Assembly (NCBI GenBank): GCA_964476605.1
Contig: CAYZBH010000004.1
Coordinates: 704 to 64,703 of the forward strand
Direction: 5' to 3'
Length of the DNA stretch: 64,000 bases
DNA from: an uncultured Thermoanaerobaculia bacterium
Lineage (GTDB): Bacteria; Acidobacteriota; Thermoanaerobaculia; Multivoradales; JAGPDF01
In this document: positions 1-64,000 of the stretch, piece by piece
Layout: each line of letters begins with the position of its first letter
Numbering within the stretch: the first letter of the stretch is position 1
The notes under the pieces: model-generated
Databases searched by the model: none
What the model saw: only the letters and a program-made list of their open reading frames with translations
Told to the model about the DNA's origin: nothing
Program-made: the position numbers and the translations under genes

Positions 1-352
1 CCTCTTCGTTCGTCACGCACGGGGGGGACGTGGGACGAGCGGAGGGAGGTCCGCGAAGCGTCGGGATGGCATCGTGCCCGGGACGGAACACGGCGACGAG
101 GACGGGCGCCGGCGGCGCGGGCTCGGGCAGCGGCGGCGCGAGACCGGCGACCGCCGGGAGGCAGGCGGCGAACGCGCCGGCCCCGGCCGCACCCGCCGCG
201 GCGAGCAGCACGATCGCGACGAGCAGCAGGGCGACGGTTCGACGCATGCGCGGGGCGCAGTCTACAGGGTCCGGCGCGCGGGGCGCGCTATCGTCGAGCC
301 GGGACGGACGCCGGATCGACGGCGCGCGTGGCTCCCGACGGAGGTTCGTGGC

Positions 353-763
353 ATGGACAAGAGCGCCTGGTACTCCCGTTTCGCCAAGGCCGCGTCGCAC
401 TTCTGTGGAAGACCGCGGGTCTTCGTCCTCGCGGTCCTGGTCATCCTGGCGTGGATCGTCACCGGCCCGATCTTCCACTTCAGCGACACCTGGCAGCTGG
501 TCATCAACACCGGCACCACGATCGTGACCTTCCTGATGGTCTTCCTCATCCAGAACACCCAGAACCGCGACACCGAGGCGATCCAGATCAAGCTCGACGA
601 GCTGATCCGCGCGACCCAGGGGGCGCACAACGCGCTGCTGGATCTCGAGGAGCTCGAGGAGGGGGCGCTCGACGGCTTCCGCGCGCGCTACGAATCGCTC
701 GCGGCCGCGGCGCGGGTGGAGCTCCAACGCGGCGTCGACGACACCGGGACCCCCGAGGCCTGA
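353..763 (+). CDS. Small membrane protein, low-affinity iron permease-like family (Pfam Iron_permease/PF04120-like)
   Basis: ORF 74..763 trimmed to ATG at 353 (MDKSAWYSRFAKAAS...). One hydrophobic helix followed by the conserved stretch SDTWQLVINTGTTIVTFLMVFLIQNTQNRD, characteristic of this family. The upstream part of the track ORF is low-complexity Arg/Gly overprint. Confidence 0.55.
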   Translation: MDKSAWYSRFAKAASHFCGRPRVFVLAVLVILAWIVTGPIFHFSDTWQLVINTGTTIVTFLMVFLIQNTQNRDTEAIQIKLDELIRATQGAHNALLDLEELEEGALDGFRARYESLAAAARVELQRGVDDTGTPEA

Positions 764-789
764 CGAGCGAGAGCCTCCCGGCCCTCGTT

Positions 790-1284
790 TCAGGGATTCT
801 GCCGGGCGATCTTCTGGTGCAGGGCGTTGACTTCGACGAGCGCCGCCGACCCGTAGTACTGGTGGTACTCGGCGGCGAGCTCGCCCCGCTGGACGGCGGG
901 GTCGGTCGCGACCAGCTGCTTCGCTTCGTCGACGCCGGCGACCGCGAAGACGAAGAGGCCGCGCCAGCCGTCGACGCCGTCGAGCGGGCCGGCCAGCACG
1001 AGCTTCCCCTCCGCGGCGAGCCGCCGGATGTTGTCGAGGTGGGCGTGGAACATCGCGTCGCGCTCCGGGCCCTTCGGAACCGGCGTCGGCCCGCTCTTCA
1101 GGATCACCAGGACGTAGCTCCGCATGCCGTACTCGTCGGCGCCGAGCTGGCGCGCCAGGGCTTCGTCGTAGGTCGGCGCCGGCGGCGAGCCGCTCTCGGC
1201 CCGACCGGGTGCCGCCGCCACGAGGAGCGCGACGAGCGCGAGCGCCCGAGCGGCCCAACCGCTCCTTCCATCTTTCTTCGTCAT
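790..1284 (-). CDS. YciI-like domain protein with N-terminal signal peptide
   Basis: ORF 790..1302 on the minus strand. Likely start is MTKKDG... at 1284, followed by a hydrophobic signal (ALALVALLVAAAPGRA). The MFHAHLDNIRRLAAEGKLVLAGPL segment matches the YciI-like fold. Confidence 0.5.
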   Translation of the reverse strand: MTKKDGRSGWAARALALVALLVAAAPGRAESGSPPAPTYDEALARQLGADEYGMRSYVLVILKSGPTPVPKGPERDAMFHAHLDNIRRLAAEGKLVLAGPLDGVDGWRGLFVFAVAGVDEAKQLVATDPAVQRGELAAEYHQYYGSAALVEVNALHQKIARQNP

Positions 1285-1423
1285 CTCGTCTCCTCGCCCC
1301 ATCCGAGAACTCTAGAATACTGGCCACGGCTTTCAAGGCCCCGGAGGTCCACCATGTCGAACCGGTCGCTGCCGATCTCCCGCGTGGCATCCGCCACCCG
1401 GCGGGCCCTCGTCTAGCGTGCGG

Positions 1424-2683
1424 ATGGCTGCGCGTCCGCGGGTGGTGATCGTCGGCGGTGGGTTCGGCGGGCTCGCCGCCGCGCAGGCGCTCCGCCGCGC
1501 GCCGGTCGACGTCGTGCTCGTCGATCGCACCAACCACCACCTCTTCCAGCCGCTGCTCTATCAAGTGGCGACGGCGGGGCTGGCACCCGGCGACATCGCG
1601 GCGCCGATCCGCCAGATCCTGCGCCGGCAGAAGAACGCGACGGTTCTGATGGGCGAAGCCGTGGGGCTCGACGCCGCGGCGAGGACGTTGCGGGTGAGGA
1701 TCAGCGAGCGGGTCGAGCACGCGCTCGGTTACGACGCGCTGATCCTCGCGACGGGGGTCACCAAGAGCTGGTTCGGGCGCGACGACTTCGCCCGCCACGC
1801 GCCGGGACTGAAGACGCTCGAGGACGCGACCGCGGTGCGCGGACGAGTGCTGGGCGCCTTCGAGTGCGCCGAGGCGGAGGAACGGGAGGAGGCGCGGCGG
1901 GATCTGCTCACCCTCGTCCTGGTGGGCGCCGGGCCGACCGGCGTCGAGATGGCCGGGGCGATCGCCGAGCTCGCGCGCGCGACGCTGGTCGAGGACTTTC
2001 GCCGCATCGATCCGAAGCGGGCCCGCATCGTGCTCGTCGAAGCGGGGCCGCGGATCCTGCCGACCTTCCACCCCGAGCTCGCCCGCCGCACCCATCTCCG
2101 GCTCGAGCGGATGGGAGTCGAGATCCGGCTCGGTCATCCGGTCGAGTCGATCGACGGGCGGGGCGTGGAGGTCGGAGGCGAGCGGATCGGCGCCGGCGTC
2201 GTCCTCTGGACCGCCGGCGTCACCCCCTCGCCCGCGGCGGCCTGGCTGGGCGCCGAGACCGACCGCGCCGGACGGGTGCGGGTCGAGCCCGACCTCTCGG
2301 TGCCGGGTCGGCCGGAGATCTTCGTCGTCGGCGACCTCGCGGCCCGGCTCCAGGACGGCGTTCCGCTGCCGGGCGTGGCGCAGGTGGCGCTGCAGGGGGG
2401 GCGCTACGTCGGCAAGCTCCTGGCGCGCCGGGTGGCGGGTCGCCCGGCGCCGCTCCCCTTCCGCTACCGCGACAAGGGGAACCTCGCGGTGGTCGGACGC
2501 AACTACGCGGTGCTCGAGCGGGGGCGACTCCGGCTCTCGGGCTGGCTCGCCTGGAGTCTCTGGGCCACGCTGCACATCGCCTACCTCGCCCTCTTCAACA
2601 ACCGTTTGCTCGTCTTCACGCAGTGGGTCTGGTCCTACTTCACCTGGCAGCGTGGCTCCCGCCTGATCCTCGGCCGGCACTGA
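1424..2683 (+). CDS. ndh: Type II NADH:quinone oxidoreductase (NDH-2), FAD-dependent pyridine nucleotide-disulfide oxidoreductase
   Basis: N-terminal Rossmann GxGxxG (VVIVGGGFGGLAAAQAL). A second dinucleotide motif (LVGAGPTGVEMAGAIAEL). FVVGDLA near the C-terminus. The length and architecture are typical of NDH-2. The track ORF begins at GTG 1418; ATG at 1424 is preferred. Confidence 0.85.
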   Translation: MAARPRVVIVGGGFGGLAAAQALRRAPVDVVLVDRTNHHLFQPLLYQVATAGLAPGDIAAPIRQILRRQKNATVLMGEAVGLDAAARTLRVRISERVEHALGYDALILATGVTKSWFGRDDFARHAPGLKTLEDATAVRGRVLGAFECAEAEEREEARRDLLTLVLVGAGPTGVEMAGAIAELARATLVEDFRRIDPKRARIVLVEAGPRILPTFHPELARRTHLRLERMGVEIRLGHPVESIDGRGVEVGGERIGAGVVLWTAGVTPSPAAAWLGAETDRAGRVRVEPDLSVPGRPEIFVVGDLAARLQDGVPLPGVAQVALQGGRYVGKLLARRVAGRPAPLPFRYRDKGNLAVVGRNYAVLERGRLRLSGWLAWSLWATLHIAYLALFNNRLLVFTQWVWSYFTWQRGSRLILGRH

Positions 2684-2713
2684 TGGAGCCGGTCTCGCGC
2701 CGGCGATCGCTCC

Positions 2714-5700
2714 TCACCCCGGGCGCTCGGACAGCAGAATCGCCACCTGGCGCGCCAGCTCGGCCGAGGTGAAGGGCTTCTGCAGGAGCCGGACCCCCGC
2801 TTCCACGACCCCGCGCTCGCCGAGCGCGACGTCGGTGTAGCCGGACATGTAGAGCACGCGGAGCTCCGGGATCCGCTGCCGGAGCTCGCTCGCGAGGTCA
2901 GCGCCGCTCCGTCCCGGCATCACGACGTCGGTGAGCAGGAGATCCGGCACGAGCCCTTCGCGCTCGATCGCCGCCAGCGCCTCGTCGGCGTCCGCCGCCT
3001 GCGTCACTCGATAGCCCTGGCTCCCGAGCATGGCGGCGAGAAGCGCCCGGAGCGCGGGCTCGTCCTCGACCACGAGCAGGTGCTCTCCGGAGCCCCGCAC
3101 CGACTCCGCAGGGGGCTGCTCCGCTGCGAGAGGAACGGTGGCCTCGCCGGCGGCTCGCGGGAGGTAGATCTTGAACGTCGCCCCCAGTCCAGGCTCGCTG
3201 TAGACCCAGATCCCTCCGCGCAACTGCTGGACGATCCCCCAGACCGTCGCGAGTCCGAGGCCGGTGCCGGTGCCCGCCGGCTTGGTGGTGAAGAACGGCT
3301 CGAAGATGTGAGCGCGGGTCGCCGCGTCCATGCCGGTGCCGGTGTCACTCACGGCGAGCTGGACGTAGCTGCCGGGAGAGAGGTCGAGGTGGCGGCGGGC
3401 GAGCTCGTCGTCGAGCTCGACCGGCTCGACGGCGATCGTGAGCTTCCCACCGCGCGGCATCGCCTCGCGGGCGTTGACGACGAGGTTCATGAGCACCTGC
3501 TCGAGCCGCGTGCGGTCGCCCAGGACGAGGGCCCCTTCGGCCCCGAGGTGCGTCTCGAGCGCGATGTCCTCCCCGAGCAGGCGGTGGAGCAGGCTCTCGA
3601 GCCCCCTGACGACCTGGTCGAGATCGAGGAGCTCGGAGCGGAATGCCTGCGAGCGGCTGAAGGCGAGCAGCTGCTGCGTGAGCTCCGCGGCGCGCCCGCC
3701 GGCGGTCGCGATCTCTTCCACGTGACGCCGGCGTGGATCTTCCGCCGCGAGCGCCTCGAGCAAGGTGGAGCAGTAGCCGAGGATCACCATCAGCAGGTTG
3801 TTGAAGTCGTGCGCCACGCCGCCAGCGAGCCGGCCGATCGCCTCGAGCTTCTGCGCTTGGCGCAGCTGCCTCTCGCGGTTCTCGAGCTCCTTCTCGGCCT
3901 CGATCGAGCGCAGGGCGAACGCCACGTCCTGGACCACCTCACGCAACAGGTCGAGCTCCTCCGGGTCGTCGCACAGGCCGGCGGCGAGGGAGGCGGCAAG
4001 GTAGCCGTAGCGCCGCCCCTCCTGCTCGATCGGCAAGGCGATGCGGTCCTCGCCGGGTGATTCGTCGGCGGCGTCGTCGGCGGGCCCCGCGAGGCCGCTC
4101 GAGCTCCGTTCCGTCGCGCGGCGGATCGCGGGTCCGCGCCGCTCGAGCGCCTCGCGCGCGATCTCCGGGAGCCCGCCGGTCGCGGGATCGGGGAGGAGCG
4201 GCGCCCGGCGCTCTCCGGCCTCACCCAGGGCGGTCAGCCGGTCCGCCGACTCGTCGGTCAGGGCGATGGCGACCGCGCCGAAGCCGCGCGCCTCGACCAG
4301 GAGCTCGCAGGCGGATTGCACCAGCCGGGCGGCGTCCCGTTCCCGAGTGATGAGCTGGTTGACGTTGCGGACCGCTCGCAGCACCGAGTTCAGGTGGGCG
4401 ATCCGGGTCTCGGAGTGCCGCCGTGCCGAGACGTCGCGGAAGACCGCGACCACGTGCGGGCGCCCCTCCAGGAAGAGGGGAGTGGCGCTGATCGCCGCCG
4501 CGAAGAGCGTGCCGTCGGCGCGGCGGACCCAGAGGTCGGGCGCCGTGACGAGCTCACCGCGGAGCTGGCGGTCGATCGCGTCGAGGACGCGCGGGCGCTC
4601 GTTCTCGGGGTGGAGATCCTCGATGACCATCGTCTCGAGGATTTCCGGGGGGTGGCCGAGAAGGCGGAGGAAAGCGGCGTTGGCGCGCACGATCCGGTGG
4701 CTCGCCGCGTCGGCGATCACGAGTCCGTCGCCGACGCTCTCGAAAATCGTCCGGAGCGTCGACTCCGAGCGGGCGAGGGCCTCCTGGGCTCCGGAGAGGG
4801 CGCGGAAGTGCGCCTTGGCGTCGCGCTGCCAGACGGCGACGGCCGCGCCCGCCGCCGCGAGCAGGAGGGTCGCCAGGAGGGCGAGAATCTGCCAGAGCCG
4901 CTCTCGCGCCGGCGCCAGCGCCTCCTCGGCATCGATGCGGGCGACCAGATGCCAGGGCGATCCCGGGACGGCGCGCAGGGCGGCGAGCACCGGGTGCCCC
5001 TGGTAGTCGATCCCCTCGACCTCGCCGCTGATCCCTCGCGCCGCCATGGCGGCGGGGAGGCGTGGCGAGGAGAGCGGGAACCGGAGGCGGAGCGCCGCGC
5101 CGTCGCGGAACTTGAGATCGTTGAGGAAGAGCACTTCGTCCCCCTCGCGGCGGACGAGCAGGGTCTCCGCGGTTCGGCTCGGGGTCGGCCAGCGCCGCAG
5201 CATGGGGTAGAGATAGGTCTCCGGGTCGACCGTCAGGACGAGCGCACCGAGAGAGCGGCGTCCCTCCGGCGCGGGTGCGGAGAGCGGCACCCGGAGCGCG
5301 AGTCGGGGCGGGCTCTCGGGCGACTCCCGCGTCAGAATCCCGAATTCGATCGCGTCGCCACCGGTGCCGGTCGAGGAGCGTGGCGCGATGCGGGCGCCCT
5401 CCGGATCGCGGATCGTCGCGCCCGCCTCCCCAAGGGCGAGACGTTCCCGATCGGCGGCGTCGAGAAGCGCGATGCGCGAGTAGCCGTAGCTGGTCCGCAG
5501 CCCGTCGAGCCAGGAACGGAGCGCCGCGCGGGCGGCGCCGTCCTCCGGCGCGTCGAACTGACGGCGGACGAGCTCGAGGAGCGCCTCATTGTCGCGCAGC
5601 AGCGTGGCGTCGCCCATCCGCTCGCGCCGCCAGAGGTCGAGCGCTTCGACCTTGAGATCGGCGATCGCGCCGAGGGACTCCAGGACGCTCGTCCGGTATC

Positions 5701-6490
5701 CCCGCTCGTAGCGGACGAAGTAAGCCTGGGCGCCGGCGATGGCGCCGATGCCGCCGAGCGCGAGGATCCAGAAGAAGAGGATCGCCGCCCGCCGCGCCGC
5801 GGGATCCGCGGGCCGATCGAGGTGCCGCGCACGTTCGATCGCGAGCAGGAGGATCGAGCTGCCGAGCGCGACGAACGCGAGCGAGGTCGAGAGCGCCGGC
5901 GGGATGAAGGCGCCGCCGTAGAGCAGCGGTCGGCCGAGGAGGTAGGCGAGAGAGAGGACGACTCCGCCCAGGAGGACCCCGCCGGCGGCGAGCCCCGAGG
6001 CGAGCCCCCGGCCTCCTCCTCCGGGTCGCACTCTCAGCAGGAGGAGAAACGCCGTGCCGGTGAGGAGGAAGAGCGCCGCCGTGAGCGGGGACATGTGGCC
6101 GAGCGGGATTCCACCGGGGAGAGTCGCGGTCGCGATTCCCGGGTGCTCGAAGGAGAGATCCAGACCGAGCGACGAACCGAGGAGCACCGCGAGCGCGACC
6201 AAGCTCGCGGCGCCGCCGAGTGCCGTGAGCGCGGCCCGAAGTCGAGCAGAGTCCGGCAGGCGGTGGGCCAGGAGCGTCGCGGCTCCGAGGAGGATGAAGA
6301 GGATCGCCGTGCTCGGCGCCATCGGGATCCGCTCCGGGGCGAGGGCGGCGAGCCCGAGGTGGCCGGTCACCCAACCGGCGATCGCGAGCGCCCCCAGGAG
6401 CAGCGCGACGAGCGCGCACGCCGGCGCCGTCCGCCCGGCGGTGCGCGAGCCCGGGCGCTCGGCCCTCTCGACCCGCCTCCGAAGATGCAT
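2714..6490 (-). CDS. Hybrid sensor histidine kinase / response regulator with multi-TM N-terminal sensor, PAS/GAF-like region, HisKA, HATPase_c and C-terminal receiver
   Basis: ORF 2714..6775 on the minus strand. Likely start is MHLRRR at 6490. About 10 predicted TM helices are followed by a cytoplasmic region. H-box: GGVAHDFNNLLMVILGY. ATP-lid: DTGTGMD...GTGLGLATV. Receiver: LLVVEDEPALR...LLLTDVVMPGRSG...LYMSGY. Confidence 0.85.
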   Translation of the reverse strand: MHLRRRVERAERPGSRTAGRTAPACALVALLLGALAIAGWVTGHLGLAALAPERIPMAPSTAILFILLGAATLLAHRLPDSARLRAALTALGGAASLVALAVLLGSSLGLDLSFEHPGIATATLPGGIPLGHMSPLTAALFLLTGTAFLLLLRVRPGGGGRGLASGLAAGGVLLGGVVLSLAYLLGRPLLYGGAFIPPALSTSLAFVALGSSILLLAIERARHLDRPADPAARRAAILFFWILALGGIGAIAGAQAYFVRYERGYRTSVLESLGAIADLKVEALDLWRRERMGDATLLRDNEALLELVRRQFDAPEDGAARAALRSWLDGLRTSYGYSRIALLDAADRERLALGEAGATIRDPEGARIAPRSSTGTGGDAIEFGILTRESPESPPRLALRVPLSAPAPEGRRSLGALVLTVDPETYLYPMLRRWPTPSRTAETLLVRREGDEVLFLNDLKFRDGAALRLRFPLSSPRLPAAMAARGISGEVEGIDYQGHPVLAALRAVPGSPWHLVARIDAEEALAPARERLWQILALLATLLLAAAGAAVAVWQRDAKAHFRALSGAQEALARSESTLRTIFESVGDGLVIADAASHRIVRANAAFLRLLGHPPEILETMVIEDLHPENERPRVLDAIDRQLRGELVTAPDLWVRRADGTLFAAAISATPLFLEGRPHVVAVFRDVSARRHSETRIAHLNSVLRAVRNVNQLITRERDAARLVQSACELLVEARGFGAVAIALTDESADRLTALGEAGERRAPLLPDPATGGLPEIAREALERRGPAIRRATERSSSGLAGPADDAADESPGEDRIALPIEQEGRRYGYLAASLAAGLCDDPEELDLLREVVQDVAFALRSIEAEKELENRERQLRQAQKLEAIGRLAGGVAHDFNNLLMVILGYCSTLLEALAAEDPRRRHVEEIATAGGRAAELTQQLLAFSRSQAFRSELLDLDQVVRGLESLLHRLLGEDIALETHLGAEGALVLGDRTRLEQVLMNLVVNAREAMPRGGKLTIAVEPVELDDELARRHLDLSPGSYVQLAVSDTGTGMDAATRAHIFEPFFTTKPAGTGTGLGLATVWGIVQQLRGGIWVYSEPGLGATFKIYLPRAAGEATVPLAAEQPPAESVRGSGEHLLVVEDEPALRALLAAMLGSQGYRVTQAADADEALAAIEREGLVPDLLLTDVVMPGRSGADLASELRQRIPELRVLYMSGYTDVALGERGVVEAGVRLLQKPFTSAELARQVAILLSERPG

Positions 6491-6698
6491 GGCACCTCCC
6501 GGCTCGCGACCCTCGCCCGGTTTGCGACGATTCGGTTCCTTCGCCGACTGAAATGATACTCGAAACGTTCCCCGGGAGCAGCTCGCCGCGGCCGCCGCAG
6601 CTCCTCTCACGCGGGGAAGCGAAGGGCCGATCCCTTTCGGGTTTCGCGCGTCTGCCGCTGGGCTGTAACCACGACCGGCTCGGGAGGTAGTTGTCTTT

Positions 6699-8087
6699 GT
6701 GCCTCGGTCGTCCGTCGTCGGCTGGACCCTGGCCGCTCTCCTGACGGCGGCGCCGCCGGTGTCCGCGCGGAGCACCGCGATCCCGGTCGGCGAAGACCCT
6801 CGAACCGCCGCCGCACCGGTCGCTCCGGCGAACGACGGGGCGGCGCGATGGGAGAAAGAGAAGCCGATCGACGCTCTCGTCGCGCCCTTCGCGGAAAAGG
6901 GCTACTTCTCCGGCGTCGTCCTGGTCGCGGAGAAGGGCAGGGTCGTCTACGAGAAGGCCTTCGGCCTCGCGAGCGTGGAGCTCGGCATGCCGCTCGCGCC
7001 CGACAGCCGCATCGGCATCGCTTCGATCACGAAGCCGATGACGGCGGTGGTCCTGGCCCGGCTCGTCGAGGAGCGGAAGATCGCTCTCGCGGACAAGTTG
7101 AGCCGCTACCTCCCGGAGTTCCCGAACGGGAACGCGATCACGATCGAGATGCTCGCGACTCATCGCGCGGGGATCCCGCACCGCGTCCTCGCGCCGGAGC
7201 TCGAGGCGGTGCCGCACACCTTGGCCGAAATGGTCGAGAGGATCGCCGAGACGAAGCCGCTCTTCGCGCCGGGGGCCGACCGGACCTACAGCTCGGCGGG
7301 TTACACGCTGCTCGCGCGGCTGCTCGAGATCGCCTCGGGGCGGACCTACCCAGAGCTCCTGCGGCGGTACGTCTTCGACCCCGCCGGCATGAGGGACTCG
7401 CTCGAGTTCGACAGCGAGCGGCCGATCGCCCGACGGGCGCAGGAGTACCTCCTACGGCCGGAGGGGTGGGTCGACGCGCCCCTCAAGGACTATTCCTTCT
7501 TGGTCGGCGCCGGCTCGGTCTTCGCGACCGCGCGCGACGTCTACCGCTTCGGCCGGGCGGCGCTGGACGGGGTCTACGGCGAGAGCGTCCGGTCGGCATT
7601 GGCGAGCGACGGTGCCTTCCGCGGCAGCGGCAGGACGAACGGGCACCGGGCGTACGTCCAGATCGACGATCCGAAGGGGTACGGCTTCGTTCTCCTCTCG
7701 AACCTCTCCTCCGGCGCCTTCGACATCTTGACGACGAACCTCTCCGACCTGCTCGAGGGGCGCGAGCCGTCCATCCGGAGCTTCGAGGTCCCGAGGCTCG
7801 TGGACGTCGACCCGAAGAAGCTCGCCGAGCTCGTCGGAACCTACGGCCGCGCCGACGGCGGCCGCTTCGAGATCGAGCTCGACGACCGCGGCCTGCACTC
7901 CGGGGAGATCCGGATCTACCCGGTCGGCGGCGACTGCTTCTTCGACTACTCCTTCTTCGGCGACATTTGCTTTCACCGCGACGAGGCCGGCGGCGCGACC
8001 TCGATCGTCTGGAAGGGCGCCGGCTACGAGCTGAAAGGGACGCGGCGGCCGAAGCCGGACGCGGAGCGCCCGCCGGATCGTCCGTAG
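6699..8087 (+). CDS. Secreted serine hydrolase of the beta-lactamase / penicillin-binding (class C-like) family
   Basis: GTG start with signal peptide (MPRSSVVGWTLAALLTAAPPVSA). SxxK active-site motif (ASITKPMTAVVLARLVEE). YSSAGY (YxN/YSx-like) downstream. Size and order of motifs fit PF00144. Confidence 0.75.
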   Translation: MPRSSVVGWTLAALLTAAPPVSARSTAIPVGEDPRTAAAPVAPANDGAARWEKEKPIDALVAPFAEKGYFSGVVLVAEKGRVVYEKAFGLASVELGMPLAPDSRIGIASITKPMTAVVLARLVEERKIALADKLSRYLPEFPNGNAITIEMLATHRAGIPHRVLAPELEAVPHTLAEMVERIAETKPLFAPGADRTYSSAGYTLLARLLEIASGRTYPELLRRYVFDPAGMRDSLEFDSERPIARRAQEYLLRPEGWVDAPLKDYSFLVGAGSVFATARDVYRFGRAALDGVYGESVRSALASDGAFRGSGRTNGHRAYVQIDDPKGYGFVLLSNLSSGAFDILTTNLSDLLEGREPSIRSFEVPRLVDVDPKKLAELVGTYGRADGGRFEIELDDRGLHSGEIRIYPVGGDCFFDYSFFGDICFHRDEAGGATSIVWKGAGYELKGTRRPKPDAERPPDRP

Positions 8088-8110
8088 GGCAGGTGGGGAC
8101 GGGTGGGACG

Positions 8111-8126
8111 GGTGCCAGCCGATTTT
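8111..8126. repeat. REP-like element copy (GGTGCCAGCCGATTTT), between the convergent gene ends at 8087 and 8156
   Basis: Exact core shared with at least 24 other intergenic copies in this window. Followed by a short direct repeat GATTTCCGTCG x2. Confidence 0.6.
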
Positions 8127-8155
8127 CCGTCGATTTCCGTCGGCGGAGCGGGGCC

Positions 8156-8566
8156 TCAGCGCGTCGCGTGGACCTCGCGGAGCTCGACGCCCTGGGCGTC
8201 GGTGATGCCGCCCCTCAAGCTCTCGCCGTCGAGGCGGTACCACCAGGTGCAGCCGGGGCAGCGCGGCGCGTCGAAGCGGTAGGTCCAGCGGCCGTCCTGG
8301 TCCGACCAGGTGAGGTCGAACTCGCCCATCGACTCGAAGGCACCGGCGACGAGCTTCTGCGCGTCCATGTGGTAGCGCGCCGGCCCGCGGGGGTTCGCGG
8401 TGACGACGTAGCGGATCGTCTCGTCCTTGCAGGGGCTCCCGGGCTCCTGATGGATGCAGACGGAGGTGCCGTGCCACTCGCCCAAGAGGGCGTCCCCCGG
8501 GGAGGCGGCCCACGCGAAGGCGGACGCGACGCCGAGGCAAGTAGTGAGACAGAACTCACGGAGCAT
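8156..8566 (-). CDS. Hypothetical secreted Cys-containing protein
   Basis: ORF 8156..8710 trimmed to MLREFCLTTCLGVASAFAWA (signal peptide) at 8566. 6 Cys in the mature part. I recognise no family. Confidence 0.4.
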   Translation of the reverse strand: MLREFCLTTCLGVASAFAWAASPGDALLGEWHGTSVCIHQEPGSPCKDETIRYVVTANPRGPARYHMDAQKLVAGAFESMGEFDLTWSDQDGRWTYRFDAPRCPGCTWWYRLDGESLRGGITDAQGVELREVHATR

Positions 8567-8797
8567 GGGACCCCCCGGCCATCCGGCCTTTGTCCTGGTC
8601 GCAGAGACTAGCGAATTCGAGACCCCGAATAGATACGGGCTCCCAGCCATGAAGTGCGCCCTCAGGCGATGGGGGTCTGATCCAAGCAAGGCTCCGGACA
8701 GGCGCCGCACGAGATGTCAAGGGCTTGCACCCAAGCCTTCGTTGGGGCCGGCGCGGGCTGTCAGGAATCGGGCCTACAATCAAGGCCGGAGGCCACC

Positions 8798-11700
8798 ATG
8801 CGCCACCGGTCCCGATTCGAGGAGCGCTTCCTCGCCGCGAATCGCCGCGGCATCCCTTTTCTCGCCCTTGCCTTCGTCGCCGCGGCATCCGCTTCCGAGG
8901 TGCTGGCGCTGGAGCCGCCGCGCCTGGTCGCGGATCTCTCGACCTATGTGTACGCCCGCGGCTCGAATCCCCACGAGATGCACCGCATCGGCGAGCGCAT
9001 CGTCTTCGCGGCCTCGGATCCGTTGTACGGGAACGAGCTCCGAGGCATCGGCGCGGACCTGCAGGGTCTCGAGCTCCTCGTCGACGCGACGCCGGGAACT
9101 CTCGATTCGAGTGTCAGGTTCGTGGGCGAGATCGGCGGGGCTCTTGCGTACCTGGTCGGTGAGGGCAGCTATCCTCGGCTCTTCGTGACCGACGGGACGA
9201 CCGCGGGCACGCGTCTCGTTCGCACCGGCGACGGAGCAGCCGTTCTCACCCAGGACGTGGGCTGGTACACGGATGTCGTGGTCTCGGGGGAGAGGCTCTA
9301 TTGGGCGGGGAAGTCCTCCACGAGCTTCGCGCGTGGGCTCTGGGTCGTCGCCGCCGACGGGGTCGCGACACTCCTCCATTCACTGGAGCTCCCGGCTCGT
9401 TATTTCGACGAGCATCGCATCGAGGGGTTGAGAGCCGTTGGCGCGAGGGTCTTCTTCCAGGACGTGGACTCCTTCGATCGCGGGCAGATCTGGGTGATGG
9501 ACGGGACGCCGGGGGGGACTCGCCGCGTCACGGATCAGGTCGAGGCCTACGACTGGTTTGCCGCGGCCACCGAGGATCTGTACTTCTTCGAGGGCTGGAA
9601 CGGGGACCGCTACGCAATCTGGTCGACCGACGGAACGGAGCAGGGCACGCGGCTCTTGCGCGAGTGGCAGGTAGAGGGCTTCAGCGGTGGCTTGTCTCCC
9701 TTCGTGGACGGGAGCCGGAGGATCTACTTCTTTGCCGGTTCCGACTCGGACCACCCAGTCTGGATGTCCGACGGTACCGTGTCGGGAACCGTGCCGGTCG
9801 AGCTCGACGTGGGGGATCCCTGGTACGGTGGGACGTATCACGTCTGGCTAGGGGAAGATCTCGTCTTCAGCTCGCCGAACGGGAGTCTGTGGGCGCACGA
9901 CGGACAGGCGACGGCGGCGAGGCCGCTCACGCTCGCGCTTCCCGACGGGAGGCCCTGGCACGGGCCGATGACGCTCCTCGGCGATCTCCTGCTCTTCTCC
10001 GTCGACGACGCGGGCGGAGAGGGCTACCAGATTTGGCGTACCGACGGTACTGCTACCGGGACTTTTCAGGTGAGCAACTTCGAGCCCGGCGAGGTCCGGA
10101 GTGGCTCGGGCCAGGGCCACGATGCCGGCGGCGTCGCGGTCTTCAACTTGGACGAGTATTGCAACAGCCTTCCTCCGCTTTGCAGTTGGATCCCTTTCGT
10201 CACCGACGGCACGCCTGGAGGTTCGAGGATCCTGGGGGGGGAGCTCGAAGTGGCCTTCGGCTACGACGGAAATGCGGCGGTCTGTCGCGAAGGACTTCTC
10301 GTTCAAGGCTACAGCCGAGCTTCCCTGACGGGAGTAGAGCCCTGGCTCGTCAGGCTCCCAGAAGGATCCGCCCGGCCAGTGGCGAACCTCGAACCGGAAA
10401 TCGGGAGCACGACTTTCGGCGCTCTCCATGCGCGCGGAGAGGGTCTGCTCTTCGAGGTGTGGGACTGGGATGGAGAGGCCTCGCTCCTGGCGATGGCCGA
10501 CGGACAATCCCAGCCTCATGCGCTCCCGGAATTCGGATTGACTTGGCCAGACCTGCTGGCGGTCGTGAGCGGCGGAGCCTTGGCGGCGGGGTACGACCTC
10601 GCGGGCTATGAGCGACTTCTCACGTTGGCCGACGATGACTCGGGCTGGCGACCCTTGCCGGCGACGCTCGACTACAGTTCGGAGAGCGTCGTCGTTACCG
10701 ACGGTTCGCAGGCCTACGTTCGCCAGAGCGTCGCGAGCCCGACGATCTGGCGATCCGATGGTACGGACGAAGGAACGTGGGCGCTTCTTGTCCCCGGACT
10801 TCCTGCCTACGTCCAACCCGTGGCTGCGACGCAGACGCACCTGCTGATGCGCGAGGGCTATCTGCCGACGATTTGGTACGGGGTGAGCACCCAAGACGGA
10901 GCTCTGGAGCAGCTTCTCGAGGAGTCGGGCCCAACGCGCTGGGGCTTGGGCGGAGAAGTCGCTGCGACGGACGACCTCTCATACTTCACGACGCCGGAGC
11001 TCGGCTCGGTCGAGGTCCTTCGTTACTCGGATGGGACGGCGGCCGGGACCGGTGTCTCTTGGACCTCGCGGCGCGACGAGCGGGTCCTCGACCTCTATCC
11101 GGTGGGGGAGGATCTCTACTTCCTCGCCGCCTCAGATCGCCTGGGTCTCTGGCGGACACGGGCTGGGGAGCCGGCGACCCTGGTCGCCGACCTCGGGTCG
11201 CTCGCCCGGTATGCCGACGATGAGGAGGCTTGCGAAGGTACGGTCGTCGAAGGCCGGCTCTGGTTCGTCGCGGAGACGGCCGCGACGGGACGCGAGCTCT
11301 GGTCGAGCGACGGAACCGCGGAGGGAACGGCGGTCGTGGACCTCGTCCCCGGACCTGTCGGCAGTGACCCGCGCTGGCTAGCATCGATCGGGAACCGGCT
11401 CTTCTTCAGTGCCGACGACACCTACTTCGGCCGGGAAGTCTGGAGCGTCGCCGAGGGATGGCCGGAGCCCATTCGTGTCTCGGACATCGCCGCGGGACCG
11501 GCGAGCGCGGCGCCTGAGAAGCTCACCGCGGCCGGGTCCACGCTCTACTTCGCGGCGGACGACGGCGTCCACGGGCGCGAGCTCTGGGCGATCGACAGTG
11601 GAGGAGATGCGATTCCCTGCCAGGCTGACGGCTCGCACCTCTGCCTGCTCGAAGGGCGGTACGAGGTCGAGGCGTTCTGGCGCGACTTCGAGGGGCGCAG

Positions 11701-12391
11701 CGGTGCCGCGTGGGCCATGCCACTCACCGACGCTTCGGGTTTCTTCTGGTTCTTCGACGAGGAGGGAATCGATCTGGCGGTGAAGATGGTGGACGCGTGC
11801 GGCTTCGACGGGTTCGACGACCATTGGTTCTATGCCACGGGCCTGACGAACGTCGAAGTGACGCTCGCGGTGCTCGACACCTTCACCCTCGAGCGCCACG
11901 TCCTGCACAATCCTCTGGGCACGGCGTTTCCTCCCACGGCGGAGACTTCTTGGTTCCGGAGTTGCGGACCGCTCGGAGAGCGCGCGTCGCGATCCTCGGC
12001 AGGCCGACTCACCTCTCTTGCCTCGCTGAGTCCTGGAACCTGCGAGCCCGGGATCGAAACGCTTTGCCTGCGCGACGGGCGGTTCGAGGTGACCCTCGGC
12101 GGGACGGTGCCGGGGCAGGGGAATCGAGCTGGAAGGGCGGTGCCACTCTCCGAGGGAAGCGGCTACTTCACTTTCTTCGGGCCGGAGAACGTCGAAGCCG
12201 TCGTGCGTGTCATCGACGGCTGCGGCGAGAATGGGCGCTATTGGCTCTTCGCCGGCGGCCTCACGGACCTGTCGACGCGGCTCACCGTGCGCGACACGCT
12301 GCATCCGGAGGCCGAGATCGTGCGGTCGACTCCGGGCGGCGAGCCCTTCGCTCCGCTCCTCGCGATCGACGCCTTCTCGACCTGTCCCTAG
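8798..12391 (+). CDS. Large secreted ELWxxDGT-repeat protein with two C-terminal Cys-bounded ~120-aa tandem domains
   Basis: ATG at 8798 preceded by GGAGG. Signal-like N-terminus. At least 9 recurrences of the (E/R)(L/I)W.xDGT.xGT motif (e.g. RELWSSDGTAEGTAVV, IWRTDGTATGT, VMDGTPGGTRRV). The C-terminus carries a duplicated module (C..LCL.(D/E)GR(Y/F)EV...SG(F/Y)F(W/T)FF..EN.E..V(K/R)..D.CG..G..W.FA.GLT.....L.V.DT). Confidence 0.7.
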   Translation: MRHRSRFEERFLAANRRGIPFLALAFVAAASASEVLALEPPRLVADLSTYVYARGSNPHEMHRIGERIVFAASDPLYGNELRGIGADLQGLELLVDATPGTLDSSVRFVGEIGGALAYLVGEGSYPRLFVTDGTTAGTRLVRTGDGAAVLTQDVGWYTDVVVSGERLYWAGKSSTSFARGLWVVAADGVATLLHSLELPARYFDEHRIEGLRAVGARVFFQDVDSFDRGQIWVMDGTPGGTRRVTDQVEAYDWFAAATEDLYFFEGWNGDRYAIWSTDGTEQGTRLLREWQVEGFSGGLSPFVDGSRRIYFFAGSDSDHPVWMSDGTVSGTVPVELDVGDPWYGGTYHVWLGEDLVFSSPNGSLWAHDGQATAARPLTLALPDGRPWHGPMTLLGDLLLFSVDDAGGEGYQIWRTDGTATGTFQVSNFEPGEVRSGSGQGHDAGGVAVFNLDEYCNSLPPLCSWIPFVTDGTPGGSRILGGELEVAFGYDGNAAVCREGLLVQGYSRASLTGVEPWLVRLPEGSARPVANLEPEIGSTTFGALHARGEGLLFEVWDWDGEASLLAMADGQSQPHALPEFGLTWPDLLAVVSGGALAAGYDLAGYERLLTLADDDSGWRPLPATLDYSSESVVVTDGSQAYVRQSVASPTIWRSDGTDEGTWALLVPGLPAYVQPVAATQTHLLMREGYLPTIWYGVSTQDGALEQLLEESGPTRWGLGGEVAATDDLSYFTTPELGSVEVLRYSDGTAAGTGVSWTSRRDERVLDLYPVGEDLYFLAASDRLGLWRTRAGEPATLVADLGSLARYADDEEACEGTVVEGRLWFVAETAATGRELWSSDGTAEGTAVVDLVPGPVGSDPRWLASIGNRLFFSADDTYFGREVWSVAEGWPEPIRVSDIAAGPASAAPEKLTAAGSTLYFAADDGVHGRELWAIDSGGDAIPCQADGSHLCLLEGRYEVEAFWRDFEGRSGAAWAMPLTDASGFFWFFDEEGIDLAVKMVDACGFDGFDDHWFYATGLTNVEVTLAVLDTFTLERHVLHNPLGTAFPPTAETSWFRSCGPLGERASRSSAGRLTSLASLSPGTCEPGIETLCLRDGRFEVTLGGTVPGQGNRAGRAVPLSEGSGYFTFFGPENVEAVVRVIDGCGENGRYWLFAGGLTDLSTRLTVRDTLHPEAEIVRSTPGGEPFAPLLAIDAFSTCP

Positions 12392-12481
12392 CAGCAACGC
12401 TCTGCCGAAGTCGGAAAGAGGCTGCCCCCTCCAGCGGCGGAGGCGTGGAGGGTAGCCGCTCGGATAGGCTTCCACCGTCGC

Positions 12482-13843
12482 ATGAGCGCCGACCCGAATC
12501 TCTTCGGACACCTCGCGGTCCACTACAAGCTGGTCACGGCCGACCAGCTCGCGGAAGCGACGCGGCGGCAGGCGAAGGACGAGAGCCCGCGGCCGCTCGG
12601 GGACTACCTGATCGACATGGGGCTGATGACCCAGGCTCACGTCGACAAGCTGCTCGCCGTGCAGCGCGAAGTCGTCGCCAGGCAGGCGGCGGCGCGCGCG
12701 GCCGGGCCTGCTGCCCCCGCGGCCGTCGCGGCCCCACTCACTGGCGCTCTGGCCGTCGCCGCGGAGCCGCCCGTGCCGCCGGTCGCGCCGCCGGCGCGCA
12801 GAGTCGATCGCCTGCTCGAGTACGCCTGGCGCCATGGCGCGAGCGACCTCCATCTGCGGAGCGACGAGCGCGTCCTGCTGCGCAAGGGGGGCGAGCTCGT
12901 GGTGACCGGCGACGCGCCCCTGGCGGGCGAGCAGGTGCGGCGGCTGCTCGACGAGCTGCTCGCGCCCGCCGACCGCGAGCGGCTCGAGCGTCAGGGTCAG
13001 GTCGACTTCTCCGCGACCCTCGCCGGTCTCGCGCGCTTTCGCGGCAACGCCTACCGGAGCCAGAGCGGCACGGCCGTCGTGCTGCGCGCGATCCCGGCCG
13101 AGGTGCCGAGCCTGGACGCGCTCGGACTCCCCTCGACCCTCGCCAAGCTCACCAACTTCCACCAGGGGCTCGTGCTCCTGACCGGCCCCGCCGGCTGCGG
13201 CAAGAGCTCGACCCTCGCGGCGCTGCTCCGGCTCGTCAACCAGGACCGCCGCGACCACATCATCACCATCGAGGACCCGATCGAGTACCTGCATCCGCCG
13301 GTGCGCTGCGTCGTCAACCAGCGCCAGGTCGGGCGCGACACCGCGAGCTTCGCGCGCGCCCTGCGCGCGGCGCTCCGCGAGGATCCGGACGTCATCGCGA
13401 TCGGCGAGCTCCGCGACCTCGAGACCATCTCGCTCGCGCTCACGGCCGCGGAGACCGGGCACCTCGTTCTCGCCACGCTCCACACCGGCAACGCGATCCG
13501 CACCGTCGACCGGATCGTCGGCGCCTTTCCCCCCACGCAGCAGCCGCAGGTGCGGGCGATGCTCTCGGAGTCGCTCCGCGCCGTGGTCTCGCAGCGGCTG
13601 GTCAACCGCGCCGACGGCAAGGGGCGGCTGCCGGCGCTCGAGATCCTGCTCGGAACGCGCGCGGTGGCCAATCTGATCCGCGACTCGAAGACCTTCCAGC
13701 TGCGCTCGCTGCTGCAGACCGGGGGCTCCCTCGGCATGGTCTTGCTCGACGCCTCGCTCGCGAAGCTCGTGCGCGAGGGGCTGGTGACGCGGGAGGAGGC
13801 GCTGCGCCACGCCGAGGACCCGAAGGCGATTCCGGCCGCCTAG
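12482..13843 (+). CDS. PilT/PilU-family type IV pilus retraction ATPase with N-terminal MshEN/T2SSE_N-like (putative c-di-GMP-binding) extension
   Basis: Walker A: LLTGPAGCGKSST. Asp box / Walker B: DPDVIAIGELRD. His box: LVLATLHT; all typical of PilT. The ~130-aa N-terminal extension contains RPLGDYLIDMGLMTQAHVDKLLAVQ. This fits the MshEN 24-residue c-di-GMP motif RLGxxLLxxGLLxxxxLxxxLxxQ with one inserted residue. Confidence 0.8.
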   Translation: MSADPNLFGHLAVHYKLVTADQLAEATRRQAKDESPRPLGDYLIDMGLMTQAHVDKLLAVQREVVARQAAARAAGPAAPAAVAAPLTGALAVAAEPPVPPVAPPARRVDRLLEYAWRHGASDLHLRSDERVLLRKGGELVVTGDAPLAGEQVRRLLDELLAPADRERLERQGQVDFSATLAGLARFRGNAYRSQSGTAVVLRAIPAEVPSLDALGLPSTLAKLTNFHQGLVLLTGPAGCGKSSTLAALLRLVNQDRRDHIITIEDPIEYLHPPVRCVVNQRQVGRDTASFARALRAALREDPDVIAIGELRDLETISLALTAAETGHLVLATLHTGNAIRTVDRIVGAFPPTQQPQVRAMLSESLRAVVSQRLVNRADGKGRLPALEILLGTRAVANLIRDSKTFQLRSLLQTGGSLGMVLLDASLAKLVREGLVTREEALRHAEDPKAIPAA

Positions 13844-13855
13844 GAGAGCGACGAG

Positions 13856-14932
13856 ATGGCCCGCCTGCACGAGCTGCTCCGCTACACCAAGGCCCATTCG
13901 GGCTCGGATCTCCATCTCGCGACCGGCATGGAGCCGCGCATCCGGCGCTTCGGGGCGCTCGAGCCGGTGCCGGGGTGGCAGCCACTCTTGGCCGCCGAGC
14001 TCGCCGAGCTCCTCCGCGAGCTGGTGACCGAGACGCAGTGGGAGGAGTACGCCGCGAGCGGCGATCTCGATCTGGCGCTCGGCTTGCCCGGTGTCGCCCG
14101 CTTCCGCGTCAACTACCTGCGCCAGGAGAACGGCCCCTCGGCGGTCTTTCGCGCGATCCCGGAGCAGATCCTGTCGGTCGAGGAGCTGGGGCTGCCGCCG
14201 TCGGTGGCGCGCCTCGCGGAGCTCCGGAGCGGTCTCGTCCTCGTCACCGGGCCGACCGGCTCGGGGAAGTCGACCACCCTCGCCGCCATCGTCGACCGCA
14301 TCAACCGCGCCACGGCACGCCACATCGTGACCATCGAGGAGCCGGTCGAGTTCCTGCACGCGCCGATCCGCTCGGTCTTCTCGCAGCGCGAAGTCGGCCG
14401 CCACACGGACTCCTTCGCTTCGGCGCTCCGCGCCGCGATCCGCGAGGACGCCGACGTGGTGATGGTCGGCGAGCTCCGGGACGTCGAGACGATCGGCCTG
14501 GCGCTGCGCGCCGCGGAGATGGGGATGCTGGTCTTCGGCACCCTGCACACCAACAGCGCCGCGAAGACGATCGACCGGCTGATCGACGTCTTCCCCGTGG
14601 AGGAGCAGGCGCAGGTGCGGCTCTCGCTCTCGGAGTCGCTCGCGGCGATCGTCGCGCAGCTCCTCCTGCCGCGCGCCGACGGCACGGGGCGCGTCGCGGC
14701 GATCGAGCTGATGCTGCGGACGTCTGGCCTCCCGGGCATCATCCGCGAGGGGAACCTGCCGATGTTGGAGACCCTCATCCAGAGCGGCAAGGCGCTCGGC
14801 ATGCAGCTCCTCGACGACGCCCTCATGGCGCTCGTCGAAGCCGGGACCGTCACCCCCCGCGAGGCCTACCTGAAGGCGCTCGACAAGGCCCGCTTCGCCC
14901 CGCTGATCGAGGACGAAGGCGCCGCCGACTGA
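13856..14932 (+). CDS. pilT: Twitching motility ATPase PilT
   Basis: Canonical PilT length (358 aa). LVTGPTGSGKSTT. IVTIEEPVEF. DADVVMVGELRD. LVFGTLHTNSAAKTIDRLIDVFP. 13 bp downstream of the preceding PilT-family gene. Confidence 0.85.
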   Translation: MARLHELLRYTKAHSGSDLHLATGMEPRIRRFGALEPVPGWQPLLAAELAELLRELVTETQWEEYAASGDLDLALGLPGVARFRVNYLRQENGPSAVFRAIPEQILSVEELGLPPSVARLAELRSGLVLVTGPTGSGKSTTLAAIVDRINRATARHIVTIEEPVEFLHAPIRSVFSQREVGRHTDSFASALRAAIREDADVVMVGELRDVETIGLALRAAEMGMLVFGTLHTNSAAKTIDRLIDVFPVEEQAQVRLSLSESLAAIVAQLLLPRADGTGRVAAIELMLRTSGLPGIIREGNLPMLETLIQSGKALGMQLLDDALMALVEAGTVTPREAYLKALDKARFAPLIEDEGAAD

Positions 14933-14956
14933 CCCGGCCGATCCGGCCGTTGTTCC
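14933..14956 (+). terminator. Possible intrinsic terminator hairpin after pilT
   Basis: CGGCCG-ATC-CGGCCG perfect 6-bp stem followed by TTGTT. Weak U-tract, so tentative. Confidence 0.3.
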
Positions 14957-15000
14957 AGGGAGCTTCAGTCTCGTGGGGGAAAAGCGGCTGGGGATCGGAG

Positions 15001-15037
15001 AATCGGCTGGCACCTCACTGGCCCCGGCTGGCACTCA
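15001..15037. repeat. REP-like element (AATCGGCTGGCACC plus degenerate second half-site CCGGCTGGCACT)
   Basis: Intergenic, between pilT and the convergent gene ending at 15068. Confidence 0.55.
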
Positions 15038-15067
15038 GGCAGCGCCTAGCCAGACGGGCCGGACCGA

Positions 15068-15592
15068 CTACTGGGCGGCGGTGTAGGTGAGGTCGACGAT
15101 CTCCAGCCACTCCGTCCCGCCGCCGACCTCCACTTTCATCGTGCGTGCTTTGGCGCCCGCGGGCGCGAACATGTACCGCGCGCGCGAGCCGTCCGGGAAG
15201 GCGTCCGTCAGCCAGAGCCAACGGTCGCCGTCGAGCTTGCCGACCGCGTGCAGGTTGTTCCCGGGCTTCTCGGTGCCGAACACGTGGTACTCGTTGGTCG
15301 CCGCGTCGTAGCTGAGGATGTAGACGCCCTCCCAGCCGCCTCCTGGGCCCTCCGTCTTCTCCTCACAGACGACGGCGTACCCGCCGGCCGCCCACGAACA
15401 GGTCTCGGCGCCGGTGATCGGCCGCATCGGCGTGTCGGCATCCGCGCGCATCGTCCCCGATGCGGTCCAGTGTCCGACGTAGAAGCCGAGCCGCTCGAGC
15501 TCGGCCGACCTCTGGGCCGGATCGGCAGCGGCGACGCCGGAAGCCAGGAAGACGAGGGCGATGCAGAAGCTGGAAGCAGTCATCCGGCGCAT
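15068..15592 (-). CDS. Hypothetical secreted protein (DUF1579-like / lipocalin-like), signal peptide
   Basis: ORF 15068..15745 trimmed to MRRMTASSFCIALVFLASGVAAA at 15592. Trp/Gly-rich beta-type composition. The family call is from memory only. Confidence 0.45.
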   Translation of the reverse strand: MRRMTASSFCIALVFLASGVAAADPAQRSAELERLGFYVGHWTASGTMRADADTPMRPITGAETCSWAAGGYAVVCEEKTEGPGGGWEGVYILSYDAATNEYHVFGTEKPGNNLHAVGKLDGDRWLWLTDAFPDGSRARYMFAPAGAKARTMKVEVGGGTEWLEIVDLTYTAAQ

Positions 15593-15799
15593 GGTCGTTC
15601 TCCTCCTGCCTGATCTCCATTCAACCGACGACGCTCCACGGCCCGCCCGGGCCCGCTGCCCGCGCCGGCGAACAGCGCGGCGCGGCCGCTCCGATCCGAC
15701 ATCGGTTTCCCCACTCCGCGGGAAGTGGCCGGAGGGTAGCGCCACGCACGGTGGCAGGTCAAGTGCGTCGCCGCCTGCGCGTGGACGGCTGTCCTTCCA

Positions 15800-15920
15800 G
15801 GTGCCAGCCGATTTTCAGGTTCTCAGCCTCGCAGGGACCGACATCCGAAAAGCGGCCGGCACCCAACCAGCAGGCCCCTCGGGCTAGGAGGTCCCGTCGT
15901 CTGAGAAACGGCTGGCACCT
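15800..15920. repeat. Two REP-like copies in inverted orientation (GGTGCCAGCCGATTTT at 15800-15815; AAACGGCTGGCACCT at 15906-15920)
   Basis: Inverted pair separated by ~90 bp in the spacer upstream of the giant adhesin gene. Confidence 0.55.
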
Positions 15921-16335
15921 AGCGACCCCCATGGAGGGGAGGGTGGATCGTGGGTCGCCTCTGGATGCGGGGCTCGATGGGCGCTCGAGCTGAGCCGCCG
16001 GGAGATGACAGCGGCTGGAGCGCGGGACTGAGCGATTGAAAACCGCCCCGCGGGGTGGTGACCCGTGGACAGTTTGCCGAAGAGAATCGCGTCTATTCAG
16101 GTGACAAGAGGCGGCGGTCAGTCACGCCGCGAGGTGTTCGGGCCGGGAGTTTTCCGCGGCTTCACCGGGACAGGGCGCGTCCTATAGGATATGTAATCAA
16201 ATTCGTAAGATTTGGCGCTCTCCTTCCGTCCCTGATCGAAAGCGCGCCTGGATCCGGTGGTCCACCGGTTTCGAGAGGACGGCGGAAGGGCTGGCTCGAG
16301 GAAATGCGGTTCTTGTCGGAGGAGAGGGGTCGGTC

Positions 16336-19300
16336 ATGAAGCAGAGTCACGCGTCCCTCGCTGGGGTAGTGGTCTCCTTGGGTCTGTGGGCCTTTGGGGG
16401 AATGGCCGCTGCGGAGGCCCCGCCGCTCCCGTCCTCTCGCTACGGGGCGGTCTCGCTGGCCGGAGCGCCGGCTCCCGACGGGACGGTGGTGTCGGCCCGC
16501 TTTGCGGGCTTGGAGGTCGCCGCCACCGTCGTTGACGCGTCGAGCGGAACCGCACGCTACCGCCTGGACGTGCCGGGGGACCGCGCCGAGACTCCGGAGA
16601 TCGAAGGTCCGGCGGAAGGGGAGCCCTTCGAGCTCCGGGTGGGGGGTGCGCTCGCCGCCACCGAGACCTGGCAGAGCGGTCTCTACACCGCCGCCGATCT
16701 CGCGACCGGCGGCGGCGCGGACCTCGCCGTCGCGATCGACGATGGAGTGACGTCGATCGCGGCCGGCGGATCGCTCGGCGCGGCGGTTTCGGTCGCGAAC
16801 CAGTCGTCGATGGCCGCCACTGGAGTCGATCTCGTGGTCGACCTTCCGACGGGAGCGGCATTGGTTTCGGCGAGTGACGGCGGTGCACTCGACGCGCAGG
16901 GACGCCTGCGGTGGCCCCAGTTCGCGATCTCCGGGGGCGATGGGGCGACGCGTTCGTTCGTCGCCCAGCTTCCGTCGGCCTACCCGGCCGGCATCGAGAT
17001 CGTCGAGACCCGGGTTGCCGTCCGCCATGACGGTGCCGAAGGCGGTGACCCCGACCCGTCGGACGACAGCGCGGGCGACGTCGACGCGCTCGAGGCTGCA
17101 CCCGATCTCGTGACGTCCGTGAGCGATGGCGCGTCGAGCGTCGCGCCTGGCAGCACGCTCTTCTACCGGACGACGGTCGCCAATTCCGGGACCCAGGGGG
17201 CGACCGGTGTCGAGTTGGAAGTGGCCCTTCCTTCAGGCGCCGAGCTCTTCTCGACGAGCCACGGGGGCCACGAGAGCGGCGGTGTCGTCCGTTGGCCGGC
17301 GGTCTCCTTGCCGGCGAGCGCCACCTTCGAACGAGTGATGACGCTACGCCTGCCGGAGGACCTGGATCCGGGTGTCGGGTCGCTCACCGTGCTCGCTCAC
17401 GCGGCCGATGACGGGACGAACGGCGACGACCTCGAGCCGGCCGACAACGACGCCATCGACGTGGACGGCGTCACGCACGCGCCCGATCTCGTGGCGAGGG
17501 AAGTATCCCGCTTCGGAACGACGACCGATCCCACGACGCTCGAGATCTCGGGAGAAGTTCTCGTGACGATGACGAATTCCGGGACCCTGGCCTCGGGGCC
17601 CTTCACCACCGTCGTGTTTCTCGATGTGAACGGCGACGGATCGTACGATCCGCTCGTCGATTCGGCTCTCGGTACCGCAGGCCACCTCTCACTGGTTCCG
17701 CAAGAAAGCAACTCCGTGCTCGTGCCGGTCGCGGGAACGGTGCCCTTCCTCGGCGATCGCCTCTTCGCCTTTCTCGACTCCGATCACGAGGTGAGCGAGC
17801 TGTCGGAGACGAACAACGTCGCGAACAGCTCGACGTCCTGCGGCGCGGTCCCGCCGCCCGAGAGCTTCGCGCCGCGGGTCGAGCTGAGTTGGCCACCTGC
17901 CGGGGGGCCCACCAACTTCCCGCGCGCGATCGATTCCCTCTCGACGCCCCTCGTCGTGCAGCTCACCGACGACAACGGCGATGGCCTCTGGAACGAGCTC
18001 GACATTCCAGACCTGGTCTTCGTCACGGCCGATCTGACCTATCTGCTCGAGCCGCAGGTCGCTCTGCGCGCCATCCGGGGAGGAAGCGGCACGCCGATCT
18101 TCGACGTCAACGGCTTCTTTCCGCACCCCACCAATCCCCAGCTCCTCTCCTTCTCGGGCCTCGCCGCCGGCGACATCGACAACGACGGCAAACCGGAGAT
18201 CCTCTCGACGACCTTCGGTCCGGCACCGTTCAACCAGATTCGGGCGTACGAGCACAACGGGGTACCGAAGTGGGTGAGCGCCGCCTATCGCACCCATCCG
18301 AGCCCCACCGGGCTCTCGAATCGCGACAACCCCACGATCGCCGATCTCGACGGTGACGGCTTCGCCGAAATCGTCGTCGGCGCCAACGTTTTCGACCGTT
18401 TCGGCCACCTCCTCTGGCGTGGCACCGGGGGGCAGGCCTTCCAGTCGTCCGGCAACTCGGGGGACCGGGGGGGAGCCATCTCGGTCGCCGCCGACGTCGA
18501 TCTCGACGGCCGGATGGAGGTCGTGACCGGCAACACGCTCTACCGGTGGAACGGCGAGATCGTCTGGCAGGTGCCCTGGCCCGACGGCTTCCCGGCGGTC
18601 GCCAACTTCGACGACGACCCACAGGCGGAGATCGTGGTGGTCTCGCAGGGGACGGTCCGTCTGCACGACACCGACGGGACCCTGATCTGGGGGCCCGTGA
18701 CGCTGCCCGGCTCGGATCCGGAGGCCGGGGGACCTCCGACCATCGGGGACTTCGATGGCGACGGGGCGCCGGAGATCGGGGTCGCGGGATCGGACGTCTA
18801 CGTCGCCCTCGACACCGACGGCTCGATCCTCTGGCAGGCGCAAACGCAGGACTACAGCTCCAACCTCACCGGCTCGACCACCTTCGACTTCGACGGCGAC
18901 GGTTGGCTCGAGATCATCTACCGGGACGAGCGGCGCCTGCGGATCTATCGGGGATACGACGGGGAGGTCCTGTTCGAGTCGGTGCTCTCGTCGAACACCC
19001 AAACCGAGGAGCCGGTCGTCGCCGACGTCGACCGCGACGGCAACGCCGAGATCGTGGTCACCTCGGATCGCGCACCCGACGTGCCGGTGGCTCCGGGGGA
19101 ACGCACCTACGGTCTGCGCGTCTTCGGGGATGCCGGTGACGGGTGGGTGGCGGCGCGGCCGATCTGGAATCAGCACGCCTACACTCCGGAGCTCGTGGAC
19201 ACGGACGCGGGGACGCCGGCTGTGCCCGCTTGGAGCTGGCTCGAGCACAACAGCTTCCGAGCCAACGTACCGCCGGGAGGAGACCCGACCGCGGCTCCGG

Positions 19301-22300
19301 ACCTGACGGCAAGCCGCCTCCTCGTGGATCTCTCCGCGCTGCCCCAGGTGTCGGCCTCGGTGCGCATCGGGAACGGCGGGCGCACTCCCGTCGGCCCTGG
19401 CCTGCCCGTGGCCTTCTTCGACGGCGATCCGCAGTCGGGCGGAGCCCTGATCACGACGAGGGAGGTTCCGCAGCCCTTGCTTCCGGGCGGCTACGCCGAC
19501 GTCTCCGTGAGCTTCCCTCTCGTGGCAGTTTCCTCCGGCCTCCTGGTGGTGGTTGCCGACCACGACGGGGTCTCGGGGCGGGAGCTCGAGTGCGACGAGG
19601 CGAACAACGTCGCGTCGGCCAGCCTCGATCTCACCTCGCTCGGGCTCTGGATCACGCTCGACGATGCCACCACGGCCGTCGGCGCGGGAGACGAGGTCGA
19701 AGTGATTCTCGCGGTCCACAACGCCTTCGCCGGAGCAGCTTCCGGCATCGCGGTCGAGGACACGCTTCCCCAACACACGCAGTTCGTTTCGGCGAGCGAC
19801 GGTGGTGCCGTGTCTGCGGGTGTCGTCTCGTGGCCCGCCTTCGGACTCGGGTCGGGCGAGACGAAGATCCTGCGCCTGACGTACGAGGTCGACCCCGCGA
19901 TTCCGATCGGCGTCACCAGTCTCACGAATCAAGCGACCGTCACCGACGACGGCTCGCAGGGACCCGATCCCTCCCCCGGGAACAACGTGGCGACCGACGT
20001 GAACACGGTGACCACGGTGACGGCGGACGCAGGCGGACCCTACCTGGCGGCGGAAGGGACGACGGTGCTCCTCGACGGCACGGCCTCATTCGATCGCGAC
20101 GGCACCATCGTCTCCTACCTCTGGGATCTCGACGGAGACGGGGAATACGACGACGCCAGCGGCCCGACCGTGCTTTGGTACGCGGCCGACGAGGGGGCAT
20201 TCACCGTCCGGCTCCAGGTGACGGACGACGCGGGCGAGATCGACGTCGACGCGGCTTCGGTGGTGATCTCGAACGTCGCGCCATCGATCGAAGCGCCGGC
20301 GGCGATCCCCGGAGAGGAGGGCGCTGCCCTGACCCTCGCGAGCGTCGTGGTGGGAGATCCGGGACTCGAGGACGGGCTCGTCGCCACGGTGGCGTGGGGG
20401 GATGGCGCCGAAGAGTCTTTCCCGGTTGCGCGCGGCAGCCTCGCTCGAGACCACACCTACCTCGAGGACGGTACCTACGCGATCGAGCTTTGCGTCGCCG
20501 ACGGAGACGGCGGGGAGACGTGCGCGGCGATCGCGGCGCAGGTGGCGAACGTCGCCCCGCGGATTCCGGTCGCCGTGGGCTACGACGTGCTGGGCTGGTC
20601 TCACGAAGAGTTGGGGGCCGGAGGGACGACCTCCTGGAACGTGGCTGGGGACGGCCTTTACGCGACGGAGCTCAGGAATGGGGAGCCGACGGTGCTGGTC
20701 GGGGATCTTCCGAGCCTCGGGGAGATCGCGTTCGACGTCCGGACGACCGACGGCGACGACGACTACTTCGGAGTCGCTGTCGGCTTCCATCCGGGCGATC
20801 TGGCCAACCACTCGGCCGACTACCTCCTGGTGGACTGGAAGGGAGGGGACCAGAGCGGCGCGCATCGCGGCCTCGCGCTCTCCCGCGTGCGCGGCGTGCC
20901 GATCCCCTCGGAGCTCTGGGCGCACTTCGACGCGGCCTCCAACGGCTCGGAGAACAGCGTCACGGAGCTCGCGAGAGGACTCACCCGCGGACATCAGGGC
21001 TGGCTCCGGAACACCGCCTATCGCTTCCGGCTGGAGGTCGGTTCCTCCCGCTTGCGCGTCTGGGTCGACGACGTGCTGGAGCTCGACTGGGCAGGATCGA
21101 TACCCGCCGGCGGGCTCGCGTTCTACGACTACTCGCAGGCGGCGACCACTTTCGCGACGGCCTCCTCGGCGCTCGCCCTCGGCGGCTCGGAGGGCGACTC
21201 GCTCGCGCTTCGCGCGCGCTTCTTCGACCAGGGAATCGAGGACACGCACACCGCGCGGGTCGCTTGGGGGGACGGCTCGGAGGAGTCGGTCCCTGTGGCC
21301 GAGGAACCGGGGGTCGGCGAGGTCCAGGCGACCCACGTCTACCCGGACGAGGGGGATCTGACGGCAGAAATCTGCGTCGCTGACGACGAGGGGGACGAAG
21401 GGTGCGCGGAGGTCCCGGTGCGCCTGGAGAACGTCGCGCCCACGCTGACCTGGATATTGACGACGACCGGATTCCGGGAGGATCCCGTGTCGCTCGCCGG
21501 GACGACCTTCACCGATCCGGGCATCCTCGATCTCCACAGCGCGACCGTCGACTGGGGTGACGGCACGGTCGAACCGGCGACGGTCATCGAGTCGAACGGC
21601 AGCGGCTCCGTCGAAGGGGCGCACGCCTACTCCTCGGCGGGGACCTACGCGCTCTCGCTCTGTCTCGACGACGGGGACGGAGGAGTGACCTGCGGGAACC
21701 GCACGCTCGAGCTGGTCGATCGCTTCCTGGATCTCGCGGTGACGAAGACGGTCTCGCCCGGGGAGGCACGGCCGGGCCAGCGAGTGACCTACGCGCTGAC
21801 GGTCACGAACCCAGGAACCCTGGCGGCCACGGGAGTGACTCTCACCGACCTCCTCCCGCAGCATCTCGGCTTCGTCAGCGCGAGTGGCGGCGGGACCCAC
21901 GCGAGCGGCGTGACGACGTGGGCGATCGGCACCCTCGCGCCGGGAGGCTCCGCGGTCGTGACGCTTCAGGCCGATGTCGCGGCGAGCGCGCCTTTCGGAG
22001 CCACGGTCTGGAACCACGCTTCCGTCGCGGACGACGGTGCCTCCGGCGCCGATGGAAATCCAGGAGACAACGAGGCTGCGGTACCTCTCCGCTTGAGCGA
22101 CTCCGTGACCCCGATCGTCACGATCGCCTCGCCGCTCGCCGGTACCGAGGGGCTGGCCCTCGCGCTCACGGGGGTCACCTTCGCGGATACCGCTCCCAGC
22201 CAGCGCCATACGGCGACCATTGACTGGGGCGACGGCACGACCGGCGCGGGAACCGTCACTCCCGCTTCCGGCCTGACCGGCACGATCGGCGGCTCTCACG

Positions 22301-25300
22301 TTTACGCCGACGACGGGATCTACCCGCTCGAGGTCTGTGTCACCGATCTGGGGTCCCATACGGGGTGCACGTCGGCAGCGATCACGATCGAGAACAGCAC
22401 TCCGGTGCTCCTCGACCCGGGTCCGGTCGACCTCCATCACTGGCGGGCGGAGGAGTACGCATCGACCGAAGCCCACGCGGACTGGCAGGTCGCGGCGGAC
22501 GGGCTCTCCGTTCATCAGGTCATCAACAGCACGCCGTCCGTCTTCGTCTCGCCGATCCCGGCGTTCGGAGTTCCCCTCGAAGGGATCATGAAGGTCGGTT
22601 GGGACGGGAACTGGGACAACGACTACATCGGCTTCGCGCTCGGGATCCACCGCGGAGACACCCTGAATCCGGACGCGGAGTGGTTGCTCGTCGATTGGAA
22701 GCAGGGGGACCAGACGGGCGCCCTTGCCGGCTTGGCGGTATCCCGCGTCTGGGGCATCCCGATGACCGGAGAGTTCTGGGTCCACACGGACAGCCCGGAC
22801 AACGGGCCGGAGAGTGGCGTCCAGGAGCTCGCCCGCGCCGCCACGCTGTCGCGCATCGGATGGACCGAGAACCGGGACTACCGCTTTCGCTTCGACTACG
22901 GGCCGACGCACCTGCGCATCTGGGTGAACGACGTGCTCCAGTTCGATCTCGTCGGAGCTTTCCCGGAGGGGGGCTTCGCCTTCTACAACTACTCGCAGCA
23001 GGACGTGCTCTACCGAGGCTTCACGGTCGGCGCCGAAGACCGCTTCGAGGGGGAGACCTTCGAGCTCATCGCGCCCTTCACTGATCTCGGCCCGATCGAC
23101 ACCTTCACAGGCGACGTCGTCTGGGACGACGGGGCGACGACCAGCGTCGTTCCCGAGGCGACCGGCGGATTCGGGGCGATTCGCGAGACCCATGTCTATC
23201 CGGACGACGGGGACTACGCGATCGGCGTCTGCGTCTCGGACGACGACAGCGCTACCGACTGCGGCTCCTTCCCGCTCCTGGTCTACAACCTGCCGCCGGT
23301 CGTGGAAGCCTCGGCGGAACTGATCGCGAGCGCGGGAATCGACCAAGCCTTCCCGCTCGCGACCTTCACCGACCCCGGCCGGCTCGACATCCACACCGCA
23401 ACGGTCTCCTGGGGTGACGGCGAGACCGGACCGGGGGACGTTTCGGAGGACGACGGGTCGGGAAGCGTCGCCGCGGTGCACGCGTATGCCGAGACCGGCG
23501 TCTATGGGGTGGAGATCTGCGTCGCGGACGACGATGGCGGCGTGGGCTGCGACACGACGGCGGTCACCGTGGGTGCGGAGCTGCCGGCGCTCGTCGCGAC
23601 GAAAGTCGTGACGCCGATCGACCTGGACGGCGACGGTCAGGTCACCCCGGGCGATCAGCTCGTCTATCGCGTCGAGATCGCGAACGTGGGAATCACTCCC
23701 GCGACCGGTATTCGTCTCACCGATCCCGTGCCGGCGCACACCGGGATCGTCGCGGGATCCGTGACGCCGGAGCTCTACGCCGTCGGAGAGGATCCCGTGA
23801 CGGTCGAAATCCCGACGCTCGCGCCCGGCGATTCGATGGTGGTGCAGTTCGTCGTGAGCATCGACACGCCACTCCCGACCGGCGTTCGCGAGATCGTCAA
23901 CAGCGGCACGGTGGAGGCGAACGAGGTCTCGCCGCTCCTCACGGACGACCCGTCGCTGCCCGGGCCGGCCGACCCTACGCGGATCCCGGTCGTGGTCTCG
24001 TCGGTGCTCGGGCTCGTGAAGACGGCGGAGCTCGTCGACCTCGACGGGGACGGCGTCGCGACGCCCGGAGACGAGATCCTCTGGCACGTCGAAGCGGCGA
24101 CCGGGGGCGACGTGGCGGCGACCGGCGTCCTCCTGCGCGATTCCATCCCCGAGAATTCGACGCTGGTGCCGGGTTCGGTCGTTGTCTCGCAGGGAACAGT
24201 CGTCGCCTTGGACCCGCTGACGGTCGCGATCGGCGATCTCGCGGTCGGTTCGCTGGTCACGCTCGAGATGCGGACCACGATCGATCCTGCGCTTCCGCCG
24301 GAGGTCACGGAGATCGCGAACCAGGCGTCGGTCGGCTCGACCGAGATCGACCTCCTGCTCTCGGACGATCCCGCGACACCGATCCCCGCTGATCCGACCG
24401 TGGTCCCGGTCTATCGCTATCCGGTGCTCTCGGTCGCTCCGGCGACGGTGGTCGAGGGGGATGCCGGTGTGACGCCTCTCCTCTTCACGGTGTCACTCGA
24501 CCGCGCGGTCACGGAGAGCGTGAGCGTTACTTGGAGCCTTGCCGACGGGACTGCGACGGCGGGAGAGGACTACGCGCCGGCCTCGGGCGTCGTCTCGATC
24601 CCCGCCGGAGCCACCGAAGCCACGGTGAGCGTCGACGTGCTCGGTGACCAGGTCGTCGAGGCGGACGAGACTTTCTCGGTGACGCTCGCGGAACCCGTTC
24701 TGGCGACGCTCGGCGTGGCGACGGCGACCGGCACGATCGTGAACGATGACGCGACCGAGCTCTTCGCCGCCGACGTGGCGGTCGAGGAGGGGGAGCCGGC
24801 GATCGTGAGCGTCGTGCTCACCTTCCCGAGCGCGCTGCCGGTGTCGGTCGCCTGGACGACGGCCGACGGCACGGCGGTGGCGGGGGAGGACTACGTGCCC
24901 GCGTCGGGTATCGTCGAATTCGCGCCCTTGCAGACCTCGCTCACGCTCGTCGTCGAGACGATCGAGGAGGAGGTTCAGGAGGAGGACGAGACGCTCAGCG
25001 TTCTCTTCTCGGCGCCGCTCGGTGCGGGTCTGCCCGATCCGGAAGCGATCGTGACGATCCTCGACGACGACACGCCCGACTGCGCTCTCACCTGTCCCGA
25101 GCGGCTCGTCGTTGCGAACGATCCCGCCCTCTGCGGGGCGTCCGTCGTATTACCCGATCCCTCGAGCGTGGGGGAGTGCGGCGAGGTGTTCTGCGCTCCA
25201 GCGTCGGGCGAGTTCTTCCCGGTGGGGGTGACGACGGTCGTTTGCACCGCCGGCGCGGTCGCGGTGAGTTGCACGTACGAGGTCGAAGTGCAGGATCTCG

Positions 25301-25905
25301 AGCCGCCGGAGGTGGAAGCGCCGGAGCTCGCTGTGGGGAACGATGCCGGGCTCTGCTCCGCGGTCGTGTCGTTCGAGGCCACGGCTAGCGACAACTGCCC
25401 GGGTCTCAGCGCTCTCACCTGCGCTCCATCCTCCGGGACCTCCTTCCCGGTTGGCACGACGCCGGTGAGCTGTTCGGTCGCCGATGCGGCCGGGAACAGC
25501 GCGTTCGATAGCGGTCGCGTCGAGGTTTCGGACCTCGAGGCGCCGATCCTCGACAGCTGTCCGGACGACGTGACCCTGGAGCTCCCTCCTGGCACCGAGA
25601 GCTGGCGGGTCGAATTCGCCCTTCCGCCCGGGTCGGACAACTGCCCGGGCCTGTTGATCGACTGCGTCCCGGCCTCTGGGAGCGACTTCCCGATCGGAAG
25701 CACGGAGGTCCTCTGTACCGCGATCGACGGTGCGGGTCTCCAAGCGAGCTGTGACTTCGTGGTCGATCTCTCGGCGCTCTCGGTGCTCGAGATTCCGACC
25801 CTTTCGGGACGGAGCCTGGCGCTTTTCGCGCTGATGCTCGGAGCAGGAGGAGGACTTCTCATTCGTCGGCGGAGGGGGTCGGCTAGCATGCGAGGAAACC
25901 GATGA
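16336..25905 (+). CDS. Giant (3,189 aa) secreted multidomain adhesin: DUF11 conserved repeats, FG-GAP/integrin-alpha-like beta-propeller, PKD-like repeats, two LamG/ConA-like modules, two Calx-beta domains, four HYR-like Cys-bounded modules, C-terminal IPTL-CTERM-like sorting tail
   Basis: - Signal peptide: MKQSHASLAGVVVSLGLWAFGGMAAAEA.
- DUF11-like: VTNTG/LTVTNPGTLAATGVTLTDLLPQHLGFVSASGGG.
- FG-GAP: DIDNDGKPEIL, DLDGDGFAEIVVG, DFDGDGAPEIGVA, DFDGDGWLEIIY, DVDRDGNAEIVV.
- PKD-like: xWGDG....HxYxxxGxYxxxxCVxDDDGG..C, about 6 copies.
- Calx-beta: TVVEGDAGVTPLLFTVSLDRAV...ETFSV.
- HYR-like: C...CGASVV...C.P.SGS.FPVG.T.V.C.A, 4 copies.
- C-terminal tail: EIPTLSGRSLALFALMLGAGGGLLIRRRRGS (motif + TM + basic). 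Confidence 0.85.
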   Translation: MKQSHASLAGVVVSLGLWAFGGMAAAEAPPLPSSRYGAVSLAGAPAPDGTVVSARFAGLEVAATVVDASSGTARYRLDVPGDRAETPEIEGPAEGEPFELRVGGALAATETWQSGLYTAADLATGGGADLAVAIDDGVTSIAAGGSLGAAVSVANQSSMAATGVDLVVDLPTGAALVSASDGGALDAQGRLRWPQFAISGGDGATRSFVAQLPSAYPAGIEIVETRVAVRHDGAEGGDPDPSDDSAGDVDALEAAPDLVTSVSDGASSVAPGSTLFYRTTVANSGTQGATGVELEVALPSGAELFSTSHGGHESGGVVRWPAVSLPASATFERVMTLRLPEDLDPGVGSLTVLAHAADDGTNGDDLEPADNDAIDVDGVTHAPDLVAREVSRFGTTTDPTTLEISGEVLVTMTNSGTLASGPFTTVVFLDVNGDGSYDPLVDSALGTAGHLSLVPQESNSVLVPVAGTVPFLGDRLFAFLDSDHEVSELSETNNVANSSTSCGAVPPPESFAPRVELSWPPAGGPTNFPRAIDSLSTPLVVQLTDDNGDGLWNELDIPDLVFVTADLTYLLEPQVALRAIRGGSGTPIFDVNGFFPHPTNPQLLSFSGLAAGDIDNDGKPEILSTTFGPAPFNQIRAYEHNGVPKWVSAAYRTHPSPTGLSNRDNPTIADLDGDGFAEIVVGANVFDRFGHLLWRGTGGQAFQSSGNSGDRGGAISVAADVDLDGRMEVVTGNTLYRWNGEIVWQVPWPDGFPAVANFDDDPQAEIVVVSQGTVRLHDTDGTLIWGPVTLPGSDPEAGGPPTIGDFDGDGAPEIGVAGSDVYVALDTDGSILWQAQTQDYSSNLTGSTTFDFDGDGWLEIIYRDERRLRIYRGYDGEVLFESVLSSNTQTEEPVVADVDRDGNAEIVVTSDRAPDVPVAPGERTYGLRVFGDAGDGWVAARPIWNQHAYTPELVDTDAGTPAVPAWSWLEHNSFRANVPPGGDPTAAPDLTASRLLVDLSALPQVSASVRIGNGGRTPVGPGLPVAFFDGDPQSGGALITTREVPQPLLPGGYADVSVSFPLVAVSSGLLVVVADHDGVSGRELECDEANNVASASLDLTSLGLWITLDDATTAVGAGDEVEVILAVHNAFAGAASGIAVEDTLPQHTQFVSASDGGAVSAGVVSWPAFGLGSGETKILRLTYEVDPAIPIGVTSLTNQATVTDDGSQGPDPSPGNNVATDVNTVTTVTADAGGPYLAAEGTTVLLDGTASFDRDGTIVSYLWDLDGDGEYDDASGPTVLWYAADEGAFTVRLQVTDDAGEIDVDAASVVISNVAPSIEAPAAIPGEEGAALTLASVVVGDPGLEDGLVATVAWGDGAEESFPVARGSLARDHTYLEDGTYAIELCVADGDGGETCAAIAAQVANVAPRIPVAVGYDVLGWSHEELGAGGTTSWNVAGDGLYATELRNGEPTVLVGDLPSLGEIAFDVRTTDGDDDYFGVAVGFHPGDLANHSADYLLVDWKGGDQSGAHRGLALSRVRGVPIPSELWAHFDAASNGSENSVTELARGLTRGHQGWLRNTAYRFRLEVGSSRLRVWVDDVLELDWAGSIPAGGLAFYDYSQAATTFATASSALALGGSEGDSLALRARFFDQGIEDTHTARVAWGDGSEESVPVAEEPGVGEVQATHVYPDEGDLTAEICVADDEGDEGCAEVPVRLENVAPTLTWILTTTGFREDPVSLAGTTFTDPGILDLHSATVDWGDGTVEPATVIESNGSGSVEGAHAYSSAGTYALSLCLDDGDGGVTCGNRTLELVDRFLDLAVTKTVSPGEARPGQRVTYALTVTNPGTLAATGVTLTDLLPQHLGFVSASGGGTHASGVTTWAIGTLAPGGSAVVTLQADVAASAPFGATVWNHASVADDGASGADGNPGDNEAAVPLRLSDSVTPIVTIASPLAGTEGLALALTGVTFADTAPSQRHTATIDWGDGTTGAGTVTPASGLTGTIGGSHVYADDGIYPLEVCVTDLGSHTGCTSAAITIENSTPVLLDPGPVDLHHWRAEEYASTEAHADWQVAADGLSVHQVINSTPSVFVSPIPAFGVPLEGIMKVGWDGNWDNDYIGFALGIHRGDTLNPDAEWLLVDWKQGDQTGALAGLAVSRVWGIPMTGEFWVHTDSPDNGPESGVQELARAATLSRIGWTENRDYRFRFDYGPTHLRIWVNDVLQFDLVGAFPEGGFAFYNYSQQDVLYRGFTVGAEDRFEGETFELIAPFTDLGPIDTFTGDVVWDDGATTSVVPEATGGFGAIRETHVYPDDGDYAIGVCVSDDDSATDCGSFPLLVYNLPPVVEASAELIASAGIDQAFPLATFTDPGRLDIHTATVSWGDGETGPGDVSEDDGSGSVAAVHAYAETGVYGVEICVADDDGGVGCDTTAVTVGAELPALVATKVVTPIDLDGDGQVTPGDQLVYRVEIANVGITPATGIRLTDPVPAHTGIVAGSVTPELYAVGEDPVTVEIPTLAPGDSMVVQFVVSIDTPLPTGVREIVNSGTVEANEVSPLLTDDPSLPGPADPTRIPVVVSSVLGLVKTAELVDLDGDGVATPGDEILWHVEAATGGDVAATGVLLRDSIPENSTLVPGSVVVSQGTVVALDPLTVAIGDLAVGSLVTLEMRTTIDPALPPEVTEIANQASVGSTEIDLLLSDDPATPIPADPTVVPVYRYPVLSVAPATVVEGDAGVTPLLFTVSLDRAVTESVSVTWSLADGTATAGEDYAPASGVVSIPAGATEATVSVDVLGDQVVEADETFSVTLAEPVLATLGVATATGTIVNDDATELFAADVAVEEGEPAIVSVVLTFPSALPVSVAWTTADGTAVAGEDYVPASGIVEFAPLQTSLTLVVETIEEEVQEEDETLSVLFSAPLGAGLPDPEAIVTILDDDTPDCALTCPERLVVANDPALCGASVVLPDPSSVGECGEVFCAPASGEFFPVGVTTVVCTAGAVAVSCTYEVEVQDLEPPEVEAPELAVGNDAGLCSAVVSFEATASDNCPGLSALTCAPSSGTSFPVGTTPVSCSVADAAGNSAFDSGRVEVSDLEAPILDSCPDDVTLELPPGTESWRVEFALPPGSDNCPGLLIDCVPASGSDFPIGSTEVLCTAIDGAGLQASCDFVVDLSALSVLEIPTLSGRSLALFALMLGAGGGLLIRRRRGSASMRGNR

Positions 25906-28900
25906 TGTGCGCCAAGCGATCGATGTTCGGCGACGGCCAGAGGCTGGTTGCGAGGTTGCTGATCGCCGCCTCGCTCCTGCCGACCGGGCCGGTGATGGGC
26001 CTGGGTCTCCTCGCGCCCGAGGAGCTCGGAATCGCCGTCGTGGAGCGCGTCCCCCTCGACGGGCGAGAGCTCACCGTCCGGGTGCGCACCACCACCTTCG
26101 ACGTCGTTCGCGATCGGGCCGCGCGAGTCTGGAGCAGCTGGCCGCCGCGCTTCGCGCGCTTCAGCGTTTTCGAGCTGCCGACGTGGATTTCGGCTAGGGG
26201 GGGCTCGGGCGGGTCGCTCCCGTTCACCGGTGGCGGCCCTAGGAACGCGCTGCTGCGCTGGCTGCAAGCGGACGGCGCGACGACCTCGGGCTCCTCGGTC
26301 CCTGCGCCGCAGGCGCAACCCGCTGCCGGCGATCCCTCGGACCCCTGGGGGATTCGCGAGGGATGGCGGCGGCCGGTCCTTCCGGCGCCACCGACGCCTC
26401 CGGATTTCGCTCTGCCTTCGCCCGGCGGGGCGGCGAACGCCGTCGCGCGACCGGGGACGCTTCGGCCGGCGGCGCCGGTGCCGCTCGCGCCGGCGTGGAA
26501 TCTGGTTTCGATCTCGTGGACGCCGGGCGATCCGTCGCCTGCGGCGGTGCTCGCCCCGGTCGCGTCGTCGATCGTCCGCGCGTTCGCCTTCGACGCTTGC
26601 GATCCCTCGGATCCTTGGAAGCTTTACGACCCGAGCGACCCGGGTGAGAGCGACCTCGCCGCGATCACGCCGGCGAAGGGGTTCTGGCTCGAGACGACGG
26701 GCGCCTCGACGATTCCGGAGGCGGGGCCGGAGCCGGCCGAGACGTCGATTCCGCTCTGCGTCGGCTGGAATCTCGTCGGCTTCCCCCGCTCTTCGTCGCA
26801 GGCGGTCGCCACGGCGCTCGCGACGATCGCCGGCCGCTATCTCCGTGTCTTCGGGTTCGATCCGAGCGATGCCGCCGACCCCTGGGAGGTCTACGACGTC
26901 GGCGTGCCGGCGTGGGCGAACGACCTCCAGGAGATGCGTCCCGGACGCGGCTACTGGATCTACGCCACCGAGGCGACGACCCTGGTGGTCTCGAACTCGA
27001 CCGATGCTCCGACGGTTTCGTTCGTCGCGCCGGCCGATCTCGCCGAGGTCACGGAGCGGGCGCCGGTCGTCGGGACGGTGCGCTCGACGTCGCTCGCCGG
27101 GTGGGAGCTCTCCTTCCGCGAGGCTGGCGTGGGAGGTTGGACCTCGCTCGCCACCGGCATTGCGCCCGTGGAAGCGAGTCCGCTCGCGACTTTCGATCCG
27201 ACCCTCCTCGAGAACGGGCTCTACGAGCTGCGGCTGCACGCGGTCGACACGCTGGGCCAGGTGGACGAGGCGACGATCGCGCTCTCGGTCGAGGGGCAGC
27301 AGAAGATCGGGCACTTCTCGCTCACCTTCGTCGATCTCGAGGTGCCGCTCGCCGGGCTGCCGATCCAGGTGCTGCGCGGCTACGACTCGAGGCGACGCGG
27401 CTCCTCCGGCGACTTCGGGTACGGGTGGAAGCTCGAGCTCAAGAGCGGCACGCTCCGCCACAACCGGATCCCGGGCGAAGGGTGGCAGCTCGCGGGGGGC
27501 TTCCTGCCGTGCGAAGCCTCGTACGAGCTCGACTCGCACCAGTCGACGGTACGTCTCTCGGATCGGGAGGTCTACCGCTTCCGGCCGGTGCTCTCGAGCC
27601 TCACACCGACGGCGGGGGGATGCTTCGCGACCTTCGGCTATGCGTTCGTGGACGGGCCGATTCCCGGTGCCACTCTGGAGGTCGTCGGAAACCGCCAGGT
27701 CTTCTACACCAACGGCGGCACCCAGCTCGTCGACACCGAGAGCTTCACCCTCTACGAGCCGGCGAAGGTCCGCCTGAGAACTCGCGACGGCCGCCAGTTC
27801 GAGCTCGACCGGCCGAACGGCGTCACCCGAATCGTCGACGCCAACGGCAATCGCATCGACTTCACGCCGACCGGCATCAGCCACTCGAACGGCGTGTCGA
27901 TCGTCCTCGAGCGGGACGGGCAGGGGCGGATCACCCGCGTCGTCGACCCGGCGGGAGCGGAGCTCCTCTACGGCTACGGTGGATCCGGGGACCTCGCGAC
28001 GTTTACCGATCGCGCGGCGAGCGTCACCAGCTTCGCGTACGGCGCCGGGCACTATCTGACGGAGATTCACGATCCGCTGGGGCGGACGCCGATCCGCAAC
28101 GAGTACGGTCCCGACGGGCGGCTCACGCGGCACGTCGATGCCTTCGGGCACGAGATCCTCTACGACCACCAGCTCGACGGCCGTCGTGAGGTGGTGACCA
28201 ACCGGCTCGGCGCCTCGCGCCTGCTCGACTACGACGCTCGCGGCAACGTCGTGCACGAGGTGGACGAGACGGGCCTCTCGACCGTTCGCACCTTCGACGC
28301 CGACGACCAGCTCCTTTCGGAGTCGATCGGCGGCCTGCCGGCCACGACCTACGCGTACGACGCCAACCGGAACCTGACGCGCACGACCGATCCGCTCGGG
28401 CACGCGACCCTCTTCACCTACGACGCCAAGGGAAACGTTCTCACGACGACCGACCCGCGCGGCGCGGTGACGACGAACGCCTACGACGCACGGGGCAACC
28501 TCGTTTCGACGATCGATCCGGCGGGCGGCTCCACGGCCTACACGTACGACGCGAAGGGAAATCTCCTCTCCGAGACCGACGCGCTCGGCCACGCGAGCGC
28601 CTTCGTCTACGACGCGCGCGGAAACCTCACGCGCGAGACCGACGCGCTCGGGAGCGTCGCGACCTACAGCTACGACACGCTCGGCAACCGGCGCTCCGAG
28701 ACCCGCACGCGCACGCTCCCCGACGGGACTCTCGAGCCGCAGGTCACGGGCTACATCTACGACGCGATGGGGCGCCTGCTCGCGACCACCGCGCCCGACG
28801 GCTCGGTGACCCGCTCGGAGTACGACGCGTTGGGCAACGTCGCGGCGACGGTCGACGCGCTCGACCGGCGCACCGAGCACACCTACGACGCGCTCGGCCG

Positions 28901-31736
28901 GATGACGCGAACCGACTACGCGGACGGTACGCACGACGCAGCCGGCTACGACGCAGAGAACCGGCGGACGACTTTCATCGATCGCGGGGGCCGGACGACG
29001 ACTTACGAGTACGACGCCGCCGGGAGGCTGCGCCGGACCTACTACCCGGACGGCGCCGTCGTCGAGCAGGTCTACGACGTCGCGGGGCGGTTGAGCTCGA
29101 CGATCGATCCGCGCGCGCACGCGACGGCCTACGGGTACGACGCCGCGGGCCGCCGAACGTCGGTCACCGACGCCCTGGGGCATATGACCTCGTGGAGCTA
29201 CGACGCGGCGGGGAACGCGACGTCGGTGACCGACGCGCGCGGCTTCACGACGGCGTCGCTCTACGACGCGCTGGGGCGGCTCACTCGGACGGTCTTTCCG
29301 GACGGGACGGAGCGGCGGACGGAGTACGACGCGTTGGGCCGCCGGACGGCCGAGATCGACGAAGCCGGGGCGCGAACCGAGTTCGGGTACGACGCTGTCG
29401 GCCGCCTGGTCTCGGTGACCGACGCGCTCGGCCAGGTGACCTCTTACGGCTACGACGAGGTCGGGAACCGGATCGCGCAGACCGACGCCAACGGCCACGT
29501 CACGCGCTTCGAGCTCGACAGTCTCGGCCGTCAGACGAAGCGGATCCTCCCCGGCGGAGCGGAGGAGCGCTTCACTTACGACGCCGCCGGGCAGCGCCGG
29601 ACCCGGACCGCCTTCGACGGGGTGGTCACCCACTACGCCTACGACCTCGCGGGGCGGCTTGCGACGCGCACCTATCCGGGCGGACGCGTCGAGAGCTTCA
29701 CCTACACGCCGAGCGGGCGGCGCGCGACGGCGACCGACGCGCGCGGCACGACGAGCTACGGTTACGACGCCCGGGATCGCGTCACGTCGATCCTCTCGCC
29801 GGACGGCCGGAGCCTCGCCTTCGCCTACGACCTCGCGGGCAACCGCTTGTCGACCACGGCCGATGTCGCTGGGCAGTCCCTTCCGACGCAGTACACCTAC
29901 GACGCCCTCAACCGCCTGGAGACGGTGACCGACCCGGACGGGAAGGTCACGGTGCACGGCTACGACGCCAACGGCAACCGGGAGAGCCTCGCCTTTCCGA
30001 ACGGCGTCGCGACGGTCTACGACTACGACGCACGGAACCGGCTGACGCACCTCGTGGCGGTCTCGCCGGTCTCGGGGGTGGTTTCGAGCTACGCCTACAC
30101 GCTTTCGCCGACCGGCAACCGGGCGCGGATCGAAGAGCAGGACGGGACGACGCGGAGCTACGGCTACGACGCGCTCTACCGGCTGACCGACGAGCAGGTG
30201 ACGTCGAGCCCGGCGCCCGGGAGCCCGACCCTCTGGCGGAACGTCTTCGGCTACGACCCAGTGGGGAACCGCCTGACCCAGCAGCGCACCGAAACGACGG
30301 GCGGCACGCACTCGGTGGCCTACGGCTACGACGCGAGAGACCGCCTGCTCACGGAAGACAGCACGACCTACGGCTGGGACGAGAACGGCAACCTGACCAG
30401 CAAGAGCGGCCCCGAGGGCGCGACCTACGTCTGGGACGACGAGAACCGCCTGACCGCGGTGAACCTCGCGAACGGCACGGTCGTCGAGCACACCTACGAC
30501 GTCGACGGCACGAGGATCAGGACGCGGACGACCCCGGCGACGGGACCCCCCACGACGACCGACTACCTCGTCGACCCCTGGCACCAGACGAGCGCGGCCG
30601 GCCGAGGCCTCGTCCTCAGCCAAGTCATAGCCGAAACCGACGAAGCCGGGAACCTCACCGCCTACCACGTCCGAGGCGACGACCTTCTCGCGACCCTGCG
30701 GCCCAACCCGACGCCACCGCCTGGCGAATCCCCCTGGATCGCGCGCTACCTCCACGCCGAAGGGATCGGGACCGTCCGGGCGCTCACGGACGAGCAAGGC
30801 AACGTCACCGATCGGTACACCCTCGAGGCGTTTGGAACGCTGCTGGATCACCTCGGGGACGATCCGAACGCGTACCTCTTCGCGGGGGAGCCGCTCGATC
30901 CGAATTCGGGCTTCTATTACAACAGGGCGAGGTGGGTGGATTCGAGGGCGGGGAGATTCGAAAGTGCTGATCCCCGCGTTGGATCCAGCTTCGAGCCTCT
31001 GACGCTTCACAGGTACCTTTACGCGGGCGCGAGTGCCACGAACCTTGTCGACCCGTCCGGGGAGGACTTCCAGGCCGTAGCTCTAGCCGCGGTGAACGCA
31101 GCGATCGGAATCCTGCAAACTGCACTTGTCTTCTCCGTTCTTGGTGCAATTGGTGGCGCTGCTGATGCTTACTTCGCCGAAGCTGATGTGGCAGCTGGTT
31201 TTGTCAGCGGGATGAAGGTCGGGTTCGCAACGGGCCTCCTCTGGCGACTCAAGTTCCTGCGGCCAACACTGACGGCACTTGGCCTGACGCTTGGCGCGAC
31301 GGCAACGTTTCAGGCGTTCATGGACGGCGACACAGGGCTCGCACTGTTCAGGGGCATCGTGTTCGTCGCTGGCGTTGCCGGAGTAGTCACGGCTGGTGGA
31401 ACGCATCCCGGCGGAGAGATGATCGTGTATCGCTCGGTCAACTCGGCGACCGGTGAGATCCAATATGTGGGCATCACAAGGAACCTTGCAGCCCGCGCTG
31501 CTGCGCACCTGCGCCAGAAGGGAATCGAAATTGAGCCGATTGGTGGGATTGAGGACTTGAGTATGACCGATGCCCGGAATGTCGAGGAAGCTCTCATCGT
31601 CTACTACGGGCTCGGCAAGAACGGAGGTACGCTGCTAAATAGAATCCACAGCATCTCACCACGAAGCCCAATATACGCTGAGCGGCTCTCTCGGGGCGTG
31701 CAGTTGCTTCGCGGAGCAGGTTACCCAGACATCTAG
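25902..31736 (+). CDS. RHS/YD-repeat polymorphic toxin (Tc-toxin BC-fusion-like): signal/Pro-rich N-terminus, SpvB-like domain, >40 YD repeats, RHS-associated core, C-terminal hydrophobic linker + GIY-YIG-type nuclease toxin domain
   Basis: - Start ATGA overlaps the stop of the upstream adhesin (translational coupling).
- SpvB-like: VPLAGLPIQVLRGYDSRRRGSSGDFGYGWKLEL.
- Dozens of YDxxGNL / YxYDxxGRL repeats.
- RHS core: VDPWHQTS...YYNRARWVDSRAGRFESADP...HRYLYAGASATNLVDPSGE.
- C-terminal ~245 aa is lower-GC and contains GEMIVYRSVNSATGEIQYVGITRN...R...H...E..LI...N (GIY-x11-YVG, R, E, N motifs). Confidence 0.85.
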   Translation: MMCAKRSMFGDGQRLVARLLIAASLLPTGPVMGLGLLAPEELGIAVVERVPLDGRELTVRVRTTTFDVVRDRAARVWSSWPPRFARFSVFELPTWISARGGSGGSLPFTGGGPRNALLRWLQADGATTSGSSVPAPQAQPAAGDPSDPWGIREGWRRPVLPAPPTPPDFALPSPGGAANAVARPGTLRPAAPVPLAPAWNLVSISWTPGDPSPAAVLAPVASSIVRAFAFDACDPSDPWKLYDPSDPGESDLAAITPAKGFWLETTGASTIPEAGPEPAETSIPLCVGWNLVGFPRSSSQAVATALATIAGRYLRVFGFDPSDAADPWEVYDVGVPAWANDLQEMRPGRGYWIYATEATTLVVSNSTDAPTVSFVAPADLAEVTERAPVVGTVRSTSLAGWELSFREAGVGGWTSLATGIAPVEASPLATFDPTLLENGLYELRLHAVDTLGQVDEATIALSVEGQQKIGHFSLTFVDLEVPLAGLPIQVLRGYDSRRRGSSGDFGYGWKLELKSGTLRHNRIPGEGWQLAGGFLPCEASYELDSHQSTVRLSDREVYRFRPVLSSLTPTAGGCFATFGYAFVDGPIPGATLEVVGNRQVFYTNGGTQLVDTESFTLYEPAKVRLRTRDGRQFELDRPNGVTRIVDANGNRIDFTPTGISHSNGVSIVLERDGQGRITRVVDPAGAELLYGYGGSGDLATFTDRAASVTSFAYGAGHYLTEIHDPLGRTPIRNEYGPDGRLTRHVDAFGHEILYDHQLDGRREVVTNRLGASRLLDYDARGNVVHEVDETGLSTVRTFDADDQLLSESIGGLPATTYAYDANRNLTRTTDPLGHATLFTYDAKGNVLTTTDPRGAVTTNAYDARGNLVSTIDPAGGSTAYTYDAKGNLLSETDALGHASAFVYDARGNLTRETDALGSVATYSYDTLGNRRSETRTRTLPDGTLEPQVTGYIYDAMGRLLATTAPDGSVTRSEYDALGNVAATVDALDRRTEHTYDALGRMTRTDYADGTHDAAGYDAENRRTTFIDRGGRTTTYEYDAAGRLRRTYYPDGAVVEQVYDVAGRLSSTIDPRAHATAYGYDAAGRRTSVTDALGHMTSWSYDAAGNATSVTDARGFTTASLYDALGRLTRTVFPDGTERRTEYDALGRRTAEIDEAGARTEFGYDAVGRLVSVTDALGQVTSYGYDEVGNRIAQTDANGHVTRFELDSLGRQTKRILPGGAEERFTYDAAGQRRTRTAFDGVVTHYAYDLAGRLATRTYPGGRVESFTYTPSGRRATATDARGTTSYGYDARDRVTSILSPDGRSLAFAYDLAGNRLSTTADVAGQSLPTQYTYDALNRLETVTDPDGKVTVHGYDANGNRESLAFPNGVATVYDYDARNRLTHLVAVSPVSGVVSSYAYTLSPTGNRARIEEQDGTTRSYGYDALYRLTDEQVTSSPAPGSPTLWRNVFGYDPVGNRLTQQRTETTGGTHSVAYGYDARDRLLTEDSTTYGWDENGNLTSKSGPEGATYVWDDENRLTAVNLANGTVVEHTYDVDGTRIRTRTTPATGPPTTTDYLVDPWHQTSAAGRGLVLSQVIAETDEAGNLTAYHVRGDDLLATLRPNPTPPPGESPWIARYLHAEGIGTVRALTDEQGNVTDRYTLEAFGTLLDHLGDDPNAYLFAGEPLDPNSGFYYNRARWVDSRAGRFESADPRVGSSFEPLTLHRYLYAGASATNLVDPSGEDFQAVALAAVNAAIGILQTALVFSVLGAIGGAADAYFAEADVAAGFVSGMKVGFATGLLWRLKFLRPTLTALGLTLGATATFQAFMDGDTGLALFRGIVFVAGVAGVVTAGGTHPGGEMIVYRSVNSATGEIQYVGITRNLAARAAAHLRQKGIEIEPIGGIEDLSMTDARNVEEALIVYYGLGKNGGTLLNRIHSISPRSPIYAERLSRGVQLLRGAGYPDI

Positions 31737-31744
31737 CGGGAGAG

Positions 31745-32221
31745 TTGCAATTGACAAAGATAGGCGACGTCTTCGGAATCCAGACCAAGATTGGGCTAGC
31801 CCTCTTTCAGGTTACTCACCGCCATTCGCAGCTGGGTCACCTGATCCGAGTTCTTGAAGGTCACTTCTCTGTTTGCCCGGAAGACCTGGAGGTACTAGTG
31901 ACTCGGCCTCATCGATTCCTCACTTTCTTTCCAGTTACTGCCGCCGAGAAGCGAGGCATCATCAGGAAGGTGGGGAGCCTCGGAGTTCCGGAGTCTTGCA
32001 AGGCGTTTCCAGTGTTTCGCGCGGCCGGTGCAACTGATCGAAAGGGAAGGGTGCTGACCTGGTGGCTCTGGGATGGTTCGCGAAGTTGGCCAGCTGGAGA
32101 TTTGAGCGACGAACAGCGAAAGCTCCCCATACGAGCGGTCTGGAACGACACTCTGCTGATTGAGCGGATTGACGCTGGATGGACGCCGGAGTCTGACGCT
32201 AGAGGGGAGAAGATGGGCTGA
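31745..32221 (+). CDS. Putative cognate immunity protein for the RHS C-terminal nuclease
   Basis: 158-aa ORF starting 9 bp after the RHS stop, same strand. Lies in the same low-GC tract as the toxin tip. No signal peptide and no recognisable family. Position and composition are the only evidence. Confidence 0.45.
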   Translation: MQLTKIGDVFGIQTKIGLALFQVTHRHSQLGHLIRVLEGHFSVCPEDLEVLVTRPHRFLTFFPVTAAEKRGIIRKVGSLGVPESCKAFPVFRAAGATDRKGRVLTWWLWDGSRSWPAGDLSDEQRKLPIRAVWNDTLLIERIDAGWTPESDARGEKMG

Positions 32222-32261
32222 AGACGGCGCTCAGAAGACGGCGCTCAAGGAAGAGAGGTCC

Positions 32262-32600
32262 GAAAAGGTGCCAGCCGTTTCTCCGAAGCTTCTAGAGGCA
32301 TCTTGAATTCGAGAGCGGATCTCTTGGGCAGCAATCTCCCGCGACGAGGTTCTGTGGCGAGATGAAGGGCTCGTGGCCTCGGCAGTAGCGCGCGGAGATT
32401 CGCCCCAAAATGATGCCAACATGGTGCCAGCCGTTTTTCTGGACTGCTGAAGCGAAAAGGGGAAAAGGTGCCAGCCGTTTTCCTAGTTTTCCTAGGCTTC
32501 TTCAGGCATCTTGAATTCGAGAGCGGTTCTCTTGGGCAGCAAACTCTCGCGGCGAGGTTCTGTGGCGAGAAGAAGGGCTCGTGAACAGCGGCGGTAGCGC
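32262..32600. repeat. Direct repeat array, period ~199 bp (2 full copies + partial), each copy beginning with a REP-like GGTGCCAGCCGTTT core
   Basis: 32262-32395 and 32461-32600 align at ~85% (GAAAAGGTGCCAGCCGTTT...CATCTTGAATTCGAGAGCGG.TCTCTTGGGCAGCAA.CTC.CGCG.CGAGGTTCTGTGGCGAGA.GAAGGGCTCGTG). A partial third REP sits at 32423-32438. Non-coding. Lies between the immunity gene and the 3' end of the RAYT gene. Confidence 0.6.
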
Positions 32601-32758
32601 GTGGAGCCTTGCTCTGAGCGTCACCTGACGCAAGTGCGCATCGTATACGGGCGAGGTCCCCGTGAGGCGTCACCGAGCGGTGGTCACATCTCGCGGCCCT
32701 ACATCGGCCCAGCGACTCACCTAGGCCCTTTGTTCAGGATTCGATCGAGTCGCGGCTC

Positions 32759-33688
32759 CTACCCGGAGGCGAAGCGGCGCGGTAGCGCAGGCGGGAAGGA
32801 GCCCTCGGGGAAGAGGACGTCGAGTGTTCCCGTGCGCAGCCGATCGGCGGCGCGGCGATACGCGTTGAGGAATCCCCGATAGGCCTCGCGGAGGGCCGTT
32901 CGAGCTGTCCGTGAGGCGGCATGGACGAGCGGGGCGGGGCCCTTCTTGAGCCGGTTCGGTTCGTGGTGGGGATCTTGCCGCAACACGCCCTCCCAGCCGA
33001 GCGGTGGCGCTCCCGTCTGGCGTTCCTGGTTGCGCCCTTCCTGCTCGATTCCGTCGACCAGGTCCCAAATGTGGCTCCTCCGCCGTGATTCGGTAAGCCC
33101 TCTCCAGCAAGGGAGTTGCACGAGCTCAAGCGATTCGACCGTGACGAACGCCTCGGGATCGAGGGGAAGGCGCCGGCGGGCTGCGGTGTGCTCGAGCGTG
33201 CGGTCGATCCAGCGGCCGGAAACGGGCTGATTCTCGAGCAGAGCCTTGGCGCAATGGGCGCCGGGCCAGTCGAAGGGAGAAGACACGAGGCCCTCTTTGA
33301 CGCCATGAGCGAGGACGTAGCGGAGGCGAGCGATTTGGGCCTCCTCCTCGCTGGAGACCAGGATCGCTTGGTATCTCCGGCCCCAGAATTTCTCACGCCA
33401 GCGGATGAGCCGCCCGGCTTCGCGGGCGAGATTGGAGTTGAGGTAGTTCATGAAGCTGGCCAGCCGCTGTGCGCTCTCGACGGTCACCAGCAGGTGGAAA
33501 TGATTGGAGAGAAAGGCGAAGGCGTGGAGCTCGACCGGGTAGAGGCGCGCGGCCCGAGCGAGGACGCCGAGCGTCAGGTCGCGGAGGATCGGCGTGGGGC
33601 TGAGAAGGAGCCGGCCCTGCACGGTCCGACAGGTGACTTCGACGAGCGATCCAGGCGGAATGAAGCGCAACCGGCGACACATACTCAC
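32759..33688 (-). CDS. IS200/IS605-family Y1 (HUH) transposase, REP-associated tyrosine transposase (RAYT)-like
   Basis: HUH motif NHFHLLVTV. Downstream conserved W..RRYQAIL segment carrying the candidate catalytic Tyr (REKFWGRRYQAILVSSEEE). ~300 aa. Flanked on both sides by REP-like repeats. Confidence 0.7.
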   Translation of the reverse strand: MSMCRRLRFIPPGSLVEVTCRTVQGRLLLSPTPILRDLTLGVLARAARLYPVELHAFAFLSNHFHLLVTVESAQRLASFMNYLNSNLAREAGRLIRWREKFWGRRYQAILVSSEEEAQIARLRYVLAHGVKEGLVSSPFDWPGAHCAKALLENQPVSGRWIDRTLEHTAARRRLPLDPEAFVTVESLELVQLPCWRGLTESRRRSHIWDLVDGIEQEGRNQERQTGAPPLGWEGVLRQDPHHEPNRLKKGPAPLVHAASRTARTALREAYRGFLNAYRRAADRLRTGTLDVLFPEGSFPPALPRRFASG

Positions 33689-33707
33689 CTAGGACGAAAG
33701 GGGAGGG

Positions 33708-33777
33708 TCACTTCTTTCGGAAATCGGCTGGCACCTGGCCGGCCAGAGCTACTTCTTTCGGAAATCGGCTGGCACCT
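33708..33777. repeat. Tandemly duplicated 27-bp REP-containing unit (ACTTCTTTCGGAAATCGGCTGGCACCT x2) immediately upstream of the RAYT start
   Basis: Copies at 33708-33736 and 33749-33777. Confidence 0.6.
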
Positions 33778-33889
33778 CACCTAGCCAGGTACGGGGCAGG
33801 CGAAACGTCCGCCGGGAGACCGCATCGAAGGGGAGGGGCAATCCGCGGAGACGACGCGCTCCGTAGAAGAGGGGGGAGGACCTCGAGCG

Positions 33890-34843
33890 ATGAGCGAGAC
33901 GACCAACCGGCCGTTGACTCCGGCCGACGTGACGCCGAAGGCGGTCTACGATCGCCGCAAGGTCCTGGTGGGAATGATCGCGGCAGGGGGGGCTTTCGCC
34001 GGGCTCGATGCTCTGGTCGCGAACGACTCGAGTCCCGTCGGTGGCGGGGCGCCGCTTTCCGGCTTCCAGAAGTGGGCGGCGAGCACCGGCGAGACGGTGA
34101 CGCCGATCGGCGACGTCACCACCTACAACAATTTCTACGAGTTCGGGACCGACAAATCGGACCCGGCGGAGAATGCCCACACGCTCGTGACCTCCCCCTG
34201 GACGGTCGAGATCTCGGGCGAGGTGGGAAAGCCCCGGTCCTTCTCGCTCGAGGAGCTGCGGGCGCTCGCGCCGCTCGAGGAGCGGATCTACCGCCACCGT
34301 TGCGTCGAAGCCTGGTCGATCGTGGTCCCCTGGATCGGTTATCCCCTGGCCGAGCTCCTCCGCCGCGTCGAGCCCACCGCGAAGGCGAAGTACGTGGCGT
34401 TCCAGAGTCTCTACGACCCGAAGCAGATGCCGCTCGGCAAGCGCGCTGGCATTCCGCTGCCCTACGTCGAGGGTCTCCGCCTCGACGAAGCGATGCACCC
34501 GCTCGCGCTCCTCACCTTCGGCATGTACGGTCAGACGCTCCCCAAGCAGGACGGCGCGCCCGTCCGGCTCGTCGTCCCCTGGAAGTACGGGTTCAAGAGC
34601 ATCAAGTCGATCGTCGCGATCCGCCTCGTCGAGAAGGAGCCACCCACGACCTGGAACCTCACGAGCCCGGACGAATACGGCTTCTACTCGAACGTGAATC
34701 CGGAGGTCGACCACCCACGCTGGAGCCAAAAGACGGAGCGCCGGCTGGGAGAGTTCTTCCGGCGTCCGACCCAGATGTTCAACGGTTACGCGGACCAGGT
34801 CGCTTCGCTCTACGCCGGCTTGGACCTCCGCAAGAACTTCTGA
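33890..34843 (+). CDS. msrP: Protein-methionine-sulfoxide reductase catalytic subunit MsrP (YedY), molybdopterin oxidoreductase
   Basis: Twin-Arg-like N-terminus. Conserved YNNFYEFG and HRCVEAWS segments. Length 317 aa. Followed by the MsrQ partner. Confidence 0.85.
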
Positions 34844-34845
34844 CC

Positions 34846-35487
34846 GTGCTCGGTCGCCTCGACGCCGCCCTCGCCAGCCGTTGGGCGAAGGGGGTGCTCT
34901 TCCTCGCCGCCCTGGCGCCGCTCGCGGTGCTCGTGGCACGCGTCGCCGGGCACCGAGCCTCGGCCAACCCGATCGAGTTCGTGGAGCATTGGCTCGGCGA
35001 CTGGACGCTCCGGCTGCTCCTGACGACGCTCGCGGTGACGCCGCTCCGCAAGGCGCTTCACCTGCCGCGCCTGGTGCGTTTTCGCCGCATGCTGGGTTTG
35101 TTCGCTTTCTTCTACGGTGCCCTGCACCTGGCGGCCTGGGTGGTGCTCGACCACTTCTTCGACCTCGCGGCGATGGGGGCCGACCTCCTCAAGCGACGCT
35201 ACATCACGGTCGGGGCGCTGGCGCTCCTCCTCCTGGTGCCACTCGCGGTGACCTCGACCAACGGCTGGATGCGCCGCCTGGGGGGGAAGCGCTGGCAGCG
35301 CCTGCACCGGCTGGTCTATCTCGCGGCCGCGCTCGGCGTCGTGCACTACCTCTGGCTGGTCAAGTCCGACCGCACGAAGCCGCTCGAGTACGCCTTCGTC
35401 CTCGGCGTCCTGCTCGCGGCGCGCCTCGTCCCCCGCCTCACCGGGACCTTCCGGCGCCACTCCGACAAGGTGCCAGCCGATTCGTAG
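34846..35487 (+). CDS. msrQ: Heme-binding membrane subunit MsrQ (YedZ)
   Basis: GTG start 3 bp after the msrP stop. In frame with the back half of track ORF 34072..35487. 6 TM helices with conserved His. Its msrQ identity is inferred from synteny with msrP. Confidence 0.7.
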   Translation: MLGRLDAALASRWAKGVLFLAALAPLAVLVARVAGHRASANPIEFVEHWLGDWTLRLLLTTLAVTPLRKALHLPRLVRFRRMLGLFAFFYGALHLAAWVVLDHFFDLAAMGADLLKRRYITVGALALLLLVPLAVTSTNGWMRRLGGKRWQRLHRLVYLAAALGVVHYLWLVKSDRTKPLEYAFVLGVLLAARLVPRLTGTFRRHSDKVPADS

Positions 35488-35590
35488 CCCTTTGGACCAG
35501 GGTGACAGTGCGAGAATCAGAGCCGGCCGCTCGATCGTGGCCCCTCCTGGGGTCCAGATTCGCGGGATATCGGAAAATCGGCTGGCACCT
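35469..35590. repeat. Inverted pair of REP-like copies (GGTGCCAGCCGATTCG at 35469-35484; GGAAAATCGGCTGGCACCT at 35573-35590)
   Basis: Located at the 3' end of msrQ / intergenic. The first copy overlaps the last codons of msrQ. Confidence 0.55.
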
Positions 35591-35614
35591 GGCGAGGAGC
35601 AGCTGGCGAGGAGG

Positions 35615-36373
35615 CTAGACGATCGGCGGATCGGACGCCCGCGACGCCGCCCGGCGCACCACCACCGTGTCCGCGGCGCGGTCGTGGCCGAGGCGGCGGT
35701 TCGGGTCGCGCCAGAGATCGAAGAGACCCAGGCCGAGCGTCCCGAGGATGCCGAAGTAGGCACCGAAACGTTCCACGCTCTCGAGGAGCGAGAGCTTGCG
35801 TCCGTCGAGCCTGAGGACGCGCAAGCCGAGCCACCGCTTCCCGAGAGTGGTTCCCCAGAGCGAGGTCGCGACCGCGAAATAGACCGCGGGGACGAAGAAG
35901 AGTGCCGCGGTGCGGATCGACGCCGGAATCAGCCGCTCCACCGGAAGCCGAACCGTGTCGGCGGGCAGCTTCGCCTGGCCTCCGAGCTGGAGCGTCACCA
36001 GGAGCCGGAGCGTAGCGAGCTGATCGGCGGCGAGGTCGAGCGTCCCCTCTTCGATGGCCGCACGCGTCGCCGCCGGGAGACCCTCGGCATCGACCCGCGC
36101 CAGGACCGGCACGAGATCGCGGAGCAGAGCGTGCTGCGCTTCCGGGTCTTCTGGATAGGCGACGAGCGCGGTGCGGACGGCCCGGAAGCCGGCTGGATCG
36201 GTCGCGTAGAGAGCGAGCGCCGCGAAAGCGAGGGCGGTCGCGAGCGTCGGCAAAAGGAGCAGGAGCGAGTCGGCCGCGAAAGCCGCCACCCGCCGGCGAG
36301 GCGAGGGCAGAGCGCAGCCGGCGAGACCGGGGTTCACGGTGAGCGGGGAAGGATCGAATCGACGGTCGGTCAT
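35615..36373 (-). CDS. RDD-family membrane protein
   Basis: ORF 35615..37042 trimmed to MTDRRFDPS... at 36373. TM helices. C-terminal RDD-type segment: TTLGKRWLGLRVLRLDG...DLWRDPNRRLGHDRAADTVVV. Confidence 0.55.
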   Translation of the reverse strand: MTDRRFDPSPLTVNPGLAGCALPSPRRRVAAFAADSLLLLLPTLATALAFAALALYATDPAGFRAVRTALVAYPEDPEAQHALLRDLVPVLARVDAEGLPAATRAAIEEGTLDLAADQLATLRLLVTLQLGGQAKLPADTVRLPVERLIPASIRTAALFFVPAVYFAVATSLWGTTLGKRWLGLRVLRLDGRKLSLLESVERFGAYFGILGTLGLGLFDLWRDPNRRLGHDRAADTVVVRRAASRASDPPIV

Positions 36374-36401
36374 GGCGGGCTCCGGCGGAACCAGCCCATT
36401 C

Positions 36402-36461
36402 GGGGGATTGGCGAATCGGCTGGCACCTGGACGGGGGATTGGCGAATCGGCTGGCACCTGG
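36402..36461. repeat. Tandem duplication of a 31-bp REP-containing unit (ACGGGGGATTGGCGAATCGGCTGGCACCTGG x2)
   Basis: Copies at about 36400-36430 and 36431-36461. Between the RDD gene start and the DUF1801 gene end. Confidence 0.6.
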
Positions 36462-36476
36462 CTGGGCTGGCGGGGA

Positions 36477-36866
36477 TCACTTGAGGCGAACCAGCTCTCC
36501 CTTGCGGCGCACGATGTTCTTGTAGTCCCACTGGATGTCGCGCGCCTTGGCGAGCCAGCGCGGCAGGTCCTCGAGATCCACCTGGCCGGCTTCGGTGTAG
36601 CGCGCCTCGGCCGCGCGGAAGCTCCCTTCCGGAGCGAGCGCCTCTTCGTCGAACGACTGGCCGCTCCAGAAGAGGAGGCGGATGCACCCCTTGAGCTTGC
36701 CGTATCCGACCACCGGATTGCCGTCGAGGAACCAGACCGGATGGGCGTGCCAGACCTTGTTCTCGGCCTCCGGAAGTCCGCGCTCGATCTCCCGCGCCAG
36801 GAGCTCGCAGATCTCGCGCTCCGCCGGCGCCTGCGCCTGGTTGTAGCGAATCGTGTCGAGATCCAT
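36477..36866 (-). CDS. DUF1801 (YdhG-like) small protein
   Basis: 129 aa. The AHPVWFLDGNPVVGYGKLKGCIRLLFWSG segment is typical of DUF1801. Confidence 0.55.
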   Translation of the reverse strand: MDLDTIRYNQAQAPAEREICELLAREIERGLPEAENKVWHAHPVWFLDGNPVVGYGKLKGCIRLLFWSGQSFDEEALAPEGSFRAAEARYTEAGQVDLEDLPRWLAKARDIQWDYKNIVRRKGELVRLK

Positions 36867-36990
36867 GGATTGCCTCCCCGGAGGTTGCGCGATCGAGATC
36901 GGACACTCTCACGGACCACTCCGTAGCGCCAGCCGCCGGACGCGGGTAGCCGGGGCTTACGTTCCACAACGCGCCTTCGGCTTCGCGGAC

Positions 36991-37069
36991 GATGCCAGCC
37001 GATTCGCGCGACCTGCGCGACCTGTCGAGAATCGGCTGGCACCTTGGCTCCGCGATTCGGCTGGTACCT
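36991..37069. repeat. REP cluster: inverted pair (GATGCCAGCCGATTCG / GAGAATCGGCTGGCACCT) plus a degenerate third copy (GCGATTCGGCTGGTACCT)
   Basis: The inverted pair is separated by a 25-nt spacer containing GCGCGACCTG x2. Potential hairpin. Confidence 0.55.
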
Positions 37070-37246
37070 TGCGCCCCTCTCCGTGACGACCCGCGCTTCG
37101 TCGAGCTCCTCGAGAGAGTCGAGCGCGGGAGGCTCGACACCTCCCGCTGAACCTCGCCTTCCAACCCTCGAAGGTCGAGCCCCCTGCCGGAGCGCTGCGA
37201 TCTCCGATCTGGATCGTCTGCCAGCCTCGCCCTTCGCGCTTCGCGG

Positions 37247-37308
37247 GCGGCCGGGACGAGGCGGCCGGGACGAGGCGGCCGGGACGAGGCGGCCGGGACG
37301 AGGCGGCC
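37247..37308. repeat. 14-bp perfect tandem repeat (GCGGCCGGGACGAG) x4.4
   Basis: Read directly from the sequence. Lies immediately 3' of the stop codon of the minus-strand TonB-dependent receptor gene. Confidence 0.9.
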
Positions 37309-37310
37309 CG

Positions 37311-39779
<2,469 letters not shown>

Positions 39780-40093
39780 GACGGATCTCCCCCCCTCGAT
39801 GGGGACCGGACGGAATTTGCGCGGACTCTACACCCGGACGGCGCCCGGCGCCCGGGCCGTCCGCGGTGGGCACGCAGAGGGACTTCCGGCGCCCTTCGGA
39901 GACGGCATGGAGAAAGCTGGAGAGTGCCGGCCGCGGCTGCGTCGGAGAGTGCTCGGAGAGTGCCAGCCGAGTGTCAAGCCGATCGCGGTCAGCAGGTTGA
40001 AGTGGTGCGGCGCCGGAGTCGGTGGCTGCGCACCCGGCGCGAGGATGCCGTCGGCGGGTCTCGCGGGACGCGATCCGGCGGATAATCGAGGCC

Positions 40094-42622
40094 ATGATCG
40101 ACCTGGGCCAGCGCTCGAAGCGCCTCCGCGCCGCCTCGCTCTCCGCTCTCGCGGCGGCGAGCCTCCTCGCCATTTCTTCGGCCGCCGCGCTCCCGGCGGA
40201 CGAGCCCTCGACGCCGCGCGCGCCGGGCTACGACCTGCCGCCGAGCGACGTGCTCGACGTGCTGCACGCGCCCCAGCCGCCGAGGCCCTACCTGAGCCCG
40301 ACGCGCACCCACGTGCTGCTCGTCTCCTGGGTGCAATACCCGCCGATGGCGCAGGTTGCCGAGCCCTTCCTCAAGCTGGCCGGCGTCCGCGTCGAGCCGC
40401 GAACCCGGCGCAAGCACGACACCCCCGGCGGCTACGGCGTCGCGCCCTGCGCACAGACGCTCTCGATCGTGGAGGTCGCGAGCAGCGCCGCGAGGACGAT
40501 CGCGCTGCCGCCCGGCGGGTGCGCGGACGGCTTCACCTGGTCGGCGGACGGCCGGCGCTTCGCGTTTCGCAACACGTCGGACGAAGCGGTGGAGCTCTGG
40601 CTCGGCGCGGTCGACGGCGCGACCCGCCGGGTGGGCGACGTGCGGCTCAATCCGATGCTCGGGAGCTCGGTGCAGTGGGCGCCGGACGGCAAGCAGCTGC
40701 TGGTGAAGAGGATCCCGGACTCCGCCGGCGCACCCCCCGCGATCGCGACCGGCGGCGAGGGACCGGGCATCCAGGAGACCGGCGGCGGAGCCGGCGAGTT
40801 CAGCACCTACGAGGCGCGCGACACGCTGCGCAACGCGGCGGACGAAGCGCTCTTCGAGTACTACGGGACCAGTCAGCTCGCGTTCGTCGATGCCGACAGC
40901 GGGACGGTCACGGACGTGGGCGGCCCCGCGGTCCTCGCGGAGGTCGATCTGGCACCCGATGGCGAGCACGTTCTGCTCTCCTCGATCCGCAAGCCCTATT
41001 CCCACGCGGTCACCTACGCGCGCTTCGCGCACGACGTCGAGGTCTGGGATCGCGCCGGGGGCGCGGTGAAGCTCGCGGAGCTCGGGGTCGCGGACCACGT
41101 GCCGATCAACGGCGTTCCGACCGGGCCGCGCGAGCACGCCTGGCGTCCGACGGAGCCCGCCACGTTGATCTGGGCCGAGGCGCTCGACGGCGGCGACTGG
41201 AAGGCGACCGTGCCGGCGCGCGACAAGGTGATGATGCAGAGCGCGCCCTTCACCACGCCGCCGACCGAGCTCGCGCGCACCGTGCAGCGCTACGTCGGCG
41301 TCGACTGGAGCGAGCGGGCCGGCATCGGCCTGCTCCAGGAGTACGACGACAACCTCCACTGGCGGCGGACCTCGCTGATCGACGCCGCGCATCCGGGCGC
41401 GCCGGGGAGCGTGATCTGGGACCTGTCGAGCGACGAGCTGTACGAGGATCCTGGGCAGCCCGTCTATCGAAGGATCGCCAATGGCCAGTGGGCCGTGATG
41501 CAGCAGGGGGAGTCGATCTTCCTGAGCGGCGAGGGCTCGTCGCCCGAGGGGGATCGCCCCTTCCTCGATCGTTTCGACCTCGCGACGCGCAAGTCGACGC
41601 GGATCTTCCGGAGCGCTCGCGATGCCTACGAGTCCTTCCTCGGCTTCCCGGGTGTCAAGTCCGACGCGCTGCTGACTTGGCGCCAGACGCCGGTCGATCC
41701 GCCGAACCTGATGCTGCGCACCCTCGGAGCTCGCGTGAAGAACGCCGCGGCGGGCGAAGCGGCGGTCGCCTCGAGCCCCCGCGCCGTCACCCACATTCCG
41801 GATCCGACGCCCGAGGTCCGCGGAATCCATAAGCGCCTGGTGACCTACCAGCGCAAGGACGGCGTCGACCTCTCGTTCACTCTCTATACCCCTCCGGGCT
41901 ACCAGGAGGGGACGCGCTTGCCGGCGATTCTCTATGCCTATCCGCTCGACTACGCGAGCAGCAAGACGGCCGGGCAGGTCAGCGGCTCGGAGCAGGTCTT
42001 CACGATGCTCCGCAACTATCGCCTCCTGCTGCTCTCCGGCTATGCGTTGATCGACAACGCCGCCTTTCCGATCGTCGGCGATCCTCAGAAGGCCTACGAC
42101 ACCTATCTCGAGCAGCTCGTCGACAATGCGCGAGCGGCGGTCGACAAGGCGGTGGAGCTCGGGGTGGTGGATCGCGACCGGATCGGGGTCACCGGGCACA
42201 GCCACGGCGCGATGATGACCGCCAACCTAGTGGCCCACACCGACCTCTTCCGCGCCGGCGTGGCGACGAGCGGCGCCTACAACAAGACGCTCACCCCCTT
42301 CGGCTTCCAGAACGAGCGCCGCCCGGTCTGGAAGGCGCTCGACGTCTACCTCCACGTGTCGCCCTATTTCTACGCCGACCAGATGCACGCGCCGCTGCTG
42401 CTGATCCACGGCGCCGACGACGCCAACCCGGGGACGACCCCGCTCCAGTCGGAGCAGCTCTACGAGGCGATCCGCGGCAATGGCGGCGTCGCGCGCCTGG
42501 TGATGCTGCCGCACGAGCCGCACTGGTACTCGGCCATGGAATCGAACGAGCAGCTCGCCTTCGAGGAGCTCCGCTGGTTCGACAAATACGTCAAGAACGC
42601 CGCGCCGAGAAACCCGAACTGA
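40094..42622 (+). CDS. S9-family serine peptidase (prolyl oligopeptidase / dipeptidyl-peptidase-like) with N-terminal beta-propeller
   Basis: ORF 40022..42622 trimmed to MIDLGQRSKRL at 40094, which has a signal peptide. Catalytic Ser in GVTGHSHGAMM. Asp/His region: HGADDANPG...PHEPH. The propeller-type N-terminal half is Trp/Asp-rich. Confidence 0.8.
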   Translation: MIDLGQRSKRLRAASLSALAAASLLAISSAAALPADEPSTPRAPGYDLPPSDVLDVLHAPQPPRPYLSPTRTHVLLVSWVQYPPMAQVAEPFLKLAGVRVEPRTRRKHDTPGGYGVAPCAQTLSIVEVASSAARTIALPPGGCADGFTWSADGRRFAFRNTSDEAVELWLGAVDGATRRVGDVRLNPMLGSSVQWAPDGKQLLVKRIPDSAGAPPAIATGGEGPGIQETGGGAGEFSTYEARDTLRNAADEALFEYYGTSQLAFVDADSGTVTDVGGPAVLAEVDLAPDGEHVLLSSIRKPYSHAVTYARFAHDVEVWDRAGGAVKLAELGVADHVPINGVPTGPREHAWRPTEPATLIWAEALDGGDWKATVPARDKVMMQSAPFTTPPTELARTVQRYVGVDWSERAGIGLLQEYDDNLHWRRTSLIDAAHPGAPGSVIWDLSSDELYEDPGQPVYRRIANGQWAVMQQGESIFLSGEGSSPEGDRPFLDRFDLATRKSTRIFRSARDAYESFLGFPGVKSDALLTWRQTPVDPPNLMLRTLGARVKNAAAGEAAVASSPRAVTHIPDPTPEVRGIHKRLVTYQRKDGVDLSFTLYTPPGYQEGTRLPAILYAYPLDYASSKTAGQVSGSEQVFTMLRNYRLLLLSGYALIDNAAFPIVGDPQKAYDTYLEQLVDNARAAVDKAVELGVVDRDRIGVTGHSHGAMMTANLVAHTDLFRAGVATSGAYNKTLTPFGFQNERRPVWKALDVYLHVSPYFYADQMHAPLLLIHGADDANPGTTPLQSEQLYEAIRGNGGVARLVMLPHEPHWYSAMESNEQLAFEELRWFDKYVKNAAPRNPN

Positions 42623-42712
42623 GGCGCGGCGCCGAGGCGCCCGCTTCGGATCAGAGCAGGAGAGGTGCCCGGCGATTCGCCGGATGGCGATCTCTTTGCG
42701 CCTGGCAGCCGC

Positions 42713-43126
42713 CTAGCGCCTCTCCTGCTCCCTCTCAGCCCGTCGAAGCTCGGCCTCCTCGAGGAGCGCCCTCGCGGCTTCGAGGTCGCTCGCCTCGACG
42801 ACGACGCGCCGGAAACGGCCGACTCCGCCGTATTGGATGCCCCCGCAGTCGTCGCTCAGCGCCATGGCGCGGATGCCGTGACCGACGAGAAAGGAGGTGG
42901 CGAGATCGGCGTCTTGTTGCAGCAGGTACTCCGCCGCGACGACCACTGGGCCCGGCAGGGGAGGGAGCCGTGGCGCGTCATCCTCCTCGACCTCGTCGTC
43001 CTCGCGGTCGGGGTCCTTCGCCGCCAGCGTCGCTCCGCACCTCGGACAAACGGTGAGGTCGTCGCGATACTCGCCGTGGATTCCCAGAAAGACGGCGTCC
43101 GGGCACTGAGGGTTGAGACAGAACAT
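42713..43126 (-). CDS. DUF2007-like small protein with N-terminal Cys4 zinc-ribbon
   Basis: Trimmed to MFCLNPQCPDAV...CPRCGATL (C-x4-C...C-x2-C). The C-terminal part resembles DUF2007 (putative signal-transducing domain). Confidence 0.45.
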   Translation of the reverse strand: MFCLNPQCPDAVFLGIHGEYRDDLTVCPRCGATLAAKDPDREDDEVEEDDAPRLPPLPGPVVVAAEYLLQQDADLATSFLVGHGIRAMALSDDCGGIQYGGVGRFRRVVVEASDLEAARALLEEAELRRAEREQERR

Positions 43127-43232
43127 CGGCAAGCTCCAGGGTGCCGCTCCTCGAGATGCTCTCGGGAGAACGATACGACCCCGAGCCGAGAGCTGGCAAT
43201 TCCTGACCTGACCCCTTGGCCCGATCGAGAGA

Positions 43233-43344
43233 GGTGCCAGCCGCCTGGAAAACCGCTCGACGCAGAGGCGTGAAGAGGTGCCAGCCGCTCGACAGATCGG
43301 CAAATCACCCCGAATGAGCGACTTGCGAATCGGCTGGCACCTGG
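43233..43344. repeat. REP cluster: three copies, two reverse (43233-43245, 43277-43290) and one forward (43325-43344) forming an inverted pair
   Basis: AGGTGCCAGCCG...45 nt...CGGCTGGCACCT is a perfect 12-bp inverted repeat. Confidence 0.6.
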
Positions 43345-43417
43345 CGGGATGGAGCCCCCAGCAGGGTCGGAATATCGGCGGCCGGCGGGATTCTCGACCG
43401 CCCAGCCGGCGTGATGC

Positions 43418-44425
43418 TCAGGGCGCGACCGGCTCCCCGGCGAGCACGGTTCGAAAGAAGGCGATCGTCTCGCGGTTGATCGGTCCGTCGGTGAAGTGAC
43501 CGGCGTGAGCATAGGTGCGGAAGGAGACGTTTGCGCCCGCTTCCCGGTAGAGCGCCTGACAGCGCTCCCAGCGATCGGGCTGCATGCGGGCGCCGAGCGT
43601 GAAGTCGACGATCGCCTTCTCGGCCGCGGTGTAGGCGTCGTCGTACTGCACCGCGTCGTTCTCGTCCTGCGCCCCCATGTAGTAGCGCTGCGGCACGCGC
43701 TTCCAGGTTTCTAGGTCGAACGCGGCGCCCACGCGCTCGGCGAGGTCGGCGATCCCGATCGGGTAGGGGAGCGCGAGACCGGCAAGCTCGGCGCGCGGCA
43801 CGATCAGGATGCCGTTGAGCCCTCCTCCCGCGACGCCCAAGACCCGCTCGGGGTGGAGCGCGGTGAAGCGGTTGACGAAGCTCCCCGAGGCCGAGAAGCC
43901 GGTGAGGAGGATCTTCTCCGGCAGGGCGATGCCGCGTGCCCCGAGACGCGCCTTCGCGACGGCGACCATGGCGAGGAGCTGGAGGTCGAGCCGCCGCATC
44001 GGTCCGGCGTCGATCCTGAGCGTGTCGGAGTCGAGGGCGTGCGTGTACCGCTCCCAATCCGTCGCCGGGCGTGGAAAGACCGGCACCAGGAGCGGCAAGC
44101 CAAGCTCGCGCGAGACGTCCGCGCCGATCGCGCGGCTCGCGAGCTCGCGCGCCGCGGCGAGATGGGCACCGAGGTCGTCGTCCCCCCGCCCCGTGTTGTT
44201 GGGCTCGACGAGGAGCGCCCGCGCGGACTCCGGCGCGAGGCGGGCGGGGAGCGCCAGGAGGAACGGGTACTCGAACCCGCGCCCGGGGTCGGCGTCGATG
44301 AGCTCGAGCGGTGGAGCCTCGACAGGATTCTCCGCCGGCGCGACCGCGTGGGCGGGGGAGCCGAGGGCGATCCCGAAGAGCGCGAGGGGGCCCAGGGCCC
44401 GGCGGAGGCGGAACGGATCTCTCAT
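43418..44425 (-). CDS. Secreted alpha/beta-hydrolase (esterase/depolymerase-like)
   Basis: Trimmed to MRDPFRLRRALGPLALFGIALGSPAHA (signal). Nucleophile-elbow-like GFSASGS. 335 aa. Confidence 0.55.
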   Translation of the reverse strand: MRDPFRLRRALGPLALFGIALGSPAHAVAPAENPVEAPPLELIDADPGRGFEYPFLLALPARLAPESARALLVEPNNTGRGDDDLGAHLAAARELASRAIGADVSRELGLPLLVPVFPRPATDWERYTHALDSDTLRIDAGPMRRLDLQLLAMVAVAKARLGARGIALPEKILLTGFSASGSFVNRFTALHPERVLGVAGGGLNGILIVPRAELAGLALPYPIGIADLAERVGAAFDLETWKRVPQRYYMGAQDENDAVQYDDAYTAAEKAIVDFTLGARMQPDRWERCQALYREAGANVSFRTYAHAGHFTDGPINRETIAFFRTVLAGEPVAP

Positions 44426-44497
44426 CGACGATCTCCCAAGTGGGCGCCGATTCTGTCTCATCGCGCGCGAGCGCGGGCCCGAGAAAGGTGCGGAGAA

Positions 44498-44587
44498 GGG
44501 TGCCAGCCGATTGGCAAACCGTTCCGCATCAGCAACTCGCGAATCGGCTGGCACCCGCGAGGCAATCTGCGAATCGGCTGGCACCTG
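44498..44587. repeat. REP cluster: one reverse and two forward copies (GGGTGCCAGCCGATTGG; GCGAATCGGCTGGCACC x2)
   Basis: Lies in the divergent spacer between the hydrolase and the rhodanese genes. Confidence 0.6.
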
Positions 44588-44704
44588 CTACTGCCCTCGG
44601 GGGTGGTAACAAACGGCCGTCGGGCTCGTAGGACCCAATGAGGGACCCGTCGGCGACGCGCTCCGCGGGCGACGGGTCGTGCCGCGTTCGGAGGAGATAC
44701 GACC

Positions 44705-45685
44705 ATGCGCAATCTGAAGGGGATGCGGGCGTTCGGACTCGTCGTCGCGTTTGGACTTCTCGCGGCGTGCACCTCTGCTGGGCCCCGGCCGGCGGCCGTT
44801 CGCGCCGCCCCGGCGATCGACTCGCTGGTGACGACGGAGTGGCTGAGCCAGCATCTGAACGATTCCGACCTGGTGATCCTCGACTGCACCGTCCGCGTTC
44901 AGCGCGGCGAAGAGGGCGGATTCAAGGCTCTGAGCGGCCGGGAGGAGTTCGAGAAGGGGCACATCCCGAAGGCGGGATTCGCCGACCTGATCCACGATCT
45001 CGCCGACGATACGAGCTCGCTCGGCTTCGCCGTGCCGTCGCCCGAGAAGTTCGCGGCCGCGATGGCGGCGCTCGGCGTCCGCGACGACGCGCGGGTGGTG
45101 CTCTACTCGGCGACGGAGCCGAGCTGGCCCGCCCGCGTCTGGTGGATGCTGCGCTGGATCGGGTTCGACCGCGCCGCGCTCCTCGACGGCGGGCTGAAGG
45201 CGTGGACGGCCGAAGGGCGTCCGCTCTCGACGGAGGCCCCGAACCGGCCCGCGGGCCGGCTGACGGTGGCGCTCCGCCCCGGCCTGATCGCGGATCGGGA
45301 CGAGGTGCGTGCCGCGGTCGACGACGGGAAGGTCACGATCGTCGACTCGCTCCCGCCGGCGAGCTACGAAGGGAAGTTCTCCCTCTACAAGCGTCCCGGT
45401 CACATCACCGGCGCCGTCAACATGCCGGTGACCGCGCTCCTCGACGAGGCGGGTCGCTTCCTCCCGGCCGAGCAACTCGCGGCGATGCTCTCCGTCGAAC
45501 GCAAGAGCCGGGTGATCACTTACTGCGGCGGCGACATCGCCGCCTCCGAGGACGCCTTCGTCCTGACCCGCCTGGGCTACGCGAACGTGGCGGTCTACGC
45601 GGCGTCGCTGCAGGAGTGGGCCGCCGATCCCACCAACCCGATGACGGTCGGCCCGAACCCAAGGGAGGCGCCGACCCAGGAATAG
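44705..45685 (+). CDS. sseA: Thiosulfate / 3-mercaptopyruvate sulfurtransferase (tandem rhodanese domains), lipoprotein-type signal
   Basis: Two rhodanese domains. Active-site loop: CGGDIAAS. Conserved GHIPKAG and GHITGAVN. Lipobox-like LLAAC. Confidence 0.8.
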   Translation: MRNLKGMRAFGLVVAFGLLAACTSAGPRPAAVRAAPAIDSLVTTEWLSQHLNDSDLVILDCTVRVQRGEEGGFKALSGREEFEKGHIPKAGFADLIHDLADDTSSLGFAVPSPEKFAAAMAALGVRDDARVVLYSATEPSWPARVWWMLRWIGFDRAALLDGGLKAWTAEGRPLSTEAPNRPAGRLTVALRPGLIADRDEVRAAVDDGKVTIVDSLPPASYEGKFSLYKRPGHITGAVNMPVTALLDEAGRFLPAEQLAAMLSVERKSRVITYCGGDIAASEDAFVLTRLGYANVAVYAASLQEWAADPTNPMTVGPNPREAPTQE

Positions 45686-45758
45686 GCGAAGAAGACGGTC
45701 GGGAGCGTTGCGCCGAGGGTTGCCATCAGCGGCGCAAGCGATGTCCTATCAGCAAGTT

Positions 45759-45801
45759 GCGAATCGGCTGGCACCTGCGAGACGTGCACCTGCGAGACGT
45801 G
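45759..45801. repeat. REP copy followed by 15-bp tandem duplication (CACCTGCGAGACGTG x2)
   Basis: In the convergent spacer between the rhodanese and SRPBCC genes. Confidence 0.55.
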
Positions 45802-45817
45802 CGACGCGTGCGAGAAC

Positions 45818-46300
45818 CTAGACCTTTGCGGCTTCCGCCAGGCGCTTGACGCCGAGGAGGGTGAGCCTCGCCCGGCGCGCCATGAGGCGGCGGAGGAAGA
45901 GGGCGTTCAGGAGGCGCATCTTCCACCCGTTCGGCTCGTAGGTGGCCTCGATGACGACGTCGGTCTCGGAGTCCCCGCGCGGCACGAGGCGGCTCTCGAC
46001 GACGAAGTCCCGCAGCATCGTGCTGATCCCCCAGCTGTCCTCGGGAAAGGCGGTCGCGAACCGTTCCCCCGGCACGTAGTCGACCACCTCCTCGACGCAG
46101 TTTCCCTTCCTCCCCTCGAGGATCGTGCACCGGTACTTGACGCCCAGAGCCCGTGTGCTCCGCCCCGAGAGCAGCTCCACCCGTCCCACCTCCGGGTGGT
46201 ACTCGGGAATTCGCGTGACGTCGTCGACGATCCGCCAGACCCGCTCGCGCGGCGCCCGGATCGTCGCCGAGGTCCTCCACTGCAGCCGCGCGCGCGTCAT
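45818..46300 (-). CDS. SRPBCC-superfamily protein (polyketide cyclase/START-like)
   Basis: 160 aa. The IRAPRERVWRIVDDVTRIPEYHP N-terminus is typical of SRPBCC/Polyketide_cyc2. Confidence 0.55.
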   Translation of the reverse strand: MTRARLQWRTSATIRAPRERVWRIVDDVTRIPEYHPEVGRVELLSGRSTRALGVKYRCTILEGRKGNCVEEVVDYVPGERFATAFPEDSWGISTMLRDFVVESRLVPRGDSETDVVIEATYEPNGWKMRLLNALFLRRLMARRARLTLLGVKRLAEAAKV

Positions 46301-46365
46301 CGAGTCTCTCGTGGGGCGAGCTTACCCTCGCGGCAGGGCTGGCGCGCTCTGGTCCGTGACCCTCG

Positions 46366-46776
46366 TCAACTCGTTCGGAGCCGCTCCCAGAACGCACGCG
46401 GCGCGAGGCGGGGGAAGGGCAGGTCGATCTCGGCTTGCAGGAGCTCGCGGTCACCTGTGACGAAGACCTCGGCGGCCGCGGCCGCCGCCTCGGCGAGGAT
46501 CCACGCGTCGTCGGCGTCGACCGGCAGGTCGGCGGCGTGTTCGACACGGGCGACGCGCGCGATGGCGACGGCCTGGTCGCGTAGCAGCGTCTCGATCTCG
46601 TCGAGGGTCGCGCGGGGCAGGCCGAGCTTGCGTTCGAGCACGCCGCCGAGCTCAGCGAGCAGGCGTTCGCCCGCCAGGAGCTCGTGCTCGGCGAGCGTCA
46701 GGGCCAGGAGATCCGAGCAGAGTCCGCGCGTCGCGAAGGCGGCGACGAGGACGTTGGTGTCGAGGAAGACCCTCAA
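46366..46776 (-). CDS. vapC: PIN-domain toxin VapC
   Basis: LDTNVLV N-terminus with Asp4. Acidic residues in TGDRELL. 136 aa. Overlaps the upstream antitoxin gene by 4 bp. Confidence 0.8.
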   Translation of the reverse strand: MRVFLDTNVLVAAFATRGLCSDLLALTLAEHELLAGERLLAELGGVLERKLGLPRATLDEIETLLRDQAVAIARVARVEHAADLPVDADDAWILAEAAAAAAEVFVTGDRELLQAEIDLPFPRLAPRAFWERLRTS

Positions 46777-47003
46777 GAGACGTCGCGGAAGACGTCCTCG
46801 TCGGTGAGATAGCCGCGCGCCTCCGCGATCGGCGCGACCCGCCGGCGCAGCCGCTCGAGCTCCGCGAGCGCGAGCTGCCGCCGAAGCGCCTCTCGCGCGA
46901 GCTCGCTCTTGCTCCGACCCGTCGTCGCGGCTAATTGGGACAACTTGCGATCGAGCTCCCGATCAAGCCGAATCGTCAGCACCGAATCTCGCATGTAGGA
47001 CAT
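46773..47003 (-). CDS. vapB: RHH/CopG-type antitoxin (VapB-like)
   Basis: 76 aa. LTIRLDRELDRKLSQLAATTGRSKSELAREALRRQL is a ribbon-helix-helix. Adjacent to and coupled with vapC. Confidence 0.7.
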   Translation of the reverse strand: MSYMRDSVLTIRLDRELDRKLSQLAATTGRSKSELAREALRRQLALAELERLRRRVAPIAEARGYLTDEDVFRDVS

Positions 47004-47347
47004 TGTAATACGACGGTGGACGACCGGCCAACGGAGTTTTTTCGAGACGCAACTCTTTCCGTTTCAGTAACTTGAGAAACAGCTGGCACCTTTGAGATCC
47101 GGCTCCCGCGACCGCAAGGCTCGACAGCCACTCCTAGCGGCGAGTCTCGAGGCGCGGCAAAGCAGAGAACTACCCCCTGACCCGAGAGTCTTCAATGAGT
47201 GGCACTTGCGACGTCGTGAAGCCGGAACCAAGGTGCCCTCCCAGGATCGCTGTCTTGAAATCAAACAAGGCGCCGCCTGCGCGCTTGAATGGGCGCAAGC
47301 AAAAATGTAAGGTACCGCCTCACGTCTCACATCCCCTAGGAGGTCGC

Positions 47348-48211
47348 ATGGCAGTGGACCTTGAAATGGTGGGCTCAGGCTCCAAGTCCTGGAATCGGCG
47401 CGGTTCCTACCGCGTTGTCCGCACAGACGCAAGCATCAAGACGCTGTACGTGCAGGGCGCGGGCGGCGGAGGTGGCGGGGGCGGTGCGGGTGGAAGCGGA
47501 TACAACGGGTCACAAACGGACAACGCTGGTGGTGCTGGAGGCGGGGCCGGCGCTTACTACCAGGGCTCCCTGGAGATCAAGATAGGGCAAGTGCCAGTGG
47601 GAGTCGAGTTTGTCGTGGTAGTTGGCGGAGGTGGGCAGGGCGGGTCAGGCGGATCTGCAGGTCTCAACGGCAAGGATGGCGACACAGGTGGCGTCACCTC
47701 CTTCGGCAACGCAGATCCTACGATCGGCCGACTCGTCACGCTATTCGGCGGCCAGGGTGGTCGTGGAGGCGGCGGAAGCCAAGCTCACTGGCCAGGAGCT
47801 GGCGGTTCTGGAAGCGCTAGTGTCAGTCTCGGAGGTAAGGCGGGCACGGATGGAGGGATGGGTGGCGGACCAAGTCAGCACGGGAGTCAAGGTCAAAGCT
47901 CAGGCACCGCAGCTGGTGGCGCAGGTGGCACAACCGTAACCGGTGGGACCTATGATCCCCACGCATCGATTCTCGACACCCGCAATGGCGGTGGGGGTGG
48001 CGGCGGGGGTGCTTCGTACGGAAAAGGAGGCAAAGGTGGAAACGGCGGAGACATCTCCGCCGCAACCACTGCGCCTGGACCGGGCTTGGCTGACGGACCA
48101 GAGGTTGGTGGCGGAGGCGGGGGTGGTGGCGGCCTAGGACAAGACTACCAATACGGCGGACGCGGCTCCGATGGGGCCGACGGCTTTTTCACCCTTACGT
48201 GGTCAACATGA
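47348..48211 (+). CDS. Glycine-rich protein (about 45% Gly; poly-Gly runs) in a low-GC island
   Basis: ORF 47195..48211 trimmed to ATG 47348, preceded by AGGAGGTCGC. Repeated GGxGG / G8-9 runs. No obvious signal peptide. The coding region is low-GC despite the Gly codons. Confidence 0.5.
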   Translation: MAVDLEMVGSGSKSWNRRGSYRVVRTDASIKTLYVQGAGGGGGGGGAGGSGYNGSQTDNAGGAGGGAGAYYQGSLEIKIGQVPVGVEFVVVVGGGGQGGSGGSAGLNGKDGDTGGVTSFGNADPTIGRLVTLFGGQGGRGGGGSQAHWPGAGGSGSASVSLGGKAGTDGGMGGGPSQHGSQGQSSGTAAGGAGGTTVTGGTYDPHASILDTRNGGGGGGGGASYGKGGKGGNGGDISAATTAPGPGLADGPEVGGGGGGGGGLGQDYQYGGRGSDGADGFFTLTWST

Positions 48212-48383
48212 GAAGTTGCTCTTGATTGGCTGAGCACTGCTTGTCAATTCGCCGATAACTGCCGTCGCTCAGCGCGATGCCGCACGGAAAGTGGTGGTGG
48301 CCGATTCGTAAGCCGTTCCCCATCAGCGACTTGCGAATCGTGAGCTGCGAACACTTACGGTAACAAACGACTGTCCGGGACTG

Positions 48384-48400
48384 CGAATCGGCTGGCACCT
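48384..48400. repeat. REP copy at the junction between low-GC DNA and a high-GC gene remnant
   Basis: GCGAATCGGCTGGCACCT. Confidence 0.55.
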
Positions 48401-48403
48401 GCG

Positions 48404-48550
48404 AGCACCCCGGACCGCGGCGCCATCGAAGTCGGCAAGCTCGCCGACCTCGTCGCCGTCGCCGGCGACCCGCGCGCCGACGTCAGCACCCTCGAGCACC
48501 GGCTCTGGGTGGCCAAAGGCGGCGACGTGCTGGAGGGGAAGGGCCGCTAA
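48404..48550 (+). pseudogene. 3'-terminal remnant of an amidohydrolase-superfamily gene
   Basis: High-GC 147-bp tract translating in frame to ...GAIEVGKLADLVAVAGDPRADVSTLEHRLWVAKGGDVLEGKGR*. This GxIEVGKxADLV...V..G..V ending is typical of metal-dependent amidohydrolases. No upstream body or start is present. Confidence 0.45.
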
Positions 48551-48676
48551 CGCGGCATGCGAGCCTCGGCCCCGGAATTGAGTAAGCGTGGAGGACCGAA
48601 GGCGCCATGGAGCGGGCGAATCCATCAACCTGGCCCCTTAGCCCCCTACTCTCCTAGCCGGCAGCCTTCGCAGAGG

Positions 48677-49234
48677 TTATTCGTCGTCCGGCATGTCGAC
48701 GGCTAAGTCGTACTCCCGCGACTCTCGAGCGTCCATGGTCACGAGGCGCCCACCGGCCCTGGAGAATTCTCGGGCTCCTGGCGAGACCCAGTAGGCACCC
48801 ACGCGCTCGAATCCGCGAGTGAGGGCTGCGAGAAAACCCTCGTAGAAACGGCCTGATCGACCGCTGCCGTGAAGCGTGGCGACACGTCCCGCGACGAGCG
48901 TGCGATCGCCGTGCAATCCACCGAAGCTGCAGATCAGGGCTAGCGGGTTCTCGCCCTGGTCGACGGCGAAGGTCAGTCGCCCGCCCCGCGGGACGAACCA
49001 CTGTCGCCGCAGCGGGCAAAAGCGAGGCAAGATGAGATAGTCGGGATCTTGGATATGAATCCCGGTGAGACTGTGCCCGAGGCCCGGGACTTCGTGAATC
49101 GCCCTCAACACGGGAACCCTCCAAGAGGAGTAGTGCCCGCACCGCACGAGCTTGATCCGTCTCGCGATCGCAGGGGCATCCAGCCGCTCCTTGATCTCGA
49201 CCCCCGTAGCGAAAAAGTTGAGTTGGCGCGTCAC
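48677..49234 (-). CDS. Hypothetical protein (cassette gene C), low-GC island
   Basis: 185 aa. Starts 13 bp after the stop of gene B. No family recognised. Contains an H-x-x-D (HIQD) motif. Confidence 0.45.
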   Translation of the reverse strand: MTRQLNFFATGVEIKERLDAPAIARRIKLVRCGHYSSWRVPVLRAIHEVPGLGHSLTGIHIQDPDYLILPRFCPLRRQWFVPRGGRLTFAVDQGENPLALICSFGGLHGDRTLVAGRVATLHGSGRSGRFYEGFLAALTRGFERVGAYWVSPGAREFSRAGGRLVTMDARESREYDLAVDMPDDE

Positions 49235-49247
49235 GAATCGAACCAGT

Positions 49248-49742
49248 CTAGGGCAACCACTCGAACTGCACCTGTTCTCCGTCCGGCACGTCGCGAAGTT
49301 GCTCGTGAATGTGGCCGGTGAAGCCGAGGTGCTTCCGCCAGTCGTTGGGAAAGAAGTTGTCGGTCTCGAGCCTCCCGCCGAGGACGGGGAGGAGCTTGGG
49401 GGAGTAGCACTGCCCTTCGGTGAGCGCGATTCCGTTCTCGCGGAGTTCCGCGACCAGGTCGGGAAGAAGCCAAGCGTTGGACACCTCGGCGCGCCGGAGT
49501 TGCTCGCGGAGCTCCTCTAGGCTCCTCGCCGCGCGCTCGAAGGTGCCGCCCATCGCGTCGAGGAAGAACACTTGCTCCCTTCGGAGGAGCCACGTCGGCC
49601 GGACCACGAAGAGGTCCCCCATCGCCGTCAGGAAGAGTGGCCTCGCGCGTCGCCCCACGAGCCACCGCCAGTTCGCGAGCGGATCGTCGGGCCCCGCGTC
49701 GGTGACGGATACGAAGAGATCGCGAAAGGCGAGCGGGATCAT
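49248..49742 (-). CDS. Hypothetical protein (cassette gene B), possibly DUF1851/Tdi1_C-like immunity-type domain
   Basis: 164 aa. GDLFVV...VFFLDAMGGT...LLPDLVAELRENGIALTEGQCYSPKLLPVLGG. The GQCY..K.P..LGG pattern matches my recollection of the DUF1851 family. Unverified. Confidence 0.45.
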   Translation of the reverse strand: MIPLAFRDLFVSVTDAGPDDPLANWRWLVGRRARPLFLTAMGDLFVVRPTWLLRREQVFFLDAMGGTFERAARSLEELREQLRRAEVSNAWLLPDLVAELRENGIALTEGQCYSPKLLPVLGGRLETDNFFPNDWRKHLGFTGHIHEQLRDVPDGEQVQFEWLP

Positions 49743-50242
49743 CCGGGGGCGAGAACGTCTGCGAGCTCGCGGCGGTAGGCCGCGACGAGCTGAAGAGAAC
49801 GGAGGATTGGGCGATGCTCGGGAACTGCGTTGCGCGCCGGGTGAGTGTCGCGTAGGGAAGCGAGGATCTCCCTGAGGAGTTCAGGAACGAGGAGCAACCG
49901 ACCGCCACCGATCTGCTTGACGTTGACCGTACTGGCGTACATGAGCACGGCGATTTGCTCGAGGTTCTTCGGCACCTTAAAGCCACTGAATAGGTCAGGT
50001 ACGTACTTTCGCCCCGCCGCGAACTTCCTCCGGAATCGAGCCTCACGCTTCTCCCAGCTCAGCGCATCGAGCGAGGGCTCGAGCTGAACGAGATGCCTTG
50101 TGTGCGGGTGGAATGCGACGACGTCGAGCTCGCACTCGTAGCCCCCCTTGGCCCGCTTGCCCACTAGGACGTTCCGCCGAACGAAGTAGCCCCGATGTTC
50201 GTACCACTCCGCGATCAGCTGTTCGAGGAAGTTCTGTGCCAT
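49739..50242 (-). CDS. Hypothetical protein (cassette gene A)
   Basis: Trimmed to MAQNFLEQ at 50242 (168 aa). Stop overlaps the start of gene B by 4 bp. Has a GGYECELDVVAF segment that is weakly nuclease-like. No confident family. Confidence 0.4.
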   Translation of the reverse strand: MAQNFLEQLIAEWYEHRGYFVRRNVLVGKRAKGGYECELDVVAFHPHTRHLVQLEPSLDALSWEKREARFRRKFAAGRKYVPDLFSGFKVPKNLEQIAVLMYASTVNVKQIGGGRLLLVPELLREILASLRDTHPARNAVPEHRPILRSLQLVAAYRRELADVLAPG

Positions 50243-50292
50243 TGGGGGCCTTTGGAAGGCGTGGCCGAGGCGGCCGCGACGTGATCGAGCCG

Positions 50293-51201
50293 CTACCCCT
50301 CTCCTTCGAAGTAATCGGAGTCGACACGTTTGAGTTGGTAGACGGCGCGCGGCGAAACGCCGAGATCGAAGTCGATCATGTACTCCGCGAGCTGGCGGCC
50401 GTCGATCAACACGACTCGAGGTTCGATTCGAGAGACGTAATCTTCTGCCTCGGCTGAGAAGACTCCAGTGGTGAGGAACACGCCCTTGCGAGCGCGCTTG
50501 CCATGAAGGGCGCCGACGAACTTCTGGATCTCGGGGCGCCCCACGGTGCCTTCCCATCTCTTTGCTTGGATGTAAATAGCCTCGAGGCCGAGACGATCCT
50601 CGCTGATTACTCCATCGATTCCCTCGTCGCCGGCCCCGCCAATGGCTCGGCCGGCTTCAGCGCGATCGCGCCCGTAGCCCATCTTGAGGAGAAGCTCGAC
50701 GACAAGCTGTTCGAAGAAGCTCGGAGTAGACGCCTTGACCCGATCGAGGAGCTCCGCGGCCAGCTTTGCCCGAATGGTCTGAAACGCGTGCTCGATGCGC
50801 TCCTCGGGCGTTTCTTCAGGCTCGGCGTCATTCCCTGCAACCGGCTTCTCGCGAGGCGCCTGATTCCTCCATGCTTGGAACTCCGGAAACTGAAGCAGAA
50901 AGCGCAGGTCGACACGATTGAGGCCACGCCCGACCACTTCGCGGCCACGCTCCGTGATCCGGAACTGGCCCTCCTTCGGCGACTCGAGCAGCAGCGCCCG
51001 CCCGAGGTGGACCTTGGCCCAGGCAACGCGATTGTCGAACCGCCTCGCGCGGGCACTCGGGAGCAGCTCGGCTCGGTCCTCCGGCGTGAGCGAGAACTCG
51101 GCGGCCAGATGTTCGCGCGCCTCTGCCATGGTGTGCACCAGCCCGTCGTCCGCGAAGCGCAGAAGAGGCAGCATGAGACTCTGAAAGTCAGGAATCGGCA
51201 T
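50293..51201 (-). CDS. mrr: Mrr-family type IV (modification-dependent) restriction endonuclease
   Basis: Mrr_N winged-helix N-terminus (MPIPDFQSLMLPLLRFADDG). Mrr_cat core: GDEGIDGV...EAIYIQAKRW (D...QxK variant). 302 aa. Confidence 0.85.
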   Translation of the reverse strand: MPIPDFQSLMLPLLRFADDGLVHTMAEAREHLAAEFSLTPEDRAELLPSARARRFDNRVAWAKVHLGRALLLESPKEGQFRITERGREVVGRGLNRVDLRFLLQFPEFQAWRNQAPREKPVAGNDAEPEETPEERIEHAFQTIRAKLAAELLDRVKASTPSFFEQLVVELLLKMGYGRDRAEAGRAIGGAGDEGIDGVISEDRLGLEAIYIQAKRWEGTVGRPEIQKFVGALHGKRARKGVFLTTGVFSAEAEDYVSRIEPRVVLIDGRQLAEYMIDFDLGVSPRAVYQLKRVDSDYFEGEG

Positions 51202-51430
51202 GCGGATACTTTATGTCTAACCCCCAAAGCGGCTGATGCGGTCGCCAGCCCAGGTGTAGTTCTTGGCCGCTAGGTTTCCTTAATGTTTGGACCTCGGCTT
51301 CCGGCCTTCGGCTTCGGAGGTGCGGAACCGCCTTTGACAACGATATTGGGGGGCGGCGTGGGCGGCTTGGTCGGTCTCGGCTTGGCGACTTCGCCTTTTG
51401 GCGGCTTCGTTGTAGTCATCTGGGTCTCCC

Positions 51431-51955
51431 TTAGGAAGGGGGGTGAACGCAGTCAAGAACACAGCGAATGCCTGCAATCAGAGCCAGAGCAAGGGCGAGA
51501 GCGACCCATCGACTTGCCGAATACAGACGCTCAGAGCGCAGGTTGTTGCTGTAAGCGTTCGCTGTAGCGGCTTCCACGAGACGGAGACGAAGATGTTCGG
51601 CGAATGCTGCATCTGCGTCGTAGTCCTTGGCGGTGTCCTGCTGGGCTTTGTAGTCCTGCAGCGCCTCGTAGTGCGCCAAGAGATCCTGCGCGGAGGCGAG
51701 GTGCTGCCAGCTAAAGCCGAGGTAGATGCGCACGATTTGCAGGATAGCTAGGACAAGCGAAAAGGCAGCGAGGGTGGCGATCCAGACCTGCATCCTGGGA
51801 GCTGTTTGCCCGCTTGCGGCGTAGACACGGTAGTACTGGGTGAACAGGCCTGCGACGAGCCCGATGCCTACAACCCGCAGGCCTGGTGCAGCGTCCAGTT
51901 GATTTCGCCGGTCCAGCTCTCGGAAGTGAAGTTCTTTTGCGAATTGTAGGTCCAT
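51431..51955 (-). CDS. Hypothetical 3-TM membrane protein with a central ~80-aa charged helical segment
   Basis: 174 aa. TM1: LRVVGIGLVAGLF. TM2: VWIATLAAFSLVLAILQIV. Charged segment: SWQHLASAQDLLAHYEALQDYKAQQDTAKDYDADAAFAEHLRLRL. TM3: VALALALALIAGI. First gene of the minus-strand string that includes mrr. Confidence 0.45.
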   Translation of the reverse strand: MDLQFAKELHFRELDRRNQLDAAPGLRVVGIGLVAGLFTQYYRVYAASGQTAPRMQVWIATLAAFSLVLAILQIVRIYLGFSWQHLASAQDLLAHYEALQDYKAQQDTAKDYDADAAFAEHLRLRLVEAATANAYSNNLRSERLYSASRWVALALALALIAGIRCVLDCVHPPS

Positions 51956-52303
51956 AGCCCCGCCAGAGTTTCGGATCGTGCCGACAACTAGCCGGTGAAG
52001 AGGTGTCGGGCATAGAGCCCTTCTTGCCGCCCAACGCCAGTTGCAGTCGCCAGCGTTTCTGCTGACCCTCCACTAGAGAGCATCGGGGTCTCAGGCGAGC
52101 TCGCCCGAGGCACCACAGGTTCGGGCGCCCGTGCCATTCGGGAAGGAATAAGAGTCGGGCCCGTGAAGCCAGCACTCTTCTTCTTCACGCTCATACCCTA
52201 TTAACGAACACCCCCCCCAAAACGGTCGCGACCCCTCGAAATTTCTTCGGAAGGGGCCGCGGGAGGTGTTTCGGGCCGATACGCCGACCGGGCTGGGGGG
52301 CGT

Positions 52304-54613
52304 CTACCCCCGGTACCGCACGCTCAGGGTGAAGCTCCTTCCGGGCTCGGGGACTTGGACGCCGGTGCGGAAGGGGTCGCGTTGGTAGGAGAGGTGCTCG
52401 CGGTAGGTGCGGTCGAAGAGGTTTTCGAGCGAGCCCAGGAGCCAGAACTTGCCGAGCTCGAGGCCGGCGCGGAGGTTGGCGATCTGCCAGGCGGGGGTGG
52501 GAGTCTCCTGGAGACCCGAGTCCACGCGCGTCTGCTTCGCGGCGGCGACCCCCTCGAGCTCCGCGTACCAGCGGCCGGGTTCGTAGCGGAGGGCGAGGCG
52601 GCCCGAGAGCGGCGAGATCTCCGGGAGATCCCGGTCCACGATGCCGAGCTCCGGGGCGACGTCCCGCGTGGCGCGGAGCCAGGCGATGCTCCCTGACAGG
52701 GCGAGGCGCTCGGCGAGCGGGAACGAGAACGACCCCTCCGCCCCCCAGAGGCGGGAGTCGTGGTTCACGAACGTGCGGGCGCGCGTGTTCATGACACCCG
52801 GGACCATCTCCAGGCGCGGACCGTTCACCACAGTCACCGCGTCGTTCAGTAGGGCGGCGAACGCCGAGAGCTCCACGTTCCAGCGCTCGCCGCCGAAACG
52901 GGTGCCGAGATCGAGCTCCGTCTGCCGCGGCGGCGCGAGCTCCGGATTCCCGACCCAGTCCGTCCCCATCCGGCGGAGCGCGAAATAGCGCTCCTGCGGA
53001 TCCGGCGCGCGCTCCGCGCTCCCGAGACGTGCCGAGAGCTCCAGATGGTCCGTCGGCGCGTAGACCAGGCCGAGGTGCGCCGAGGTCAGCGTGTCCGCGG
53101 CGGCCGTCGCGCGCGTGCGGTGGTAGGCGTAGTAGAGGTCAGCGTCCGCGAGGGCCGAGTCCGCCGTGCCGCGGGCGCGCTCTACCCGGAGACCGGCCTC
53201 CAGATGGAAGCGGCGGGGGAGCGGGCGCGCGAGCTCCGCGAAGAGCGCCGTGCCGTCGAGCCGCGTGCCCGGGAGGCTCGCCTGCGCGCGATAGCCCATC
53301 ATCGCGAGGCTCGTAGCCGCGTCCCACTCCCGCCGGAGCGATTCCAGACCGAGCCTGGGGCCGCTCGCGAACGTCGCCTCGCCGCGCGCGCTCCAGTCCT
53401 CCGAGCGTGCGTCCGTCGCCATCGAATAGGGGCGAGGAGCGGTGGCAGAGGAGACCCGCAGGCGGTCGTCCATCCGATGGTCCACGCGCGACCAGCCGAG
53501 GCTCGCGACCCAGGCGCGCACCGGGCCGGCCGAGCGCTCGGCTCGATAGGTCGCGCGGGCGCGCGTCGCGTCGTCCGTGCGCGCGTCCATCTGCAGATAG
53601 GGGTAGAGCTGCGAGTCGGCCTCCTGGCGCGTGGCTTTGATCTCCAGGCGGTGCCCCGGGCGGGCGATGAAGCCGGCGCCGAACCAGGCCGTGCCGACGT
53701 CAAAGGCGCGCGTGGCGCGCGCGGCCGCCCGGTAGGCGGCGGCGGCCGTGAGCGGGAGGAGCTCCGTGATCGCGCGCCCGTCGCCGTCCTCGTACGGATC
53801 GCCACGCCGGAGGGCGACGCCCGCGTCGAGGCTCAGGCGGTCGTCCGCCCAAGCGACATCCGCCGAGGGAGCGACGTAGCCGAAGGCGCCGGCGGCGACG
53901 CCCGCGTCGACGCGAAGCCCGGGCTCGGGCTTCCGCGAGAGGATCTCGATCGACCCCGCGAGGCCGCCGGTCGCGGCGTCGTTCGGGCCGCGGCGCACCT
54001 CGATCGCCTCGATCTCCGCGAAGTCGACGTGGAAGGCGGGGGGGTCCATCCGATTGGGGCAGGCGCCGTGCAGCGCGTGGCCGTCGATGCGGAGGGCGAG
54101 ATCGTCCCCCTTCCGGCCGCGGAGCACCACGTCGTTGGCGAGCCCCCCCTTGCGGACCATGGCGAGGCCGGGGAGCGCGGCGAGCGCTTCGCCGGCGTCG
54201 CGCGCCGCGCTCTCGCGGATCGTGCGGGCGGCGAGCGCGTCGCGGGAGTAGTTGGTGCGAACTTCAATCCCCTCCGCGAAGCGATCGAGCGGAAGGGTGA
54301 GCGTCACCGCCCCAGGCGCCCCGGCGGCGAGGTCGAGCGCGCTCTCGGGGAGGCCGCCGCCCGGGGGGTGCGCCACCAGGCGGCAGTCGGCCCCCGCGGG
54401 GAGCGGGGCGAGGAGACGCCCGAGCGCGTCGGCCGTGAGCCTCACCGGCGGGGCGTCCGGTGGACAGGCGACCTCGACGACCGCGCGGGATACCGGATCC
54501 CCGGCGCGGTCGACGACGCGGCCGGCGAGGCTGCGTGACTCCACGGCGGGCAGGGCGGCCGCGAGCGCGGGCGCGAGCAGGAGGACGGTGGCGGCAATGC
54601 GAGGGGCGAGCAT
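52304..54613 (-). CDS. TonB-dependent receptor with N-terminal carboxypeptidase-regulatory-like domain
   Basis: Signal peptide. LAGRVVDRAGDPVSRAVVEV (CarbopepD_reg-like). Plug: LPGLAMVRKGGLANDVVLRGRKGDDLALRIDGHALHGAC...IEVRRGP. Barrel. Confidence 0.75.
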   Translation of the reverse strand: MLAPRIAATVLLLAPALAAALPAVESRSLAGRVVDRAGDPVSRAVVEVACPPDAPPVRLTADALGRLLAPLPAGADCRLVAHPPGGGLPESALDLAAGAPGAVTLTLPLDRFAEGIEVRTNYSRDALAARTIRESAARDAGEALAALPGLAMVRKGGLANDVVLRGRKGDDLALRIDGHALHGACPNRMDPPAFHVDFAEIEAIEVRRGPNDAATGGLAGSIEILSRKPEPGLRVDAGVAAGAFGYVAPSADVAWADDRLSLDAGVALRRGDPYEDGDGRAITELLPLTAAAAYRAAARATRAFDVGTAWFGAGFIARPGHRLEIKATRQEADSQLYPYLQMDARTDDATRARATYRAERSAGPVRAWVASLGWSRVDHRMDDRLRVSSATAPRPYSMATDARSEDWSARGEATFASGPRLGLESLRREWDAATSLAMMGYRAQASLPGTRLDGTALFAELARPLPRRFHLEAGLRVERARGTADSALADADLYYAYHRTRATAAADTLTSAHLGLVYAPTDHLELSARLGSAERAPDPQERYFALRRMGTDWVGNPELAPPRQTELDLGTRFGGERWNVELSAFAALLNDAVTVVNGPRLEMVPGVMNTRARTFVNHDSRLWGAEGSFSFPLAERLALSGSIAWLRATRDVAPELGIVDRDLPEISPLSGRLALRYEPGRWYAELEGVAAAKQTRVDSGLQETPTPAWQIANLRAGLELGKFWLLGSLENLFDRTYREHLSYQRDPFRTGVQVPEPGRSFTLSVRYRG

Positions 54614-54703
54614 GGCAGTTCCTTTCCGCGAATCGCTCGCGAGGTTACCCGTTGCGCGCCCGAAACGGGGGCCTTAGCGCCCCAGTGCGTCGATATGCCG
54701 CAG

Positions 54704-55864
54704 TCAGCCGGCGTCAGGCTTGGTGCGCTCGACGATGACCAGCGTGAGGTCGTCGGCGAGCGGTTCGTCGCCGACGTGGGCCGCGAGGGTGGCCTGGATG
54801 CGCGCGTGCGTGGCCGCGGCGTCGCCGGCGCCGCCGAAGGCGGTGCGGAGTCGCTCGAAGCCGAAGGCCTGACCCGCTCCATTCATCGCCTCGAAGAGGC
54901 CGTCGGTGAAGAGGAGGAGGAGGTCGCCCGGCGCGAGCACGAGCGAGCCGACCGGCGGGGCGATCGTCTCGCCGACGCCGAGCGGGAACGAGCCCGCGGT
55001 GCCGGCCTCCTCGACCGTGCCGCCGGCGCGGCGGACGAACGGGAAGGGGTGTCCGGCGCAGACGTAGTCGAGGCGGCCGGTCGCGGGGTCGAGCAGTCCG
55101 AAGAAGAGGGTGAGGAAGGTGCGGCGGTTCCGCATGCGCCGTAGCGCGCGGTGCAGCGTTTGCGCGACCGACGGCGGATCCGGGTTCTGCTCGAGGGCGA
55201 TCTGCAGACTGGCGTCGGTGATCGCCATGATGAGCCCCGCCGCCATGCCGTGCCCGCTCGCGTCGGCGACGACGATCGCCAGGCGCCCGTCGGGGAGCGG
55301 CTCGAAGTGGTAGTAGTCGCCGCCGATCTCGTTGGCGGTCCGCCAGGAGTGGGCGAAGCGCCAGCCGGGGAGCTCCGGGCTCGCCTGCGGCAGGAGCTCC
55401 CGCTGCAGCTCGCGCGCCACCGAGAGCTCGTCGCGCACCAGTACCCGGTCGACCAGCTCCATCGCCAGCAGGTAGAGCAGCGCCGAGATGGCGAGCACGA
55501 AGAAGAAGGGGGAGGCGTCGAGCTGCAGATCGCGTCCGGCGTCGCCGTTCCAGACCACTCGGACCTGGAAGAGGCCGAGGAAGGTCGAGATCAGGGCGCC
55601 GGCGAAGAGGAGGCGGCGCCCCGGCGTGAGCTTCTGCGAGATGCTGAGGAAGAGCGCCTTGGCGCGCAGGAAGTAGCGCCGACCGCGCCGCCGCTCCGAC
55701 TCCGGATCGGGCTGATCGCGCATCAGCACCGAGTAGGCGCGGCTGGCGTCGCGGTCGACCAGGCGCCGGATCTCCCCGGCGTTCATCCCCTCCGTGTACT
55801 CCTGAAAGAAGCCGCGCGCCCGGGAGAGGCGCGACCGTCGGGGGGCTCGGGAGCGGGCGCTCAC
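54704..55864 (-). CDS. Membrane-anchored PP2C-type (SpoIIE/RsbU-like) serine phosphatase
   Basis: Two TM helices, then the PPM catalytic region: GGDYYHF...AIVVADASGHGMAAGL...DGLFEA...DDLTLVIV. Confidence 0.75.
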   Translation of the reverse strand: MSARSRAPRRSRLSRARGFFQEYTEGMNAGEIRRLVDRDASRAYSVLMRDQPDPESERRRGRRYFLRAKALFLSISQKLTPGRRLLFAGALISTFLGLFQVRVVWNGDAGRDLQLDASPFFFVLAISALLYLLAMELVDRVLVRDELSVARELQRELLPQASPELPGWRFAHSWRTANEIGGDYYHFEPLPDGRLAIVVADASGHGMAAGLIMAITDASLQIALEQNPDPPSVAQTLHRALRRMRNRRTFLTLFFGLLDPATGRLDYVCAGHPFPFVRRAGGTVEEAGTAGSFPLGVGETIAPPVGSLVLAPGDLLLLFTDGLFEAMNGAGQAFGFERLRTAFGGAGDAAATHARIQATLAAHVGDEPLADDLTLVIVERTKPDAG

Positions 55865-55962
55865 ACTCCCATCTTACGAGGTGGGGAAGGAAGGGTTCTC
55901 GGGCGGTGGGAACGGCACGCCGCCGTTGGATAAGCTCTTCCGCGTTCGCGGGAGGTGGTGGC

Positions 55963-58776
55963 ATGGTCGGTCGGCGGGCTCTCTGGTGTGGCTGGATGGT
56001 GGTCTCGATGCTCGCGCTCGCCGCCCCGGCGGCGGCCGGCGGTCCGACCTCGATCGAGTTTCTCGGCAACGCGACGCTCCCCCCCGAAACCCGGCTCGAC
56101 GGCGTGCCGGTGGGGGGGCTCTCGGGGCTCGCGTGGGACGCCGCGAGCGGCGACTTCCTGGCCCTCTCCGACGACCGCTCCGAGCTCGGACCGGCGCGTT
56201 TCTACCGGCTGCGTTTCGAGCTCGCGAACGGGCGCTTCGGCGACTCGGGTCTCCGGGTGCTCGCCGCGACGCCGATTCTCGGGCCGGACGGCAGGACGCT
56301 GCCGCGCCGGAGCGCCGACCCCGAAGGGATCGCCTACGACGAGGGGAGGCTGTTCGTCTCGTCGGAGGGGGAGGCGAAGGTCCGCATCCCGCCGTTCGTC
56401 GCCGAGCTCTCTCCCGACGGACACTGGCGGCGCGAGTTGCCGCTGCCGGCGCGCTATCTCCCGGACGGGGAGGAGCGGAGCGGAGTGCGCGACAACCTCG
56501 CCTTCGAGGCGCTGACGCTCTCGCCCGACGGGCGGACCCTGATCGCCGGCCTCGAGAACGGCCTCGCGCAGGAGAGCCCGAAGGCGGGGCCGGGGCAGGC
56601 GAGCCGCTCCCGCCTGCTGCTCTGGGACCTCGAGTCGGGGGAGCCGCCGCGCGAGCTCCTCTACGACGTCGAGGGACTGACGATCACGCCCCCGAATCCG
56701 AGCGCGCTCGCGCTCAACGGCCTGGTGGAGCTGACGGCCGTCGACGGCCAGCATCTGCTGGCGCTCGAGCGCCAATTCGTGGGGGGAGTGGGTGTGGTTC
56801 TCCGTCTCTTCGCGGTCGACCTCGCGGGCGCCTCCGACGTCGCCGCGATCGACCGGACGGCGGGGCGTACCGATCTCGTCCCGGCCGCGAAGACGCTGCT
56901 GCTCGACTTCTCGGCGCTCGGCGTGCCGCTCGACAACTTCGAGGGGATGACGTTCGGTCCGGTTCTTCCCGACGGCCGCCGCACCCTCTTCGTGGTGAGC
57001 GACGACAACTTCGACGCCGAGGCGCAGCGCACGATCGTGCTCGCCTTCGCGATCGGCTTCGAGCCGCTCGGGATCGGCGCCGTGCAAGGGGCCGGGCACC
57101 GCTCGCCGTACGCGGGGCGGTGGGTGGAGGGCCTCGAGGGCGTGGTCACCGCGATCGAGGACAGCGAGAAGAGCCGCGGCTTCTGGATGGAGTCGGAGCG
57201 GGGGGACGGTGATCCCGCGACGTCGGAGGGGATCTACGTCGCCTGGGAAGGCGCTTCGACGCTCCACCCCGGCGAGCGCGTGCGGGTGGGCGGGCACGTC
57301 GAGGAGCGGGGGCCCGCGAGCGGGCTACCGGTGACGACGCTCGCGGAGACGGCGCTCGCGCCGCTCGGCGAAGGGGCGCCGCCGCCGCCGCGGCGCCTGT
57401 TCTCCGACCTCCGTCCACCGGCCCAGGTCGACGACGATGGGCTCGCCGATTTCCAACCGGGAAACGACGCCATCGACTTCTGGGAGGCGCTGGAAGGGAT
57501 GCGGGTCGTGGTGCCGGCGGGCGCCGTGGTGGGGCCGACGCGCGACTTCGGCGAGCTGGTGCTCTTTCCCGACGGTGCCCAGCCGCAGCCGCGAACGCTG
57601 GTGGGCGGCCTCCGCGCGACCGCGGCCGGTCCGTCGCTCGAGCGCGTGATCCTCGGGCGCCGGCTCACCGGGCGCATTGCCGAGCTCTCGGTGGGGGACC
57701 GCGTCGGAGAGGACGTGGTCGGCATCGTCGACTACTCCTTCTCGAACTACAAGGTGCAGCCGCTCGCGCCGCTGGTGGCGGTCGCGCGCGGCAGGTCCTG
57801 CCGCGACGCGAGCGCGCTCGGCTCGAGCCGCCGCTTCGTCACCCTCGGAACCTACAACGTCGAGAATCTCTCCGCCGCCGGTCCGGGCGCGCGCTTCGAC
57901 GGGATCGGCGACGTGATCGCCCGCTCGATGCACGCGCCGGCGATCGTGGCGCTCGAGGAGATCCAGGACGACAGCGGAGCGGCCGACGACGGCACGGTGA
58001 CCGCCAAGGCGACGCTCACGCGCGTCGTCGACGCGGTGGTGCGCTCGGGGGGACCGCGTTACCAAGCGCTGGTCATCGATCCCGAGAACGACCGGGACGG
58101 AGGGCAGCCGGGCGCCAACATCCGCGTCGCCCTCCTCTACGACCCGGAGCGGGTCGAGTTCGTGCCGCGCGGCACGGCGGGACCCGACGACGCGGTCGAG
58201 GTGCTGCGGCACGGCCACTCGGTCGGCCTCTCGCTCTCCCCGGGGCGCGTGGCGCCGGCGTCGGCGGCGTTCGACCTGCGGAGCGGCGAAGGGGTCCGGA
58301 AGTCGCTCGCGGCCGAGTTCCGCGCCGGCGGGCGCAGCCTCTTCGTGATCGCCAACCACTGGACCTCGAAGTGGGACGACGACCGACCCTTCGGGTCTCG
58401 CCAGCCGGCGCGGGAGCGGACGAGCGCGCGCCGGCTCGCGCAGGCCGGCGAGATCCGTGCCTTCGTCGACCGCATCCTGGCGGTGGATCCGCTGGCGCGC
58501 GTCGTGGTGCTCGGAGACCTCAACGACGTCGAGACGAGCGAGCCGGTGCGCAAGCTCGCGGCGCCGCCGCTCGTCAACCTGGTGGAGCGGGTGCCGGACG
58601 CCGACCGCTACAGCTTCAACCACGAGGGGACGTCGCAGGCGATCGATCACGTCGTGGTGAGCCCGATCCTGGCGCGCGACGCGCAGGTCGACATCGTGCA
58701 CGTCGACGCCGACTGCACGGCGAGCCTGCGCGCGAGCGATCACGATCCGGTCGTCGTGCGGTTGCGCGTCGAGTGA
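55963..58776 (+). CDS. Secreted two-domain protein: N-terminal phytase-like esterase domain (PF13449-like) + C-terminal endonuclease/exonuclease/phosphatase (EEP) domain
   Basis: Start chosen at MVGRRALWCGWMVVSMLALAAPAAAGG (signal). The track start at 55906 is also possible. EEP motifs: LGTYNVENL, ALEEIQD, IANHWTSK, SDHDPVVVRL. Confidence 0.65.
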   Translation: MVGRRALWCGWMVVSMLALAAPAAAGGPTSIEFLGNATLPPETRLDGVPVGGLSGLAWDAASGDFLALSDDRSELGPARFYRLRFELANGRFGDSGLRVLAATPILGPDGRTLPRRSADPEGIAYDEGRLFVSSEGEAKVRIPPFVAELSPDGHWRRELPLPARYLPDGEERSGVRDNLAFEALTLSPDGRTLIAGLENGLAQESPKAGPGQASRSRLLLWDLESGEPPRELLYDVEGLTITPPNPSALALNGLVELTAVDGQHLLALERQFVGGVGVVLRLFAVDLAGASDVAAIDRTAGRTDLVPAAKTLLLDFSALGVPLDNFEGMTFGPVLPDGRRTLFVVSDDNFDAEAQRTIVLAFAIGFEPLGIGAVQGAGHRSPYAGRWVEGLEGVVTAIEDSEKSRGFWMESERGDGDPATSEGIYVAWEGASTLHPGERVRVGGHVEERGPASGLPVTTLAETALAPLGEGAPPPPRRLFSDLRPPAQVDDDGLADFQPGNDAIDFWEALEGMRVVVPAGAVVGPTRDFGELVLFPDGAQPQPRTLVGGLRATAAGPSLERVILGRRLTGRIAELSVGDRVGEDVVGIVDYSFSNYKVQPLAPLVAVARGRSCRDASALGSSRRFVTLGTYNVENLSAAGPGARFDGIGDVIARSMHAPAIVALEEIQDDSGAADDGTVTAKATLTRVVDAVVRSGGPRYQALVIDPENDRDGGQPGANIRVALLYDPERVEFVPRGTAGPDDAVEVLRHGHSVGLSLSPGRVAPASAAFDLRSGEGVRKSLAAEFRAGGRSLFVIANHWTSKWDDDRPFGSRQPARERTSARRLAQAGEIRAFVDRILAVDPLARVVVLGDLNDVETSEPVRKLAAPPLVNLVERVPDADRYSFNHEGTSQAIDHVVVSPILARDAQVDIVHVDADCTASLRASDHDPVVVRLRVE

Positions 58777-58816
58777 GCGGACGGCGCCGCGGCGATCTCC
58801 GGTATCCTCGGGCGTC

Positions 58817-60142
58817 ATGAGCGCTCGCGAGGAGGGCGGCGGGGTGGACGGGAAGCGGCGCCTGCCGCTGCACGTCCGCATGCTGATCGGCTTCGCGTTC
58901 GGCGTCGTCGCGGGGCTCACCGCGCACGCCTTCTTCGCGGGGGATCCCCGCCTCGCCTGGTTGCTGGCCAACGTCGCGCAACCGATCGGCAAGGTCTTCC
59001 TCCGGCTTCTCTTCATGCTCGTGGTACCGCTCATCTTCTCGGCGCTGGTGTTGGGCGTCACCGGCCTCGGGGATCTCCGCCACCTCGGGCGCATCGGCTT
59101 GAAGACGCTCGCCTACACGGTGGGTGTCTCGGCGATCGCGGTGCTGATCGGCCTCGGACTGGTGAACCTCCTGAAGCCTGGCGAGGGGATGTCCGAGCGC
59201 GAGCGCGCGGCGCTCACGGCCGGCGCCGCCGACCGCACGACGGTGCTCGCCAAGGCGCAGGCGCCCAAGGGGGGGATCGAGCTCCTGACCGACATCGTGC
59301 CGGCGAACCCGGTGCGCGCGGCCTCGGACAACGACCTCCTGGCGGTGATGTTCTTCTCGCTCTTCTTCGGCATCGGCTTGACCCTCACGCGGACCGAGAA
59401 GGCACGCCGTCTCGAGGAGGCGATCGAGGGGCTCTACGACGTCAGCATGCGGCTGATCGGCATCGTCATCGCTTTCGCGCCGGTGGGGGTCGCGGCCCTT
59501 CTCTTCTCGCTCGCGGCCGATCTCGGCGTCGGCATCCTGGTGCAGCTCGCGCGCTACGTCGGCGTGGTGCTGCTCGCTCTCGCCCTCCACCAGTTCGTCG
59601 TCTACTCGCTCGCCGTCTGGTGGTTGGGCGGCATGTCTCCGCGCGTTTTCTTCCGGGGCATCGAGGAGGCGATGATCACCGCCTTCTCGACCGCGTCGTC
59701 GAACGCGACGCTGCCGACCGCGCTCCGGGTGGCGGAGGAGAAGCTCAAGCTGCCGCCCCACGTCTCCCGTTTCGTGCTCACCCTCGGCTCGACCGCCAAC
59801 CAGAACGGCACCGCGCTCTTCGAAGGGGTGACCGTGCTCTTCCTCGCCCAGTTCTACGGCGTGGAGCTGGCGCTCGGCCAGCAGCTGATGGTGCTGCTGA
59901 TCTGCATCCTCGGCGGCGTGGGGACGGCGGGGGTCCCGGCGGGCTCGATCCCGGTGGTGGCGATGATCCTCGGGCAGGTCGGCGTGCCGGTCGAGGGGAT
60001 CGGCGTCATCCTCGGCGTCGACCGCTTCCTCGACATGTGCCGCACGACGCTCAACGTCTCGGGCGACCTCGCCGCCGCGGTGGTGGTGGCCCGCGGCGAG
60101 AGCCGCGACGGATCGCTCGGAGAGCCGCTTCCGGGCGCCTGA
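58817..60142 (+). CDS. Dicarboxylate/amino acid:cation symporter (DAACS, GltP/DctA family)
   Basis: 8-10 TM segments plus re-entrant hairpins. Conserved SSNATLP and GVPAGS...MILG motifs. An alternative ATG at 58880 is possible. Confidence 0.8.
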   Translation: MSAREEGGGVDGKRRLPLHVRMLIGFAFGVVAGLTAHAFFAGDPRLAWLLANVAQPIGKVFLRLLFMLVVPLIFSALVLGVTGLGDLRHLGRIGLKTLAYTVGVSAIAVLIGLGLVNLLKPGEGMSERERAALTAGAADRTTVLAKAQAPKGGIELLTDIVPANPVRAASDNDLLAVMFFSLFFGIGLTLTRTEKARRLEEAIEGLYDVSMRLIGIVIAFAPVGVAALLFSLAADLGVGILVQLARYVGVVLLALALHQFVVYSLAVWWLGGMSPRVFFRGIEEAMITAFSTASSNATLPTALRVAEEKLKLPPHVSRFVLTLGSTANQNGTALFEGVTVLFLAQFYGVELALGQQLMVLLICILGGVGTAGVPAGSIPVVAMILGQVGVPVEGIGVILGVDRFLDMCRTTLNVSGDLAAAVVVARGESRDGSLGEPLPGA

Positions 60143-60268
60143 GCCCCGGCGCGGCGCGGCGCCGGCTTCTCCCCGGTTCCCCCGGATTCGCCCGGGTTCC
60201 AAGACCCGGGGCGGAATGTCACCTGCGCTCGACTGACTTCGTCACCGCCCGGCCGCTACCGTCGGGGC

Positions 60269-62053
60269 ATGCCGGGGATCCGCCTCGACCAGCTCACGAA
60301 ACGCTACGAGGGCCGGCCGGTGGTCTCGAACGTGACGCTCGAGGTCAAGGACGGCGAGCTCTGCGTGTTGTTGGGCCCCTCGGGGAGTGGCAAGAGCACC
60401 ATCCTCCGCCTGATCGCCGGGTTGGCGCCGCTCGACGGCGGCCGTATCCTGCTCGGAGATGCCGATCTCGCCGGGGTCCCGGCGCGCCGGCGCGATTGCG
60501 GATTCGTCTTTCAGAGCTACGCCCTCTTCCGCCGGATGACGGTCGCCGAGAACGTGGCCTTCGGCCTCCGGGTGCGGGGCGTGCCGCGCGAGGAGCGGCG
60601 GCGGCGGACCGCCGAGCTGCTCGAGCTGGTCGATCTCACGGGGCTCGGCGGCCGTTTCCCGTCGCAGCTCTCGGGCGGACAGCAGCAGCGCGTGGCGCTC
60701 GCGCGAGCGCTCGCCTTCCGGCCGCGCGTGCTGCTGCTCGACGAGCCCTTCGGCGCTCTCGACGCGCGCATCCGGATCGAGCTCCGGCGGAGCCTGCACG
60801 TCCTGCAGCGCGAGGTCGGCATCACCTCCCTGTTCGTGACCCACGATCAGGAGGAGGCCTTCGAGCTCGGCGACCGCATCGCGGTGCTCGATCACGGCCG
60901 TTTGGTGGAGGACGGGACGCCGCGCGAGCTCTACCTGCGCCCGCAGACCGAGTTCACCGCCACCTTCCTGGGGGGAGCGAATCTCTGGGTGGGCGAGAGC
61001 TCGCCGGCGGGCGTCCGCTTCGGCTCGCTCGAGATGCCGGTCGCCGGCGCGGTGCGCGCGGACGGCGAGCGCCGCCGCGTGCAGGTGCTCGTGCGCCCGG
61101 AGGACGTCGCCCTGCAGCGCGACGCCGGGCGCCCCGACGGCGCGCCGCTCGGCCAAGGGAGAGTCGAGGAGATCGCCTTCTCGGGGGCGGTCGAGCGGCT
61201 GCGCGTGAGCCTGCCGGCGATCCCTGGAGTGCGCGTCATCCGGCCGGTGGCTCGTTTCGGCGGCGAGCGTTGGGAGATCGACGCGGAGCGCGCGCAGCAC
61301 GCCGGCCGACGGGAGCCCCTCGCGCCGGGGGACCCGATCTGGGTGAGCGTGCGGCGTCTGCACGCGCTGCTCCACCCCGGCCTCGCCTTGACGGTGCTCA
61401 CGGCCGGGGCGGGCGGGGAGCGCGCGCTCGCCTACGGCCAGGAGCTCGCCCGGCTCGCGCAGGCCCGTCTCGACCTGGCCGGCGACGCGGGCGCGCTCGC
61501 GGCGCGGCTCGAGCGCGATCCCGTCGATCTGGTGATCGCGGCGTCGCCGCCGTCGCGCCTCGCGGCGGCGAGCGAGGAGCTGCTCGCCCGCAGCGGCAAC
61601 GCGCACCTCCTGCTGGTCCGCGGGGAGCGTCCGCTGCCGCCCCGTCGCGTCCTGCTCGCGGTGGCGGTGGGGGAGCCGGGAAAGGAGGACGTCGCCTTCG
61701 CCGGGCGCTTCGCGCGTCACCTGGGCTCGCGGGCGACGGTGGTGACGGTGCTGCCGGAGGGCAGCGGCGAGCTCGCGCGCGGCGCCGCCGAGCGCTTCCT
61801 CGCCGCCTGCGTCCGCACGCTGGCTCCGCTCGGCGTCCCGGCGGTGGGGGAGATCGCCACCGGCGGGCTCGCGGCGGCGCTCGGCGCTCGGCTCGCCGGC
61901 GAGCACGACCTGCTGGTCATCGGATCGCCCCTGCCTGGCGTCGGGGGGCGCCTCGCCTGGGGTCCGGCGACGCGCGCGCTGCTCGACGGGCCGGGCGAGA
62001 CGCCGTTGCTCGTCGTCCGGTCGGCCCAGCCCGGGACGAGCCTTGGGAGGTGA
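60269..62053 (+). CDS. cysA: Sulfate/thiosulfate-type ABC transporter ATP-binding protein (CysA-like) fused to a C-terminal ~250-aa extension (TOBE-like + tandem UspA-like regions)
   Basis: Walker A: LLGPSGSGKST. Signature: LSGGQQQRVALARAL. Walker B: LLLDEPFGALD. H-loop: VTHDQEEA. Strong similarity in motif order to E. coli CysA. The extension past residue ~330 is Ala/Leu/Gly-rich with LLVVRS / LLVIGSP segments reminiscent of USP folds. Tentative. Confidence 0.8.
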   Translation: MPGIRLDQLTKRYEGRPVVSNVTLEVKDGELCVLLGPSGSGKSTILRLIAGLAPLDGGRILLGDADLAGVPARRRDCGFVFQSYALFRRMTVAENVAFGLRVRGVPREERRRRTAELLELVDLTGLGGRFPSQLSGGQQQRVALARALAFRPRVLLLDEPFGALDARIRIELRRSLHVLQREVGITSLFVTHDQEEAFELGDRIAVLDHGRLVEDGTPRELYLRPQTEFTATFLGGANLWVGESSPAGVRFGSLEMPVAGAVRADGERRRVQVLVRPEDVALQRDAGRPDGAPLGQGRVEEIAFSGAVERLRVSLPAIPGVRVIRPVARFGGERWEIDAERAQHAGRREPLAPGDPIWVSVRRLHALLHPGLALTVLTAGAGGERALAYGQELARLAQARLDLAGDAGALAARLERDPVDLVIAASPPSRLAAASEELLARSGNAHLLLVRGERPLPPRRVLLAVAVGEPGKEDVAFAGRFARHLGSRATVVTVLPEGSGELARGAAERFLAACVRTLAPLGVPAVGEIATGGLAAALGARLAGEHDLLVIGSPLPGVGGRLAWGPATRALLDGPGETPLLVVRSAQPGTSLGR

Positions 62054-62054
62054 C

Positions 62055-63353
62055 ATGAAGAGATTCGTACAGGAAGTGGCGATGACGGCGCGCGCGCTGC
62101 TCGCGCTCGCCGCCCTCGGGGTGCCGGGCGCCGGGCCGGCGGTCGCCGAGGAGTCGCCGCCCGCGCCGGCGGCCGCCGCCGCGGTGACCGCTGGCGGGAA
62201 CGGCTTCGGCCTCCGCTCCGCGGACGGAGAGTTCGAGCTTCGGCTGCGCGGGCTCCTGCAGACCGACGGGCGCTTCTCTTTCGGCGACGACGAGCGGCCC
62301 GCCGCCGACACCTTCCTGATCCGCCGCGCGCGACCGATCCTCGAAGGGACGGTCTGGAAGATCGTCGACTTCCGCCTGATGCCCGACTACGGCGGCGGCA
62401 ACGCGACGCTCCTCGACGCCTTCGTGGACCTCCGTTTCGCGCGCGCCCTCAAGCTGCGCGCCGGCAAAGCGAAGGTGCCGGTGGGGCTCGAAGCGCTCGC
62501 CGAGGACGCGACGCTGCCGTTCGTCGAGCGCGGGCTGCCGTCGCTCCTGGTGCCGAGCCGGGACGTGGGGGTGCAGGCGAGCGGCGAGCTGGCGGGAGGC
62601 GCCTTCCTCTACGCCGCGGGGCTCTTCAACGGCGCCGCGGACGGCGCGAGCGCCGATTCCGACGGCGGGGACGGCAAGGAGCTCGCGGCGCGGCTCGTCT
62701 TTCGCCCCTGGCGCGCTGGCGCGCGTGCGGGCGCGTTGGACGTCGGTCTCGGTCTCGCGGCTTCCAGCGGCTCGGCGCGCGGCACGCCGGCGACCGCGAA
62801 CGTCGCGACTTACAAGACGCCCGGGCAGCAGACCTTCCTCGCCTACCGCGCCGACGGCACCGCGTCCGGAACCGTCGTCGCCGACGGCCGGCGCGCGCGC
62901 CTGGCCCCGCAGGCGTGGCTGCGCACGGGAGCCTTCCTGGCCTACGCCGAGTGGACGGAGAGCCGGCAGGAGGTGCGGATCGGGGAGGCCTCGACCGAGC
63001 TCGGCCATCGTGCCTGGCAGGTCACCGGATCGTGGGCGCTCACCGGCGAGGCGCTCACCGAGCGTGGCCTCGAGCCCGCGCACCCGGCGGGCGCAGGCGG
63101 GGGGCGTGGCGCCTTCCTGCTCTCGCTCCGCGCCGGCGCCTTCACGGCCGACGCCGGGGCCTTTCCACGCTTCGCCGACCCGGAGCGCTCGGCGCGCCGG
63201 GCGGAGAACGCGGGCGCGAGCTTCGCCTGGATCCCCTGGCGGGCGCTCAAGCTCGTCGTCGACGGCGAGTGGACCCGCTTCGCAGGGGGCGCGCGGGGCG
63301 GAGATCGGGAGAGCGAACGGGTGGCGACGGTGCGGTTGCAGCTGGCGTTCTGA
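62055..63353 (+). CDS. Anion-selective outer-membrane porin of the phosphate-selective porin O/P family
   Basis: ATG 1 bp after the cysA stop, preceded by GGGAGG. Signal peptide. [12 protein letters not shown]...[13 protein letters not shown]...FRLMPDYG resembles Porin_O_P. C-terminal aromatic F. Confidence 0.65.
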
Positions 63354-63374
63354 GCGACGGAGAACGGAGGTCTC

Positions 63375-64000
63375 GATGGCACGACGGATCCATTGCGCGA
63401 CGCTGCTCGCTCTCGTGTTGCCGGCGGGGCTCGCGGCGGCCGGGAAGCCGGTGACGCTGCTCAACGTCTCCTACGACCCGACGCGCGAGCTCTACCAGGA
63501 GGTCAACGCGGCGTTCGCGGCCGACTGGAAGGCGAAGACGGGTCAGGAGGTTTCGATCCAGCAGTCGCATGGCGGCTCGGGCAAGCAGGCGCGCTCGGTG
63601 ATCGACGGGCTCGAGGCCGACGTGGTGACGCTCGCGCTCGCCTCCGACATCGACGCCATCGCGCGGGTGGGCCTCCTGCCGGCCACCTGGCAGGGGCGGC
63701 TGCCGGCGAACAGCGCCCCCTACACCTCGACCATCGTCTTCCTGGTGCGGAAGGGGAATCCGAAGGGCGTTCGCGACTGGGGCGACCTCGCACGCCCGGG
63801 AATCTCGGTGATCACCCCCAACCCGAAGACCTCCGGGGGCGCGCGCTGGAACTACCTCGCCGCCTGGGGATCGGTGCTGCAGGGGGGGGGGGACGAAGCG
63901 GCGGCGCGGCGGCTCGTCGCCGCGATCTTCGCCAACGTCCCGGTGCTCGACACCGGGGCCCGCGGCGCGACCGTCACCTTCGCCGAGCGCGGCATCGGCG
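63375..64000 (+). CDS. sbp: Sulfate/thiosulfate ABC transporter periplasmic binding protein Sbp/CysP (5' part; continues beyond window)
   Basis: [13 protein letters not shown]...[30 protein letters not shown]...[18 protein letters not shown]...[20 protein letters not shown] matches E. coli Sbp almost motif-for-motif. GGAGG RBS. No stop before position 64000. Confidence 0.85.

Follow-up and report, generated by a model that had tools for sequence, protein, structure and literature searches.

The window analysed here is a 64,000-nucleotide stretch of DNA, in which we examined a low-GC segment (47004-52303) and its flanks. Its features are as follows, with the genes of one block abbreviated TM, mrr, A, B and C.

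25902..31736, plus strand: the genome's own Rhs toxin, outside the island (RHS_repeat; YD repeats)
32759-33688, strand not given: RAYT transposase (Y1_Tnp, 1.4e-7)
46366..46776, minus strand: vapC, PIN toxin (Pfam PIN_3, 3.4e-10; GC3 0.89)
46773..47003, minus strand: vapB, ribbon-helix-helix antitoxin (Pfam RHH_1, 1.2e-9)
47044..47096, plus strand: degenerate REP copy left of the glycine-rich gene (repeat families D5/D6)
47348..48211, plus strand: glycine-rich protein, 287 aa, 35% Gly (same 287-aa gene called on L001/L002)
48303..48402, plus strand: REP copy abutting the gene remnant (alignment; exact motif at 48389-48399)
48401..48550, plus strand: amidohydrolase 3' remnant, last ~49 codons
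48677..49234, minus strand: C, 185 aa, predicted orphan immunity protein
49248..49742, minus strand: B, 164 aa, short DUF1851 / Tdi1 C-terminal-domain protein
49739..50242, minus strand: A, 167 aa, solitary, PD-(D/E)xK restriction-endonuclease-like fold
50293..51201, minus strand: mrr, type IV (modification-dependent) restriction endonuclease
51270..51419, minus strand: possible 49-aa Pro/Lys-rich ORF in the TM-mrr gap (Shine-Dalgarno-like AAGGGAGA)
51431..51955, minus strand: TM, membrane protein, 174 aa
52304..54613, minus strand: TonB-dependent receptor, native right flank (Plug and TonB_dep_Rec on contig L001)

The first-pass annotation had described a marked fall in GC between about 47.0 and 52.3 kb, and our calculations bear this out: positions 47004-52303 are 63.0% GC compared with 70.3% for the remaining window, and the segment is the minimum among all 5.3-kb stretches of the 64-kb window (minimum at 46901). 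The AT-rich stretches it singled out were also recovered, at 48200-48370 (54.4% GC), 51200-51450 (59.8%) and 52190-52215 (50.0%). GC3 is lowest in the glycine-rich gene (0.58), followed by TM (0.65), mrr (0.74), C (0.75), A (0.76) and B (0.87), compared with 0.89-0.94 in native neighbour genes, and a foreign composition of the segment is supported. A comparison with close relatives had been proposed; the nearest syntenic relative found (L101), whose TonB-dependent receptor is 55% identical to that of the window, is not a close one, and it lacks the island. Gene order is common to the two over 54.7-63.4 kb of the window and synteny stops at the 3' end of the receptor gene; in L101, photolyase and Kup genes with 70-78% GC come immediately after it. 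It could be argued that the segment is ancestral, and that gene content or relaxed selection, not horizontal acquisition, accounts for its lower GC; the glycine-rich gene is flanked by REP elements typical of the genome, the GC3 of B is near-native, and neither an integrase nor att sites were found. We regard this as very improbable, given that five of the six island genes have GC3 values of only 0.58-0.76, that the segment encloses a truncated native gene, that housekeeping genes occupy the position in L101, and that, at 60 of 76 loci, the homologue of A is lower in GC than the DNA flanking it. No integrase-like ORF is present among the island genes, and neither a tRNA at the island nor repeats or direct repeats flanking it were found, so that no single mobile island is defined.

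The left part of the locus differs from its earlier description in several respects. The vapBC genes had been placed in the island, and their identity holds, with a ribbon-helix-helix antitoxin gene upstream of, and overlapping (TTGA, vapB stop and vapC start), a PIN toxin gene; however, the pair (46366-47003) is 70.5% GC and sits in DNA of native GC immediately to the left of the island, outside both the low-GC DNA and the 47004-52303 interval. The left REP copy contains its motif at 47080-47090 with 1 mismatch, and the right copy appears from its alignment to be interrupted by ~40 nt, with GCGAATCG duplicated. This motif, CGGCTGGCACC, is intergenic, occurs in both orientations and is over-represented in the window (31 matches vs 2.9 expected). 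It belongs to the RAYT transposase at 32759-33688, a Y1 (HUH) transposase lying between inverted motif copies at 32267-32477 (minus) and 33725-33776 (plus). The REP copies that were thought to bound the island thus exist, but they enclose only the glycine-rich gene, and no REP was found at the right edge at 52.3 kb. The glycine-rich gene, for which a longer ORF begins at 47195, encodes a protein with a sub-threshold match to Pfam Gly_rich_2 (E 0.0064) that covers most of the profile. The truncated amidohydrolase 3' end proposed earlier is confirmed by a match to positions 305-337 of 345 in Pfam Amidohydro_1 (E 2e-4), and its GC3 of 0.94 is the native composition. This remnant divides the island into the REP-flanked glycine-rich gene and the co-oriented block TM-mrr-A-B-C, and the presence of a native remnant inside the island implies that acquisition or deletion took place at least twice, in separate events.

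All five genes of this block are co-oriented on the minus strand, as previously observed. The earlier gap lengths of 50, -4 and 13 bp are correct, and that between TM and mrr is 229 rather than 230 bp; the tight spacing (50, -4 and 13 bp) is also compatible with a functional operon. The assignment of mrr to the type IV restriction enzymes is upheld by matches to Mrr_N (2.9e-28) and Mrr_cat (4.9e-35), by a full-length PADLOC mREase_IV match (residues 1-300; 8e-82), and by the catalytic D...QxK motif in its translation ('EGIDGV...YIQAKRW'). It shares the Mrr_N winged-helix and Mrr_cat domains, the full-length match and the motif with E. coli Mrr-type enzymes, from which it shows no notable difference, and on these grounds it appears to be an intact, conventional type IV restriction enzyme that is predicted to cut modified foreign DNA. 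The TM protein had been described as a 3-TM or multi-TM protein; hydropathy supports two strong hydrophobic segments, while the third is weaker. It has no significant match in Pfam, PADLOC, NCBIfam or PHROG, and one weak plasmid match. The possible 49-aa ORF between TM and mrr has no Pfam match and is absent from gene calls on metagenome contigs.

The gene at the far end of the block, C, belongs to a family of ~180-aa proteins comprising 768 cluster representatives that align over their full length. In five independent genomes C homologues lie 3-20 bp past, or overlap, the gene of a giant Rhs or haemagglutinin-type protein. Four of these follow Rhs proteins: P0142 by 20 bp (L095/L096; Pfam RHS_repeat 1e-120 and 1e-142, respectively), P0149 by 13 bp (L098; 4e-102), P0160 by 13 bp after a 1902-aa protein in Cohnella (L180), and P0174 by 3 bp after a 1552-aa protein (L181). 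On the Ralstonia plasmid pUW163a, the homologue belongs to a haemagglutinin/two-partner-secretion locus, where it overlaps the end of a DUF6862 protein. The same ~105-aa nuclease-like tip is found at the C-terminus of all five giants, the Ralstonia one being a haemagglutinin/CdiA-type exoprotein, with pairwise identities of 40-51% among the four Rhs tips and a match of 1.3e-27 between the tip HMM and the Ralstonia protein; the tips also have weak matches to Hjc (0.0022) and XamI (0.078). This arrangement resembles Rhs / CdiA polymorphic toxin-immunity modules, in that C homologues are directly downstream of Rhs or haemagglutinin-type toxins and one toxin tip is borne on different delivery scaffolds, but differs in that no Pfam or NCBIfam model recognises the C family or the tip. 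Of the ~10 contexts of C homologues, a non-random sample of long contigs, 5 have a toxin next to the homologue; no toxin accompanies the homologue in two of seven metagenome contexts or in two Hymenobacter plasmid contexts, and on a Hymenobacter plasmid it is part of an array that also includes 'immunity 53' and 'colicin immunity' genes. As no cognate tip was found in any frame of the window, where second copies of B or C are likewise absent, C appears to be an orphan immunity gene of a family partnered with this Rhs/haemagglutinin-borne tip, and its product would bind and neutralise a PD-(D/E)xK-like tip delivered by a rival cell. The genome's own Rhs has a pre-toxin hydrophobic module with 32% identity to that of L095 (E 2e-10) and a GIY-YIG-like tip (GIY-YIG 5.8e-4), suggesting a weapon of the same scaffold class as the C-cognate Rhs with a different tip.

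B, which had been counted among the genes without assignable function, carries the Pfam T6SS_Tdi1_C domain (E 1.6e-11; 44.3 bits vs a 27.4-bit cut-off). Tdi1, which confers immunity to Tde1, combines a GAD-like domain with DUF1851 (PMC4096383). Compared with the Tde1-Tdi1 pairs of Agrobacterium and Bacteroidales, in which the effector is an Ntox15 DNase, B shares DUF1851 above the Pfam threshold and has a weak local match to the structure of Tdi1 Atu4351 (PDB 6itw; E 0.044), but it is 164 rather than 232 aa long, and a GAD-like domain was not detected in it (no Pfam match in residues 1-72 at E <= 0.01). No Ntox15 (Tde) effector gene adjoins B, whose neighbours are A upstream and C downstream. 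Plasmid homologues of B are annotated as Tdi1-domain proteins, and the 10 clusters of its close relatives contain only orphans, whose accessory contexts vary. In being an orphan B is like many tdi genes, and orphan tdi genes that form part of immunity arrays confer protection (PMC10470768). B is therefore most likely another immunity protein of the orphan type, without a toxin partner, that would bind a toxin; we draw this role from domain homology, the six contexts of B homologues examined having no adjacent toxin. Several immunity genes (B and C) thus stand adjacent here without cognate toxins. This is comparable to acquired interbacterial defence arrays, in which stand-alone C-family copies lie beside other immunity genes, although the local array has only two genes and no associated recombinase; neither a recombinase nor a mobile element tied to it was found among the island ORFs, tRNA and flanking repeats checked.

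The product of A has a restriction-endonuclease-like core fold, and its family, which is not in Pfam, has invariant residues E15, E38, D40 and E55. The position of the canonical Lys in the (D/E)xK motif is an invariant Ser (E55-P56-S57), and an invariant K73 is found on the next helix. In contrast to AF1548 (PDB 1y88) and FokI/Mrr-like PD-(D/E)xK cleavage domains, A is a solitary 167-aa protein without a DNA-recognition or sensor domain, and its family is unusually conserved across phyla (57-71% identity). The GC deficit of its homologues relative to their flanks, noted above, suggests that the gene has been transferred repeatedly. Across 80 A loci, the downstream genes are unrelated housekeeping or unknown genes, such as glcF, and some read as hemB, kdsA, gyrB and rluA from sequence reading only. 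By this evidence the A family appears very conserved, horizontally spread and without fixed neighbours, and A would be a solitary restriction-endonuclease-fold protein that has undergone many horizontal transfers without being bound to its neighbours.

The coupling of A and B raises the question of whether A is a small nuclease toxin and B its DUF1851 inhibitor, the two forming a toxin-immunity or toxin-antitoxin pair. The stop codon of A overlaps the start codon of B (ATGA), A has the PD-(D/E)xK fold with its four invariant acidic residues, and nucleases are neutralised by DUF1851 proteins (PMC10470768). We nevertheless consider such a pair quite unlikely: the B-family HMM found no match among the neighbours of the 80 A homologues, whose downstream genes are unrelated; no A-like gene lies upstream in those B contexts that have gene-level Pfam or record annotation; the conservation of A across phyla is atypical for a toxin; and the partner toxin of Tdi1 is Ntox15 and not a PD-(D/E)xK protein (PMC4096383).

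A, B and C had been treated as a three-gene cassette of unknown function, and from there TM-mrr-A-B-C, or A-B-C, could be read as a single undescribed multi-gene anti-phage system. Co-orientation, short gaps and the ATGA overlap agree with such a system, as do the adjoining Mrr, the nearby VapBC, the nuclease fold of A and the foreign composition of the segment. Its parts do not, however, occur together at any other locus examined, which weakens this explanation: a relative of B, C, mrr or TM was found near A homologues at 0 of 80 genomic loci, neither A nor C occurs near B homologues in six different contexts, neither A nor B occurs near C homologues in about ten, and the contexts in which B and C homologues do occur are unrelated. 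In addition, the GC3 of B (0.87) differs from that of A and C (about 0.75), a sign that their histories may not be the same, and Mrr is the sole PADLOC match among 10 proteins, so that the suggested PADLOC check recognised no further system. We therefore judge a single anti-phage system highly improbable. Judging by these neighbourhoods, A, B and C do not seem to be a unit, as each is found in other places where both of its partners here are missing, and nothing points to a new defence system made up of the three genes.

Taken together, base composition, protein domains and folds, and the surroundings of the genes in this and other genomes indicate that the segment is probably a mosaic of accessory genes that were acquired separately and inserted beside the TonB-dependent receptor gene, namely Mrr, the orphan immunity genes B and C, and the solitary A. 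The five co-oriented genes may be expressed as one operon. The idea of a defence/immunity island is retained insofar as Mrr is a phage-defence gene and B and C are of immunity type, but not as a new system; nor does the segment cluster several recognised systems as an anti-phage defence island does, with Mrr the only one and VapBC, the sole further candidate, outside the low-GC DNA. Immunity genes of this kind shield a cell from toxins that rival bacteria inject, and the undescribed defence or immunity functions once proposed for these genes give way to protection from bacterial toxins, a described kind of function and not a new anti-phage mechanism. The island would thus combine one phage-defence gene with interbacterial immunity genes.

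The first-pass annotation's observation proved largely correct. The segment at 47004-52303 has a GC content of 63.0%, compared with 70.3% in the rest of the window (window mean 69.7%), and is the lowest-GC 5.3-kb stretch within the 64 kb. The gene order and spacing described there also held, with gaps of 229, 50, -4, and 13 bp along the co-oriented block of genes for the membrane protein, Mrr, A, B, and C. Third-position GC clearly separated foreign from native genes: values were 0.89-0.94 in native genes (rhodanese, SRPBCC, vapC, TonB-dependent receptor, and SpoIIE), versus 0.58 in the glycine-rich gene, 0.75 in C, 0.87 in B, 0.76 in A, 0.74 in mrr, and 0.65 in the membrane protein gene. The vapBC pair that had been counted within the island is real, but its GC content is native and it is located left of the low-GC interval. 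Only one other low-GC patch occurs in the window, at 30.2-32.5 kb, and it comprises the part of an Rhs toxin gene that encodes the C-terminal tip, plus the next ORF.

Features of the island and of two other loci in the window
16336-32221, Rhs toxin locus encoding a 3189-aa adhesin-like protein, then a 1944-aa Rhs protein, then a 158-aa ORF
31745-32221, the 158-aa low-GC ORF that follows the Rhs gene, with no family match
32759-33688, IS200-like Y1 transposase (RAYT) gene, flanked by inverted REP motif copies
47348-48211, glycine-rich gene
48401-48550, plus strand, 49-codon amidohydrolase C-terminus matching positions 305-337 of the 345 in the Amidohydro_1 profile (E 2e-4)
48677-51955, co-oriented minus-strand block C-B-A-mrr-membrane protein
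51270-51419, minus strand, uncalled 49-aa Pro/Lys-rich ORF (MTTTKPPKGEVAKPRPTKPPTPPPNIVVKGG...) between the membrane protein gene and mrr

The amidohydrolase remnant, which has a native-like GC3 of 0.94, divides the glycine-rich gene from the co-oriented block. At its truncated 5' end it directly adjoins a seemingly split REP copy (48303-48402), in which ~40 nt appear to interrupt the element and 'GCGAATCG' is present in duplicate, once on each side. This copy sits exactly at the point of truncation and is possibly the scar of a recombination event. A tRNA, an integrase, and direct repeats flanking the island were all looked for and not found, and the overall picture is one of several events and not of a single mobile element. 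For the glycine-rich protein Pfam gave only a match to Gly_rich_2 below threshold, and there was no phage match. The 174-aa membrane protein, with two strong hydrophobic segments and one weaker, gave only noise-level family matches. The 49-aa ORF has a good ribosome-binding site (Shine-Dalgarno-like AAGGGAGA). An Rfam search returned no matches, and promoter and terminator scans gave matches at chance level.

The closest syntenic relative available, a metagenome contig (L101), matches the gene order of the window over 54.7-63.4 kb, and directly after its receptor gene it carries genes for a photolyase and two Kup transporters (70-78% GC); the island position is therefore a synteny breakpoint, but with a TonB-dependent receptor only 55% identical L101 is not a close relative. 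A second locus (L100) encodes a receptor 70% identical and showed no synteny beyond that gene, only ~2.2 kb being present downstream. Left of 52.3 kb, none of the loci found via the receptor gave any match.

The island had also been described as bounded by REP elements. The motif CGGCTGGCACC (family core GCGAATCGGCTGGCACCTG) occurs 31 times in the window versus 2.9 expected. The copies are intergenic, face either way, and are found throughout (for example at 15004, 32267, 33725, 36417, 43331, 44545, 45765, and 48389); this over-representation, together with a RAYT gene between inverted copies, justifies the REP label. Both copies named as boundaries exist, but they bracket only the glycine-rich gene, and as the motif scan found none between 48.4 and 64 kb, the whole island is not REP-bounded. 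An integron cassette array was considered on account of the ~1.2-kb-spaced repeat at 43.3-48.4 kb and the occurrence of B homologues in small co-oriented gene arrays; it was ruled out because the repeat is the genome-wide REP motif, present in both orientations, with a RAYT in the window. A sigma-54 promoter was likewise rejected: TGGCAC in the motif resembles a -24 element, but on reading, the TTGC lies on the wrong side. Other repeats were also observed. Two 97-nt direct repeats (32279-32375 and 32487-32583; 90% identical, 208 nt apart) alternate with REP copies in the stretch that separates the presumed Rhs immunity ORF from the RAYT gene, and long, diverged direct repeats of 240 and 152 nt at 13255-14722 (70-73% identical, spacing 1065 nt) indicate a tandem pair of paralogues (ORFs 12482-13843 and 13856-14932).

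We evaluated the proposal that the segment is a defence or immunity island with undescribed functions. Mrr has Mrr_N and Mrr_cat domains, a catalytic D...QxK motif, and a full-length PADLOC match to type IV restriction enzymes (8e-82), and it was the sole PADLOC match among the ten proteins of the region. The proposal is partly supported: this is an accessory segment with a protective character, containing one restriction enzyme and two orphan genes of interbacterial-immunity type, but no undescribed defence mechanism is indicated. A plausible-looking "unknown cassette beside a restriction enzyme" turns out not to be a new defence system; genes that move independently have come to lie side by side by chance.

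The proposed three-gene unit A-B-C is not a system. For protein A (167 aa), a search gave more than 1489 homologues that share 57-71% identity with it and span at least ten phyla; there was no Pfam match. In 80 fetched genome loci, whose A relatives are 51-67% identical and come from Proteobacteria, Chloroflexota, Planctomycetota, Acidobacteriota, candidate phyla, Spirochaetota, and Actinomycetota, the neighbours of A were not conserved, downstream genes were a mixture of housekeeping and unknown, and neither tblastn nor family HMMs detected a relative of B, C, mrr, or the membrane protein gene nearby. The ATGA overlap of A with B appears incidental. The sole recurrent context is the glcE-glcF junction in one Burkholderiales clade; this glycolate oxidase operon arrangement was seen in Burkholderiales/Betaproteobacteria MAGs (L004, L008-L010, L015, L018, L020, L030, and others), and eight A loci have an N6/N4-type DNA methyltransferase-like gene just after glcF. 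The GC content of A was below that of its flanks in 60 of 76 loci (mean difference 6.8 points), and A was rare in plasmids and in viral contigs (3 loci). Residues E15, E38, D40, E55, and K73 are invariant, and an invariant Ser occupies the canonical Lys position. Cross-phylum identity, low GC relative to flanks, and insertion between unrelated genes such as glcE and glcF would fit an undescribed class of solitary self-spreading nucleases, such as stand-alone nucleases for defence or free-standing ones resembling homing endonucleases, although we consider this unlikely. A is a solitary, repeatedly transferred gene, and we flag it as a very conserved and widely transferred nuclease-fold family.

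Protein B (164 aa) contains a T6SS_Tdi1_C/DUF1851 domain above the Pfam threshold and has a local match to the Tdi1 structure. Tdi1, which confers immunity to the Ntox15 DNase Tde1, combines a GAD-like domain with DUF1851 (PMC4096383); of these two domains, B has no GAD-like one. Orphan copies of tdi are common and give protection (PMC10470768). From its domain alone B is a putative immunity protein. There were only ten close cluster relatives, and the six contexts recovered were variable accessory DNA, beside HicAB, IS110, IS66, recombinase, or small Mrr_cat/methylase genes, with no toxin near any of them.

Protein C was initially a candidate ORFan or non-gene, since a word-indexed search recovered C alone. 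An exhaustive HMMER search then gave 768 relatives as cluster representatives (E <= 1e-3); these are ~180 aa and align end to end, so C is a real gene and its 185-aa start is correct. The family had no match in Pfam, NCBIfam, or PDB sequences. The deciding evidence came from gene context: four independent homologues lie 3-20 bp downstream of an Rhs-repeat protein.

C homologues directly after Rhs-repeat proteins
P0142, loci L095/L096
P0149, locus L098
P0160, Cohnella yongneupensis, locus L180
P0174, loci L181/L182

A fifth case is the Ralstonia solanacearum plasmid pUW163a (L184), where the C homologue shares an overlap with the end of a DUF6862 protein belonging to a filamentous-haemagglutinin/two-partner-secretion locus. 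The last ~105 residues are homologous in all five toxins (L095/L096, L098, L180, L181, and L184): the Rhs tips are 40-51% identical pairwise, and an HMM of the tip detects the Ralstonia protein (1.3e-27). The consensus (...ELESRGW.IT..G..EEY.P....DLTA.KNGRTLRIQTVDT..DGVTP..RE...) includes the invariant residues EE, D-x-T-A, and R-x-(Q/N)-T. The tip is not represented in Pfam or NCBIfam, and weak matches to Hjc and XamI suggest a PD-(D/E)xK-type nuclease toxin. A single tip that is borne by more than one kind of delivery protein, and that invariably precedes a member of one family of small proteins, is the hallmark of a polymorphic toxin-immunity pair, and we think it probable that C and its partner tip form such a family absent from Pfam and NCBIfam. 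This pairing is much more probable, and less surprising, than A as an undescribed class of solitary nuclease. A is not the cognate toxin of C (profile-profile probability 0.2% against the tip).

The tip is absent from every reading frame of the window, and C is therefore an orphan here. Among the other orphan homologues, one from a Hymenobacter plasmid is arrayed with genes annotated "immunity 53" and "colicin immunity", and others lie among small unknown or toxin-antitoxin-like genes. The genome's own Rhs protein (25902-31736) stands behind an adhesin-like protein with DUF11, PKD, FG-GAP, Calx-beta, and HYR domains, the same arrangement as in L180 and L181, and shares a hydrophobic pre-toxin module with the Rhs proteins of L095 and L098 (32% identity, E 2e-10). 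Its low-GC tip is GIY-YIG-like and different from the C-partner tip, and the 158-aa ORF is presumably its cognate immunity gene. Since the module is shared but the tip differs, C would protect against a rival's variant of the same class of weapon.

Two things are new here: the C family and its tip are assigned in silico as a candidate uncatalogued polymorphic toxin-immunity pair, and A is flagged as a conserved family of solitary nuclease-fold proteins. The first gives an uncatalogued family of about 768 clusters a testable role, that of immunity to an uncatalogued nuclease-like tip delivered by Rhs/CdiA proteins. Orphan immunity genes influence the outcomes of contact-dependent competition in microbial communities, and fuller catalogues of toxin-immunity pairs would improve the annotation of soil and sediment metagenomes.

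Follow-up and report, generated by a model that had tools for sequence, protein, structure and literature searches.

Within the 64,000-nucleotide stretch of DNA analysed here (hereinafter the window), a gene for a type IV (modification-dependent) restriction endonuclease, mrr, heads a run of four tightly packed, co-oriented genes on the minus strand, the other three of which are small and are termed A, B and C. These genes, the compositional island that holds them and an Rhs gene farther along the window are laid out as follows:

50293..51201, minus strand: mrr, 302 aa, encoding a restriction endonuclease of type IV (modification-dependent); it heads the co-oriented run.
49739..50242, minus strand: gene A, 167 aa, start ATG at 50242, stop at 49739; confidently modelled as a protein with the PD-(D/E)xK (restriction-endonuclease-like) fold.
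49248..49742, minus strand: gene B, 164 aa, a stand-alone DUF1851/T6SS_Tdi1_C protein.
48677..49234, minus strand: gene C, 185 aa, start GTG at 49234; member of an uncatalogued family of ~180 aa.
47000..52300, no strand: low-GC island in the composition profile, with a GC of about 0.60–0.65 against 0.70–0.77 in its flanks.
25902..31736, plus strand: Rhs toxin of the same organism, 1944 aa (RHS_repeat, 2.5e-142).

The upstream gene mrr is separated from A by 50 bp, the stop of A and the start of B overlap by 4 bp (ATGA), and C starts after a gap of 13 bp from the stop of B. In coordinates, strand and spacing this layout is as the first-pass annotation had described it; the length of 168 aa that it gave for A is off by one, since the gene has 168 codons only when the stop is counted. 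The A-B overlap and the short B-C gap suggest translational coupling, which could mean a functional link in this organism, and we infer that the mrr-A-B-C run is co-transcribed; a promoter and terminator scan of the locus gave no signal above chance. The enclosing island holds, in order, a glycine-rich ORF, C, B, A, mrr and a 174-aa membrane ORF, and neither a tRNA nor obvious flanking direct repeats were found at its ends. Its genes have a GC3 of 0.58–0.87, as against 0.89–0.94 for the flanking genes. The ORFs of A, B and C are all intact, and their frames, with a GC3 of 0.75–0.87 and a GC2 of 0.40–0.50, display a coding-type GC pattern. The identity of mrr is supported by Pfam matches to Mrr_N (2.9e-28) and Mrr_cat (4.9e-35) and by the PADLOC model mREase_IV (8e-82); it is the only one of the four genes to match a PADLOC defence model, with A, B and C giving no match at E<=1.

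Gene B matches the PF08906 model over nearly its whole extent (B residues 73–146, model positions 2–75 of 75; E-value 1.6e-11, 44.3 bits against a cutoff of 27.4), which bears out the earlier proposal that it resembles DUF1851/T6SS_Tdi1_C; the motifs quoted for it are likewise present. A profile of the B family run against the PDB recovered, as remote matches, 8G0K_B (5.2e-7), 6ITW (Atu4351; 4e-4) and 8FZZ_B (2.6e-3), all of which come from Tde/Tdi complexes (PMC10470768), and the alignment to these solved immunity chains spans positions 32–144, including the GDLF and G-x-C-Y...P-x-L-G-G motifs. Stand-alone Tdi1_C proteins of 122–215 aa are an established architecture: all ten B homologues are stand-alone proteins (123–215 aa) with PF08906 as their sole domain, and a stand-alone Tdi1-domain protein from Rhizobium pRL12 (187 aa) aligns with residues 9–158 of B. 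Thus B shares PF08906 with Tdi1 and Tdi2 (Agrobacterium tumefaciens Atu4351, PDB 6ITW; Bacteroidales Tdi, PDB 8FZZ and 8G0K) and, like many tdi genes, is an orphan present without a tde gene; however, it is only 164 aa long and has neither the N-terminal GAD-like domain of the characterised Tdi1 proteins (PMC4096383) nor an adjacent Ntox15 toxin. Pfam searches found no Ntox15 domain in mrr, A or C, the scan of the window as a whole being one of its largest ORFs, and no T6SS genes were seen. In the B loci examined, the closest relatives of B have no toxin gene beside them, and A is also absent from these loci. As the closest relatives do not adjoin toxins, the target of B has to be read from the distant solved homologues (E-values of 5e-7 to 3e-3), and these suggest that B is probably an immunity protein of the Tdi type, directed against Ntox15 DNases, and an orphan.

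Gene C looked like an orphan gene when a word-indexed protein search recovered C alone, an appearance overturned by an exhaustive HMMER search, which yielded a family of 768 representatives at E<1e-3. One candidate relative, a 2971-aa cadherin/Ig-repeat adhesin matched in 10 stretches (P0214), was treated as spurious. No Pfam model matches C (at E<=1) or 46 members of its family (at E<=0.1), NCBIfam likewise gave no match, and further scans of C against PHROGs, PADLOC and PDB sequences retrieved nothing. The 185-aa form with the GTG start is supported by its relatives, which align from residues 1–4 and share an N-terminal FFAT motif, although some pipelines shorten the protein to 144 aa. An AF2 model of the full-length protein (pLDDT 95.8) predicts a mixed alpha/beta fold with 12 strands and 4 helices, for which Foldseek found no fold match in the PDB or BFVD. 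In the first-pass annotation an HxxD motif in C had been taken as the catalytic signature of Ntox15/Tde DNases, pointing to C as a possible Ntox15-like toxin. The motif does occur, once (H60-I-Q-D63), but it is uninformative because at least one HxxD arises in 28% of shuffled C sequences and the alignment of 46 family members shows no conservation of H60 and D63. Moreover, PF15604 matches neither C nor its relatives, the predicted alpha/beta fold is unlike the all-alpha fold of Ntox15 (PMC4096383), and the relatives of C occupy the immunity slot of toxin loci.

This last point emerges from the genomic contexts of the C family, which were assembled from plasmid records and exact look-ups and amount to eight non-redundant loci. 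In four of these (L027/28; L031, Cohnella; L043/44; L030, Ralstonia pUW163a), a C relative directly follows a co-oriented Rhs/CdiA-like gene, either 13–20 bp downstream of it or overlapping it by 4 bp. The four upstream proteins have in common a C-terminal domain of ~100 aa (mutual identity 39–65%, E-values down to 5e-38) with the pattern EEY...D-x-T-A...R-I-N-T, which forms the tip of different scaffolds, Rhs and CdiA/DUF6862, and whose carriers belong to Firmicutes, Betaproteobacteria and uncultured bacteria. The other half of the loci, which have no toxin, are immunity or toxin-antitoxin islands, with one C-family copy adjoining genes annotated as 'immunity 53' and 'colicin immunity'. Synteny across the eight loci thus points to the C family as the probable cognate immunity of the toxin domain conserved at the C-termini of these Rhs/CdiA-like proteins, and to gene C itself as probably an orphan immunity gene, no copy of the partner toxin domain being present in the window. 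In their position after Rhs/CdiA-like genes with homologous tips, the C relatives parallel the cognate immunity genes of the RhsI/CdiI type, and other relatives, in arrays with annotated immunity genes, parallel the orphan immunity arrays (acquired interbacterial defence clusters). The window departs from the former in having the immunity-like gene without its toxin, and from the latter in that its genes adjoin a restriction enzyme rather than lying in a recombinase-associated array. A further departure from the RhsI/CdiI systems is that both partners lie outside the existing models: searches with the toxin tip against Pfam, NCBIfam and PDB sequences gave no match, the C family is equally absent from these collections, and the fold of C has no counterpart. 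Gene C would thereby expose a toxin-immunity pair missing from Pfam and NCBIfam, in which a ~100-aa tip is paired with a ~180-aa partner family of 768 cluster representatives, the fold of which is predicted with confidence but is without a relative among solved structures.

On balance, we regard it as the more probable account of the locus that mrr, A, B and C are four independently acquired genes in a low-GC island, with B and C as probable orphan immunity genes. The island would then be foreign DNA carrying unrelated passengers, and mrr-A-B-C a mosaic without a common origin rather than a module; in short, there would be nothing unusual in this mosaic, which puts together a restriction enzyme, a lone gene with a nuclease fold and, probably, two orphan immunity genes. 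Of these, B would be a stand-alone immunity protein of the Tdi type (DUF1851), C a member of a previously uncatalogued immunity family whose toxin is the ~100-aa C-terminal domain found elsewhere on Rhs/CdiA-like proteins, and A a solitary PD-(D/E)xK-fold protein that travels alone. That B and C are most likely orphans follows from the lack of any matching toxin encoded nearby. Each of the two may protect this host by binding and neutralising the nuclease-type tip of a toxin that competitors deliver; B, as a Tdi-type protein, would do so by wedging itself into the core of Ntox15, a mode of action shown for its solved relatives. The earlier suggestion that orphan immunity genes were kept as an island next to a restriction enzyme comes close to the evidence for B and C; its alternative, that of an unrecognised defence trio, founders on the fact that A, B and C never co-occur outside this organism.

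A less favourable reading of the same two genes, which we consider unlikely though the strongest of the competing accounts, is that they are remnants or now serve another purpose. They would be either hitch-hiking leftovers of a decayed toxin-immunity locus or proteins with a different cellular role, would give this host no protection, and the cluster would be mere cargo of a mobile island. This reading would accommodate the foreign composition of the island, the absence of a toxin partner from the locus and the lack of toxins in every B locus examined and in one half of the loci of the C family. However, all three ORFs are undamaged and show the codon pattern of coding sequence, the model of C is very confident over its full length, and orphan Tdi proteins are known to bind toxin and protect the cell (PMC10470768). 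The window's own Rhs also speaks against decay. It shares 45% identity over about 1500 aa with the Rhs proteins of two of the C-family toxin loci (L028 and L043), and the similarity ends at residues 1829–1865, the toxin boundary, beyond which its tip differs, being GIY-YIG-like with a score just below the Pfam cutoff (5.8e-4). Since the host itself has an Rhs of the class on which the presumed cognate toxin of C is carried, it plausibly meets such toxins from its relatives.

Gene A yielded no match in Pfam, NCBIfam, PHROGs, PADLOC or PDB sequences, and a profile of its family run against PDB sequences recovered zero matches, Atu4351 included. Nevertheless, it belongs to a widespread and highly conserved family of single-domain proteins of ~165 aa, with 1489 homologues at 57–71% identity, those listed being 155–208 aa long and without a Pfam domain. 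An AF2 model of A (pLDDT 93.1, pTM 0.87) has its secondary structure elements in the order H-E-E-E-H-E, i.e., an alpha-beta-beta-beta-alpha-beta core, and the best-scoring Foldseek matches to it are all PD-(D/E)xK nuclease domains, led by the R2 RLE (5e-4) and further including Can2/Card1, DrdV, PspGI, EcoO109I, Bax1, XisH and DdmD. This model confidently identifies A as a PD-(D/E)xK restriction-endonuclease fold protein. With the PD-(D/E)xK nucleases (Mrr_cat, the Hjc/YraN-type minimal cores, R2 RLE, Can2/Card1) it has this core in common, and its acidic residues are placed as is usual there, with a glutamate in helix 1, E38-x-D40 in strand 2 and E55 in strand 3; the residues invariant in the family are E7, E15, E38, D40, E55-P56-S57, D59 and Q96, along with K73, a candidate basic residue to stand in for the missing lysine. 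It differs from them in escaping recognition by sequence models, in occurring alone as a single domain of ~165 aa and in the replacement of the lysine motif by E-P-S-x-D, such that an invariant serine, followed by the invariant D59, takes the position of the (D/E)xK lysine. Because the canonical lysine is absent and E-P-S stands in its stead, the catalytic activity of A is uncertain; A is probably a metal-dependent nuclease or a nucleic-acid binder. The first helix of A (FLEQLIAEW..GY) resembles that of the Mrr_cat domain of the neighbouring Mrr (FFEQLVVEL..GY), but the likeness is limited to this helix, and hhalign gave a probability of 0.7% to A as a diverged Mrr_cat. A comparison of the A family with the Rhs/CdiA tip, the partner toxin of C, was equally fruitless (hhalign probability 0.1%).

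The nuclease fold of A and its coupling to B raise another reading, namely that a nuclease and its inhibitor are paired in A and B, with B restraining A and with C and Mrr perhaps also involved, as part of a toxin-antitoxin or abortive-infection-like anti-phage operon. Consistent with such a pair are the ATGA overlap of A and B within four tightly spaced, co-oriented genes, the nuclease fold of A with its invariant acidic residues, the relationship of B to nuclease inhibitors, and the frequent occurrence of A relatives near restriction-modification or defence genes, such as type I R-M (L011), a helicase-nuclease (L015), a DNA methylase (L016), a TIR/TPR plasmid (L041) and Mrr-like genes upstream (L052, L064). 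The contexts of the A family nevertheless make this improbable. None of the 110 other A loci has a B-family ORF (E<0.01) or a C-family gene as a neighbour, A is missing from the B loci examined, and the PADLOC models recognise none of A, B and C. Instead, A travels alone as a solitary gene: in 26–28 of the 110 loci, about a quarter, it lies between glcE and glcF (glcD-glcE-A-glcF), where its identity is 0.80 against 0.74 for GlcF (r=0.69). Because in this lineage it is inherited vertically and exceeds the adjoining GlcF in conservation, A is not a toxin, and it behaves unlike one dependent on an antidote. Nor is it phage-borne, given that it was found in 0 of 50,697 phage records and on 3 of 2.9 million viral contigs. 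More doubtful still, and in our estimate quite improbable, is the variant that B, as a Tdi1_C protein, was recruited as a regulator or inhibitor of A as an endogenous nuclease, in one operon with Mrr and C; if true, it would make the locus a composite defence module built from parts of interbacterial warfare, in which the ATGA coupling is functional rather than incidental.

The idea that A and B are a fissioned Tdi1 (GAD-like plus DUF1851) with C as its Ntox15/Tde-like HxxD DNase draws on B being a true Tdi1_C protein, on the upstream position of A, where characterised Tdi1 proteins have their GAD-like domain (PMC4096383), and on the single HxxD of C, but it is refuted on every testable point except the family of B: PF08887 matches neither A nor B at E<=1, A resembles neither Atu4351 nor any other PDB chain and has instead a PD-(D/E)xK fold, no A-B fusion is seen among the homologues listed for either family, and C, as described above, fails as an Ntox15 protein in sequence, motif, fold and context alike. 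Gene A itself is one member of a very large family, 50–70% identical across phyla and without annotation, whose unexplained fixation between glcE and glcF in one lineage, at a conservation above that of GlcF, merits attention.

Beside mrr lies a tightly spaced run of three small minus-strand genes, here called A, B and C:

50293-51201 (-): mrr, 302 aa
49739-50242 (-): gene A, 167 aa
49248-49742 (-): gene B, 164 aa
48677-49234 (-): gene C, 185 aa, GTG start

A gap of 50 bp separates mrr from A, the ends of A and B overlap by 4 bp (ATGA), and 13 bp lie between B and C; the first-pass annotation had the same positions and spacing for the three small genes, apart from the length of A, given as 168 aa instead of 167. 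Every frame of the run shows a coding-type GC pattern, and the genes are probably co-transcribed. The run sits inside a low-GC stretch (~47.0-52.3 kb; GC 0.60-0.65 vs 0.70-0.77 outside) whose genes have a lower GC3 than their flanking neighbors, and the region looks horizontally acquired. The mrr product, with Mrr_N and Mrr_cat domains in Pfam and a PADLOC match to mREase_IV (8e-82), is clearly a type IV restriction enzyme. The reading that we favor as reasonably likely is that of a mosaic island in which Mrr, a solitary PD-(D/E)xK-fold protein (A) and two probable orphan immunity genes (B and C) would stand together without a common origin.

Gene A had no match in Pfam, NCBIfam, PHROGs, PADLOC or the PDB sequences, and a profile of its family recovered no PDB chain at E<=10, including Atu4351, a Tdi-type immunity protein of Agrobacterium tumefaciens. 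Its relatives number 1489 proteins at E<1e-3, the best 120 of which span 155-208 aa with 57-71% identity; Planctomycetota, Chloroflexota, Pseudomonas, Sphingobium and Nitrospina are among their sources. A confident AlphaFold model built from 34 sequences (pLDDT 93.1, pTM 0.87) has PD-(D/E)xK nuclease domains as its best-scoring Foldseek matches in the PDB; among the matches are the R2 restriction-like endonuclease (5e-4), Can2/Card1, DrdV, PspGI, EcoO109I, Bax1, XisH and DdmD. The invariant residues E7, E15, E38-L-D40 and E55 are consistent with an active site of this kind; however, the A family has an invariant serine (E-P-S-x-D) in place of the usual lysine, and for this reason nuclease activity of A is plausible but not assured. 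We thus recognize A as belonging to an unannotated nuclease-fold family; the absence of any family or PDB match, together with the fold model, rules out its suggested identity as the upstream, GAD-like half of a Tdi1 protein. Separately, 28 nt at the beginning of A (50207-50234) match with 79% identity the segment 50695-50722, which encodes helix 1 of the catalytic domain of Mrr (peptides NFLEQLIAE in A and SFFEQLVVE in Mrr); when the proteins were compared by profile over their full length, the result was not significant (probability 0.7%).

We surveyed 110 A loci from 14 genomes, 80 metagenome contigs, viral contigs, plasmids and exact look-ups. None of these contained a match to the B- or C-family HMMs, an Mrr-like gene was directly upstream of the A relative in only two, and neither A nor C was found in the B loci examined; the A-B-C trio is not conserved. 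The neighbors of A vary, including a type I R-M system with YgjP, a large DNA methylase, a helicase-nuclease, a TIR/TPR plasmid and plain housekeeping genes; one Azospirillum cluster has neighbors with the annotations giant RNaseH-domain protein, AAA ATPase and DUF6035 protein. Unexpectedly, in 26-28 of the 110 loci (L006, L032-L035, L054-L094; e.g., L006:6001-6498) A falls within the glycolate oxidase operon, precisely between glcE and glcF. Across 17 distinct loci of this type, mean identity is 80% for A vs 74% for GlcF, and the two are correlated (r = 0.69), from which we infer vertical inheritance of A under strong constraint in this lineage. The chief alternative, that B regulates A as a nuclease-inhibitor or defense pair, has in its favor the ATGA overlap of the two genes, but the absence of the B family from every A locus surveyed makes it improbable, and the constrained inheritance of A in the glc operon likewise argues against A being a toxin dependent on B. 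An N6_N4 DNA methylase additionally lies downstream of glcF in five of the glc-operon loci. In two Planctomycetota loci, the A relative adjoins homologous ~255-aa proteins (L013:5702-6484, + strand; L016:5578-6333, - strand; 25% identity, E 4e-10), which share a PDF(V)...GIE-x-T motif, have no Pfam match and may be a further nuclease-fold family.

Returning to the low-GC island, residues 73-146 of B match T6SS_Tdi1_C (PF08906) in Pfam with E 1.6e-11, over the curated cutoff, bearing out the earlier likeness to DUF1851. Searched against PDB chains, a profile built from B together with ten relatives recovered 8G0K_B (5.2e-7, profile positions 32-144), Atu4351 (6ITW; 4e-4) and 8FZZ_B (2.6e-3). 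The structures 8FZZ and 8G0K are Tde/Tdi effector-immunity complexes; the Ntox15 nuclease is disrupted by the inserted Tdi, and orphan Tdi proteins bind at ~20 nM and protect cells (PMC10470768). All ten relatives are stand-alone proteins of 123-215 aa with PF08906 as their sole domain, and such stand-alone proteins of 122-187 aa on Rhizobium and Mesorhizobium plasmids are named 'T6SS immunity protein Tdi1 domain-containing protein' in RefSeq; no toxin neighbor was found beside these plasmid genes. With stand-alone relatives established, no fission is needed to account for the architecture of B, which adds one more member to an already known family. The first-pass model of a split Tdi1 (A and B) with an Ntox15-like toxin (C) retains only the family of B, having failed on every other testable point.

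A word-indexed search with C recovered C alone; an exhaustive HMMER search, in turn, retrieved 768 family representatives (153 below 1e-10), mostly 175-185 aa and aligned from residue 1, which confirms the GTG start. Neither C nor 45 relatives matched Pfam, and the family had no match in NCBIfam; for the very confident mixed α/β model of C (pLDDT 95.8), Foldseek gave nothing significant in either PDB (best E 0.14, TM about 0.2) or BFVD. The H-x-x-D motif for which C had been proposed as a toxin is unconserved in the family and arises in 28% of shuffled sequences. Gene context is decisive here. One relative (P0136) lies 20 bp downstream of a 24-RHS-repeat protein that is truncated by the contig end and has at least 1659 aa (2717 aa by the gene caller), that of Cohnella yongneupensis 13 bp downstream of a 1902-aa Rhs, and P0143 13 bp downstream of a protein with YD repeats and at least 1546 aa; that of Ralstonia solanacearum pUW163a, in a filamentous-haemagglutinin/ShlB (CDI-type) locus, shares 4 bp with the end of a DUF6862 protein gene. 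Over their last ~100 residues the four upstream proteins are mutually homologous (39-65% identity, E down to 5e-38), sharing the motif GGRxG..TR...G(W/Y)..T.G.G..EE(Y/W)..P...G..(Y/F).D(L/I/V)TA...R(I/V)(N/Q)T, and in all four loci this tip is followed by the C-family gene:

L028:4670-4978: toxin tip, Rhs/YD protein
L031:5677-5982 (Cohnella): toxin tip, Rhs/YD protein
L043:4335-4631: toxin tip, Rhs/YD protein
L030:5486-5872 (Ralstonia pUW163a): toxin tip, CdiA-like DUF6862 protein

The tip had no match in Pfam, NCBIfam or the PDB sequences, the only hint being a weak hit, at E 0.078, to the restriction endonuclease XamI. As one tip is borne on different delivery scaffolds with the same small gene always next, the arrangement has the signature of a predicted polymorphic toxin and its cognate immunity protein, and C would thus be immunity-like, not a toxin. 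No copy of the tip was found in the window, making C an orphan here. In the remaining C-family loci the genes are orphans in islands, with one Hymenobacter plasmid copy adjoining 'immunity 53' and 'colicin immunity' genes. The family to which C belongs is uncatalogued, its kind well known. Two relatives carry the domain C-terminally fused to pentapeptide repeats (P0229, 365 aa; P0281, 374 aa; PF00805 5.5e-17).

The window encodes an Rhs protein of its own:

16336-25905: adhesin-like protein, 3189 aa, with DUF11, PKD, Calx-beta, FG-GAP and HYR domains; its end overlaps the Rhs start by 4 bp
25902-31736 (+): Rhs, 1944 aa, RHS_repeat 2.5e-142
31745-32221 (+): 158-aa ORF, 8 bp after the Rhs, no Pfam match

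This Rhs shares 45% identity across about 1500 aa with those of L028 and L043, a similarity extending through the hydrophobic pre-toxin linker and ending at the tip; relatives of the window Rhs therefore deliver the predicted toxin accompanied by the C family, a setting in which an orphan antidote would be worth retaining. Its own C-terminal ~110 aa resemble GIY-YIG (PF01541; 5.8e-4, 20.5 bits, just below the Pfam cutoff), and the 158-aa ORF is probably the immunity gene paired with this GIY-YIG-like tip.

Further features occur within and at the edge of the island:

46366-47003 (-): VapBC-type toxin-antitoxin pair at the island edge, an RHH antitoxin (76 aa, RHH_1 1.2e-9) that overlaps its PIN-domain toxin partner (136 aa, PIN_3 3.4e-10)
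47195-48211 (+): glycine-rich ORF, 338 aa, with long GGGGG runs and an unusually low GC3 of 0.58; best family match a sub-threshold Gly_rich_2 (E 0.022)
51431-51955 (-): 174-aa ORF upstream of mrr in the same island, hydrophobic and membrane-like, with no significant match in a family search

The glycine-rich ORF has on either side a copy of a short intergenic repeat (core GAATCGGCTGGCACCT), which occurs 16 times in the window, on both strands, vs 0 expected:

14996, 15799, 15901, 33717, 33758, 35468, 36409, 36440, 37025, 43323, 44498, 44537, 44567, 45757, 47072, 48381: repeat sites
45733-45782, 47048-47097, 48307-48406: longer versions of ~50 nt
32759-33688: IS200-like Y1 transposase, 309 aa (PF01797 1.4e-7)

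The copies at 33717 and 33758 lie immediately beside the transposase gene, which suggests a REP element and REP-associated transposase pair.
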